Assembly (NCBI GenBank): GCA_010093605.1
Contig: MU004191.1
Location: 1,720,816-1,784,815, forward strand
Direction: 5' to 3'
Source of the DNA: Lophium mytilinum
Taxonomy: Eukaryota
DNA length: 64,000 bases
Part shown: in pieces, positions 1-64,000 of the stretch
Numbering within the stretch: the first letter of the stretch is position 1
Layout of the letters: every line of letters begins with the position of its first letter
The notes under the pieces: model-generated
Told to the model about the DNA's origin: nothing
Database searches by the model: none
The model's input: only the letters and a program-made list of their open reading frames with translations
Made by a program: the position numbers and the translations under genes

Positions 1-390
1 GGACCCTGCGTGTGTGGGTTGCTGCGCGCGGCTGAGACGGTCGGCTTGCCGCGAAGGAAGCTAGAGACGGGGGAGGAGGAGGAAGGGTAAAGCTGGGGGG
101 CCCACACACCCTGCCCGCGCTGCCTGCCGGTCGTTTCTCTTGTCGGGCGCCCGCGTCGCTGGGGGTTTCTTGGTCCTGCACCTCTTGCACCACTGGCGAC
201 TTTCGCGACCGGAGTGTCGGTAATCTGCTACACCACTGCTTTTTACGGGACACGCTGGGTTTGAGAGAGGTTGGGAATTGGAAGTGTTTGGCTATTTGAG
301 AGCGGGAGCTAAAACTAGCAACCTCCTGCCAGCTGAGTGGGTTTCCGTGGGAAGTGGTGAGGAAGAAGACGATTGGTGCGAAGCTGTTCG

Positions 391-2319
391 ATGGGCTGGG
401 ACGAGACGGACGGCATTATGGAGGGGGCTGGTGTCCAGATTCCGGTGGTGAGCAGCTATTTCTTTTTCTTTATACCGGTTTTCTTGGGCCTTGGATGTGC
501 AAGAAGTGGTTGCTGGGGTTTCCGTTGGGTTGGGAGATGTGCTACTGGGTGTTGATGGTCGTGGTGGTTCGATGCCACTGACCCCTCAGTTCTTCTTCAC
601 ATTGTTCTCTGACTTGCACTACTTGTTCGTGTTATGAGCTCGATGGCTGTATTTCTGTGGCGTGTGAGCAAAAGGCTAATTGAGGTTTAGGACGAGTCTT
701 ACCTCGAGTACGACTTCGATGCAGATGATGCCTCATTCACGTCGTAAGTGCTCTCATATACATCCCAAGCGCTATCAGAGCTCCAGGCTGAACTGCAAGA
801 GGGGGCGAACGTTGGCGACGACCATCACGCAGTATCGTTATGAAAATGGGCGGCGGTATCATGCTTTCCGTGAGTTCGACTCCTCCCGCTTGTCCGTTTG
901 GTCGAGACAATAAGAGTGCTGATCCGTGAACAGGAGACGGAGAGTACTATCAGCCGAACGACGAGAAGCAGTATGATTATGAGATGATTGTGTAAGTGTC
1001 CCTGTTGGAATATGAGTTATGAGTGGCAACTGATTTGGAAGTGGACAGGCATCACCTCTGGCTTCTGTCACTCGACGACAAGCTCTTCTCCGCGCCTCTG
1101 AATAATCCGCAAAAGATTCTCGATGTCGGGACTGGGACGGGCGTTTGGGCAGTGTATGTGCCCTATCAAGCCCCAAGATATCTGCCTCACTCAATTAACA
1201 ACCAATTCAATCAGTGATATAGCGGATATATTCCCAGATGCCGAAATCATAGGTACGCCATTCCCACAATCTTCTCAACGACATCCAGACAGAATACTTT
1301 ATGCTGATGGATTACATTCAGGCACCGACCTCTCCCCAACCCAAACCGCCATGGCCCCGCCAAACATCCGATTCGAAATCGACGACTGCAACAGCGAATG
1401 GGTGTATCCCGAGGACAGCTTCGACTTCGTGCACATGCGCAGCTTGTCTGGTTGCGTGTCTGATTGGCCGGCGTTGTACAGACAGTGCTTCAAGTACGTT
1501 TTCCCCTCTCTCATCATGCCAAAGCTCGTAATTCTCCAAAAGCTCAGAAAGTCAACCTATTGACATGCACGCAGGCACATCCAACCCGGCGGCTACCTCC
1601 AACACTGCGAATTCAGCGTCAGAGTCATCAACAACGAACCCGGCCCCCAGACCGCCCGCGCAGAGGAGATGTATAAGATGTATACCGATCTGGTATTACA
1701 GACTGGGGATATGATTGGCAAATCCTTCTCGGTGGATCAGAACATGCCTGAGCTGATCAAAGAAGCCGGTACGGCACCCTCTCACCTAAGAAAACCGCGA
1801 TGTAGGCTAACACACACAACCCCCAGGGTTCGTCGACATAGTCGACAGCAAGCCCATCTGGCCCATCGGCCCCTGGAGCTCCGACGAGCGGCTGAAGGAG
1901 GTCGGAAAGTGGAATCAGCGGAGCTGGTTGGATGGGTTGGAAAGCTGGGTGTTGGCCCTCTTCACCCGACAATTAGGAGTACGTTCCATCTGCTTCCCTT
2001 ACCCCCTATATATACCCCTTCTACCCAGACCATTCGCTCACGCCCATTGCTAACACACCCCTCGCCAGTGGTCCGCCGCCCAAGTCCGCACCTGGGTCGA
2101 AGAAATGCGCCACGTGATACGCGACCGCAACTGCCATTTCTACAACGAGGTGTACGTCCCACGCTAGCCATCTCCCCTCAACCTCATCCCCTACTCACAA
2201 AGAGCTAATTGTTGCTATCTAATAGGCGCTGTGTCGTAGCTCGCAAGCCGCTGGAAGGCGAAATCATCCCCCCAACTCCACCCTCAGCCTCCCCAGAACC
2301 CACGCCAACAGTTCTATAG
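391..2319 (+). CDS. SAM-dependent class I methyltransferase, LaeA-like family; about 11 exons
   Basis: Splicing at GT..AG sites joins YRYENGRRYHAFR, YYQPNDEKQ, the SAM-binding motif ILDVGTGTGVWA, GTDLSP, RFEIDDC, FDFVHMR, IQPGGYLQHCE, WPIGPWSSDERLKEVG and CVVARKP. Stop TAG at 2317-2319. The first exon (ATG 391, donor 448) is less certain. Confidence 0.88.
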
Positions 2320-2791
2320 CCTGCATCCCGCATATGCTCCCTCGCAGAACCCGCAGCTCGACGTAGCTAAACCTGACCTCACATGACCGACCATGTAATT
2401 TTCCAAAATAATCTCGTTCGGGCGGCTTCTTTGAAACCATTTTGATATTTAGAGACGGGGGCTGGATATCTGCTGTTTACGTATCGAAAAACTATCCTTG
2501 AACCTCGCGAGGGGTATACCCATGTTTCGGCATTTTGATCACGCAAATCTACACTCAACACGAGCACGTATTCATGTTGATGTTGATGTTTGATGTTTGT
2601 TTTGACTTTCATTCAAGCGCTTTGCTTGCTGCTGCGTGATGCAAGCCTACCTAGCGTGGAAGTGCTTGCTACGCTTCTATGTAGCAAGAAGATGACACCC
2701 CCCGCCTACCCGCCTCACGCCACGCGGTGTGGCAATTATGATGGTACACAAAAGACCCAGACCCAACGCCCGGCACCGTCTATGCGATTTC

Positions 2792-4014
2792 TCATAGCTC
2801 ATCATCAACGTCCATCTCCCCGCTCGCAGCGGCGCCGTTAGCGTTGTTGCCGCCTTTCGGCACCGAGGCTTCCTTGTCGATCATCTGGCGGGAGACGGAG
2901 ACGATGTTGTCTTCGATGAGTTGCTGGCCGACATCCTCCAGATCTGTAAAATCCAAATTAGCATCTTATCCCCTGAATTCTAGATAGTGGGTGGAACATA
3001 CGCTTCTTCGGGTCCACCTTGCCCACATATCTCGTCTTGAGCTGGTCCTTGGTCAGCTCCGTCTCCTCCTTCACCCGCTTCTCGTAGCCGTCCGCCAGCC
3101 CGACCAGCTTCTTCAGCCGGTCCTTATTCCGCTCGCCCTCGAGCTTGAAGTCGTCCATCTGCAGCGCCTCAGTCCACACGTGCTTGTGTAGGTTCATAAG
3201 CATGTTCTCTTCGAGCCCCGTCTTGCGGTACGCGATGGCGATGGAATAATAGTGGCGGTTCAGGCCGTGGATGAGGGCCTGGATGGAGGGTTTGTTGAGA
3301 TGTCCCACGTTCGACGTTGTCTGACGCGGCTCGTGGCCCATCATGAGCGTCTGCGGGTTTATGAGGCGGAACGCATCAATCACAACCTTGCCCTTGACGG
3401 ACTGGATGGGGTCAACCACAACAGCGACAGCCCGCGGTGTCAGCTGCTCGAACGACTGCTGCGTGTTGATGTCGACGGAGGAGAGCCAGCAGCCGAAGCC
3501 AGGGTGGGAGTGGTACCAGCCGACGACCGTCTCCGGGCGGCCGGTTTGCCGTAGCATGTCCATCATCTTGGTCTGGAAGACGGGGTCGACCGCCTCGACG
3601 CTGACGCCGGTCCCGCTCTGCGGCATCGCGAATACGTCGACTACTCGCACTGTGTAGTCGTCCACGAACTCGCCGAGCATCAGGCCCATGACTTCCATGG
3701 GTACGCCGGCGCGGCCGTGTCGTAGCATTTTGAGGAGCGCGAGCGAGGAGATGTAGACGGTTTCGGAGTTGTCTATTAGGTTGGTGTCCTGGATGAACAT
3801 GTTAGCAAGAACGTACATATAGGTTGCTATTGCGGTGCGGGCTATGCTTGAAAGATGATTGAACGTCATCATCTCAAGCTAAGCTCGCCAGGCCACCTCA
3901 TGCAGTGGTGAATAAGAACATAGAAATATGAAGAGGTGAACGAACCTGCGCAGGACCGCCTCCCATGCCGCCCATGCTCTGGGCGGCAGCTAGCATGCGA
4001 CTTAACCGCTCCAT
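2792..4014 (-). CDS. RPN11: 26S proteasome lid deubiquitinase Rpn11 (JAMM/MPN+ metalloprotease); 3 exons
   Basis: [31 protein letters not shown] and JAMM motif [19 protein letters not shown]. Exon 1 [12 protein letters not shown]... 4014-3946, exon 2 3788-3002, last exon [14 protein letters not shown]...MDVDDEL* ending 2792. Confidence 0.97.
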
Positions 4015-4364
4015 AGCTGTGGTTTAGTTTGAGAAAAGGTGTGGTGTGGTGTGTAGAGGTGGAGGTTGATGGGCAAGAGGAGGGTGTGGCGACGGATATA
4101 TGAGGAAGATGAAGAGTCGAAGGCGAGTTGTTGTTAAGCAGTGGTGAATGCCGCCGGAGCTCTTGCCCACGCAACTGCACCATGCCTGGGGCGGCGTTAC
4201 TGTTTTTCCGCGTCAGGGCTTGGCGTCGGCAAAACCCCGGTCCCCCAGCCTCCCGCTATTGCATTGTGCCTATCAATCAACTTCGAGATTAATTCGTTCC
4301 GCAACCTCTCTCATCCACGACCTCCTCCCCAGAAACTCGTAAAACTCACTATACAGCAGCAAAT
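4015..4364. promoter_or_regulatory. Short bidirectional promoter shared by RPN11 and RPD3
   Basis: 350 bp between two divergent start codons; contains GGAGCT at 4156-4161. Confidence 0.6.
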
Positions 4365-6729
4365 ATGGCTGGCCTAGGACCTCCTCTGGATGAAGCGTCG
4401 GCAGCTACCACCAACGGCTCCTCACATGGAAAGAAAGTCGCATACTTCTACGATTCGGATGTGGGGAATTACGCATATGTCGCCGGCCATCCTATGAAGC
4501 CGCACAGGATACGAATGGCGCATAGCTTGATCATGAACTATGGTCTCTACCAGAAGATGGAAATCTACGTAAGTTGCCTGCATCAAGCTTCCTTTGCTCT
4601 CATTGCCCAGCTCCTCGAGCTCCCGCTATCGCATCCAAGCTCGACATACCTTTCGTTTGCGCTTGTAAAGCACTCAATACTCGTCTACGATATCATACTG
4701 ACTGTAACGTAGCGCGCGAAGCCGGCTTCGAAGCTTGAAATGACCCAATTCCACACGGACGAGTACGTCGATTTCCTCCAGAAGGTCACTCCCGACAACA
4801 TGGACAACTACTCCAAGGAACAAGGCCGCTACAATGTCGGAGATGACTGTCCAGTCTTCGATGGCCTGTTCGAGTTCTGCGGCATCAGCGCTGGTGGCAG
4901 TATGGAGGGCGCGGCGCGACTGAACCGGGGGAAATGCGACGTCGCTGTGAACTGGGCTGGCGGACTTCATCACGCGAAGAAGAGCGAGGCTTCTGGCTTT
5001 TGCTACGTCAATGGTGAGAGCTATCCCAAGTCTTTGGCATTACTGAAGGTGCGCCGCTGACTCATTTGTGCTGCGCCAGACATTGTTCTCGGAATTATCG
5101 AGCTCCTCCGCTTCAAGCAGCGAGTCCTGTACATCGACATCGATGTCCACCACGGCGATGGTGTCGAGGAGGCTTTTTATACCACGGACCGCGTCATGAC
5201 CGCATCATTTCATAAATACGGCGAATACTTCCCAGGTACCGGCGAGCTTCGTGACATTGGTGTTGGCAATGGCAAGAACTATGCGGTCAACTTCCCCCTT
5301 CGCGACGGCATTACCGACGATACGTACAAGAGCGTCTTTGAGCCCGTGATCAAAGCCATCATGGACTATTACCGACCCGATGCAGTCGTTCTTCAGTGTG
5401 GAGGCGACAGCTTGTCTGGTGATCGTCTCGGCTGCTTCAACCTCAGTATGAAGGGCCACGCGAACTGCGTCAAGTACGTCAAGAGCTTCAACCTACCGGT
5501 GCTTGTCCTCGGTGGCGGTGGATATACCATGCGTAACGTCGCGCGTACTTGGGCCTATGAAACTGGGCAGCTTGTTGGGCAAGAAATGGGACCACAGCTC
5601 CCGTACAACGACTACTACGAGGTAAGCTATGCTTTTCATATCTACTGTCGCACCTCGAATCTAACTTTCTTAGTATTTTGGACCAGACTTCGAACTCGAC
5701 GTCCGCCCCTCGAATATGGACAATGCCAACTCGCCGGAGTATCTCCAGAAGATTCTAACCCAGGTCGTTGCCAACATTAGGCGCACTACGTTTGCTCCGT
5801 CGGTTCAGATGACCGATGTTCCCAGGTCCCCGCTCTTGCCAGGCATGGATGACGAAGCTGATGATGCTATGGACGACCAAGATGCTGATGACAACGCCGA
5901 CCGACGTTACACGGAGCGATACATGGACAAAAACATTGAGAGGCCCGGAGAGCTGTACGATGACAGTGAGGACGAGGAAGTCAATTCCAACCTGGGCATC
6001 CGCACACAGCCTGGCTCGAAGAGGCGCCGCAACATTATGGACTACCAGAATCCGCATGCGCCCGATGACTTTGATAGTCGACTAGGCACACCAGTCGGAC
6101 CACGAAGTCGTAGTCCCAATGGCGATGCAAGCGCCGAGGATACCAAGAACCATTCTCCGGCATTGGATGCAAGATCAGCATCGCGCGCCTCATCTCGAGC
6201 CGTAGGGTCTGCAGCAAACGGGGAGGTTCCAAGACGCAGTTACCCAATTGCACCTCGCCCTCCGCCTTTCGCCGCCCGAGACGATGATGGTGATATTGAC
6301 ATGGATGAACCCTCAGTTCTCCAGCGCGACGACGATTCACCATCTGAACACTCCTCTTCGGGCGCTCAAGAGCCGAACACTGCGGCAGCAGACTCGAATG
6401 ACACCACTTCCACTACCGCCCCTGTCAACACCGCCCGCACACCATCGCGCTCTCGCTCTCCACTAGCCACCCCGCCTGACTCTCCACCAGACGACGAGGC
6501 TGGTCCTGCCACTTCGAATATACCGAATCCCCCTGCAGAAGCTCCGACTACGGCATCGGACGTCGAAATGGAAGACCAAGGTGAAGAGGAAGCACATGCC
6601 ACGCCGGTCAAAGCCGAGCCAAGTGACAGCCTTCCCGAGCGAGACGAGGGTGTCGCAGAGCGGGAGTCGGCAGACACCAAAGCCGAGAAGGTCACCGAGG
6701 TCGCCACAGCCAAGGAGTCGTCGAGCTGA
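4365..6729 (+). CDS. RPD3: Class I histone deacetylase Rpd3/RpdA; 4 exons, long acidic/Pro-rich C-terminal tail
   Basis: [90 protein letters not shown] and [12 protein letters not shown]. Introns start near 4569, 5014 and 5622. Confidence 0.97.
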
Positions 6730-8081
6730 TTTTGACTGCGACTTCTTGATCCTCAGGAAGCTTTTGCGAATGTCACGATACATGATATGATTATTACGAT
6801 ATCCCCCAGCCTTCGGGAGGGTTGAAAACTTTTCAAGTTTCTAATTGCTTTTTTGGGCGACATCTGGTGTTGGGGACAGGACTCATAGGGAGGCTGCGAT
6901 GGCGCTTTGGCGGGTCTAAGTGCGTGCATATTTGTTCCTCTTTCCTTTTTCTTGCGCCCGGCTGTAGCATGGGATGGGAAGAAGAGGAGGCGATCTTGGA
7001 TTACTGGTGGCTGCGTGAGTGTTTATGCTGTATGTAGTCGGATCTAGCCAAGCTTTAAGTTCAACTTCTTACGTGTGACTTGGTGCAATGGGTATGCATA
7101 GGAGAAGGGCTCTGGCCTGGATGTATTGTGACTTTTCTGCGCTTATCCTTCCAGAAGCTGGGAACTTCTAAGTCAACGACAAGATGTGGGGAACGACAAG
7201 ATCACGTGCGATTAAAGCTTGGGCCGCTCTGGATGATACTTATCGTCATTTTTTTGGGAAACATAGACAAACTTCCTAAACAACTTGAGAAACACATGGT
7301 CCGCGGCAGCATCAATGAATCCAAACTAAAGAGAAAACAGAAGTCGCAATCGGTATGCCCTTCTGCCAGATCAAGCGCTAGTATTAGACCTAGGCATCGG
7401 CTCGACGAAGTCCCTGATTGACGATATCAAGATTCAATGCCAGCAGAGGATGGTGGACGTTCATGTGCGGAAGACTCTGAACACGATGCGGAATACTGAG
7501 AGAACTCAAAGCTAACGCAAAAACGCCCCTTCGACCGTTGCATGGAACGGGTATCCAAGCACCCCGCAAAATTTAATACCCCCGTCGAGCCTTTTATCTT
7601 CGCTCTGATCTCTGGTGTGGTGGTAAGACTAAGAAAAAAGAGCCTTGAAATCGAGTCCACAGATTCAGGATCAAAAGATGCCTCCAAAGTATCTCAACCG
7701 ACAGTTTGTCCTCTTTAATTGCTTTGAGTTACAGATCTAACCGCACGAGTTGCTTTTTCGTAGACGCGGAGGGTACGCAGAGGGGCACGCGGCGTGCCCG
7801 TATTGCAGTTGATTTCCTTGCCTTTTACACACGACCCTTCAAATCTAACCCGCGATATTGAGTTTAGAGGAGGCCGTGGAGGTGGGTCCGCCATACCGAT
7901 ACAGATCATCGCGGATCTCCGTCGCTTCTGTCTTGATAACTGCCGCATCTTGCGAAATTTCGTTACTGTCACCTGTTCCTGTCACCCAGAGGTGGTACCG
8001 CGTCCTGCGCTCTCGTCTCCTTGATTACCTGCAATTCTGAGGGTATACGATCTACAACTTTCCGCCGAATAGTCTTGAATG

Positions 8082-9434
8082 CTAAAGTGTGCCATAGTTC
8101 CGTCGTCGTGAAATCCTGAAAAGACCCAGAGAGCCCATGATAAATGCGTTCGGTGTAATCAGAGAGCTAAGGAACGTGATAAGAGCTGTTCCCAAGGAGT
8201 CGTGAGCTGGCGACAAGAAGATAGACCGGGCGACTGCGCTACTCCGGACGAGGTTTACACAATGATAGATCGATCTTTTCTGCTTTACTGAAGCGCTTTC
8301 GTCAACAGGTTCTTCTTGCAGGCATGTCTGCTTTACCGAAGCGCTTTCGTCAACAGGTTTTTCTTGCAGGCATGTCTGCTTTACCGAAGCGCTTTCGTCG
8401 ACAGGTTCTTCTTCTAGGCATGTCTCGTTTGACGTAGTGCGATCTGCTATGTTCTCCTGCCTCTCGGAGCACTTTACAGTGGAAATCGCGAGTGTCCCTG
8501 TGATGTCCTCTACCTGCTCATTTAGGCCGCATTCGCGATGGCTTTCTTCGTTACGTACGCTTTGCTCGAAATTGTAGAGCAAGATGTCTTGAGCTGATGG
8601 CAGCTTCATTCCTCTTCTCAAGTCATCGATTAGACCATCAAACCTGCCAACAGCTGCGCGGAAACCCAGCAAGGCTGGTGCGACTTGTTCGATTCTTTTC
8701 GTAATAAGTTGCCACTCTTTCCCATGCCCATAGTACCGGCAAGATCTACAAGAAAACTGATTGAGGAAAGCATGAATCATCTCGTGTAGAAGCGTATTCA
8801 ACCGAGACTGCGCTGGAATGGCGTCTGGATAAATTAGTGTTGGGTGTAAGAGTATTGACATTTTGTTGGCGATTCCTAATATTTTGGCAGGATGTCCTTC
8901 GACCTCCCGGATCCAACCCAAATCAACTGGCCTCAACGCTCCGAACAAAAAGAGGTCGTTAAAGATTTTGATCGCAGTTCTGATAGCGTTGCAGCCGGCC
9001 ACCAGATGGGAGATGTCTTTGACGCCCAAAGCACACATCAGATCATCCTTCGCTATCTCCCAACTTTCCAACGCCTTCCGTTGGAGGAGGCATAGATCGG
9101 TCTCCTTGCTGGTGATGTAGGAGCAGGTAATCAATGATAGAAAGGCCGGTTGATGCGAATAAAGCGTTAGCACTGGAAAAGGTAATGCTTGAGGTAATCC
9201 AGTCAGGTGCCGATGCTTCTTTGGCACCTCGAGTGGCTCGTTACTGGGTTCCGGGCGGACGCAGCAAATCTCATCTTGACTGCGGATATATTCGACCCAG
9301 ATTTGGATGACTCTTTCCCTGCATTCTTTGCCAGTGCTTCCCGTCTCCTCGCGCGCTTTCCTCACTATTCTGTGGTGGACCTCAGAGAAGGAACTCCGGG
9401 CATAGACTGGGATGGGCTCGGGAAGGAGAGCCAT
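8082..9434 (-). CDS. SprT-like zinc metalloprotease domain protein (intronless, 450 aa)
   Basis: IFNDLFLFGAL ... NTLLHEMIHAFL (HExxH) ... GHGKEWQ is the SprT-like signature. The N-terminus could extend upstream. Confidence 0.75.
   Translation of the reverse strand: MALLPEPIPVYARSSFSEVHHRIVRKAREETGSTGKECRERVIQIWVEYIRSQDEICCVRPEPSNEPLEVPKKHRHLTGLPQALPFPVLTLYSHQPAFLSLITCSYITSKETDLCLLQRKALESWEIAKDDLMCALGVKDISHLVAGCNAIRTAIKIFNDLFLFGALRPVDLGWIREVEGHPAKILGIANKMSILLHPTLIYPDAIPAQSRLNTLLHEMIHAFLNQFSCRSCRYYGHGKEWQLITKRIEQVAPALLGFRAAVGRFDGLIDDLRRGMKLPSAQDILLYNFEQSVRNEESHRECGLNEQVEDITGTLAISTVKCSERQENIADRTTSNETCLEEEPVDESASVKQTCLQEKPVDESASVKQTCLQEEPVDESASVKQKRSIYHCVNLVRSSAVARSIFLSPAHDSLGTALITFLSSLITPNAFIMGSLGLFRISRRRNYGTL
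8280..8423 (-). repeat. Three tandem 48-bp coding repeats (TCL[EQ]E[EK]PVDESASVKQ x3)
   Basis: Units at 8280-8327, 8328-8375 and 8376-8423 differ by only a few substitutions. Confidence 0.95.
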
Positions 9435-10065
9435 TTTCGGAGATCCTGCGAAGTTCGACTTGAGCTCTTTTGTGAGTGTTGTCTACGGTAGGCCGATGTT
9501 TAGTGGAATTGGTCTTCGAGCAAAAGCACTGGACTGGAAGAAGTCGAAGTTGTAGCAACTCTTGAAGGGGAATGGGAAGTGGCCTCATATTTTGGTGCTG
9601 CTTTGTGGGCAATTGGTTCCATGGTTGACGTCTTGAGACCCTTGGAACGTTGATTCGACCGCCACATCATGTCTTCAACACGTGTACCGAGGGCGACTAC
9701 TGGCACATGATGAGGTGTAGTTACAAATGCAGAAGATGCTGCCTCCAACGCCTTCTATGGCCAATATTTCCGCGGGCTAGGCTAATTAATGCTAAATTTG
9801 TCGCTTTGAATATTTGTAGGACTTTTCAGAACACACACTTATAGGTCAACCTTCATGTAAAAGCTTCCACTACTAAGGGTAAGGCCGCTCCAGTGCTCTT
9901 GCCGAAGTCATACGAGCCGGTATATCTGGCAACGCAGACATGCTAGTATAGGCCGCCGCAGGACGCAGATGATCAAGATATAAACAGATGCTATAGAGAG
10001 AGCAATGAAATGCGATCGAAGAAGACACCATACGAGGTCTGAGTGCACGAGATGCTGCATCAGCG

Positions 10066-10511
10066 ATGCCCGCTGAGGAAATGCAGAAAATCATCCAAAT
10101 CTTCAATGGCCTATTCTTCCTCGGGGCCTTGAGGTCTATCAACTTCGAGTGGGTACCTAACCTGAACTCCACCAGTCACGGACCGATCTTCGGTAGTGCC
10201 GCTTCGTCAGAACACGCATGCATACAACTGCCTCACAGTGGGGAAACTGGTCTAAGGGTGTAAGTTGTTGAAACACACTACTCCATAAATGTCTTATGTT
10301 TTCTTTCGCCAATTTGGCTGCACCATTACCTACCACGGGAAAGGTTGGCAAATGGCCACAATGATACTCGAAGATATTGCCTCGAAACTTGGTAGGGTTT
10401 AATGTCGATCCAGATCGGTTTCTAGGTCTCAGAGGAGATGTTATGGTTGGATTATTGGGTTGCCGTGCATGCATGAGCTCGAGGCATACGCCTTACGTGA
10501 ATGAGCAATGA
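10066..10511 (+). pseudogene. Frameshifted paralogue of the SprT-like gene, in inverted (head-to-head) orientation
   Basis: Pieces in different frames: QIFNGLFFLGALRSINFEWV, NTLLH, MSYVFFRQFGCTITYHGKGWQMATMILEDIASKL, VGFNVDPDRFLGLRGDV. They align in order with KIFNDLFLFGALRPVDLGWI, NTLLHEMIHAFLNQFSC..YGHGKEWQLITKRIEQVAPALLGFRAAVGRFDGLIDDL of 8082-9434. Confidence 0.8.
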
Positions 10512-11561
10512 AGAGACCAAAGCAGAGCCAGACGGCCCTCATGATGCGAAAGCTGGTTCAGAGTTCTTCCAAGCATTCAAGCAGAGCATGGCGGTACTTT
10601 CGGGAAGAGCGAAGTCTGGTTGGTTGATTAGGTCTTCGTAAATGTTTATGTAAAATGAGTTTGCAAGGATTCTGCATATGGGTGATAGTTTCGATCTTGT
10701 ATAGTACTTTCCTTAGCATATCTTCGCTGGAAATAGAACCTGTTTGCCCCCTTCTCATTGTCTCTCATTCTCAGTTCTACTACTACCGATACATATTGGC
10801 TCGAGACAACATCTGTGTAAGAGCTGGTCGTAGGTCGAAGGAGGAACAAAAAACCTGTTCAAGCTTCCGAGCTGCTGATATGATTCTGAGCCGAATTCGG
10901 GGTATTACTTGAGGGCCATCACAAGCAAACCATCCCCATCTCTAGCACTACAGACGCTAAACCAGATGAAGCTCGTCAGCCACATTCATCTTAGCGTTAC
11001 ACGTTCTAGCCTCGTGTGAGCGGATATCCCGAAGCCGGCCCGCTTGGGCCTCCCGCCAGCCACCAATCTTCAGCTGTCTCGCTTCAACCATCCCCTGGCA
11101 TTCCATCCCCAAAGGAGACCAAGACAGCCAGCCACGCGCGGCCTAGGCGGCCTCGAAAAGGCGAGATCCCAAGGGACCGGCTCCGAATGGGGACGGAGGG
11201 ACGCCGAAAGCAGCCTCAACGGCGCCTCCCTCAGCCTCGCGCACGCGTCGTGAGCTGATGGTCTTGAAGTCAATGCTGATGTCGCAGGGTTTGGCGGAGT
11301 CTCCGTGGGCTGGACTCCGCATGGCTTTATTGGTCTCGGTGCTAGACGGCTGGAGGGGAGGGGCATTGGAGAAGACGCGAAGCTTGAGATAGCTTCGTGG
11401 GTGTTTAAAAGGATAGAGATGCCTCCCAGTAACAAAGCGTGAGTTCTGAAGGTTGTGATATTTCTCTATCTTAGTTCCGATTCCATATCAGCTGTTACAG
11501 TGGAATAACAAATACTCTTTCATTTCTCTTTTCCTTCAGATCCATATATCCTCGTCCCACC

Positions 11562-13311
11562 ATGTCCACCCAAACCAAACGTATCGTCATCGCATGCGAC
11601 GGCACCTGGCAATCCTCCGTCAGCGAAGACGAAAACATCCCTTCCAATGTAACCAAGCTCTGCCGCCACGTCGCCCGTACCGGCACCACCCCCAGCGGGG
11701 CGGAGATCTCCCAAATCGTCTACTACGATTCTGGCGTTGGCACCGGTTCCCTCGCGGACCTCGAGAAGAAGCGTCAAGGCGCGACAGGCGATGGACTGGC
11801 CACCAACGTCATCGAAGCGTACAACTTCATCGTCCTGAACTACAGCCCCGGCGACGAGATCTTCTGTTTTGGCTTCTCCAGGGGCGCGTACACGGCCCGT
11901 GCGGTTGCGGGGCTGGTCACGGATATCGGCGTTATGGAACCAAGATATATGCAGATTTTCCCGTTCATCTACAAAGCTTACAAGGCGAATAAGGAGGGAA
12001 AGCCGTTTAGGGAGACGCAGGCGTGGAAGGAAATTGTAGATGGAAAATTATCGAAGAAGGGGATTGAGCTTAGCGCAAAGCCAGGAAGACGTACGGCGGA
12101 GGAGATTAGGGAGATGTGGGAGATTAAGCCGCATGGAGAGGTCGCTATTCAAGGGAGCAGAAAGGTCAAAATTGTTGGGGTTTGGGATACGGTGGGTACT
12201 TTCTATGATTTCGTGCGAAGAACGACGGCAGCTGACTTCCTTTGATCTAGGTTGGAAGTCTCGGAGTTCCTGATGGAAGGTGGATGGATAACGCTGATAA
12301 GAGGACTTCTTATGGCTTTCACAACGTGAAACTCAACGAGAGTAAGTATTGCATACGGGACACAAGGGGCCATGATGTGAGCTTCAGACTAACCTATTTC
12401 AGACATCGAGCACGCTTTTCACGCTTTGGCTTTGGATGAACGCCGAAAGGCATTCAAGCCTACCGTGTGGTACCTCCCCAAGAGCACCACAGGTAAAAAG
12501 CCAGAGCTACTGCAAGTCTGGTTCCCGGGTGTACACATCAACATCGGCGGCGGATCAGATGACGGAATCAAGGACCACGCAGGCGATCTTGAAGGTTAGC
12601 CGCTACACCCAAGTCCCTTTTTCCAACATCATCTAATTCGTCAACAACACAGGCATGTCCAACATTACCTTCGCCTGGATGCTCCAATGCATCTCCCCTT
12701 ACCTCGAAATCGACCGAACCACCTACCAGCAAACGATGATCGAATACAAGGAATGGCTCGACAACATCGACTACCAGCACACCCTCCCCCCACCCCCACC
12801 ACAAGGTATCAAGGAGACCTTCTGGTCATACGTCCCCTACGTCCCCCTCGTCAACCCCGCTCCCGTAGCCTGGACGCGCACGCCTCGCGGGTGGGGTGTT
12901 GGCCGCGTCGTCGACAGCCTTACTGGCCTCATGTACAACTACGCCGGAGGCGTCAAACGCACCCCTGGTCGTTGCGAGACAGAGTTGTGGAACCCCAAGA
13001 CTAAAGAGCCCCACTGGGTTCCGATTGGAGACATGGGCGATGTCAACGAGTACGTGCATCCCGTGGCTGGGTATCGGCGGACGAAGTTCCCAGAGGAGAA
13101 GAATAGCGGGTTAGAAGGGTTTAAGCGGGTAGAGCTGGCGAAGGGGAAGGGCTTCGAGTGGAGGAAAGAGGATGGGACCAGCCTGCCCGAGTATGTGATT
13201 CAGAAGGCTGGGAAGGCGCCAAATTTCGAGCGGTTGTGGATGACGGCTGATGGGCCTGGGTTGGAGGAGATGGAGTGGCTGGGGAAAGTGGATAGGGTCA
13301 ATGGGCTATGA
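11562..13311 (+). CDS. DUF2235 / Tle1-like alpha/beta-hydrolase (putative phospholipase); 4 exons
   Basis: KRIVIACDGTW, SNVTKL, YYDSGVGTG, GFSRGAYTAR (nucleophile elbow), VGVWDTVG, HALALDERR and QVWFPGVHINIGGG. Introns near 12196-12250, 12342-12402 and 12595-12652. Confidence 0.9.
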
Positions 13312-14374
13312 AGAGTGTTTCAGATGGGCATTTCGGGTCAAGGATGAGCGTTGTTTCTTAAATGTCTACGGGCTTTATGGATGTATTTATTTTCTACTCT
13401 TGGGCTCGAACATAGTAAGGAATAAGCGTGTGGAGGAAGTAGGTGCTTTAGTTTGAGCGAAGCCTTTTGGTTTTATTTTCCTAGTTGAAGAATTTCTGTT
13501 TTCCCAGATCTACTCGTCTAAAACCTCCTTTTCCAGCTTCCACGCCGCACACATACGGCCTTTGAGTATTAGTACGGTTGGCCGGAAATATCACGTGTAA
13601 GTCACGTGCATAACCTGCAAATATATCCTTGCACGTTACATACCCGCGTCACCGCAACCTTTCATCATTCACTCTACCCAATCACTAGAATTGGGGTGTT
13701 CCGTAGGGACGCAAGAAGACAAAGGGTTCTAGCATTCTTGTATGTGTAAGAATTGAGTCGCTCCCCGATCTAACAATCAACCGGAACTTGCTATAGTTCA
13801 TCATTGGCCAACAAGTCGTCGATCCTGTTCATGAGAGCACCGAATAGACTCCGAGACATTGATTCTGACATTGTGGATGTTGCAAAAGGATTCGTAGTGC
13901 ATAACACGTATTTCACAATGTTTGCAGTCGATGGGCTATGGCTATGTCTTAACAGAAGCATGGTTTACTTATGCAAGAGAGGATGTTGAGGCAGATTTTG
14001 AAGAAACCGAGCCAGCAGTGCTTGCCGATGAAGGACACGAGAGACACTTCGAGGATAAACATGGCCTGGACGGCAGCAATTGGCATTTTTCTTTTCATCA
14101 CGAAACGTGAATTCAGGACATGGTACGCGGCATAGGAAGAGAGTGGTGGGAGAAGGGGAATAGATTTCTATCAAGCGGTGGAACCGCTTGCATGCATTAG
14201 CTACGCTCTATTATAGAGCGTAGCCATCTTTCGGGAGGGAAAGCGAATGTCGCCGGAGAATGCTCGTTTACAATCGCAGAGTTAGGATATCATCTTGCTT
14301 AGATTGAGAGTCATGAGTAGGCTCCAGCTGTAGGGTCATCAAACCTCCCGCTCTTCATCAAGCGCGGGCCTGAT

Positions 14375-15271
14375 CTAATTGGCCAAGATTTGTCGGCACA
14401 TTGGGCAGGAGGTTTGAGCTCCCAGCGTATTCAGCCAATTCCCCAAACAAATTTTCCCAAAGACGTGTCGGCAAACTTTCGTCTTCACTGCAATGTGGTC
14501 CACATCGTAGCTTTCGTAGCACAGTGGGCAATTTTCTTCGGGTGGAACGGTGCAATCTTCTGTGACGGTGTTCATCAGTTGTTCGCCCTCAAGACGTCGC
14601 CTTTGTCGCTCCTGTTCCTCGGATTGTTCCCTCACTTGGTCGAATCGGAACATTTCTCGGAATTCTGCTGCAGCTGTCTCATGTGAATACCATGCAGGGC
14701 CCTGATAGCCGTGGTAAATGGCAAAGTTGACTCGCATGGTATCGACCGACTGGCCTTCAGTCACATGGCGAGCTGATGATCGGAGGTAGTCAAACCCGAA
14801 ATTTTGAACGACACGCTCTAACTCTTGTCGATATAGATCTGCTGTATGATGAGCAACGGATCCTATCCAATGCTCTGGCGGAACCAGGATGTCAGCCAGA
14901 CCTTCATTCTGCCTCGCAATGCGTATCAATTCTCGGAGAGACTGCAGGTATGGTTCGAGTTCCTCTAGAGCGGGGAAATACTGCACCATATTGGGACCGC
15001 GACGGCTGAAAGTTCGGTCTCGGTACATGGCCGTGTCAGCGGCGGCAGGGTCGAACCTGAATGCGTTGCAAACGATGTAGTCTTGAATGTCGACAAGACA
15101 GCGTAATAGTTGTCCACGCAGCAGCCAAGGTTCTGCAATGGGATGCTCGTGACCTTCGAGGCTCAGGTAGGATGCCAAGAACTCGATGTTCAACTCCGGA
15201 AGTGGAATGACCTCGGACGGAGCATTGCGATATTGCCAGGGAAATTCGGACTCTGGAGTAGTGTCAGCCAT
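14375..15271 (-). CDS. C-terminal RING-finger protein (putative E3 ligase), intronless
   Basis: CPLC-x13-CRHVFGKICLGNWL-x8-CPMCR at the C-terminus; the N-terminal part is not recognised. Confidence 0.78.
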   Translation of the reverse strand: MADTTPESEFPWQYRNAPSEVIPLPELNIEFLASYLSLEGHEHPIAEPWLLRGQLLRCLVDIQDYIVCNAFRFDPAAADTAMYRDRTFSRRGPNMVQYFPALEELEPYLQSLRELIRIARQNEGLADILVPPEHWIGSVAHHTADLYRQELERVVQNFGFDYLRSSARHVTEGQSVDTMRVNFAIYHGYQGPAWYSHETAAAEFREMFRFDQVREQSEEQERQRRRLEGEQLMNTVTEDCTVPPEENCPLCYESYDVDHIAVKTKVCRHVFGKICLGNWLNTLGAQTSCPMCRQILAN

Positions 15272-16351
15272 GGCTGTGTTCCAACTAGCCCGAGAGATTT
15301 GTGTGCCGATGTTTGATTTGGGGAGCTTGTGTCCTTGTTGAGTTTTTGAGCTGAGCTGGTGTTTGCACAGGTCAGCGTTGGAAGTATGAAGTTTTGTGCG
15401 GTTGGGGAAGCATGGAATGGCCTCTTAAGTACCTGTTTGATCATATATCATTGTTAAGTAATTTGAAGAATGTTGTTCATTTTACATTTGCTCAAAAATT
15501 GCAACATCTCGTCGTAACAAGAACTTTGTTAGCGATAATACACACGCTGATGAGAAGTATGACAGCTTTGATAATCACAATGTTGCTTGTATGAACCAGA
15601 CCCTCAGATGGAGAAATAAGCTGGGTGGCTCAGTTATCCATCTGCAAAAGTCTATTTGGATGCGAAGTAATGTAGTGTCGAGTGCCTTAGGTTATTGACG
15701 CCTGAGAACACAAGACTACTTACGGGGGAATACCTTTGTACTGAACAATACATGTATGTACCTGTGAGCCGCGAGCCCTAGCACTGCTAAACAAGCCTAA
15801 TGAAAATAGGACATAGGAAGCTTCAGACCATGGCTTTGCGCGGATTTGTGGATTGCCACTGTGTGTTCAACGAAGGCGCGTGTGTCTTCCATCTGAAGGG
15901 GAAATCGTGGCTCTGTCCTTGCGAATTTGGCCACTTAGTGGCGCCCCCTATCTGCACCGCGTCGAGATCTGTGTATTCTAGGTGGCTGAAGCGAAACACT
16001 ACCTAACTCAGGTCTAGTTCACCGTCCAGAACCTCAAATTCGGCCCCCCGCGAACGCCACCGCTAACTTTGTATAGGCGCTTGATGCAAATAGGTTTGAC
16101 GCCATTCAATAATCAGGGGACGCGCTGTGAGGCATAAATGCAGCCCTGCCGCATTCTCTGGACCTCTTCTTCAAAATCCCAAACTTCTCGCGCTGTCCGT
16201 CGCCCGCCTGTCTTTCCCCTAATTCAAATAGGTCGGAATGTGATGACGATGTTGGAAAGAGCTCCTAAAACCCCAACTCTTTGAGACGTCAACGTTGCTC
16301 GTGGCCGACATTGTTACACTCCATATCTATCAAACGTCCAAAGCACAAGTC

Positions 16352-16915
16352 ATGAAGGAGTCATTCAAACCTCCAAACGCCTCGATTTGCGGCCTTCGCA
16401 AACGCACATTTTGGATTATATGTGCCCTCGCTCTCGCCATTGCAGCTGCAGTAATAGGTGGAGCAGCAGGCGCCCTTGTCATGGAAGAAAGTAGCCATCA
16501 CATGACACCAACAGCCATCCAATCATCCTCAACCTCTACAACCACATCTACAACCACTCTTCAGCTCTCGCCAACATTCACCCCTGCTTCTCCAACACCC
16601 ACAGCAGTAACTATCGACTGCCCGCGCTCGGACAACGCTACCTTCACGACCTCAAATGGCGAGCATTGGCTCCGCAGATGCAACGTCGATTTCGGAGGTC
16701 CGATACCTGTTAATGGGAACTACAAGACGTATTCGATGGGAGAGTGTCTTGAGATTTGTGCAACTGTAACGCCGAAATGCTATGGCGTGACGTGGGTATA
16801 TGCGCAGCCGCAGGGGGTGGGAGATAGCTATTGTTGGCTGCATGAAGAACGATTAGACGGCGACGGGGTACCAGGGAGGGTTATGATGGAGAGTGCTGTG
16901 TTGATAAATGGATAA
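16352..16915 (+). CDS. Single-pass membrane protein with Ser/Thr stalk and Cys-containing PAN/apple-like ectodomain
   Basis: ICGLRKRTFWIICALALAIAAAVIGGAAG transmembrane segment, S/T-rich linker, then CP..D ... C..DF ... ECLEICA...CYGVTW ... CWLH. The start codon is uncertain. Confidence 0.65.
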   Translation: MKESFKPPNASICGLRKRTFWIICALALAIAAAVIGGAAGALVMEESSHHMTPTAIQSSSTSTTTSTTTLQLSPTFTPASPTPTAVTIDCPRSDNATFTTSNGEHWLRRCNVDFGGPIPVNGNYKTYSMGECLEICATVTPKCYGVTWVYAQPQGVGDSYCWLHEERLDGDGVPGRVMMESAVLING

Positions 16916-17559
16916 AGATGCATTGTGATGGGCTCTATGAGCTTGAATGACGTGTGACGTCTATATGCTACTCAAGTTGCGAAAAGTAGTCAGGGCCACC
17001 CATGCGTCTGAAAAACGGACTTATTCCCCTTCCAATCTAGGCCCCGACATCGTTCCATTTTACTAGGCCGGTTACGAGTCAATTGAGTGTTATGTCTAGG
17101 GTTTCTCATCTAGCCTCATCCTTCAAGACTCAGCGCTAAATCCTCGACGACTCTTACAACGAAGCGCTGATATTGTCAGTCTGAGAGCGATACAACTCGG
17201 CGCACTATCGTTCCATCTTATCTGGGGGCTTCTTATAATATTGTGGGTTGATGTCAGCACTAGACTCTGTTACCAATGTATAAGCCTGCCTACTAGCATC
17301 ATCAGCAGCACACTACAATGAATTATATTAAGAGGCCGGCGATTTACCCGTGACCTTCCTTATTCTTAGTAAGACCTACTCCCGCTTTTACCATATACAC
17401 ACGATCCTAGCTCTCAGCCCCGTCTAGCGCCGATCAGAAGCGTATACGGCGTATACCAGAGTATGATTTAAGTAAGGGTACTTCCTCTGTTAAACTCTTT
17501 TTCTCCCTACTTCAACTTTACCATCGCTCTTCAATACTTTCCACAAGAATTTCATCATA

Positions 17560-18684
17560 ATGGCCCCTAACAAATCAATCATCTTCCAAAAAACCGTGGA
17601 CGAAGTCCCCATCCCTGGCACCCACCTCAGCATCGAAGACCGTCCAATCGACCTCTCCCTCCCTCCTCCCGATGGCGGTCTCCTGCTCAAAAACTACTAC
17701 CTCTCCGTAGACCCCTACATGCGCACGCGCATGGAAGCACGATTCCCCAAGTTCTACGTCTCGTTCTTCGACGTCGGCGAGCCGATCCACAACGGTGGCG
17801 TCGCCAAAGTGCTCAAGTCGCGGAACCCCAAGTTCGCTGAAGGCGATGTCGTTTACTTCTTCAATGATAAGGGCCTCCCGTTCCAGGAGTACACGGTCTG
17901 CGATGCCGCAATGGCCGAGATTCCGTTCAAAGTGGAAAATCCCTACAATGTCGACGTCCGCCATTACGTCGGCGCGCTTGGCCTCGCGGGACTGACGGCG
18001 TACGGGTCGCTTTATGAGATCGGGAAGCCGAAGGCGGGTGAGACGATCTTGGTGTCTGCGGCTAGTGGGGCCGTTGGGCAGCTTGTTGGGCAGCTGGCGA
18101 AGAAGGAGGGCCTTAGGGTTCTTGGTAGTGTGGGGAGCGATGAGAAGCTGAAGTATATTGTTGATGAGTTGGGGTTCGATGGCGGGTTTAACTACAAGAC
18201 GGAGGAGCCACGTAAGGCGCTGAAGAGGCTGGCACTAAACGGGGTTGATATCTACTATGATAACGTGGGTGGACCGTTGCTGGAGGCCGCCCTTGGCGAG
18301 ATGAACTTGTTTGGGCGGGTTGGTAAGTGGTTTCCGTGACCTTCTCATCTTGGCCAGACTTGCTAATTTGATGGCATAGTGTCTTCTGGTATGATCTGCG
18401 ACTACAATAAGCAACCGGAGAATCGGTACGGAGTGAAGAGTCTCAGGGCGATTTACATGCGGCGCATCACCTTTCAGGGTTTCATTTGCATTGACGAGAA
18501 CATTCTCAAGCACTTCCCCGCGATGCAAGAGGCTATAGGGAAGGGACTTGCCGACGGCTCGATCAAATTCAAGCAGGACATCACGGTAGGCATTGAGAAT
18601 GCAATCGGTGCCTTTTTGGATTTGCTAAATGGTGGCAATAATGGGAAGGCACTAGTCCAGCTCGCGGATCTAGACGTAGACTGA
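17560..18684 (+). CDS. NADP-dependent MDR-family alkenal/prostaglandin reductase-like oxidoreductase; 2 exons
   Basis: YLSVDPYMR, GALGLAGLTAY, ETILVSAASGAVGQLVGQLAK, DIYYDNVGG and GGNNGKALV. Intron about 18323-18379. Confidence 0.93.
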
Positions 18685-19444
18685 ACAAATTATGGCTGCC
18701 TATGGTTTGCGTCAATCCAATCATCTCACGAACAATTCTCATTACAGCTCTACGCAACTTGAAACCCCTCATCGAGAACTTACTTGCTGATCACTTACAA
18801 ATAATATAGGCCCACAACAGATCCTTGAAAGCAAACGTATCAGTCGCAAAAAAGCGAACAACTCTACGAGGGGGGTTGAAAGCGCCAGGTAGCACCCTTC
18901 GCGGAATTCCACTAACCGAAAGTCCCCACCCCCATCATCTCACCTATGTATCGCTTGTGTCGCCACCGAGTGAAATCCACATAAGCGCAGTCATGCGGAG
19001 AGACCTCTGCTGCCTGAACGCGAGTACATGCATGAGTGAGAGGCGCTGTCGGATGCACCCTGCTAAAACCCTAATGTACACATATACTAGTTGCTGATGT
19101 CCAATCAGCAACGTCTGATCTGCACGCATGCCTGCAGTATTGCGGGACCTTATCTGAATTGGATGCACCGCATTGGGTGTCCCAAGACTACGCCTCCATA
19201 CAAAGGTAGGATTCGCAACGGCTACGGCACAGCTGTTGCCTTGTGAGGCTGTTTTCGAGACCGAAACAGAGTATATAAGTGGCCTCAATTCTCGAATTTT
19301 ATAGTGCCTCACCACCTTCTTTCCCATACCTCCTACTTCCTATATCAGCTTGTCAAAACTTCTTCTCAGCCTCTTAAACTCTCGATCTCGACTCAAAATT
19401 CATACTTCTCATCTTAGCAAGACTCCTTGCTCCACACTTCCACC

Positions 19445-21139
19445 ATGGGCGCCACAAAAGAGATCCCTCTGCCTCACGCAGACTCCCACAACGCTGCCTT
19501 CGCCGAATTCAAGCACCACACCAGCGGCCAACGCGTCGTCAGCGACTTCGCCGTCCTCGAACTGCTCCGCAAAACCCACCCCGAGTACCATGTCACCACG
19601 GTCGACCCCAAGAACTGCGCTCTCCTCGAGTTCGCAAACGCAGGCAAAGCAACCGCAACGCTGAACCCCACCGACGACGCCTTCAACGCCACCCGCACCT
19701 GGCAACCCGTCGGCACCGGAACATCCAAGAAATCCCACCCAGGCGAACTCACCGACCACATCCGCTTCGCCCAATACACCTACACCTGGGACTCGCGAGA
19801 CTTCCTCCTCTACGAAACCGAATGGACCGACATGCTGCGCCCGCCCACCAAACTCTTCTACATCCTGTCCCCGCGCCCCTCCACCTCCGGCCACTCCCCG
19901 GCCACCGACGCCCTCCTCCTCGCCGCCGGCAAATGGTCCTCAGCGCTACACTCCGAAATCTACGTCTTCGACAACGCGCACTGGACAAAAAGCAAAGCGC
20001 TCTGGACCGCCGTGCACGGCTCCACCTGGGACTCCGTGATCCTCGACGCCGCCATGAAGCAATCCCTCATCTCTGACGTCCTCGGCTTCTTCGACGCGCA
20101 GCCCCTCTATTCCGAACTCGCCGTCCCCTGGAAACGCGGCATCATCCTGCACGGCGTGCCCGGCAACGGCAAAACCATCTCCATCAAAGCGCTCATGTGC
20201 GCCCTCTACGCCCGCGACATCCCAATCCCGTCGCTGTATGTGAAGAGCTTCGAGAACTGCAAAGGCCCGCAGGCGTCGATCCAGTCGATCTTCGCGCAGG
20301 CAAGGGCGTCGGCGCCGTGTTTGCTCGTCTTCGAGGATCTGGATAGCTTGGTGCAGGATGAGAGTCGGAGTTATTTTCTGAATGAGGTGGATGGGTTGGA
20401 TGATAATGAGGGGATTTTGATGGTGGGGAGTACGAATCATTTGGAGAGGCTGGATCCGGCGATTGCGAGGAGGCCGAGTCGGTTTGATCGGAAGTATTGG
20501 TTTAAGGTGCCGGGGGTGAAAGAGCGCGAGGCGTACGCGGCGTACTGGAAGCGGAAGCTTGAGGGGAGTGGCGCGGGGGGGAGGGTGGAGTTTCCCGAGG
20601 GGCTGTGTAGGGTGGTGGGGGCGTTGACGGAGGGGTTTAGTTTTGCGTATTTGAAGGAGTTGTTTGTAATGGCGTTGTTGACGGTTGCGCGAGGGGGTGT
20701 TGTTGTGGACGCGGACGAAAACGAGGAGAAAGACGACAAGGAGACGAAGGGGGAGGCTGCGCCAGCCGAGCATGGCAACCCTTGGGCTGAGGAGAGAAAG
20801 AAGGACGAGACCACACCCAACGATTCCTCCGAGGTCCCCGAAACCGAGACAGCTTGCACGTGCTGCAAAGCGCACGTCCAACTCCGCACCCAGGAAGTCT
20901 CCGACACCATGAAGCAACCAACCGCAAACGACGCCGTGAACAACACCAAGAACACCCGCGAGATCCCTGACGTTGAGATCCCGCCCGAGCTCCGCGATAA
21001 TGCTTTCCTCAGGGTCATCAAGCACCAGATCAAGATCCTGCTGGCTGAAATGGACAACACGGCGGAGGAGGAGTGGTCGTCTGAGAAAGCACCTAAGCAG
21101 GATCGAGGACGAGTGCCGAGAAGGGGGGAGTGTCTGTAG
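19445..21139 (+). CDS. Single-domain AAA+ ATPase (fungal family), intronless
   Basis: PWKRGIILHGVPGNGKT (Walker A), LLVFEDLDSL (Walker B), FLNEVDG and STNHLERLDPAIARRPSRFDRK (second region of homology). ATG at 19445 in a CACCATGG context. Confidence 0.92.
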   Translation: MGATKEIPLPHADSHNAAFAEFKHHTSGQRVVSDFAVLELLRKTHPEYHVTTVDPKNCALLEFANAGKATATLNPTDDAFNATRTWQPVGTGTSKKSHPGELTDHIRFAQYTYTWDSRDFLLYETEWTDMLRPPTKLFYILSPRPSTSGHSPATDALLLAAGKWSSALHSEIYVFDNAHWTKSKALWTAVHGSTWDSVILDAAMKQSLISDVLGFFDAQPLYSELAVPWKRGIILHGVPGNGKTISIKALMCALYARDIPIPSLYVKSFENCKGPQASIQSIFAQARASAPCLLVFEDLDSLVQDESRSYFLNEVDGLDDNEGILMVGSTNHLERLDPAIARRPSRFDRKYWFKVPGVKEREAYAAYWKRKLEGSGAGGRVEFPEGLCRVVGALTEGFSFAYLKELFVMALLTVARGGVVVDADENEEKDDKETKGEAAPAEHGNPWAEERKKDETTPNDSSEVPETETACTCCKAHVQLRTQEVSDTMKQPTANDAVNNTKNTREIPDVEIPPELRDNAFLRVIKHQIKILLAEMDNTAEEEWSSEKAPKQDRGRVPRRGECL

Positions 21140-22611
21140 AATTCTCGGGCTACAGTGATGGAGGGACGGTTGGTGAACACTGATATTGAGAATGAGTGGG
21201 CGAGTGAGTTTAGTCTATCGATATAGATCTATCATGAAATTTTGCGTTTATCCGGTATTTCGGGAGAGTGATGAGCTTTGGCGAATGAGGTGATGGTGAT
21301 AACGCTACTCTGTTGAAGGGAGCCTAATACAGTGATATTTATCTGTCGTTTACTGCTGCGTGGGGAGCCTCATCCCATTTTCAAGATTCCAAAAGAGAGA
21401 GAAGTTCAGCATTTTGAACGACTAGAAAACTCGCGAGGCTACCCTAAGCAGTGTTAGAGAAGTGTATACAGATTCGAGGTACCATGAACGTCTAAACCGG
21501 GAGCCTGAAAATATCTTGACACAGCACAAGCAGCGGCGGAGAGGTGTGCGATCATCTATAACGAGGAATAGGAGGAAACGCGCGATAAGAAATAGAGGAG
21601 GAAGCTGGCGGGGGAAAAATGACAACTTCTATATACGTGACAGTAGAATGGAAGCAAGTACCTCTGCAAACGGACCGAGGTGTAGAGAAGTGATGGCAAA
21701 GAGGCTGGAGTAAGAGAAGTATGTGATCGTGTAGTGTTCTGTCGAAACTGTAGTGCCTGTGATGGATGGGAAATTGGGGGCACGTGATGATGCTCGAGGT
21801 CACACCCCCTTCCTCCCTCCCCTACTTTCCTACACTATATAAACCCCCCCACTCCCCAGACCGCTTTAAAGCAAAGGAGAACTTCTATAGGAGTTTAAAC
21901 TGGGATAACTACTGGATGACATGGTCTAGTCTGCGGAGTCAAACTGGATTGGTCAAACTGCTATATGATTGCTTGGGTCGGTGAGATCAACAGCACAGTG
22001 GTCGACGCGCCATGGCCGCTCGGGTGGCGTGTGGGCGTGGTGGATTAACAACTGGATTCAGCGGAACCAATGGAGTGGTGTTTGGGTGTGGAGGATCAAA
22101 TCTGGACGACCCATCCCCAATGGAGTGGTGGTGGACTGAGAAGTGGCAGGACAAGATCTGATGGAGAGAAGGTCGTGTGTTGGAGATCAGCAAACAGCGG
22201 ATGATTTGGGAATATGGAGCTGTGGCGGAGGAGTTTCTGGGGTGGAGTAGAACTGAGATAGTGATGGAGTGCAAGTCTAACTCTTTTTGACGCCCTCCAC
22301 GGCTTCGGCGAGCAAGCGAATCGTGTTTGAGCGCCGTGATAATCCGCACTATCCCTATGAGTTGACGAGGAAAAGTAATAAAGAATAACGACAAGAACCA
22401 TCATCACTGATGCTCACTTACCGGAATCCCTAGCGACCATGTGGAGACGTGGAAGAAGTTTTCGATCCAGCACACTGCCCTCTCCACCATGAGGAAAATG
22501 CTACGCTTGTTTTTACACGATCCCGCACCATGCGCACCAGACTGGCGCTGGATTTGCTCCAAATCCTGTCCAACCCACTCCGTGCTTCCTCAGTACTCGA
22601 GAACGGGGGGC

Positions 22612-22676
22612 TTTTATATTCCACCACGGAGATGTTTTTGTCAAGCACGTGCTGGACACGTGCCGTTCAGCACGTC
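22612..22676 (-). promoter_or_regulatory. TATA box with an upstream cluster of E-boxes driving a minus-strand unit with no clear ORF
   Basis: TATAAAA at 22618-22612 (minus strand); CACGTG at 22646 and 22657; CACGTC at 22671; a canonical intron downstream at 22421-22158. Confidence 0.45.
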
Positions 22677-23393
22677 GCGATGCCTCTTGGCGCTGGTCGT
22701 AGGTCGTGCTCTAGCGTGCTCGTAAGGAGCTCTCCGATGTGTACAGGCGGCTTTCGTTTTCAATGGCGAATTGTGAGGTTCAAGGCGTGGGAATTAGACT
22801 CACGGGTCGCATGTTTGCGTCGCAGCGCCTATCCAACCGTCTGGGGACCTCCACTGCCCTCTCACAAGCCTGCAAAACCACACATCACATCTGCCCAACT
22901 TCGCACCCACAAGAAAAAGCCAATTCATTCTTCAATAAACAATCGTTTCGGCCCACCATACCAGGTGGCTATATATACAGTTCTCCCCTTCCGCTCCAAA
23001 AGAAACCAGAATAAGTCGTTGAGTTAGATATCTGCAAGCTGCTGAAATAACTCCCTAGAATGTGCATACCACGGACTGAATACCAGATGATAGCATAGCC
23101 ATAATCATTACCGATAACCAAAAGCCCGAGACCAGAGTGGACGGGTATCAAAAATGTAGGGTATCGTGAAGGTAAGAATAGGGAAGTATCGCTTTTGGGA
23201 AATCCCGGAGCCGCTGAACGCCCATTTCGCTCTAAGACTGAGAGAAAAGACAGGTTAATGAGGTGTGAGACGCTAATGTAATCGGGAAGGTGTGGTATGA
23301 TAAAATACGCTAGGACAAGGTCCCAGCAGAAGATGGCAGCAGCCACAAACTTCTCCAGTCGAGAGAGTAAAGTAACAGTTTGTGCATGGGCTC

Positions 23394-26300
23394 TTAATCG
23401 TCGAGATCGATGACGACGCGCTGAGGTCGAGGTTGAGGATCTGGCGCGGCAGACCGCGTAGGCAGAGCTGTCGATGACTGCTGAGGCGGTTGTGGCTCCT
23501 CGGCCTCCGGAGTATCAGGGTCACGGACGCTGTTCTTGTCTCTCTTCTCTGGCTTCGGTTTCCAGCTGCCGTCTTGATCGACGATGATCTCTCTCGTGTC
23601 CAAAAGGGCCTTTTCCGCCAGGGTCTTGCGCACTTCCTCCATGAAGCCGTCGACGAAAAGAGTAGATGGACGTACATCTGCTTTGCATATCGGGCATCGC
23701 CAGTTGTCGACGACCGTGGGCCATGTCGGGTGTTTCCTTTTGCGGGTCTGAAGAAATGTCTCTAGATCGAAGCAGTCCTTATGCTGGCAGTCTCGTCCAC
23801 GAACAGGGATGTCGAAGATTTTGTATGCGCTGATCGGATCAAAGAGGGTGATTGAAATGTTACTACTTGTAATGCATAGGTCGTCGTCAGCATCCAGGCC
23901 TGCTAAGCTGGCCCTGATAGCATTGAGAATATTCGAGGCCGGCTGTCGATTCTTCGTGCATTGCAATTTGATGTTTTCGTGAGTTGTCACTCCTACGATC
24001 TCAATCGCCAGAGCATAGTTGAATGCCGCTCCTTTGTATTTCCTTATCGTACTAATTTCCAATTGATTTTCGCCTTCTCTGAGCAACGTGGTGAGGTCGA
24101 TAGGCAAATCCTTTCCGTGGTGAAGTTTCCTGCGTGGTTCCAGACGGTTTCCGTTGAGCTTGAAGTAGGTAGAAGGAATCCATGCCGAGTCTGCTGTAAA
24201 CCACATCGGTTCTGTTACTGCCTCGTTTGAGGTCCATTTGACACATCGGAGACGGTACGTCTCGGCGGACCCGTCGATAATGCGGGAGGCCGGATTAGAC
24301 GGCTCTCGTTTTCTGTCTTTTGCAATGCGTGCAAAATCGAATTTATCGATGGAGAATGTCCATGTCTGTTTTGGCGGATTGGGAGGCAAGGGGTTGCAAG
24401 ATAGTATTTTCGGCGTTACAGCAAAACCTTTCACATATCGGTAGAGTAGGTTGGGCATAGGACCGTTAAGTTGATTAGCTATAAGGACTGGACTCCTCAG
24501 AAGGCCTTGGTGAATTGCTGATCTCGCCGGATTGGGGTCAATCGGCTGCGGCGGTTGGTAGCCACGAGGTGGGTATATCGGTCGAGCCAACTGGTACTCT
24601 CTCGCCGCCAATTGAGGCAGATTCGATTGCGGTAAGTTCCTTGGTGGCGCCTGTTGGGTTGTAGGCCGGCCTATTGGGCCATGGGTGGCAATCAACTGAG
24701 GACGACCGGGACCGTTACGAAGTGTGGCTTGATTCCCGTCATCTATTCGAGGGCGGCCGGGACCACGACGAGGCTGAGGAACGTAGGCGTTCGCCGCATT
24801 TGAGTGAACCCGTTGAACGCTTCCAATTGGACCGACTCTTTGAATGCCTGCAGCTTGCGCCACGTCTGGCAGCGATCCAAATGGAGGGCTGTGATTGACG
24901 CCTTGGGGCGGGCCTGTGCAATTATTTTGCTGGATCGTGGGCGAATGGGCGAGTGTTGCTTGCGGACGCCGCTGTTGATTAGGTCTTAGCAGACTGTCAA
25001 TTGTTTTCTTCAGGCTGTGGAGGAGAGCCTGCAGGCTTTTCCTATAGTGGCTATCTTCTTCATCGCTAGCAACTTGGCCGTTTGAGATCCAGCCGTCTTT
25101 ATTCCATCTCGCTAGGAAAGTGCGCTCGTTTTGCTCGAAAAGAGTCTCGGCTTCCTGCTCCCAGACGCTTGGGTCCACCGGCAGTATTTGAATAGTATTC
25201 CAGATGCTCCGCCGCATGCAGCGCCATACGATGGCTCGGAGGGTTGTGGAGTTAATGCCCAGCACATCGTAGAGCTCTCGGGCGAGTGGGGGCCATCCCC
25301 TACGGTTACAATATTCTTTGAGAGGAAGATATTGAGAGCCGAAAAGTTTAGCGAACCTGATGACCGATTGCTGTTCCTGGTGATAGCGAGTTGGCCAGTC
25401 GACAGCTATTTGCGCGAGCGGATATGGATATGCCGCGAACCACTCTAAGAGATTGTACGACGCATTTTGGTTGGGAAGAGTGATGTTACACGAAAGGCCT
25501 TCGTTGGACCCCAGTACTTCGGCTAAGTACTCTAAGGTGGCTTTCAACTCCGGTAAACTGCGTAGCCCCAAGGGTAAGAGGTGAGGACACGACTGTGCCA
25601 TACAGTAGTACTGGTGGACGGTCAAGTAAGCGAGGTCACGACGTTTGAGAGCATCCTCTAATACGCTTATCCGCTGCCGGTCGTAACGGCTGAGCTGATT
25701 GCCAGCCTGATTCATGAGTAGTCCAAGCCTGGCTTCACAGTCGCCAATAGTGAAGTAGTTCGCGTCGGGGATAGAAGGCGGCAGTGTTGGCGTTCCGGGC
25801 TGAGATCTCGCCTGCTGCTGGTTCTGCATTTCCGGATTGCTGTAAGACCTGACCGGGGTTTGCACTTGTTGATGCTGAGGCATTGTGAGGTTTTGGGGGC
25901 GGAACTGAGACTGTGGGCGGCCTGGAGGCACGAACTGTTGCACGGGCTGCGGTCTCGTAAAGGTTTGACTGGCCTGCCGATGTGGTACTTGATTTTGTCT
26001 TTGGGTTACTACGGGCCTCGACGCAGACATGTCGCTAGATGCATGGCGTTTGCTGAGGTGGTCAAGGCCTCTCACAGCGGCGCGTTTTCGCACTGCTTCC
26101 ATTGGAGTGGGAGGTCTCGACGCGTCGCTGAAATTGTCTGGACTCCGACGCAGTGGGGCGCTGGGGGGTTCCATAGTGAGGTCATCGCTGGGTGATGGAG
26201 ACGGAAGCAGATTGGAGGATTGAGGGGTTGTATTCTTCGGAGGCGCTATCGTGTTCGCGAGGTATGGGGAAGTCGAGTTGGACGGCGCGTGTCTCTCGGA

Positions 26301-26483
26301 CGACTCTCGACGCTGGGACATCTGGCGGTCGTTGGATGGGACGATTGGAGGCCGCTGCCAGTCTATGGGGCCCGCGGCCCACGCGTTCTGCTTGCGGGCC
26401 AGGGGAATGTTCATGCTAACGAGTTCCTCGTTCGTAAAGAAGTCAGCGGGGCCGCCGCCACTGGCGCCGAAGGAGTCTGCCAT
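23394..26483 (-). CDS. MIZ/SP-RING zinc-finger protein (Siz/PIAS/Zmiz-like), 1029 aa
   Basis: C-terminal ITLFDPIS...IPVRGRDCQHKDCFDLETFL...WRCPIC (SP-RING), RRKLHHGKDLPIDLT, and a terminal SIM-like VVIDLDD. Low-complexity Q/P-rich N-terminus. Confidence 0.88.
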   Translation of the reverse strand: MADSFGASGGGPADFFTNEELVSMNIPLARKQNAWAAGPIDWQRPPIVPSNDRQMSQRRESSERHAPSNSTSPYLANTIAPPKNTTPQSSNLLPSPSPSDDLTMEPPSAPLRRSPDNFSDASRPPTPMEAVRKRAAVRGLDHLSKRHASSDMSASRPVVTQRQNQVPHRQASQTFTRPQPVQQFVPPGRPQSQFRPQNLTMPQHQQVQTPVRSYSNPEMQNQQQARSQPGTPTLPPSIPDANYFTIGDCEARLGLLMNQAGNQLSRYDRQRISVLEDALKRRDLAYLTVHQYYCMAQSCPHLLPLGLRSLPELKATLEYLAEVLGSNEGLSCNITLPNQNASYNLLEWFAAYPYPLAQIAVDWPTRYHQEQQSVIRFAKLFGSQYLPLKEYCNRRGWPPLARELYDVLGINSTTLRAIVWRCMRRSIWNTIQILPVDPSVWEQEAETLFEQNERTFLARWNKDGWISNGQVASDEEDSHYRKSLQALLHSLKKTIDSLLRPNQQRRPQATLAHSPTIQQNNCTGPPQGVNHSPPFGSLPDVAQAAGIQRVGPIGSVQRVHSNAANAYVPQPRRGPGRPRIDDGNQATLRNGPGRPQLIATHGPIGRPTTQQAPPRNLPQSNLPQLAAREYQLARPIYPPRGYQPPQPIDPNPARSAIHQGLLRSPVLIANQLNGPMPNLLYRYVKGFAVTPKILSCNPLPPNPPKQTWTFSIDKFDFARIAKDRKREPSNPASRIIDGSAETYRLRCVKWTSNEAVTEPMWFTADSAWIPSTYFKLNGNRLEPRRKLHHGKDLPIDLTTLLREGENQLEISTIRKYKGAAFNYALAIEIVGVTTHENIKLQCTKNRQPASNILNAIRASLAGLDADDDLCITSSNISITLFDPISAYKIFDIPVRGRDCQHKDCFDLETFLQTRKRKHPTWPTVVDNWRCPICKADVRPSTLFVDGFMEEVRKTLAEKALLDTREIIVDQDGSWKPKPEKRDKNSVRDPDTPEAEEPQPPQQSSTALPTRSAAPDPQPRPQRVVIDLDD

Positions 26484-27283
26484 GCCGGCCAGTATCGCGG
26501 AACTTGCAGCGAGGGAGGTAAAGGTGTTCGAGAGGGGTCCTCTGTCGGCGACACTCGACAGGCGCGGTGGAGGCGGTAGGGCATGGCGCTCCTGCTGCGG
26601 TCCAGAGGGGAGGCTGTCGGGCGGCTAGCGGAGAGACAGAAGGACCGTAGACATGTCTCGCCGCCGACAGGATCGCAGAGGGCGTGGTGATTCTGATCGG
26701 GGGATAAATAGGCAGCGAGGGGAGGCTGAAGGGAGCCTGGAGGGGGGTTATCGTAGGTGTGGTTGAGTTTGGGACGGCACGAGAAGAGCATCTGGGGGAC
26801 AAGCAGGGGCCGCTCTGGCACCCGTCCAGTCCCTGCCACTCGACCCGAAGTATTGCCAAGCTGCACACTTGACCTCCAATTGCTGGCCAGCTGGCGTCGT
26901 TCCAAGTGGCCTCGTCTCCGCTCCGGGGACCCAGCGGCGTTGAGCCTAGACAGCCTGAGCCGTGGATCTCTTCCGTGACGACCTCACCGAAATGCCACGC
27001 CTGACGAGCAGCACCACCATCCACTGCCCTCCATCCCATTGCTGTTGAGACGTGCTGCCATCGTGCCCTCCCCGTCCTCGCTCGCTCCATCGCCTCTCCA
27101 TCTGTCGCGTAGAGGAGCCCTGTCCGAGTCGCCAGCTGTCTGCGTTTCACACCACCACCACCCCAAATCGTCTGCTGGCAGCTCCACTCCAGGAAATGTC
27201 CAAAACCACCGCGTCCGCACGGTGAGAGCCAGCAGCCCGACCACCACCACCAAAGCGGCCGCGCCCGCCTCCTGCCGAGCATC

Positions 27284-30200
27284 ATGGCCGCACGAACCCA
27301 GACTGAGCACGCGAAGCCCGGCGATATCTTGCTCGTCGTCCGTGAGTTGCCCAGACGTCGCTAGGTGTTGTTGATACACCGCCCCAGTATCGCGAGCTGC
27401 GTGTCGCGTTGTCCAATCTCGAGGTCCAATGCTGACGTAGCTCCCATCCAGACGAGTTCTCCGCCCGTAGTCCGGACGAATTGACTCTGGCTAAGAACGA
27501 TCGCATTGAACTCATTGAACGCGATGACGACTTTGGCGACGGCTGGTTTTTGGGGAGACATTTGCAGAATGGCAACAGCGGCCTCTTCCCTGAGGGTAGG
27601 CCCCTTTTACTCAGACTCCGTCCTCATGCTTCTTCCTCGACACCGGCCACCCCATCTTCCTCCATCTAACTCTGGGGACAGTCTACACGCGAATAGCAAT
27701 TACGCCTCGCGCAACACTCACAGATGCCTCGCACACCCGCCAATTCTCACAAACCTCGCCCAACCCCCAAGTTCCTCCACCCCAGGAACTGCCTGCAGCA
27801 ACACCCCCTGCCCTCGAAGCCCCTCGAGCTGTCCCCGAGCCCACCACCGGCACGGAGTCTGCGCCGGCGGAATTACCGAATACAGAAACCCCACCTCAGG
27901 CCACAACAAGCCCCCTGCAGATACCGACCTCTCCTCCATCTTCCGCAAAGGCCAATCGTGTTTCGCAACCTTCAGCAAATGCTGCGCGAAGTCTAGGTAT
28001 GGCATTGACGGGATCGCTGGGAGACCAAGGAAGTCCGGTCATGAACGAGACCCTGAGCGTCATTGACGAGCACATTACGGACATGAACACGCCCCGGCAC
28101 AGTCTCGTTGCGAAAGACTTGCGAAGCGGAAATGATTCAGGTAGCGAGTACAGCAGCCACCATCGTCTGTCGTACATAAACGGCCACGAAACCGACGAGG
28201 AAGAGGATCAGAACCTGCACACCGAAGCGGACGTGAATTCGTGGACACCTGCCCGGGTTGCTGAGTATCTTGAAGATGTTGGCGTTGATAAAAAGCACTG
28301 CGAGATATTCCACAAGGAGGAAATATCCGGCGAGCTGCTACTGGCCATGGATCAGGCGACCGTCTTTTTGAAGGAGTTCGATCTCGGTCCGGTCGGGTCC
28401 CGGTTACGGACATGGCTGAAGATCAAGTCCTTGCAACAGGAGGTCAAAGCTGCCCGAGAGGGTCCGAGAAGCGTGTCTGAATTTGCGGACGAGTCTCCTA
28501 ATGAGCTACCACGAAACCGAAGTACCTCTATGGGCGCCATCCTCCCTCGGATCCCGAACCTGATGGACGGCTCAGGGTCACGGACTCCTCCCAAGTCGAG
28601 GCAAACCTTACCACGAGCGAATTCATCCATGGGCCATGCTGCTACTATCATGGAAGCCACATCTCCTCTGACAAATGTCACGCCGTCTTCTCCCGGTCCT
28701 GGGACTCCCACACGCCCATCTGCGGCATCTGTTCGTAATATGAATCAGAATCGACGCCACTCTTCGATTGACCATGCGAATCAAGCAACACCGGGCCCAG
28801 TGGCCTCGGCGCGATCGCCAGTCCAGACTTCTCACAAGAAAACCCCATCTTTCGATCGAGGCTGGACCATGGGCACTCCGACTGCTCGGAACTCTAACCA
28901 CGAAATCAAAAGGCCGTCCTCTTCAGCCCACATGCATTCCATCAGTACCGAAGGCGCCGCATTTGACAACCCGCAGAATCAGAATGGCTTTACCACGGCT
29001 TCGCCTGCTGACCTTGATCGCGGCTATTTTTCAGGGGGAGAAGTAGACAACCGCAAGGCGAGAAACGTGCTACGGAAGAGAGACAGCCCCGTTCACTCTC
29101 GCAATCCTAGCTATAGTACCGAATCAGGACGGCGCTCGGCTTATAATAGGCGCCATAGCAGGATCGGGAGCACCGAGTCAATGGTGGAGGTTACCAGCCC
29201 GGTTTCGCCAGCTGCGAGAGCGTACTATGGCGCAGGTGCAAAGGCGCATGGGCATCGCAGTTCAGGCGGCTTCGACTTCGTCCGCCCACTCAAACCAGGA
29301 AGCGACCTGCCACCACCCGTCACCAAGCTTGAATACGGCAAATCACCTAGCATAGATGCGATCGCTGCATCTCCGCACCTTCCGAGCAGCGAAGCGTCGT
29401 CTTTCGGGCGAGCTTCGCCATCGCCGGCGACACCAACAGAACCGAAAGCAAGCCATTCGTTCTTTGGCAAGAAGAGCCGCACTGCTGGTCTTCGAGCCAT
29501 ATCGGACGCAATCACAGGCAGCGAGAAAGCCATGTTCTCATCTAACAGTGCCAACTCATCGTCGCCTATAAAGGAATCACCGCTCCATTCTCCTACACGT
29601 ACTGGGTCCACGACCCCCTCTGGGACCTCGAAAAGCTTTGATCTGGAGCCAGCCGACACAGGCAAGCAGTCTACGGGCAGCTCCGCCGGAGTGTCGCTGG
29701 CGCCCGCCAATAAAAGGCGAAAATCGAAGAAACAAACGAGCGCATACCTGCGAGGTCGACAACAAATCACACCACAGGATGCCATGGTCGGCTGCGACTA
29801 CAGCGGGTGGATGAAGAAGAAGTCATCCAACTTGATGACAACATGGAAACCCCGCCTATTTGTCCTCCGAGGCCGTCGCCTATCCTACTTCTACTCGGAG
29901 TACGACACAGAGGAAAAGGGCTTGATAGACATCTCCTCCCACCGCGTCCTGCCCGCCAACAACGAGCGAATTGCCAGCCTCCACGCTACCCTAACCCGCG
30001 CAACCTCATCTCCATCATCGCCCCAGAACCCCACTATCCCCACCACCGCATCAACCGACGCCGCCTCCGCGAACGCTATCGAAGGCGACATTGCCGGCAT
30101 GTTCATCTTCAAACTCGTCCCGCCCCGTAGCGGCCTCCAAAAGGGCGTGCAATTTACGAAACCAATCGTACACTATTTCGCCGTCGATAACATCCAGCAA

Positions 30201-30584
30201 GGACGTCTCTGGATGGCCGCCCTCATGAAAGCGACCATTGACCGCGATGAGAACGCCACCATCACCAGCACGTACCAGCAGAAAACTATCTCGCTCGAGA
30301 AAGCGCGCGCGATGCGGCAACGGCCGCCCGCGTTGATGGGCGACGATGATGACATGCTTGAGGCGGACGACGATGGTGCGAGTAAACCGAGTAAAGAGGA
30401 GAGTCTGGTGGATGAGGTTATCCCTGAGGAGGATGAGAAGAAGGGGCTTGCCATCTCGGGGTTGGATGACGCAAAGGCGTTGCTAGAGTATGCCGAACAT
30501 GGCGATACTGTCTCTTCGCCGGTTGATGTCAACACGGCTGCGGATACGCCACTGCCGGAGGAGAAGAGGGTGGCCACTGTGTAA
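27284..30584 (+). CDS. Polarity scaffold of the Boi1/Boi2/Pob1 family (SH3-SAM-PH); 3 exons
   Basis: SH3: LLVVHEFSARSPDELTLAKNDRIELIERDDDFGDGWFLG...GLFPEVYT across two introns. SAM: WTPARVAEYL...EEISGELLL. PH: DYSGWMKKKSSNLMTTWKPRLFVLRGRRLSY...GRLWMAALMK. Confidence 0.92.
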
Positions 30585-31549
30585 TCGGAAGTGACAGTTT
30601 GCTCCACGGCGGTACCTCCACCCCCACCTCATACTCTCATTTCGACGGCGTTTCGGGGACCTACGTCAGATCACAACCATCACCACTTTAGCGTTCAGAC
30701 AGGAGTTTGGACTGGGGTTTCATGTTTCCACTTTTGTTATTCCCAGCCTCAACAACCACCCTTTCCAACCGCTTTCCCATTCGACCTGCACCCCTACTCG
30801 GTCATGGTTCGACAGCCACATCGCCTGCAATGAATGTGGTGGTGGGGCTACGGCGGGATTGGGTGGGCTAGCTTTGGCAGAGGAAACTACATACTTACTT
30901 TCACGACGGAATTGCGACGGGAAAACCATGATATACCAGCATACGAGGGGGGTGTTCTTTGAGGTTCCTTCTTTGGCGGATGGGGCGATGTTTGGGATGG
31001 TTCTGGACTGGGAACAGGATGTGGGTTGTGGTGGGTAATAGGGGAGGAAGGGGAGGAGAGGTTAAGTGTTTAGTGTGCAATAATGTGAAGTTGTAATCGT
31101 GTGCTGAGGGTCTGCCTACTCTGCAGTGTGATTGATGTGAGTATCTTGGCATGTCGGATCTTGAAGTTGGAGACTGCAGCTTTTTGGTCGAGGCAATCGT
31201 TTGGATGGTATCGTGGCTGAGCTTGGTACGTCGTAAACGCCAAAGATACCTGCTGCTCTCGGTATCTCGCACTTTTCACCTTCTTTCCATCGAGTTAACA
31301 TCTAGACTGGTGTCTGAGCAGGCAGAAAACGCTCGCTACCACTAACTGGTCTCTATGTTCAACATTTTTAAGCTTCATTATTACAAGCACTGTCTCTTCC
31401 GGTAATTTTGGTATCTTGTCCTTTTATTAGCAGTTCTTCGAGACACGATGCCTCAAAAAAATCATAGGGCCCCCTAACCAAGTTCCCCACCCCTCGTCAT
31501 CCATATCCTTAGATGAGTACAATGCCAACCCCTCAACCCAAAAGCACAT

Positions 31550-33088
31550 CTAATACTTCACCCCCAACTTCCACCCAACCTGGCACCCCCTCGCCGCGAT
31601 AAACATCCCAAAGCTCGCCGTATAGCACAGCCCCGTCCACACCACCACGCCCCAGTACCTCCCCGCCGTCGCCTGCAAAATCGCGCCCGCAATCGGAATC
31701 CCCGTCAGCGTCCCAAAGCTCACCACCGTGTAGCACGTCGCGTAATACCGCCCGTACTGGCTCGTCTCGCACAGCTGCCCCACACACACCGGCGTCAGGC
31801 TGATATTCGACCCGGACGCAAACCCAAACAACACCGCGTACGCGACCGCCAGCCCTTTGATCGTGGCGCGCGCGGCCGGCGTCTCAGGTTCGAGGATCGC
31901 GGCGGGCAGCCAGAGCGTCATGGTCGTCGCCGTGCACAACCCCAGCATCGCGACCATGCTGTTGAAGCGGCCGAGCTTGTCGGCGAGGTAGCCCGGCACG
32001 GCGCGGCCGAGGGAGGAGCCGGCGTTGAAGATGGCGATGAGCTGGTAGGCGAAGGTGGGGTCGATAGCGCCGGACGCCAGCGCGAAAGTGGTGAGGTACG
32101 TGATCGGCACGAAGAGGCCCCATTCCATAAAGAAGACGCCGGCGGTCGCGAACGCGAAGCTGCGGTCGCGGAAAATGCGCAGGTCCATCGACACGCTCTG
32201 CCCGGGTTTTGGGGGCAGCCGCGAGCGGATGAGGAGCTGCGCGGTCACGCACAGCAGGATGAAGATGAAGCCCATGATGCGGGTGGACCAGGCGAAGCCG
32301 ACGCGGGGAAAGAGGCGTTGCAGCATTAGCGGGAAGATAACGCCGCCGACGGAGCCGCCGGCGGCGGCGATGCCGGTGGCGTAGCCGCGTTTGAGGAGGA
32401 AGAAGTGGCCGATGGCGGACACGGCGGGGGTGAAGAGGAGGGAGGTGCCGATGCCGCCGAGGATGCCGAAGCAGAGCATGAATTGGTAGTATTGCGTGCA
32501 GAGGCCGAGGAGGAGCATCGAGGCGGAGAGCATAATGCCGCCGCTGGCTATCAGGACTTTGGGCCCTTTGGCGTCGAAGATGGGGCCGATTTGGATGCCG
32601 CAGAAGAAGGAGAGGAAGACGTAGACGCTGAAGATCCAGCCGATGGTGCTTTCGGACATGTGTTTGAGTTGGTGCTCGCTGAGGTAGGCTTGGAAGGTTC
32701 CGATGGTGTTCCTGGGGGATTGTTAGCTGGTGTCGTTGGGAAGGGAGGTCCAGGGGACTAACATCAGACCAAAGCAGGCTAGCATAGCACTGAAGCTTCC
32801 AAAGCAGACGAGCCATCCGGCTAGACCGCCCTCTGGGTAGGTTACTTCATCTTGGTGGATTGGAGACTGTGCTTCTAGCACAGACGCGTCCTTCTTTTCA
32901 CTTTCCCATGGTGATGGTTGGGAGGTATCTCCGAGAGCGGGGTGTGCACCGCATTCTGTTGCTGACGCCGAGTCTTCAGGATTTGGGAAGCGGGGAATAT
33001 GATAATCCACCGTAGGCAACTTGTACAGTTGCGGGCGCTGCGGTTCGAAGTCTAGTCCTGGCTTGCTGCCGTTGTAGTCTTGTGGCAT
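31550..33088 (-). CDS. MFS transporter, monocarboxylate porter (MCH-like) family; 2 exons
   Basis: YPEGGLAGWLVCFGSF, GPIFDAKGP, HFFLLKRGYATGIAAAGGSVGGVIFP and GYLADKLGRFN; about 12 hydrophobic segments. Intron about 32713-32761. Confidence 0.93.
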
Positions 33089-33944
33089 CCGCTGCTGGGG
33101 AGAGACTAGAAGAGGAGAGTGTACGACGAAGATGATATATTGGAATTGAGAGACGGCGATGTTTTGCTATTGAAAGAGAACTCGTGGGTTGATTGGAATT
33201 CTGCCTACGCCCCCAAGTCGCGTACTTTCGAAGACTATTCAGTTATGCCATGAATGTGAAGAGAAAAATAACAATGTGGGCGTTGGCGGGGTATAAATAA
33301 CCTCCTGCCTCCCCCGCTACTACGGGGTCTAGTGGCCGAATGCGGATTAACAGGCTTTTTACGTCACGCTTCTGTTGAGTTTGCTTGCCGAAGTTCCGTT
33401 TCGCCCTCCAGAATATATGGCCGCCGCCAAGATTTTCCTTTTTTGCCTGCCGTCTAGAGTGTGCGGTGTGACTAAATAGAGCTGGTTTGCATCCAAGCCT
33501 GCATATGGCGTCTTTAGAGCCACAGAGCTTTCATTAGTGAGTCAAAGATGTCATTTCGGTCGCGCCCTACGCGCTCTTCGCTCTTTGAATTGTCCGAAAT
33601 GCGGTGAGAAAACGTCATCCCCATTCTTGGCTGGTTGATAACGCTTGAATCGGAAAAAACTGCTCCTTGGGCAGATGAAATAGCAGGTATCATGTCTTGA
33701 AGAAGACTCGAGGTCAAATTTGAGCTATGGTCCGTGCTGCCAAGCCAAAGTCACGTGAGCATGTAGCAAGATGATTAGAAAGTACACAGAGTGCAAAAGC
33801 TGTTGGGAGGTCAAGTGTTATTGTGTTAGATTTCTCTATATTAGACGCTTCGGCGTATCTTCGTGTTCGTCCATTTCCTCAATCTGCGCGCCTAAGTTCA
33901 TACTTAGGGTGCAGCGGTCAGTCAATCAAGAGGATTGTTAGGGC

Positions 33945-35333
33945 CTAGAATATGTCAAGCGGAGGACTGCTAGGGTCCAGAAGTATCTCAAGGCGATATA
34001 CGATGTACTCCGAGTGATCTCGCCAATCGCCTTCCTCAAGCAATTCGATAGCCTCGTCAGTGGACATAGGAGCCAAAAGCATTGGTAGGGCTTTGATAAC
34101 CCAATGAGCAGGATGGCCATCCTTGCCAAAGGTTCCTGCATCAAGAGCTGCGTAGATCGCGTTCTTCGCCGTGTATATGCAGTCCCCTTGGCCACCCATA
34201 GCTTTCGTCATATACTTGGTGTAGTCTTTTCGATAAGCCTCCAGAACTGCAGGGGAGAACTCACTCTCATCCGCTCTCCAGTCTTGTTGAAGCCATTTAG
34301 GCAGAGAGGCATACCCAACACAACGTGGTGTGGTCTGCACCCAATCCCAGTCAATGATTGCCTTTACCTTGCATGTCTCGGGATCACACAGAATATTGAG
34401 CCGATGCAAGTCTGGATGATGAAGGACGAAAGGCTTCTCCTGATCTTCTGTGAAAGGTTTGCAATCCAAGGCTGTCTGTATGATTCTGGATACTCCTTGG
34501 ACGATTGTCTCGTCAGCTTTCCATCGTTTGAATCGTTCATCGAACCCCTTATCAAGGTTTTCGAATGTGGAGTGAGAGGGAGTGATTGTAACAATCTCTC
34601 GCACGAACTTGCCTGATGTCTCATCAATTTTACCATCAAAGAGAAATACCGGGCCAATCTTGGGAGTATCTGCATCGTCGTCAAACTCCAGGCGCCCGGC
34701 CATCCCGAACTCAAGATGACGCAGTTCCGCCATCGACTCCGCTAGTGACTTCAAGAGTGTCTGCCGACGCTGCTCAAACTTTTCCAGTCCACGCGCTGTG
34801 CGGCCCGTAGAATCGGACTCCCCCCATATGGTCTTCGCTGGCACTCCTTCTATGAACTCCATCATGATGAACGGAGCATCGATCTCATTGGAGAGCGTTG
34901 CGGAAAAGTGGTACACCTCTGGAATCGGAACTTTCGTGTGTTTCTTGATGTAACGCATTGTCAATGCCTCTGAGCGAAGATTGTGTTCGTCTTCTTCCCG
35001 CCATCGTCCCTCCTGGCCCATTGCTGGGACCTTGACCACGATCTGCAAGCCAGTCGTAAAGCGGACGACGTAAACATTGTTGTATCCGCCTCGCAGCTTG
35101 TTCACGACACGGGCGCTCACACCGACCGGCTCACCGTTCGGGTAGATTGTGGCTAAAGCAAGTTTTGTCAGGGCTTTGTTGTCAATGCTGCTTGTAGACC
35201 CCCAGAACCGATCCTCGCCATCTGAGGAAGAAGTGCTCGTGAAAAAGTTTGAGTTCTCCATGTGAGGCGTAGGAATTTTACCTTTCGTTTGCGACTTGGT
35301 GAAGATCTTCTGCTTGAGTTTCTCGAGGAGCAT
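33945..35333 (-). CDS. APH/choline-kinase-like phosphotransferase (kinase 1), intronless
   Basis: GGYNNVY loop, VKVP Lys, RSEALTMRYI, VPIPEVY, FIMMEFIEG, FVLHHPDLHRLNIL (catalytic loop) and AIIDWD (Mg-binding). Confidence 0.88.
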   Translation of the reverse strand: MLLEKLKQKIFTKSQTKGKIPTPHMENSNFFTSTSSSDGEDRFWGSTSSIDNKALTKLALATIYPNGEPVGVSARVVNKLRGGYNNVYVVRFTTGLQIVVKVPAMGQEGRWREEDEHNLRSEALTMRYIKKHTKVPIPEVYHFSATLSNEIDAPFIMMEFIEGVPAKTIWGESDSTGRTARGLEKFEQRRQTLLKSLAESMAELRHLEFGMAGRLEFDDDADTPKIGPVFLFDGKIDETSGKFVREIVTITPSHSTFENLDKGFDERFKRWKADETIVQGVSRIIQTALDCKPFTEDQEKPFVLHHPDLHRLNILCDPETCKVKAIIDWDWVQTTPRCVGYASLPKWLQQDWRADESEFSPAVLEAYRKDYTKYMTKAMGGQGDCIYTAKNAIYAALDAGTFGKDGHPAHWVIKALPMLLAPMSTDEAIELLEEGDWRDHSEYIVYRLEILLDPSSPPLDIF

Positions 35334-35884
35334 CTGAATGGGACGTTCCTGAAAGCTTTGGGATAACGTTGTGGCTTTCAGGACGAAGGTATGCTAGGGA
35401 GAGCGGAGAATGGCTGGGATAAGTGGGTTCTTCTCGCTCGATTTAAATACTTCACATACATTGTGCGAGTTGGTGAGGGTATAGCGAGATGCACTCTACA
35501 ATTCGGTTGAAATGACTGAATGCTCAATGTTGCTTACAATACATTGTGTAGACAAAGCTTCTGCGATTCGTTTGCTGTTACCATGGAACTATACGAGGAC
35601 ACAAATCTAGGTACGTAGCCTTTCCATGTTTCAGAATCCCGAGAAGATGATGCATCACAGATAGCGGCTATTTAGGTCAATTTCAAGCACATGAAAGCTC
35701 TCCAAGTCAAATTCTCTAGATCTTTTTATCGAATCAACAATTACAATTGCCATAACGCGCCGAAAGCAAGTCCTAATGTGGTGAGTGAGTGTGCAAATTT
35801 ATGGCCTGTAACTCAGATCACCGCGAAGAACCGACCATTAGCTCAGACGCTTCCTCGAGCCTCAGGAATCACACGACTTCGAAC

Positions 35885-37519
35885 CTATTCTTCTTCCTCT
35901 GCATCCTCGTTTGAGCTACCCTCATCCGGGGTGTCAGCAGCCAGAAAGCTCGAAAGGCATTCCCCCAGGTAGCGCTCTCCTTCGCACCACTTCTTTTCTC
36001 CGAGCGACATCGTATAATCGCGCGCTGACTGTCGAGGAAACATAGTTCCCAACAACTTGGTAGTGAAATCTAGAAGATGGCCATCTCCGTATATGGCTGC
36101 ATCCAAAGCAGTGTATATCGCACTTTTGGCCGTATGAACGCAATCCTCATCAATATCCCCGCCCATTGCTTTAGCCATGCAATTTGCATAATACTCCCGG
36201 TAATGCTCTAATTCCTCGACGGAGTGTTCGGCCTCATCTGGCATGAAGTAGCCTGGCAACCAGTCTTCCCGAAGCCAAATGGGAACAGAGGCATACCCGA
36301 TACACCGAGGGACGAGTTTCACGCCGTCCCAGTCGATGATCCCCGTGACCTCCCCAGTATCCGGATTGCAGATGATATTCTGCAAGTTAAAGTCAGGATG
36401 CTGCAAAACGAAGGTTTCTCCGTTGGAGCCCGGTTGCAGTGATCGCGCGAATGGATCGCATTCCAGCGCTTTGAGTGCGACTTTCAAGACACCCTTCGAT
36501 TCCACGTCCTTGTCGTGGCCACCCTTCTTAACAAGCCCGTTTCGAAAGTATGCACGAGCAGAGAGCCCAGGAGGAAACGTCCTAATCTTGCGGGCGATGC
36601 CAAGGTCGTCAATGTGGTCGTTGATATCGGAAGGATCATGCCAAGTATGGATAGGACCTATCTTCGGCTTTTCCAAGTTATCTTCAGCATCGAAATCGAA
36701 TGTTCCTGTCTTACGGCACTGAATGCTACGCAGCCTAGCCATAGCATATGCCAAGGATCCGAGCAAATTGTACCGATTCTGGTCGTCTTCTGGCGCATCA
36801 TCATCCTCAGTGGGGTTGCCACACCAGATATCGCAAGCAGATACGCCTTCGATGACTTCCATAGCGATGTACGGCGCGCCAATCTCATTATCAAGATCCG
36901 TCGAGTAGGCGTACACTTCCGGGATCGGGAATTCTGGACAACCCTTCCTGATCAAACGCATGGTTAAGGCTTCCGAACGGAGGTTGTAGGCGTCTTCAGG
37001 AGTCCATCGCTCTGATTGCCCGACTGCGGGCACTTTGATCGCGATTTTGTATCCTGTAATCAGCTGGAGGATATAAACCGTATTGTAGGATCCCTGCTTC
37101 TTCTCTCGTACCCAAATCCCTACTCCTCCTAATTCGCCTTCAGGGTCGATGATCTTGAGAGCAAACTTGATTAGAGCTGTGCTATCGATCTCACCTGTCG
37201 GGCCCCAATATCGGGCTTGCTCGTGCATGGTCGTGGAGCTCTGCGAATTGGACGAGGCCATGGAAGAGGCGAGAAGGGGCCGCTTAGCTTCCTGGTCGTT
37301 CTGCGGCGTTGTTCGGCCTTGATCGGATTCATCTGTCGCAGGAAGGGACGCTTTTGGTGGACGCTGTTCAAGTGGAGTCTTGCACGGACGCCACTTGACC
37401 AGCCCCTTCTGAAGTCGTGAGCCGCATGACTTGATCCGGCTGAAGACTTGCTCCTGTAGAGCTTTCTTGGTGGAATGCTCAGACACCTGACCTTTGCGGC
37501 CGTTGTGCCGGGCAAACAT
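35885..37519 (-). CDS. APH/choline-kinase-like phosphotransferase (kinase 2), intronless
   Basis: QGSYNTVY, IKVPA, RSEALTMR, FPIPEVY, YIAMEVIEG, FVLQHPDFNLQNII and GIIDWD. Basic N-terminal extension and acidic tail. Confidence 0.88.
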   Translation of the reverse strand: MFARHNGRKGQVSEHSTKKALQEQVFSRIKSCGSRLQKGLVKWRPCKTPLEQRPPKASLPATDESDQGRTTPQNDQEAKRPLLASSMASSNSQSSTTMHEQARYWGPTGEIDSTALIKFALKIIDPEGELGGVGIWVREKKQGSYNTVYILQLITGYKIAIKVPAVGQSERWTPEDAYNLRSEALTMRLIRKGCPEFPIPEVYAYSTDLDNEIGAPYIAMEVIEGVSACDIWCGNPTEDDDAPEDDQNRYNLLGSLAYAMARLRSIQCRKTGTFDFDAEDNLEKPKIGPIHTWHDPSDINDHIDDLGIARKIRTFPPGLSARAYFRNGLVKKGGHDKDVESKGVLKVALKALECDPFARSLQPGSNGETFVLQHPDFNLQNIICNPDTGEVTGIIDWDGVKLVPRCIGYASVPIWLREDWLPGYFMPDEAEHSVEELEHYREYYANCMAKAMGGDIDEDCVHTAKSAIYTALDAAIYGDGHLLDFTTKLLGTMFPRQSARDYTMSLGEKKWCEGERYLGECLSSFLAADTPDEGSSNEDAEEEE

Positions 37520-37898
37520 GCTTTAAGTATGTTGGAGGTTGTGGGTGTGCTGGGTTATGATGGTTAGAGTGGGGTGACGGAGCTCCGATGGAGTGGTTGT
37601 TGAGTGGTTGGAAGACTCCTGAGCAAGCGCCTCCTTATATAACATGCATGACAGGCGAATTCGGTAGTGCGTCTTCAATCACGGTGGACATTCACAAGCA
37701 ATAGATTGGCCTACAATGTCGGATTGTACGACTAGAAGTTGTTTCACCTCGCTCGCGACGAACATTCACAAGACTTTTCGCTCTATTTAAGGAGATCGAG
37801 GTGCCAGAATGTCTCTTCTTTCTCTCAGACCATCTCAACGCGCTCCTTGAGGACCTCTACAACTCAGTATTGCGTTTACTGCACTTGTCCGTACCACC

Positions 37899-38468
37899 AT
37901 GTCGCCACGCTTGTGCAACACGAGAAACAGTATAACGGGAAAGGAAGCTGGGAAAACCCACCACTGTGGGCATTGCAAGAAGAAGATCTCAGCCCGATGC
38001 TTCAAGAAACTCCACTTGGCCAGCTGTACGGTAATCCGCTCCGACACGGGAAGAGAATGCGGAGAGAGATTCCTCGTCCGATCCAGGGGAGGTTGCATGT
38101 GTGAGGGCCACTCGTACCATGACGGTGCCAACAAGGCCATCCAGATGAGATTCCGCGAGATGCACTTGGGTACAGCCCCTTGGGAAGATGATATTCCGGA
38201 AGTTGACGAAGACGAAGCCGGGAAGGATGAGTCCGAGGAGTTTGAGAAGCTCGACACCATCGTGGAAGAAGAGGAAACCAAAAATGGTGTACACTTGACC
38301 TTCACCGAGGGTCGCAGCCCGTTCGAGAAATGGAACAAGTCTGGGGCGGCACCGGTTACTCCCCAGTATAGAGAAAAGCGATCGCCGCCTGCAAAGGACA
38401 ATTCCGAGCGCAAGACGAAGAAGCAGGCATTGGCAGTGACTGCCCAGGACCTCAAGCGGAAGAAGTAG
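37899..38468 (+). CDS. Small Cys/His-rich putative zinc-binding protein with acidic patch and C-terminal basic NLS-like tail
   Basis: 189-aa ORF with CACCATG start and TATTTAA at about 37783. N-terminal HHCGHC...C..H...C...C...CMC..H, acidic EDDIPEVDEDE...EEEE, ends LKRKK. Confidence 0.7.
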   Translation: MSPRLCNTRNSITGKEAGKTHHCGHCKKKISARCFKKLHLASCTVIRSDTGRECGERFLVRSRGGCMCEGHSYHDGANKAIQMRFREMHLGTAPWEDDIPEVDEDEAGKDESEEFEKLDTIVEEEETKNGVHLTFTEGRSPFEKWNKSGAAPVTPQYREKRSPPAKDNSERKTKKQALAVTAQDLKRKK

Positions 38469-39440
38469 TCTGGAGGGTCGAGCTGGATATGCGTGAGAGT
38501 TGAGAGATGAGACTTGGATAATCTGAGTTTCGATCGGTAAGAGCGCGGGAAAGACTAGATGGCCTGATTTGAGCCTCGATCAAGCAAACTCAAAGCTATC
38601 TTTAGCTAGTCTATAGGATCCAAGCCCCTGGAGTCCCTGGGCACATTGGATAGAGTAGGAATGAGAGATCTTTGATACATGAATAGAGCCAACCTAAAAT
38701 TGCACGCTGTGAATTATATTGAGTCCGCACTAATGCTTTTACTGAGGTCTTGTCCCTCCTTCTATCGCCGTCTCTACTTTGGAGAGTGAGTTTTGTTCCC
38801 TTATAGAGCTTCAGCGTGGTGCAGCTGACTCCATTGTCTTGTCGTTCGTGTATCAACAGAGTCTCTGAGGCTTCCTGTTGTGTCAGGCCTCGTTCATCTG
38901 ATGCTGTCTCAGACGCTGTCTAAGCAGCCTCACACTCTTGTATATCCACTCTCTAGCACGCACCCAGAAGCTTATCCTATGCGTTCAGTGCATACGAATC
39001 CATCGTGTTTCGCCGTCACCCAGCGTAATCATTTGATTGCCGTGCTGTACTTTCATAATTTCATGTTTCCATCATGATCAGAGGTACGTTTTAAGCTCTG
39101 CCAATATCACGAAAAATGCGCCCGTGCTAGACCTAGTAGATGACTTACCATCAGTGCGCTTTTTGAAGATATTGTTCAAAGTCGTTACACGCACAAAGGA
39201 CGCTCTCGCCCTTATGAAAGTTGATTTACAGTATCTTATTATAGAAGGTTGTATACACTCATTCTAGATTTATAGACATCTCTCTAACATTATCTAGGGT
39301 GACCTCCCAAGTTAACAGTTCTCTAAAATGCTAAGCTTCTTCTATATCGTAACTCTTATACGAGACTCCATACGAGGCACTGTAATGCTTTCAGAGAAAT
39401 CCAAATACCGAAACATTGTGAGAGTCGCACAAGGACAATG

Positions 39441-39504
39441 TCCTTGTTAGTCGCCCGAAGATTCACTCCTTGTTAGTAGCCCTAGGGTTCGTTCCTTGTT
39501 TAGT
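39441..39504 (+). promoter_or_regulatory. Three TCCTTGTT(T)AGT motifs at exact 26-bp spacing upstream of the triple-SRR1 gene
   Basis: Copies start at 39441, 39467 and 39493. Confidence 0.55.
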
Positions 39505-39723
39505 ATATGTATGATCTCTACACTCATGCTTTTACTTTTCAATTTTCCCCCAAAGTTCAACCAAAAATACGACCGGCTTGATCCCAAGTTCAATAAAATC
39601 ACTTACGTCCTCTTCTAGTTCTCAGATAAGACTTTTGCTGCTCTAGAGTTCAAGCACGACGCCCGAGTAGCCTGTCCACCTACAGTGGACACATCCAGAA
39701 AGATTAAGAGGTCCATAAACGCA

Positions 39724-41808
39724 ATGAAAATGTCGGAGGAAGCAACACGCTTGCTCGAAACCTACCAAAAAGAATGGCGTAGTTCCAGATTCTCCTATGC
39801 CATCAAAACCCAGCTCAAAGATGTGGTCAAGAATCAAGTAGAGCCCATTGACAACGCAGTATTGCTCGGATTGGGCTGCTATCGGTTCCAAGACGACGAG
39901 CATGAGGGTCATCGCCCTTTTCTAGGTCAGCTGGTCATCTTCCTCGATCTTGTCAAGTACTTGTCTAACATTCAAGCTCAGGTCCACCCACGAAAGACCG
40001 TCACCATGTTCGCCGCGGACCCTTCCTTCGAAAAGATCGATGAGGCAATACTAGAGCATTACAACATCAAAGTTCTACCTCACGCCGCCAACTACCGCAA
40101 ACATGTCGGAAGCTCCACATTCGTGTTTTCAGCTTACGCTTACCATGTTATCGAAGCAGGTGTTGTCCGTCAACGTCCGGGCCTGTACCTGGGCACTGAC
40201 TGTAAAAAGCGATTCGACTTTTATGATCAGCAGGTTGACTACCCAGGAGCCACTGATAATGATGGACGGCTCCAAGCCATGCAAGGGAAAGCATCTTTCA
40301 AGAAATTTATGAAGCACTCCTCGGAGATAAAATTCCCAGACGCATCAGGGACACCTTGGTGGAGGAGTGTGAGCGGGCTGTGCTTTTACTGGCCCAAGCC
40401 AGTCGCAGTTGTAGAGCCTGAGGTCGAGTTCCAAGAGCATCAGAAGGCATGGAAGGCGTCTCAATTCTCCGTGGATCTTCGAAATCTGTTGCAAGCTCGA
40501 CCGGGGGCCATTGAAACGGCAGTGCTACTCGGAATGGGCAGTGTCAAGGGTCTTGCCGGTCCTGGATGGCAAGCAAAGCGCATGTATCAGCTTGTGATAT
40601 TCCTCGATATTGTCGACAAACTTTCAAGGGCGCAGTCTGACATGAAAATCAAGATGATCGCCTCGGATCCTGCTTTCAACGATATCGACAAGAAGCTTCT
40701 GAAAGGCCTCGACATCGAGGTTGTCGATCGGTCTTCCCCTACCTCAAATTACGAAGACGAATGGAATGTTGGTCCATCTACATTTGTCTTTGCGGCAGGC
40801 GTTCCATTTGATGTTGATCTCGACGTCGCCTCGCGCAACCCGGGCCTCTATCTTGGCCCCGATTGGGCTGGACGCTTGGATTTCTGTCATCTTTCTGATC
40901 AAAAAATCAAAGGAAAGGTTTACGAAGATCTGCTTCATGGCAGTACTGAGGAAATCTTCCCGTCCGCAATCAATAGAATTGACAAGACGAAGGCCCCTCC
41001 GGAAGGCTGGGAAGAGCTGCAGCGCCTGACACTTGGAGCTGTTGACTCTATGTGCTTCTACTGGCCGAAGAAGTTCTCGACCGAAGAGCAGGCTGCCCTT
41101 CCTGTACTAGGTGAGCACTATTCCATGCCCTTCATTAGATGTCAGAATGCTTGGAACTCCTCTAGATTTCGCGGTGAGCTGAGAGCACTCCTCGCGAAGG
41201 AATTCAAACATGCTGGGTCTATTGATACTGCAATTCTACTAGGTGTGGGGAGTATCTCAGCCGCGCATCGCAAGGGGCAATACAACAAGACAAGCGTCCT
41301 CAACCAACTCGTTATCTTCCTTGACATCGTCGAATATCTTTCAGATGCTCGCGGAGGTCGTAGTATCAAAGTTCTCGCTTCAGAGCCAAACTTCCACGAC
41401 ATTGACAAGAAGATGCTGCAAGATCTCGGGATCCAAATCCTACCGGAGAACGAATGGGAATCGGAATGCGGCCCATCCTCTTTTGTCTTCGCGGCAAAGC
41501 TACCATTTTTCATTGACGTGAAGGTCGTCTCAAAGAATCCGGGCCTTTATCTGGGTCCCAGCAAAGAAGCCCGACAAGCCGGTGTAGCGACGGCAAATTG
41601 CAGGGAGGTTTATGAGGACTTCTTCCAGTGGCGTATTGAGAGTTTCTTCCCGTCTGCGGAGAGATACGGCCAAGCGAGCGTTCCAGAGGGCTGGAGAGAT
41701 TTGAAAAAGCTGACGGCAGGAGCTGTCATATGGATGGCCTTTTACTGGCCCGAAATAGAGGCTTTGGATAAAGTTCGATTTTCCCTTGAGCAATTCCTCG
41801 TGTGGTAG
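39724..41808 (+). CDS. Protein of three tandem SRR1-like domains, intronless
   Basis: A unit of about 220 aa repeats three times: W..S.F...L ... I[DE].A[VI]LLG.G ... QLVIFLD[IL]V..LS ... A[AS][DE]P.F..ID...L....I.V ... G.S[TS]FVF.A ... PGLYLG ... FYWP. The LGxG, QL and DPxF..D motifs match the SRR1 family. Confidence 0.75.
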   Translation: MKMSEEATRLLETYQKEWRSSRFSYAIKTQLKDVVKNQVEPIDNAVLLGLGCYRFQDDEHEGHRPFLGQLVIFLDLVKYLSNIQAQVHPRKTVTMFAADPSFEKIDEAILEHYNIKVLPHAANYRKHVGSSTFVFSAYAYHVIEAGVVRQRPGLYLGTDCKKRFDFYDQQVDYPGATDNDGRLQAMQGKASFKKFMKHSSEIKFPDASGTPWWRSVSGLCFYWPKPVAVVEPEVEFQEHQKAWKASQFSVDLRNLLQARPGAIETAVLLGMGSVKGLAGPGWQAKRMYQLVIFLDIVDKLSRAQSDMKIKMIASDPAFNDIDKKLLKGLDIEVVDRSSPTSNYEDEWNVGPSTFVFAAGVPFDVDLDVASRNPGLYLGPDWAGRLDFCHLSDQKIKGKVYEDLLHGSTEEIFPSAINRIDKTKAPPEGWEELQRLTLGAVDSMCFYWPKKFSTEEQAALPVLGEHYSMPFIRCQNAWNSSRFRGELRALLAKEFKHAGSIDTAILLGVGSISAAHRKGQYNKTSVLNQLVIFLDIVEYLSDARGGRSIKVLASEPNFHDIDKKMLQDLGIQILPENEWESECGPSSFVFAAKLPFFIDVKVVSKNPGLYLGPSKEARQAGVATANCREVYEDFFQWRIESFFPSAERYGQASVPEGWRDLKKLTAGAVIWMAFYWPEIEALDKVRFSLEQFLVW

Positions 41809-42242
41809 CCGCGCTCTCAAAGCGCTATCTTTTTCGGTTTCTTTGCAAAGACCGTATCTAATAGCTGTCTAATGCAATGTAAATCCCTTCAAAAAAACCT
41901 TTATTGTGCTGATTGGTTACAGGCTGCAAAGCTTTGAATCTCCTACTTCAGTTCTTAGGTAGCAAATTCCTGTTCAATTGTGTTTGTCTCAAAAGAAGTG
42001 TTCTAGCCAGCGGCGAGGGTATAGATTGACGAATATGCAAGAAATATAACTTGACGATAGCTCATCGCTTGAATAAGGAGAAGGTGGTCAAGGTTGGCAC
42101 GCCTGACGAGTTGCTCGCTAGGATGGCGAGGAAGAAGAATGCGGGGGTGAGGAAATGGAAGACGACGAAGAGGAGGAGGAGGAAGGAGCGGATAAGGCTT
42201 GGTTTAGGGAGATGTGGGATACTGCTTAGTGAAGATAGACAG

Positions 42243-44126
42243 TTAGAGAGAATTCGCAGCCATTAGAACTAGCATTCCAAACGCATCACCGCTCACCATC
42301 CATGAACTCAGGTCATTCATCTTATCCCCCCCATGTCCCCTCCCAAGCGCCATTAAATCCGCCCACCTTAAATGACCCCTCCCATCTCTTGCCCTCAGCA
42401 TCTCGTCATACTTTTCTATCCATTCACCTTCCGTCGCCGCCTCCCAAAGATTTTTGTGGGCAGGAAGCGGTAGAACGGACAGCCCGACTTTAGATTTAGC
42501 CCGTCCTTCAGGTTTGATGTCGAACAGAAGGTGCAGTATGAAGAGTACCGTTACTTAAGGTGGCAATAAAGTTAGCAAATCTATCAGAATTAGAATGAAG
42601 AAAATGATATGGATTCTTTATAACAACTGTTGCGTAAGACACTTCTTCGGGGGATTCCAAGACACCACTATGGTTGTCTCGGAATACTCCCTGAGTAGTT
42701 TCAAAAACAACAAATTGCTGGGAAAGTTTTCATCTTTATCGGGAGCTTTCGTACCGGTCCTTCGTTTCGACTCCACCAACACCCACTCTTTCCATTCCGG
42801 ACGGCGGCCTTCGATCTCAGCACTGCAGACTAATTTGAACTGTCCAGCTTGGATCTCAATTTCCTAGCAAGAAGAACCGTCAGCTTGTTGACAAGCGGAG
42901 GACATCAAAGTCTCACCGTCATCGCTCTAGCGAGCTCGCTGTCGAATTCAGCGGAGAATGAGTCCTCGTCAAAGATCCTGAGGAGGATATACAACGTGAC
43001 TGCCTGAAGCATGGACAGCACAGTCCACTCATCTCCGTTCACGTATTCGTTTATAAAGCGGTTCTTTTCCATGGTTATAGTGCGCCAGATGAAAGAGCTT
43101 GTTGCAGGTGTCTTGGTGGTGTAGAGTGAGACGATCGATTTGCAAATCTCTAGTGTCGGTAAGGGAGGTGGGGTTGCGCAAGTCGGAGTTTGACACGAGT
43201 TCGGGGGTGGAAGCGACGTGCCGTGGATGAAGGGCGGCAGGTTCTTCGTTGCAAGGGCCGTAGCGTACGATTTGAAGTTCTGCAAAAGGAAGGTACGGCC
43301 GATCTGTGAGCCCGTTGAGAGATATGCGTGAATGAATGGGCTTCTGGGCGAGGTGGGGGACAGATCGTAGTCCATGGGTCGAAGGACTAGGTAGGGGGTA
43401 TGGAACATGCAGTCTGCGGGAGTTGAGAATGTCGCGTCGAGGGTTAACCCTAAGCTTGGTGATGGACTAGAGATGAACCAGTTGATCGGGGATCCATTGA
43501 ATGGATAGCCATTGGACGAAATATTAGCACCCATGTCAGAAACTTCCAAGTCTTCCACAAATCCAGCTTCCGATTCCCAGAGAGCGAGGTCGTTCTGAGG
43601 CGTTAGGTCGGGCACAGGAGCAAGCCAAAGACTAGGAGTATCCATATCTAAGCTGATCTGATCGTCATTGCCGTTGTCCGCATGGGCATTCCAACGAATG
43701 TCGGTTTGATTGCCCGGTTCCGCGATATCAACAAGCAATGTACTATCGGAGCTTGGTTCAGGTTGCTGGGCTGAGGTCGCACTCTTCCTAGTCAGTTCAT
43801 AAACACAAGTAAGGCCCCTATCATCGCATCGACTACAATTTGGGAGTTCCGAGTCGCATTTTGCTTTTGCTTTCCGACAAGCTGCACATGATTTCCTCAA
43901 GACCGGGAGACTGTCCACCAACTTCTTCCTACAGTACAGTACGTGTCGATTCCTCGAGGTTCCTAGCACGACAATTGAGTAAATGGCTAATGGGATTGTG
44001 TTTGAGAACAAAAGGAATCCTACGTTTTGTGAACGCTTTGGAGCAGATCTTGCAGAGGAACGGCCCGGTATCATTGTCGATATGCCGGTAGGAGGATGTT
44101 CCACTAGTCCTAGGCTCTGTATTCAT
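42243..44126 (-). CDS. Zn(II)2Cys6 transcription factor with an N-terminal C2HC finger; 4 exons
   Basis: Spliced CKICSKAFTKRTSRNRHVLYC, then SCAACRKAKAKCDSELPNCSRCDDRGLTCVY. C-terminal LPPFIH, MLQAVTLYILLR, WKEWVLVESKRRT, LPLPAHKNLWEA and DAFGMLVLMAANSL*. Confidence 0.9.
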
Positions 44127-44796
44127 GGACGTCTGCTGCGACCTTCGGATGTAATGGCTGATAGCAAGGCCAGGGCGGAGGAGATCAATCTTCTAAGTTG
44201 CTGCGCTTTCATGTCATCCGGATAATTTGGCTCTTGCCGCTTCGGGTTAGGCTGTTTAGCGCGCTGCAGAACACAACTCCACACCTCAACCTCACTCCGC
44301 CGTCTCTTCTTACAACAAGATCACAAATCTTTCAAGACGACCTCTATCGCCGCTCAGCTTTCTGGCCTCGAGAGATCTGGTAATTGCCCGATTGAACCAT
44401 CTATAATACTAGGGGCTCTGACGTTTACGGAGGGCCGAGCCTTCGTCTCGTCGATGCCTTTACAAGGATATCTCCGATCATTAAATCCGTGCTAGCGTTT
44501 TGTCGATTTTCCGAGCTGTACAATATTTTCCGCTACCACAATTGCCAAGTACCACCACGTTTAATGCAGTTGAATTTTATTGCATCGTTCTCGTTCATGT
44601 CCGGAGATTCTTGTCGCCCTGAAATGCCTTCGCAATTGTATAAGATGGCATGCATTTCCCCTTTCTCCTGGTCCCTTCATCATATTCTTCACCTCATCTT
44701 CATCATATTGAAGATCCCAACACTCCCATCTCTTCCATCTCATCTCAACTTCTTTCAAAGAAAATTTGCAAGTCTCTTCTGAGCATCTCAATCATA

Positions 44797-45954
44797 ATGG
44801 CAGGAGATCTCATTCTCGTAAGAAACCACAGGCTCCACAGGTTCCACAGCCGTTTTCACTAACGACAATTACTTACACCTTCATAGATAACGGGCGTTTC
44901 TGGCTATATCGGATTCAAGACTCTGATCCTAGCTCTTGAAGCAGGGTCCACAGTACGTGCGGTCATCCGCAAGGCTGAACAGGCCACAAAACTCCAGTCT
45001 CACGCTCGAGTCGCACCCCACATGGACAACCTACAATGGGTTGTTATTCAAAATCTCTCAGACACCCACTCCTTCGATCCTTACCTCGCTGGTGTCACGG
45101 GAATTCTTCATATCGCCTCCCCTACTGCCATCGAGGTATTACCCATTTCCGTACCCGTGCCTGATCGTCACGAAGCTAATCCTTTTTAGTCGGACGACTA
45201 CGACCGCGATATTATCGACCCAGCCTTAAAAGTGACCCTCTCCATCCTCAACGCCGCGCACCGCACTCCCTCAATCAAGCGTGTCGTCATCACCTCCTCT
45301 GCCGTAACCATGGTCTCCTTCGCCTGGATGTTTGGTCCCGCGCCTGCGTCCCCAGACCTCACACTATTTACCGCAGCCGACATCAACTCCAACATTGCCG
45401 GTTCCTACGGCACGTCAATGGAAGCATACTTCGCATCCAAGACCCTATCCCGCATTGCTACAAGAAAATTCATGGAGGAGAAGAAGCCAGAATTTGAGTT
45501 CGTTAACTTGCTCCCAACAGTAGTATTCGGGCCAGATGAACTGGCTACAAATGCCGCTGAGTTGGTGACGTCCGGGAACTATCTTGCACTTGGTCCGCTC
45601 CTGGATGTCAATATTCCACAGATGGTGGGGGCTACAGTGCATGTTGATGATGTGGCTAGGGCGCATGTCGATGCGTTGAAGCCGAGTGTGCAAGGGAACA
45701 AAGACTATATTTTGAGTTCTGATGCGCCGGATGGTATTGATTGGAAAGATGCGCAGGATTATGTTAGGAAGTGCTTTCCGGAAGCTGTGGAGAACGGGAC
45801 ATTGAAAATGGGGGCGAGCTCGACGGCGAGGATCTGGAGGTTGGATACTCAGGAGACGGAGAAAGAGTTTGGGTGGAAGTGCGTATCATTCAAGGAGACG
45901 TTGAAAGAGCTTGTGGGGCAATGGTTGAAGTTTGTAGCGGCGGAGAAGAATTAA
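44797..45954 (+). CDS. NAD(P)-dependent extended-SDR reductase (aldehyde reductase II / Gre2-like); 3 exons
   Basis: LILITGVSGYIG, LHIASP, KRVVITSS, catalytic YFASK and VHVDDVARAHV. Confidence 0.92.
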
Positions 45955-46205
45955 GATTGTGGTACGGTTTGATTTAGCTAGATAACTTGAATCTAATCTT
46001 GCAATTATGTGCGGAATTTAGAAAATGTCTTACCAATAGCTGTAATCATCGGACCGCTCATTATGCTTACACCGCGTGTCTCGGGACGCCGTATGGGATC
46101 TTGAAAAAGAATAAACAGCATACAGAATCTGGAGAATCCCACTACTAATCGTATCAAATAACCCAAAAATCTGGAGAAAGAGTCTCAAGCGATCGTGAAC
46201 CTGAA

Positions 46206-47777
46206 TCACCTTGTTTTACGTTTAGTCTTTTGCTCATCTTTGGAATTTGGCTGGTTTCTGGGCTTGTGGTGACGCTTGGGAACATCTGCATGCTTTGGTC
46301 GATCCTGCGGCGCGGTGCCATTCTGCTGCTTAGGTGTCTTCGCGCCTCTAGGCTTTCTCGTTTTCTGGTCAGGCTTTGTTTTCTTCTTCTCGGGTCTCCC
46401 TTCCCTCTGCTCCACTTTTCTGTCCTGCTGCTTGCCTTGTCTCCCCTTTTGCTTAGGTCTGCCCACCCTCTGCCCGATATTCCTTTCCTTCTGCTCGGGG
46501 TTCGTTTTTTTTCGCGATTCTGCTTTATTTTTTGACTCTCGGTCTTTTTTCGTAGCTTTATCGTGCGAAAAATTCCGCGAGTGTTCCGTTTTGGAGAAGT
46601 TAGCCTTCCTCGTCAGCTTAGATTTCTTCCCCTTTGGAGATTGAACTCCATTCGTTCCCAAAACATCTTCAGCCCCGACTTCAACCTGCAAATCAGGCCG
46701 CGTGACTACTTTCTTAGATGAAGTCATCTTTGAATTCCCTGTCTTGAGTAATAAACTGTCGTTGCCAATCGTAGGGCTTCCTGCCTCAGCACTCGGTCGC
46801 GACTCAGACCGTCTACGTTCCGCCTTCGTGGATATGGTTCCATCTACCTTTGGCGACATTCCTTCCCTTGGATCTTCAAATACAATTACCTGTGCCTGTT
46901 CGAGTGAGCCGTCCACCCCTTGCTCTTGCTGAAACTCAGCGACCCAACTAAGCTCTGACTTCATCTCGTTCAGCGCATGCCAGAGGAACTCGCGGCCGTA
47001 GTATTCGATCTCCTCTTGCTGAAACACCCCGCACGCGTCTATGATCTCAAAGGTTTCTAAGAGGTCATCGTGGTATATCTGCGCAAACCCTAAGAAGCGG
47101 TCTCGATCGAAATTGTAACAAAAGGTCTTAACTCATTCCATGTTCTCAGCGGCCAGGAACCTGATCACCTCGACAAGGAAACTGCCATCCTTAGTGCTGA
47201 TATCGTGCTTATCAAAGAGATGCTTAGGCTGGCGGCCCGGGTAGACATAGTGACAGGCCTCGGGGTGCTTTTGTTTGTAGCGCATCGCGAAGTCCTTGCT
47301 GGTGCTGGATCCAGATATCTCGAAACGGGCGTTAGATAGTTCAGTCGATTTACTTTCCCGCGCCCTTGCGATCCTCTCTGAGATATGGAACAGAGAGAAC
47401 ATAGCTGGGTAATTTGTCATTGTTTGAGCTTCCCATTTTGGACTTATTCCAAGGCTCAAATTTCTCATCCATTCAGTAATATAGTCTATCGCCATACCAC
47501 CCATCGTGGCACATCGCGATGAATAATTAAGGGGTTTAGGTAGTCGCCGTTTGATCGGTCTCCAATCGAAATTATGAGGATCGTGATATCTATACCGAGA
47601 TGGATCTACACGCCGACGAGGCTCATCCTGAGCTAATGCTTCTAATTTCACCGATATGAAAGGCTGCGGTATATGGTCCCAGCGCGCGAGAACCATCCCG
47701 ATGCCTTCGGATATGCATTTTCGGAGTTCTTTGTCATCTAAATATGTGCTAGAGGTAAGAGTTGCTTCGTTGATCAT
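46206..47777 (-). pseudogene. Orphan ORF with Lys-rich C-terminus interrupted by one in-frame TGA
   Basis: ORFs 47777-47133 and 47027-46206 are in the same frame. The 35 codons between them are open (ENME*VKTFCYNFDRDRFLGFAQIYHDDLLETFEIIDACGVFQQEE). Confidence 0.55.
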
Positions 47778-48370
47778 TTTTTGTATTAGTATGTGTTAGT
47801 AGAATACCGTGGTGTATGGTGCTAGTAAGAAATAAGAAAGGTCGGGATGGAGGCATCTTTCCGCTTTCTTTCTTTGTCGTGTTCTTCGAGCTTGTTGTTC
47901 TAGGTTAACGTCATCATGAATGCACAATGCTTTTGTTTTACCGCGCTTCACACAATTCTTTCGGAGTCTTACTCGCAAGTTTGAATAGAACACTCCCCCA
48001 AAGCCCACAGCGAAAGCAGTACGGGCAAAGGCGATAAAGCTCTGTGAGGTGGTGCGCTTGGCCTGGAGAGCGTGGCCATGATTCGCGACCCAAGTGTGGT
48101 TAGCTTGGCTCTAGCACAAAGAAGTAGGAAACTCCTGAAATCACCAGCAATTATGAAGATGCCTTCTTGAATTGATTTTCAATTGTTTTGTCTAGTGTTT
48201 TCCGCTTTCATATAATCGCTAGTAGTACAGAAATCATACGGAAACAGGATATCCAAAGAAGCATCCAGTGTTTTCCTTTTCTACACGTCAAACCGCTCAT
48301 CGCCCTGTAAACCGATCAATATTCGGCGCCCGGAATGTAAAAAACTGTCCACACAGTGTAAGTCAAAGAC

Positions 48371-50317
48371 CTAAGGCGCCTCACATTCTGCCAAAGTAAA
48401 ATGCTTAAAGCAAGGGAGCTGCGGCTCTTTCCATACGCCATCATAGAACTCCCCCTTTCCATCAAATGCCACGGGGCTCAAAGCACCGAGGCTGAGCTTG
48501 ATAAGATCTGCTGAATCACATTTCCCAAGCTCAGGTCCCACTGAGATGGTTGTGTCGGAATCTGTTTCAGCAGCTTGGCTGCTCGATTCGTCGTCGCTTT
48601 CCGTGTCGCTGTCGTCCGAGTCGTCGTCAAAAAGGTCACGATGCTTCGTGTCCAAAAGAATTGACAGTCGTTCCTCAACGGCCTCCGCACCTTCGCCACC
48701 GTCCTCCTCGTTGCCAAGGTACCAGGTCATATCGCTTGCGGATTGGCGGGGGAAAGCAGACTGTAGAACTTTAGTGGTGAAATCCTCCAAAACACCGTTT
48801 CCAAATATCGCCGTGTCCAGGGCAGTGTAGATGGGGCTCTTCTTGGTGTATTTGCAATCTCCTTGGCCACCCATGGCGTCTGACAAGCAGTCTGAGTAGT
48901 GATTGCGGTAGAGTTCCAACATCTCGACGGCCAATCCTGAGCGGAACGGGTATAAATATTGAGGCTGCCAATCTTCGCGGAGCCACAAGGGAACCGAAGC
49001 AAATCCGACACATCGAGGAACAGTCTTAACGAGGTCCCAGTCAATAATCGCCGTTACTTTGTAAGTTTCCGGGTCGCAGAGAATGTTTTGGAGACCGAGG
49101 TCCGGGTGCTGTAGAACGAAAGTCTCGGTTTCGTCCGTAGGTGACTGAAGAGACTGCCGGAAAGGATAGCAGTCGAGAGCCGCCTGAGCTATCCTTAACA
49201 CCCCCACATCTTGCACGCTAGAATGGTCCTCGCCCTCCCAGATCTTGGTTAGTGCCGAGAAATACTCTCGTGATGTCGATGCCGCAGGTATATTTCGAGT
49301 GTGTCGTGCAAAAACTGGGTCTCCTAGATTATTCTGGGAGTCGTTGCACCACGCACGCACTGGACCAATGAATGGGGCCTCCAAGTCGTCGTTTTCAAAG
49401 TCGAGCATGCCCGCTTTGTCGAACACAAGATCTTGTAGCCCGGCCATTGCTTCTGCCAGCGACTTTAGTAGATCATGCCGAATCTGGATCGTATTCACTT
49501 CAACATCCCCCTCCGGGTGCCATACGTCGGTCGCTGGCACGCCTTCCATGGCCTCCATGACAATATAGGGAGCCCCAATCTCGTTCTCAAGGACTGTCGA
49601 GTATCGATAGACATCAGGCACCGGGAATTTCCCATTGGTCTTCATCCGGATGTATCGCATAGTCAGAGCCTCCGTGCGAAGATTGCACGCGTCCGTCTTT
49701 GACCATCGTGCCATATGGCCAGTAGCAGGGACCTTGATAACGATCTTGGAGCCATTGGCAGCCTTTAGGATGTAGGCAGTGTGATACGCCCCTTGCTTCT
49801 TGCAGTCAAGCTCGACACCAAGCCCTCCAAGTTCTCCATTGGGATCAAGAACATTGAGGGCAAGGCTCTTGAGCGCCTCGTAAGAGATGTTGCTAGTAGG
49901 CCCCCAATACTTAAAGTCGAAATGTCCTCGGTTCTGAAAGTGTTCCCGCGCAGATTGCATTGGATCGATGGCATTTGGTGCCGTGTCTGATACCCGTGCT
50001 AGCGATGGTGCTGCGAGAATATGATCTTGGGATTCAACTGGATCAGGTTCAGGATGCCTATCCACTTCATTGGTTTGTGGCGCCATCCAGTCGCGGGGTG
50101 CAGGTGGTTTCTTCCGTAATTTGCCCTTTCCATCGGAGCAAACAAGGAAGTCAGGGATAGTGCAATCGGCTGTCTTCTGCACAGTCTTCTTCATACCGTC
50201 CCTGAGTTTGTTTTTGACGTTGTGCGCGATGTCCTTGATCTTGTGGGTGAATTCGTGTCCTTGGATCTTGACTTTGCCCTTGAAGCTCCGGAGCTTGCTG
50301 CAGGTCTTAGGAGCCAT
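48371..50317 (-). CDS. APH/choline-kinase-like phosphotransferase (kinase 3), intronless
   Basis: KKQGAYHTAY, IKVPA, RTEALTMRYI, FPVPDVY, YIVMEAMEG, ETFVLQHPDLGLQNIL and AIIDWD. Lys-rich N-terminus and DDDSDDSD acidic tail. Confidence 0.88.
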   Translation of the reverse strand: MAPKTCSKLRSFKGKVKIQGHEFTHKIKDIAHNVKNKLRDGMKKTVQKTADCTIPDFLVCSDGKGKLRKKPPAPRDWMAPQTNEVDRHPEPDPVESQDHILAAPSLARVSDTAPNAIDPMQSAREHFQNRGHFDFKYWGPTSNISYEALKSLALNVLDPNGELGGLGVELDCKKQGAYHTAYILKAANGSKIVIKVPATGHMARWSKTDACNLRTEALTMRYIRMKTNGKFPVPDVYRYSTVLENEIGAPYIVMEAMEGVPATDVWHPEGDVEVNTIQIRHDLLKSLAEAMAGLQDLVFDKAGMLDFENDDLEAPFIGPVRAWCNDSQNNLGDPVFARHTRNIPAASTSREYFSALTKIWEGEDHSSVQDVGVLRIAQAALDCYPFRQSLQSPTDETETFVLQHPDLGLQNILCDPETYKVTAIIDWDLVKTVPRCVGFASVPLWLREDWQPQYLYPFRSGLAVEMLELYRNHYSDCLSDAMGGQGDCKYTKKSPIYTALDTAIFGNGVLEDFTTKVLQSAFPRQSASDMTWYLGNEEDGGEGAEAVEERLSILLDTKHRDLFDDDSDDSDTESDDESSSQAAETDSDTTISVGPELGKCDSADLIKLSLGALSPVAFDGKGEFYDGVWKEPQLPCFKHFTLAECEAP

Positions 50318-50854
50318 TCGAGAAGATTATGGCGTGTGATCTGAGAAAGAAAAGTTTGTTCGATGGAGTGCTGCTGTGTGGTGGAAGGTGTGATGTGGTG
50401 GTGTTTGTGGTTGAGTTTGTGTTGGAGTGAAAAAGTAGGAGGGTAGATAGCTACTTAAGTATGGACTTGAATAAGAGCGCCCTACGAGAAGCGCGTGCGT
50501 TTACAATGAGTACTGGTGAATGCCACGCAACTGACCCGCAATTATATAGCTCTGTAGCATTGTTCGTATACAAATCCCAACTGGCACACCATTCACGGCT
50601 TCTATTATGCACAATACCGCTAAGGACAGTGGCTCGACTCCTGTCCAGGTCCACTCGCCTGTGCAGATTCACTACTACGATGAGTACAAGCTCCCCATAA
50701 ATATCTCGTGCCGTTGCAATGGCATCGAGTCTCATCAAAGTTGTTCCATCACCACTACCCACCACCGCCTTCGAAAGTGTCTTGGAGCCACCCGTACACA
50801 ACATCTTCAGCCATCCTAAACACTCAACATCCTTAGACTTCCTACCCAGTCACC

Positions 50855-51007
50855 ATGAATAGCTTAAACAGCGTTCACCAGTCCAAGGATCAATTCAGGA
50901 AGGGAAAAGAAGAAATTGGAAAGGAGATCCGCTTCGAAGCTAGTGATACCTGGGCATCCACCCGCAATATTCGAACGGGGGCCCAGTGTGCAAAATTACA
51001 TCCCTAA
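50855..51007 (+). pseudogene. 5' remnant of a probable paralogue of the 37899-38468 Cys/His protein, cut at the edge of the RIP block
   Basis: CACCATG start after a C/A-rich leader. It encodes MNSLNSVHQS...WASTRNIRTGAQCAKLHP*. STRNIRTGAQCAKLH aligns with NTRNSITGKEAGKTH, and the sequence turns AT-rich right after this point. Confidence 0.55.
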
Positions 51008-51539
51008 CTCTATAATATAGGTAAAAAGTCCATATAATTAGCATTTACTAAAAATAATATTACGTAATAGTACCCTATGCATTATAAAACACCTAAAAGG
51101 AAAGCGTATAGAGGCGTACCTTTCTAATACCCTAGTAAGTAAATCCCTTACTAGAAGGATTATCTTAGTAAAGACTATTTAGCTAAGCTATCTTACTAAA
51201 AGAGGGGCTAACTTTTTATCCCTTTTAAGTAAATAGTTAGCTATAAAAATAATAGCAATCCTTTATTACTTATATACGCTAATAAAGTAAATTATAATTT
51301 AGAAGGGAAATCTACTAGTATATATATAAGACTAATTACTTTATAGTACTAATAGACTTAGTTAAATAAAGGGTACCTAGCTAAATATTTTATAATAAAA
51401 ATAGGCGTAGATCTACTTAATATAGCGCGCATATTAGTAAATATTCTAGAAAAAGAGTATAGTATTAGAGTCCTATAGGCGTATATATTAAGCTATAAAG
51501 TATTAAGCTAGAAAAGAAATTATATAATTTTATAGTAAG

Positions 51540-54251
51540 AGCTAATCTATACCCTTACTAGATGCGCATCTATAGCTCTAGACTTTACTTCTTTACCTCT
51601 TTATATTATTCTGTGCTGTAAACTTTACTAACTATATTTACTAGAAATGTATCTAGTGCATTATTACTACTAGCAGCTACCTTAAGTAGGTTATCTATAG
51701 ATTACAATATATAAGTAATATAGTTAAACTTTTACTCCTACTAATAGATTCTTTTAATGCTCTATAAATAGGTACTATATAAATATTAGAGTTCTAGTAT
51801 TATAATTCTTTATACTTAATATAGCGTATATTTAACGCCTAAAACGCTAGTAGTACTAATTAGTATTATTAGTATAAAGTTTTCTATATACTAGATATTA
51901 CTGTGCTAATCCTATATAATACTACTATTATCTTAGTAGCGCCGCTCTTTCTAGAATCTAGAGACTATAGTATTCCTCTCTACTTTATTAAGCTATGCCC
52001 TAAATAGTTATACCTTATAGTATAGGTATACTACCTTTATCTACTTATAGAGTAATAGCGCGGCAGCTAAAATATAGGTAAGAATTACAAGCTATTAGAG
52101 ATAATTCTTAAGCTTATTTAGAATACCTATAGAGATTATAGTACCTCTTTAAGTTTATTACTCCTTAGTAGCCGCTGTATCTTCTTAGTCTATCTCTTTA
52201 ATAATATCTAGTATCTTCTGCGTCTTAGGATTTAATGCTGCAATTTCTATAGTAAATTAATAGAATAGTAAGTCTAAGTTAAGTATATACTATCTTCTCT
52301 TCTTAATAGTAGCTATAGTTATTCTATACTTAAAATAACCCTCTTATAGTAGTTAACTAAGAACTAGAAAACTAAATACCGGGCGCTATTAGTAAATTAG
52401 GCTTAGAAGCTTACTCTATAGAAAATTTAGCGGATCTTCTATACTACCTTAATACTACTATTACCTAATACTCTCTAGCTATATTACACGCAGCTTTATA
52501 GTAATATTATTAATACTAGCCTAGGCTTCTACTTAATACTCTAGGTTAAGAAAGCACTCTTAACTCTACTCTTTAAGCTAAGGAAGTAGAACTAGGGGTT
52601 TCCCTCTATTATTACTATTTATCTAAAAGCTTCTAGTATCTATTATCTAGTAAATTATTATTAAACTAAGCGCTTTAGCCTAATGCTCTACCTAGACTCT
52701 AATCTAGTTTTTAAAGTCTTAACGTGCTTAAATTAATTATAAACTATCTTTATAGTTAGTAATAATTTTATTAAAGTTTACCTAGATATTATAAAGTATA
52801 TAACTTAAGCACGCAGTTTATAATCTTTATATATCTTTAGGAACCTCTCCCTTTTACTCTACTTTAAAATCCTATTACTGCTCTAGAAACTTAATATATT
52901 CTATTATATCCTCTAGGCCTTTTCTCTATAGTATTTCTAATAGTGCCTAAAGAGCAGGCTATATCTTATAATTAATGTAACTAGCTACTAAGACGCGTTA
53001 GAAAATATATAATATTAGCAGGCTCTCTTTATAAGCTTTATTTATGCTAATAATTCTAAACTATATATAAGTTTCTAGTATATATAGTTCTAGATAGTAT
53101 AGCTAGTCTAGCATATAGCTCTTAAATAATAGCGGTGTTATTATAATAATATTACATAATTGCCCTAGCCTTAGACTATATTCTCTATAATATAGAAATA
53201 CTAACTATATTCTAATTTAGGAGTTAAATATAGAAAGAGTATAAAGCTAAGTTTAATATAGCTTAATATTATTGCTAAGACTACTTGCATTACCGGCGTA
53301 ATAGCTAATATAAAGATTTATACTACTATAGCCTTTCTATTCTATATTAAAGATATTACTAAACTCTTTTATCTAGTTATTTTTTAAAGATAGAGGGATA
53401 ATAATTAGCGCGTTTTCTAATATTAGCTAGAGCTTAGCTAAGACGCTACAGAGCTTATATATGCACTAGAGCGGAGATCTTATACTACTACTTAGGTATA
53501 ATTAATTTACACTAGCACCTTTATATAGGTATTTTCTATTATTTATCTAGTTATTAGATCTATAACTTTCTAGAAGTAATTAGAACTTTTTAACTTTAGT
53601 ACTATATTTCTCTAGAATAGTATTTACCTAGTATACTAATAGTATTTCTATAGTCTTTCTAAGGCCTTATTTATCTCTATTAAACCCGCCCTGCATTATA
53701 CTATTTTAGCCGAGCATCTATATAACTATATAAATCTAGTAGATATAGAGCTATTATTTTATACCCGGTACTAATATTCTATTACTTTTTATATTCTATA
53801 GAACCTTAAATAATATATAGGCCTTAGTCTATAGCTCTAACTCTATATACTTAGTTATTTAAGCCCGCGCTATACTTTTCTAGATTACTTCTTTTACCTT
53901 AAATACCTTATTAAGTTGCAGATCTATAGCAGCGAGGTTAAATCTATAGTAATTAGAAATTTTATATTATACTTCTCTAATTAAAGAAATTATATATATA
54001 GTTTACTTTATAAAACTATAAAGATATATAGTACTATAGATTTTAAAGCCTTATAACTATATTAGAAACTATAGAAAGTAAGAAGAATCTTCTAGATAGT
54101 AGATAGCTACTATAGAGCATATTTTCCTCTAGCAAAGTTATAAGAATAGCGTAGGTAATACTATTAGAATTAGACTAGAGTTTATATATATTTCTAGGGG
54201 TTTCTTTTTAGACGCTAAGTTTACCTTATATAAATCTTATAAATTATCTAT
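51540..54251 (-). pseudogene. RIP-destroyed SNF2-family helicase/ATPase (about 900 codons, no introns seen)
   Basis: Reversing C>T/G>A gives motifs in the right order: VPGMK..LYIYQ..V.WML, GGFNGDEQGLGKT (53690-53652), ALIIIP.SLKNNWIKEF, MDEAH (53045-53031), WALSGTPW (52949-52926), GKPLV.LP, LIGTTGVLGVGYTL (51863-51822) and QSIKRIHRQGQ (51764-51732). Ends are approximate. Confidence 0.85.
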
Positions 54252-54574
54252 ATTAGAATTAGTATTAATATTATATAGTTAAAGTAGCTAATTAACTAGA
54301 AAGTATATTAAGAAAGTTAATAGCCTAGTTAGATTCGGGCAGTTTTATTAATAGCCCCGTGCGCTAATCGCATGCTAAGCTAAACTAGTAGAAGGGGATT
54401 AATAATAAATACTACTAGTATAGAAGGGGCGTTATTCTTCTTCTATATAAGAGCTACTATTATCTCTATAGCTAGGTATAGTACATGCCTTATATATAGA
54501 ATATAGAAGATATAATAAGATAGAAATTACTCTATATACTACCTATCTCTCTTCTTTCTTACTAAGATAATAAT

Positions 54575-55348
54575 ATAGAATTAAGTACTAGCTCTACTAG
54601 AAATACTAACGCTAATTCTTATTATAACACCTATAAAACTAAAGGGGTTCTTATTTATATTAAGGTATAGTAATATATTTAAAAGGATACTCCTTACTTA
54701 ACTAGTATACCCGCCGCTAATAGATTCTATAAGCCTCTAAAATTACTTAAATATTACTACATTCTTATCTTTCTAGGCGAGAATAACCTAAATAAGTATA
54801 GCTAATTTAGAGGGCTAGAACTAGCGTGCTATTTTATCCCTAATAATATAATAGAACCTCTAGAAATAATAGGCTCTAAATAAAATTAGCTAATATTCTT
54901 CTAATAGAAGTCTATAATAGCCGGCTTATATATAGGCACGTTCTTATTTACTATAAATAGAATCTTTTAACTAGAATTTAGGGCTGCTTATTATAAGATA
55001 TTCTCTTATAGTTATATACTTAATTATTTTAAAAAGGTTATTAATAGAATAGATATATATATTAAGAACCTTAACTTTATATTAAAATCCTTCTAGACTA
55101 TAGACTATAGAACTATACATTAATAACTTGCGCAAGCATTTACTAGAATTAGAATATTACTAGACTACAGCTATAAAATAGACTAAGAAGAACGTTAGAG
55201 GGCTTATAACGCAGACAAGAGGAAATATTACGCAGGATTAGAACGTATAGTAGAAAGAAAACGTAACGCTAAAAGTAGAAAAATGTATAAAAATAGGATA
55301 ATAGTACCTAAAGTAAAGTACTTACTATTAAAATTTAGAAGTAAGTAA
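54575..55348 (+). pseudogene. RIP-mutated orphan ORF fossil (about 258 codons), divergent from the SNF2 relic
   Basis: One frame in which all stops are TAA/TAG (explicable as former CAA/CAG/TGG), with protein-like text such as EERxRAYNADKRKYYAGLERIVERKR. No family recognised. Confidence 0.45.
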
Positions 55349-55886
55349 AGCTTATTATAAAAGATTAATTAAGAGGATAGCGCAGGCCTAGTTATATCTA
55401 TATACTAGTTAAGGTAGCTAGTAAAGAGGGGGCTAGGGCCTAACTACTTAAATTTTAATACTTACACCTTAATAGACTTTAAAATTTAGTTAGCTAGTCT
55501 ATAGCTTACTTAGAATTAAAAATTATATTTTTAGTATATTATCTTTCTATTGCAGTTATTATTCTATTAGAAGAAGTATGCTATTTTATAAACTTTACTA
55601 TTATATAATAGTAATTAGGGTAATTTAAGGTAGTATTATAGCTATATTAGCCTTATACCTTTCTCTTCTTCTTAGCTTAGTATTCTTATAACCTTAAATA
55701 GAGCCTATTTTAACCTAAACTATATTTATACTCTTATATAATAGAATACTAAGCTTTTTTTAGAGTTTAGAAGAGAAGGGCCTATATATAAATTACTATT
55801 ATAATAATTCTTTACCGGCCCTAATACTAAATTTTAATATCCTTATAGTACTAACTAAGTAACTAGCCTTATTTATTAACTACTTA

Positions 55887-56655
55887 ATATCTCTATTATA
55901 TACTAAGACTGCCCTCCGGCCTACTACGCCTCTTTATGCACCCGCCCGCCGCGGCCGCTACACCCGCTATAAACCTATTTAGGCTAGCCGGGAGGAGAGG
56001 CCTACTATATAGGGCTATATTAGAAAATTAGTAGTAGCCTAAATATATAGAAGAGCGTAGAAGAAGTAATAGCTAAAAGAAGTTTATTATATACTAGATA
56101 GAAATTAAGCCTTAGTATATACTAATTACTATTAAATTATCCTCTCTTATAATAAGTAGTTAAAAATAGCATTATATAACCTATATACTAATAGCCGCCT
56201 GCACCACTAGTAGACTTATATAGCCTTATTTAACTCTAGTCTATATTACTAGTATTACTAGTAGGCCTATATAACCTTATTTAATAGCCTTATAAGTAAC
56301 CTCTATTATTAAACCCTAGTCTAAGAAGCTACAGCTTATGCGCAGCTTTCTAATAAGCTTATAATACCGCCTATTATATATACCTTATTTAAACATTCTT
56401 CTATATTAACTTACTATTAATTTAAATATTCTTAATAAGCTACCTATTATAGCCGTGCTATAGGCTATACCTAGCTACTATTCTTAAGGCTATACGCCGT
56501 GCTATAAGCTACACCTATAAGCTTGCCGCTTAATATTCTTAATTTAAGTATATTCTCTACCTTAATTCTTATAATAATAACACGGCCCTATAGTATATAG
56601 TAGATAATAGAAAATTCTTAGATTTAGTATTATAAGTCTATATAGAATTACTAGC
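55887..56655 (+). pseudogene. RIP-mutated orphan ORF fossil, basic N-terminus and Gln/His-rich body
   Basis: Reads KTALRPTTPL.APARRGR.TR...ASREERPT..G.IRK.VVA....RA.KK. Stops are only TAA/TAG. Confidence 0.4.
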
Positions 56656-57113
56656 AATTATAATAGCCTAATTAGAAGGGGCTTTCTTTAGAGGAGGGGG
56701 GGGAAAGAGAGGGCGTTATAGCTATATTATGCACCGTTCTACTTTTATATACTACAGTTATATAATAGGTACTATATACTCTTATAATAATAAGACGCTA
56801 GGCTTAGCACCGCTAGTTAATCCCCTAAACTAAAGAGCGTTTAAGGTAGATTCTAGCGGACTCCTAGTAGAGTTATTAGACTAGCTTAGAGGCGGGTAGC
56901 CTATAATTTAAGTTAATAGCGTTAATTTAATATGCTAAAAATTTATACTTAAGATAGCGTACTAAGAGAGGCGTCTTACTATTATAAAAGTATATAGTAT
57001 TTACTATAACTCTATAATATTCTCTTACCTAGACCTATATATTATAATTTCTAATTCCTGCATTTATTATCTAAGTATATTAAGCTTATAATTATCTATA
57101 TTAATAGATAGTA

Positions 57114-58253
57114 CTATTTTAGACCTTCTTAAAGCTAATAGAATGTTCTATAAAGAACTTCTACTAAGTTATACTAATTATTTATAATAATAAGCGCTAG
57201 CTTATACTCTTTCTATATCTAATTTTTATTAGAGTCTATAGAGGCTTACTAATAGTAATTCTACTTTACTTATTACTACTCTTTATTTAGCTAGCGTATT
57301 CTAGCGTATATATAACTTACTATAGCCCTTTCTACTTTCCCCTTAACTGCCTTTACCCTTAGGCGCATTTCTAGAAAGTATACCTATAGAGTATTAGACT
57401 TAGAACTATACGCTAGCATAAAATTCTTATTATACTTAAAGCTATTAACTAATACTAGATAGAGTCTAGCCTTTTATGCAGAAGCTTAGTAATATTAAAT
57501 AATAGATCTCTAGCATTTATTACGCTTATATTAGTAGAGTTAAATAACTATTTTCCCCCCTAGACCTAGGTAGTTTTTCTAAGAAGTAAAGGCCTTTTTA
57601 ACGCATACTGCAGTAAGAATCTTAGGGTGCTATAGGTAAAGTATAAGCTTAAAGCCCGGTTTATAGGAACTACCTTAGCTTAGTAACCTAATATATTTTT
57701 CCTAGTTCTTAAATAGAATATAGAGAGTATAGTTTAATATTAAACCTCTTAGCCTAATAATATATAGAAAAGATAATTTATTTATAACTACTAAGATTAT
57801 AATATTAATAGCTCTATTAGTGCCGCCGATAATAAGAATCCTCCCTTCTTTAATCTTAACGCTATTATAGAACTTAGCAGTTTATAATATTATTAATATC
57901 TTAAGGTAGCACTATAATATAGTAGATAAGTATAATAGCTTATAGGGTAAGTATATAATCTCTTAAAAGTAATTATCTTTTCTAATTCTTATTTATCTAA
58001 GTATTTATATTAGAAGGTAAAATATCTAGGTATTTCTAGAATCTTATTTTAGAATATCTAGCGCCTAACTCGGGCTTAACTTTATTATAAGGCCTTTTGT
58101 CGACTAATTAGCTCTTAGATAACTTAAGACTTCTTAAGTAGCCCCGGACTCTCTATTAACTGCCCTAAGCTTACTTTAATTGCTCTAGCTTTAATAAATT
58201 TATTATAATTCTAGTTTTTATCTACTAGGGCGGAAAGCCCTACGCGCCAGCAT
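57114..58253 (-). pseudogene. RIP-mutated orphan ORF fossil (about 380 codons)
   Basis: Surviving ATG at 58253 (MLARRAFRPSR...). The frame continues through EGRILIIGGT, YKPGFKL, HPKILTAVCV and EMRLRVKAVKGKVERA with only RIP-type stops. Confidence 0.45.
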
Positions 58254-61200
58254 ATTTTAGTAGCAGTTAAAAATAAGTTTTACTATTTATACTATGTAAA
58301 AGTATAGTATAGTTCTACTAGTATCTTTCTTAGATAGTAAAGTTAGCTATCTATATATAACGCCTCTTCTTAGTTTAAATATCTCTAACTAATAAAGAGT
58401 TATTATATAAAAGATTCTTATAGATGCTACCTAGAATAGCTACTATCTTACCTTATTTATACTAAGTTACCCGGGAAGATTATATCTTTTCTAACTCTAT
58501 AATTTTATATTCTTATCTATAATTTTTAAACCTTTTCTATTAATACCTCTCTATAGAGGCTATTAGGGTAGAAAATAAATAATCTACTATAACCGCTTTC
58601 TACATAAGAATAGCTTATAGATACTTGCATTAATATGCTGTAAACTTATACCTAAGTAGTAAGCATTCTATAGACACGCTTTAATGCAGTAGTGCCTGTG
58701 TTATTCTAATTATCTAAGGTTCTCTCTTAGAGCATATACTATATAAATACTATTATTAGCTAAGCTAAATTAATTAATTATTAGCAAGCGGCCTAATATA
58801 TAGTCTAATTAACCTAATAATACACTACTATAGTAATAATTACTCTTAATAATCTACATAATATAGTTAATATAGCACTTAACTCTATAGTACGCCTACT
58901 TCTTAAGTTTCTACCGGCCTTAGTACTTGCTTTAGAAACTACTATCTTTATCTAGATTATAATTATCTAGATATATATTATAATTACCTGCATATTTTCT
59001 ACCTTACTTAAAGGGCTAGTCTAGAAGAAGATAAAAAAGCCTAAGGCCGGACGCAGAACTATAGTATAAGATAGAATTAGAGAAATATCTTACTAGTAGT
59101 CTATATAGAAAGAGCGCTAAGAGAAAGACTAGTAATAATAATAGGTATTATTTAGTTTATATTTTCTATATATTATAATAGATTATCTAGATTATAGTTA
59201 TCCTATTAAAGTTTATAAGTCTTATTTTTAATAATAAGTAGTAGCTAAATAGAGTTTCTTCTAAGCCTCTAGTCTTAAATACTACTGTAATAAACCTAAG
59301 AAGTTAAATAGAGCGGTAATAACCCCTACTAGACTAAGTACTCCTCTATTTTAACTCCCTATATAGATTTATATTTATTCTCTTATAATAGTATTCTCTT
59401 AATTAACTTAAAAGGCTAACTAGCCCTCTTTCTATAACTATAACTCCTACTATACTTACAACCCCTTTTATCTACTTTCCTAATATAACTATCTTACTCT
59501 ACCTATCTTACTATCTCTATTAAAGCCCTTAAAGTTGCTATAGCCCTTAACTTTACTAGACTTATAATCTACGGCCTCTATAGTCTTACTATTCTTTCCT
59601 ACTATAAGTAATATTATTAGATTAGGGTGGAGCCGGCTAGCGTTAATATTTTATAGTAGAAGGAACTTAATACTTATAGTATATATAGAATTAGAACCTT
59701 TATACTAGAGGCTATATAAAGCCTAAGCTAAGGGTAAGAAAGAGGTTATAGTAGTATAAGGCTAAGATAGGGGGACACCTATATTTATTTATTAGTTAAA
59801 GCAGCAATTAGAATATAAAAGTTAGGCCTTAGAACTAATTAACTAAATTAAATAGTTAATTAAATTAATTAAAGTCTTAGTAATTCTATTATTATATTTA
59901 GATATTAGGAAATAGTTTAACCTAATTTAAAGAGGTCTAATTAATTAAAAATTAAATAGGTTAAACCGTTAGATTATATAATAATATTCTTCTAGTATAT
60001 TAAGGTCTTAGTGCAGGCTTAATACTAAAGCTACCTAAGCTATATGCTTTTCTAGTTATATGCACTTATATTATATAACTAGCTTATTATATATCTATCT
60101 AATATCTATAGTATCTTAGATACTAGCACTACTATAATACTACCTTAATATAATTTAATACTACTAATATTAAAACAGGTATTAAAGAGAATATTAATAA
60201 ATACTTATAGCATCTAATTTAATATATATTTTAAGTATATTAATCTACTCTTAAATACTACCCTTCTATATATACTTAAATTAGGTTTCTAACTCTTTAT
60301 ATAGCTCCTATCTAGTTTTAATGCCACTATTAATATTTAGCTAGATTTTAGTATAATAGGCTGGCGGCATATATCTATTAATAATAAATAATAGGCTATG
60401 CTCCGGGAGCTTCCTATTCCTAAAATAAAGTCTATTATTCTTTAGTATCTTAAGCTCTTTATATCTAAAGTATATAATATAGAGTTATCTATTATAATAT
60501 AGCAGGTCTATATTATTATTACAAGCCTATCTATGCATTAGAAATAAGAAAGCTTTATTATTACTTACTTAAACGTCTTTAAGATCTAGCAGTATTAGAA
60601 TATAAACTAAGATTGCAACTACCTTTACTAAGCTATAATACTTTCTATAAGTATTCTAGCCTATTATATTAATAGATATAGGCAAGCTTACTTTTTCTAT
60701 TATATATTTCTAAATAATAGTATTTAATAGTACGTAATTTATGCCTATACTATACTTTATTACTAGTAAAGAAGCTTAATAGGGCTGTAAGAGTTATAAG
60801 TTATAAAAATTATAGTTTTTATATCTTAACTATTTCTTCTACGTAAGTTAGGGGGAATAAAGTATTAGAACTAAAACTATCCTAATTTTAAAGTATTTAG
60901 TTTTAATAATACCCTAAAAAGGGAAAAGATAGCCTTATAACTATAAGATATAAATATTACTATATTATTTAGAGAAACTACTATATACTATATCTAATAG
61001 TATATACGCTTTATATAGTAAGTATTCCTTAATAGATATCTACCTTAAATTTAATTGCGGTACTCTTATCTCTTAAATAGCGCTTTAAATAGAAGGTTTA
61101 GGTTACTTCTTAGCTCTAGAATTTTATATAGATTATGTAAGCTGTCTATAGAATCTAATAAGTTATTTAATTTAAACTTAGCGTAATACTTATAGACCCC

Positions 61201-62092
61201 TATAGGGTAGAGTAATACAACGTGTTATTTTAATATTTTAAGGGACTATAAAGCTTTAATCTAGAACTTATTTAAGTAGAAGTTATTACTATCTTTATAG
61301 TAGAGATATTTCTATTATATATATTAATATAAGTTGCGCGCTAGTTAGCAGCACCGTTTATATTTTAAACTAGTAGGCTAATATAATTAATTTATTAATA
61401 AGTAATTATTATATAGCTATATAGGTATTATAAGCATCTACTCTAACTAGTCTTTAGTAGCGTCTTAGGTTGTTTTATTATTATTAAAGGTAGGGGGAAA
61501 GAATAGAGAGCTAAAGGTATTACTATAGGCTTATAGTAGGGGCTCTATACTAAATATCTCTTAAGGCTTACTATCTATAGTATAGGTCTTCTTAATAGTA
61601 TACCTTAGTAGAGCTTATATAATAGGGCCCTTCTGCTAGAAGAAGAGTAGGGTAGCGCTAGATCCGCTGCTATAAGGTTTTAGCGGGCGTAGGCTTCTAA
61701 TCTATCTAGCCTACAGCCTGTTATATATTAGACTAAAGCTCTTAAGTTATAAAGCTTACTAATAAGTTATAAGTAGACTATTATAAGGAATTAAAATATT
61801 ATATAGCCTAGAGTTTAATAGCATGTAAAAGTTTATTAATTTAGAGTTTCCCCTATCTAGAGTATTAGGTTTTACAGCGTAGCTCTTATTAGTAATATAT
61901 AAAATAGTATTCTCTTTTACTTACTATAGATTAGTTGCCCTATATATAGAGGCTGCGCTTATAAATAGACTATTATTTTTATATAGATATAAGCCTTCTA
62001 TAAATACTAAATTACTAAGCTTATAAGCCTAGTAATTATCTATCTATACTATATATATAGCTTAGCTCTATATAAAACTTATAATTAAAAAT

Positions 62093-63043
62093 AATGCGGT
62101 TATATTATTTATAAGGAGTTTATTAGAGTATACTAGAGGTAATCTATATCTTATCTATAATAGTAAGCTATAAGAGGGCGTCTAGGGTAATTTTATAAAC
62201 TTATATTATAGGCGCTTACATTAGGGGTAAACTAGAGTTATTAATGCTATAGAAATTTAATATAAGAATATATTAAGAGATAGAAGTTAATATACTATAC
62301 TAAGCATTTACTAAAGTTTAACATAAATATTTAGGTACGCCGCATTTACCTAGCGCAAGCAGGAGTAAATACGCGTTTTCTCTTTTAAAATAGATACTAT
62401 AGGGCCTGCATTAGGCTTAATATTCTCTACCCCCGAGCAAGAATAATTACCCACTACTAAGAAGTAGGTAGAGGATCTTAATAGGGGCGAACTGCCTAAC
62501 CTCTAGAGTACTATATTCTTTAACTAGTTTTAGACGCTACTCTTAGTACTTTTAATAATTCTATACCTAGGTAAACCCGTTAATCTATAGCCTATAATAT
62601 TAGGCTTTTAGTTACTAACTAACCCCTAATTTAACTTAATTATACTAAGCTAATACGCTAGAACGTATATACTTAAATTAGGGTGCTAAGAGTAGCGTCT
62701 AAATTATATTAAAGAATACGTATTTTATATAAAAACTCCATTATATAATAAGATTTAATAGATTTTATAACTAGTACTATATTACGTAATATAATCTTTA
62801 TATAAAATATAGTAGTATAACCTTAGTATAATAAATAGATTATTTTAGAAATAAATTTATAGTATAGAAGATTTATTAAGATTTAATCTAACTAAGCCTC
62901 TAAAAAAGCTTTAAAGAGACTCTAAGTAGGTAATTTATAAGCTAATTAGGGGTAAATACCCCCTCCTATTTAAGGATGCCATTTAAAATCCGCCTAAATA
63001 TAGGGGTTCTAGAGTTAAAAGAAGAAGTTTTCTATATATTTAA
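62093..63043 (+). pseudogene. RIP-mutated orphan ORF fossil (about 317 codons)
   Basis: One frame containing IFRYAAFT.RKQE.IRVFSF, FSTPEQE.LPTTKK.VEDL.RGELP and KLIRGKYPL.F.DAI. Only RIP-type stops; no family recognised. Confidence 0.4.
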
Positions 63044-64000
63044 TATAAAAAATCTAGCTACTTTCTAATAGTTATAGTATATAAATAATTCCTTATTTCT
63101 TATAATATTATCTATCGGCCTCTAGAAATTATCTACTAATAAGAATTAGTAGAGTATATTATAAGTAAATCTAGTTATACTTATATAAATCTAGACTAGA
63201 GAATTAGCCCCTTAAATCTATACTAATTCTTAGTAGTATATAGTTCTTGCCCGGTAGATAATATTATAAAAAAATTCTAATTAAGATTTTATTTATTATA
63301 ACGCAAATTTATTATAAAGCGGTTTATTATAGTAAGGTTATACTATACTTTTAAGGTTAAGTATAGCTAAATTAGATCTACACGCGGGAAGGTAGGTAGT
63401 AGCGGGTAGCAGAAGAGTAGAAGTATATATTTAACCTTCTATACTTCTCCGCCCGGCCTACTTCTACTCTTCTCTAGTCTTGCAAAGTTAGTTATTTTAA
63501 GAGGTTAAAAGCTCTAATATAAGAATACTATAATATAGAAGTAAGTAATAGAAAATATATAAAGTATAAAATCTACTCTATAGCCTACCTATAAATACTT
63601 TTAAGATTTCTTATAGCTAAGTTCTATACTTTAATCTTTAAGCTAAACTCTAACTACTAAGTAGAGTTAGTTCTAACCTTTAAGCTAACCTTTAGCCTTT
63701 ACTTAGTTTCTAATACTTCTAGCTAATATATTTCCCCTCTTAGTAATTAGAGCTTAGCTTAGGTTTCTAGATACGCTTCTTCTACCTAGCGGCCTTTATG
63801 CAAGTATATCCCTAGTATAAGAAAGGGTTAGAACTATTTATAATTTAAAGTTCTAGTTATTATAAATATACGCTAGGTAGACTATAGAAAGAGGCGGCTT
63901 CTAATATTTTTATTATAATAAGTAAAGTTTTAGTGCTCGCGCGGTCTATAAATTATAAGTATTAGTTACTAGAATATTTATTAATATTATAAGAGGCTTA

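Follow-up and report, generated by a model that had tools for sequence, protein, structure and literature searches.

A SNF2-family ATPase relic in a RIP-mutated block with inverted ends: a possible large selfish element of undescribed kind in Lophium mytilinum

The SNF2 relic and the block around it

The window analysed here, a stretch of 64,000 nucleotides from contig C11 of the Lophium mytilinum genome, ends in a long tract of GC-poor, RIP-mutated DNA that begins near position 51,020 and continues past the window end. Its features are given below in window positions, unless a contig is named; the SNF2 motifs were all read in the frame 54251-51540.

48371..50317, minus strand: APH phosphotransferase gene of the host, to the left of the block; its same-strand paralogue right of the far terminal inverted repeat (TIR) is 41% identical
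C11:1771835-1808239 (51020..64000 in the window), no strand: RIP block of 36.4 kb, GC 0.27, composite RIP index about 1.5
51020..51243, no strand: left TIR, ~225 bp; its inverted partner lies outside the window, 36.4 kb off, at C11:1808007-1808239
51540..54251, minus strand: RIP-destroyed relic of a SNF2-family ATPase gene, pointing toward the left TIR; homology-supported core about 53830-51610
53690-53652, minus strand: SNF2 motif I
53454..53537, minus strand: remnant of a His/Cys insert between motifs I and Ia; H, C, C and C invariant in alignments of 40 and of 32 rows
53408-53361, minus strand: SNF2 motif Ia
53051-53025, minus strand: SNF2 motif II
52946-52926, minus strand: SNF2 motif III
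51857-51789, minus strand: SNF2 motif V
51770-51729, minus strand: SNF2 motif VI
56749..57020, no strand: palindromic MITE-like repeat, with copies of 72-85% identity on C5, C6, C7, C9, C10, C12, C13 and C16
57086..58037, minus strand: relic of orphan gene B, ~310 codons, common to the C11, C13, C9 and C21 blocks; no convincing Pfam family
63974..64000, minus strand: 3' tip of the relic of a kinesin motor-domain gene, whose motor match falls immediately beyond the window, at C11:1785600-1784860
C11:1793360-1795498, strand not given: triple PD-(D/E)XK-fold gene, outside the window and inside the 36.4-kb block, whose part past the window contains more orphan modules as well

The original prediction placed a hidden SNF2-family helicase here, with motifs I, Ia, II, III, V and VI in order on the minus strand, and both points were borne out. 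The motifs run from 53690 down to 51729, and a profile built from 40 intact database homologues, with no copy from the L. mytilinum genome among them, matches the window frame with E=2.7e-34 (profile positions 81-743, window ~53830-51610). The frame comprises 904 codons; homology support starts near 54040, and the gene start at 54251 is putative. It carries 94 stops, each TAA or TAG, yet stop counts cannot single it out, because all six frames of the stretch hold 86-128 stops apiece, with zero TGA. All six frames of this stretch lack a Pfam match (0 of 6), so that the proof of the window copy's identity is indirect; PHROGs gave no match either. The less mutated paralogue on C21, 42% identical to the window copy, does match SNF2-rel_dom (E=1.4e-4, below the curated cut-off). 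In the alignment to this paralogue, 57 of 71 window stops stand opposite R, Q, W or a stop, against a background of 110 in 684 aligned positions, and transitions in the window copy number 433 toward T/A versus 117 in reverse. These comparisons of sequence confirm that the minus-strand frame 54251-51540 is a SNF2-family ATPase destroyed by RIP.

The restored Walker A motif fared less uniformly. Most of it is present in the natural C21 copy; the acidic residue before Q was read from intact homologues only, 28 of 40 having E there and 5 of 40 having D. The claim that this Walker A is a variant had to be abandoned: among the 40 intact homologues, 19 carry M and 17 carry Q at that position of motif I, so the window motif is normal for the clade. 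GKT and DExH are conserved.

The block is a RIP-mutated repeat, with TpA excess, CpA/TpG loss and directional C>T/G>A changes. Its composite RIP index is 1.2-1.7 from about 51,020 to the window end, versus -0.6 to -0.7 in the flanks, where GC is 0.49-0.50. The edges of RIP coincide with the outer ends of both TIRs: in 100-bp bins, GC at the left TIR end falls from 0.47 to 0.30, and at the right one it climbs from 0.30 back to 0.42. CpA is depleted within window 51020-64000 and so is CpG (CpG/GpC 0.15-0.5 versus about 0.9), and many window stops face arginine in C21; RIP thus hit CpG here as well. The TIRs themselves begin with (A)GGTAAAAAG, match at 89% identity across 235 columns, their 224 aligned columns differing by 12 transitions and 2 transversions, and occur genome-wide in these two copies and no others. 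A paralogue is detectable today for 36% of the block; the remaining 64% has neither paralogue nor assignment. RIP needs a duplicate, and because the part lacking a paralogue is mutated as heavily as the rest (RIP index 1.51 within shared modules vs 1.52 outside), the whole unit between the TIRs must once have been present twice.

Same-strand APH paralogues stand on both sides of the block, which therefore interrupts an APH gene array, the arrangement that insertion into such an array would leave. This array, split by the RIP block, counts at least five paralogues (window 33945-50317 and C11:1809484-1813416, 26-51% identity), and a gene with three SRR1 repeats and a Zn2Cys6 gene lie inside it. 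No clean target-site duplication was seen at the TIR ends, the only match there being of 3 bp and requiring one RIP change. The insertion flank was found in two public runs, both from the likely source sample, and they revealed no empty site; a contig of that sample, hence not an independent one, covers window 47,000-60,000 unbroken and with its depth even throughout, so that an assembly join or a collapsed repeat is less likely. The MITE-like repeat at 56749-57020 is probably a later insertion, outside the block core, and further palindromic MITE-like repeats are found at 62514-62718 and 63096-63273.

Homologues and history of the SNF2 gene

The genome holds four further SNF2 copies, on C13 (56% identity to the window copy), C9 (53%), C21 (42%) and, broken, on C5 (51%, at 25.6-27.3 kb). 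Separate from this last fragment, a subtelomeric RIP block of C5 shows a weak minus-strand match to the C-terminal lobe of the SNF2 profile at about 7100-7440 (E 9e-5), probably from another helicase lineage. In sequence databases, a word-based homologue search with the C21 relic found no match, and with the family alignment it recovered only a single member of the family, together with 31 other Rad5/16-like proteins. When the C21 relic was scanned by full phmmer, it returned 160 representatives at E<=0.001, the top one 33% identical (E=1.5e-89). Of the 30 homologue clusters looked up, seven carry names, from Chaenotheca, Sclerophora, Penicillium, Aspergillus, Oculimacula, Emmonsiellopsis and Setomelanomma.

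All 24 intact homologues scanned have the SNF2 domain and 19 have Helicase_C; RING (E<=0.01) was found in 0/24 and HIRAN is absent from all 24. The canonical Rad5/Rad16/Ris1 subfamilies have a RING finger inserted in the ATPase, which is also its place in the RING-bearing relatives among our word-search matches. Judged by its domains, the clade would thus lie outside these subfamilies. A 54-row tree unites the four relics with 28 intact homologues in a single clade (SH-aLRT 100), separate from 22 intact SNF2s of the L. mytilinum genome, whose subfamily names are our own assignments, based in part on motifs and Pfam domains. On long branches, the clade falls within the Rad5/16-like group (SH-aLRT 100, and 99 in a tree with viral rows).

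The original prediction stood to lose its ground if the closest homologues proved to be conserved single-copy core genes. What we found is a clade of its own, in which 25 of the 30 homologue clusters looked up are singletons and the biggest has 3 members; no intact member was found in the L. mytilinum genome, where the best match of an intact homologue is the C21 relic. A distant subclade may nevertheless consist of ordinary chromosomal genes.

Against solved structures the SNF2 profile matched Rad5 best (6l8n, E 1e-45), with ISW1 at 5e-41; a single-sequence PDB search with the relic found no match. The predicted structure of the nearest intact homologue (pLDDT 78.4) has the Snf2 fold, and its top 50 matches are all Snf2 structures (E<=1e-14). 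The clade's invariant His-Cys-Cys-Cys insert is a probable zinc site with putative binding.

The SNF2 copies share 59-70% DNA identity and are separated by many transversions, a kind of change that RIP does not make. In six of six pairs of relics, codon position 3 has an excess of transversions and position 2 the fewest (p<1e-7). This codon pattern shows that the copies diverged under purifying selection, while they still worked as genes and before RIP struck.

A gene set shared by four blocks

The blocks of C11, C13, C9 and C21 have up to nine gene-sized modules in common, in differing order and orientation. Four genes (SNF2, orphan B, the nuclease-like gene and a kinesin) are present in each of the four multi-gene blocks, and this recurrence suggests a core gene set rather than random cargo. 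When three parts of the block were searched genome-wide as DNA, gene-sized matches lay mainly in the same blocks, and Pfam assigned no family to the modules neighbouring SNF2 beyond the C21 kinesin match. SNF2 had been proposed as the terminal gene of a repeated element and as the mark of the element family. The second proposal is supported by its presence in four multi-gene blocks plus the C5 fragment. As for the first, there is indeed a repeated multi-gene unit, but a conserved terminal position was rejected: the gene lies beside a block edge in C11 and, oppositely oriented, in C13, and is internal in C9 and C21.

TIRs were seen in one of the four blocks, none being found at the edges of the C9, C13 and C5 blocks examined (the C13 left edge excepted). 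C13 does contain an inverted pair of 71% identity (C13:761475-761702 and 792627-792861), whose arms are 31 kb apart: one coincides with the right edge of the RIP block, its partner sits in unmutated DNA. The region C21:346000-422000 is only lightly touched by RIP (GC about 0.45) and, with its readable relics of the shared gene set, is the best place to read the element family; hAT copies are present there too, and reading by eye shows a Tc1/mariner-like motif near 417.5-418.3 kb.

The nuclease-like gene, of ~680-700 codons, encodes three domains in a single chain and belongs to no Pfam family; its profile matches all four blocks with E 1e-57 or better. We found 22 intact homologues of patchy distribution, the named ones in Dothideomycetes, with two copies in several named fungi. 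Its model (pLDDT 83.6) shows tandem PD-(D/E)XK-type domains, best matched by RecU (Z 7.5), I-Ssp6803I (Z 7.0) and Hjc (Z 6.9), with rmsd of 3.4-3.6 over 118-136 residues and Z-scores under 8, a range that the tool grades as possibly a common arrangement. Foldseek against PDB gave no match at E<=0.001, and Atlas feature matches for the nuclease were all under 0.9. These middling scores gain backing from acidic/K motifs, which are conserved in two of the three domains, the first two. As modelled, the gene shows a three-fold PD-(D/E)XK architecture and encodes a predicted nuclease, like RecU, Hjc and I-Ssp6803I in fold and unlike them in having three domains per chain and 8-13% identity.

The C21 kinesin has a Pfam match of E 7e-8. 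For C11, C13 and C9, a profile of six host kinesins with simulated RIP scored 52-55 bits, versus 13-17 for reversed decoys, and in a third setting 27-38 bits versus 9 for decoys. The C11 relic was detected only with entropy weighting, in three settings that all exceeded decoys and were tuned after its motifs had been read by eye; on it, a plain profile was blank, as was an over-fitted simulated-RIP profile. Since the C21 kinesin has no direct match to the other three, the relics may not form one lineage. The C9 block has a second kinesin relic (C9:1199000-1199700, 28-34 bits in two of three settings), and three tandem repeats of ~117 bp, probably coiled-coil repeats, lie beside the 5' part of the C11 relic (C11:1785918-1786295).

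Co-occurrence of these genes in intact genomes, the check proposed with the original prediction, failed to appear in a thin sample: around three intact fungal SNF2 homologues the neighbouring ORFs match no other module, and two of the three sit among ordinary-looking genes. No species is represented both among the seven named SNF2 homologues and among the named nuclease homologues, so that linkage of the two genes in intact genomes stays hypothetical. Metagenome loci with SNF2 homologues were examined in five of 12 cases, two bacterial. On one metagenome contig (L054:3565-6329), an intact SNF2 belonging to the relic clade has an intact DUF6589 gene (E 2e-66) as its immediate downstream neighbour; this SNF2 is one of the closer intact homologues.

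One could suspect that the blocks are static accessory clusters of host genes, segmentally duplicated and RIP-mutated, whose inverted ends are just two copies of a small repeat. This would agree with the two intact SNF2 homologues standing among ordinary genes and with X3X3R8, read as an endogenous cluster in the portion of text available from Hane and Oliver 2010 (PMC3017866). We nonetheless consider it improbable, given an inverted repeat whose only two genome copies match both RIP edges, an APH array split by the block, a gene order that varies among the four blocks, and SNF2 copies so rich in transversions at 59-70% DNA identity.

A viral origin was weighed too. Endogenous giant viruses and Polintons carry capsid, DNA polymerase B, packaging ATPase and integrase. 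A linear unit with TIRs and shuffled gene order would suit relics of an endogenous linear DNA virus or a Polinton-like element of fungi, and the Atlas clusters nearest an intact SNF2 homologue are largely Nucleocytoviricota. Against a viral structure library, the nuclease model was likewise best matched by giant-virus proteins, with E 2.8e-6 to 9.5e-5 over about 400-430 columns, at a TM of 0.26-0.31 by query. However, the nuclease family has no relative in IMG/VR, where SNF2 has a single weak match, and no capsid, polymerase, packaging ATPase or integrase was matched among 150 stop-free segments of C21, a search of low sensitivity. When 19 viral SNF2s, chosen from 77 extracted proteins and including 12 of giant-virus assemblies, were added to the tree (quick tree search, long branches), they formed their own clade (SH-aLRT 99) with the relic family outside. 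As the clade is not nested among these 19, a viral origin of SNF2 was rejected, and we regard the blocks as very improbable viral relics.

Mobility and comparison with known elements

No transposase or recombinase was identified in the C11 block, 64% of which is without assignment. The Plavaka transposase (PF18759) has 16 RIP-mutated matches elsewhere in the genome and zero in the four blocks; Plavaka membership was rejected for this lack, and for a TIR start of (A)GGTAAAAAG versus TGT..ACA or CATCA..TGATG. RIP-aware profiles for DUF6589 (presumably transposon-linked), the C21 hAT and the remainder of C21 gave nothing above decoys in the C11 block beyond known modules, the DDE transposase test covering Plavaka, DUF6589, one hAT and the content of C21:322-421 kb. 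A genome search for DUF6589 was blank and little informative, and the 3.7 kb at the right end of the block, read by eye, has no transposase motif. The DUF3435 captain found no match in the genome, with an equally blank control, and none of the Starship accessory genes DUF3723, FRE, PLP and NLR was among the 150 stop-free segments from C21, where RIP was light.

DDE transposons typically end in TIRs, and by this general mark the C11 block resembles one. A possible reading, which we hold only tentatively, is a giant transposon of known superfamily, either a TIR-bounded DDE type or a decayed Starship, in which the transposase or captain is lost or unrecognisable, with SNF2, nuclease and kinesin as co-travelling cargo swapped among elements. 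The unassigned 64% leaves room for such an enzyme, one of the closer intact SNF2 homologues adjoins DUF6589, and captain-less degraded Starships are described in the available text of PMC9156397. Cargo would also fit the lack of other modules near the three intact fungal SNF2 homologues and of TIRs at the other edges examined. Yet the Plavaka matches all lie outside the blocks, the termini are unlike those of PlavakaA/B, and the RIP-aware DUF6589, hAT and rest-of-C21 profiles did not exceed decoys in the C11 block. Four genes recurring in all four blocks, moreover, look more core-like than random cargo.

We favour, at a probability of roughly 0.52, that the SNF2 relic is a dead core gene of large selfish elements that carry several genes and form an old family in filamentous ascomycetes. 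That the C11 unit was mobile seems quite likely, and it would have moved as a whole; whether SNF2 belongs to the element's own machinery and is not cargo is close to an even bet. The C11 member would be a 36.4-kb unit with ~225-bp TIRs, inserted into the APH gene array, at some time present twice in one nucleus and then killed by RIP end to end. Rad5/Rad54-type enzymes translocate on double-stranded DNA and clear chromatin or remodel recombination intermediates. By analogy, the SNF2 motor may have translocated on double-stranded DNA to clear chromatin or to remodel a recombination intermediate, while the tandem nuclease would cut at or near the inverted ends, or resolve junctions. The kinesin might help the element's transmission at division, and possibly biases its inheritance, as kinesin-based meiotic drivers do in maize. 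A bolder version, which we think doubtful at present, sees in the blocks the fossils of an undescribed class of giant fungal element working without DDE transposase or tyrosine recombinase, with long TIRs and a fixed toolkit of triple nuclease, RING-less SNF2 and kinesin.

Large mobile elements shape fungal accessory genomes, and those known are recognised by the transposase or captain that they encode. Searches of that kind would overlook a family whose marks are instead a SNF2 motor, a tandem nuclease and a kinesin. The three profiles built here are direct handles on intact members, and they set a SNF2 clade and a widespread nuclease-fold family, neither of which has a name, in a testable context. 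Together with the three other dead blocks that share its genes, the C11 unit may represent a large selfish element of a kind yet to be described, and giant fungal mobile DNA with this gene set is possibly a new class. Should it be only a known transposon with cargo, the recurrent gene set would still be documented, one not found described in the literature searched. That literature, from which most subscription papers and supplements fell outside the scope, describes no unit that is bounded by TIRs and combines SNF2 with a tandem nuclease and a kinesin.

Parts of the picture are known already, as far as the available text of the sources goes: RIP-killed Rad5/SNF2 repeats (PMC3017866), giant cargo elements (PMC9156397) and SNF2-like proteins encoded in Fusarium graminearum insertions (PMC11152077), these last compared by description only. 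In the accessible sections of PMC3781322, Snf2 enzymes are ATP-driven DNA translocases and the Rad5/16-like group comprises Rad5/Rad16, Ris1, Lodestar/TTF2 and SHPRH/Irc20. The relic clade shares motifs I-VI and both RecA lobes with this group, and differs from it in lacking RING and HIRAN (24/24), in its His/Cys insert, in its long branch and in its mostly singleton clusters.

Among giant elements, Plavaka of the CMCT clade are TIR-bounded multi-gene DNA elements with a 2-3 bp target duplication, according to the text available from Kojima 2025 (PMC12730594). They resemble the C11 block in being TIR-bounded and multi-gene, and RIP-killed Plavaka copies lie elsewhere in the L. mytilinum genome. 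Starships, in the part of Gluck-Thaler et al. 2022 (PMC9156397) at hand, span tens of kb with many genes in Pezizomycotina, and degraded captain-less copies exist. Size class, gene number, Pezizomycotina hosts and degraded copies are common to them and the C11 block; as described there, they differ from the block in its long symmetric TIRs, and the words 'kinesin' and 'helicase' are absent from that main text. Starships have a DUF3435 tyrosine recombinase at the 5' end, whereas the block has no detected captain, in a test made weak by its blank control.

X3X3R8 of Parastagonospora (Stagonospora) nodorum is, in the available text of PMC3017866, a RIP-mutated repeat with Rad5/SNF2-like helicase genes. 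The comparison is by description only: X3X3R8 differs in having a Rad6-like enzyme, tandem helicases and nine copies, with no mention of TIRs, kinesin or nuclease in that text, and it shares with the L. mytilinum block the character of an ascomycete multi-gene repeat, mutated by RIP, that joins Rad5/SNF2-like helicases to unknown ORFs.
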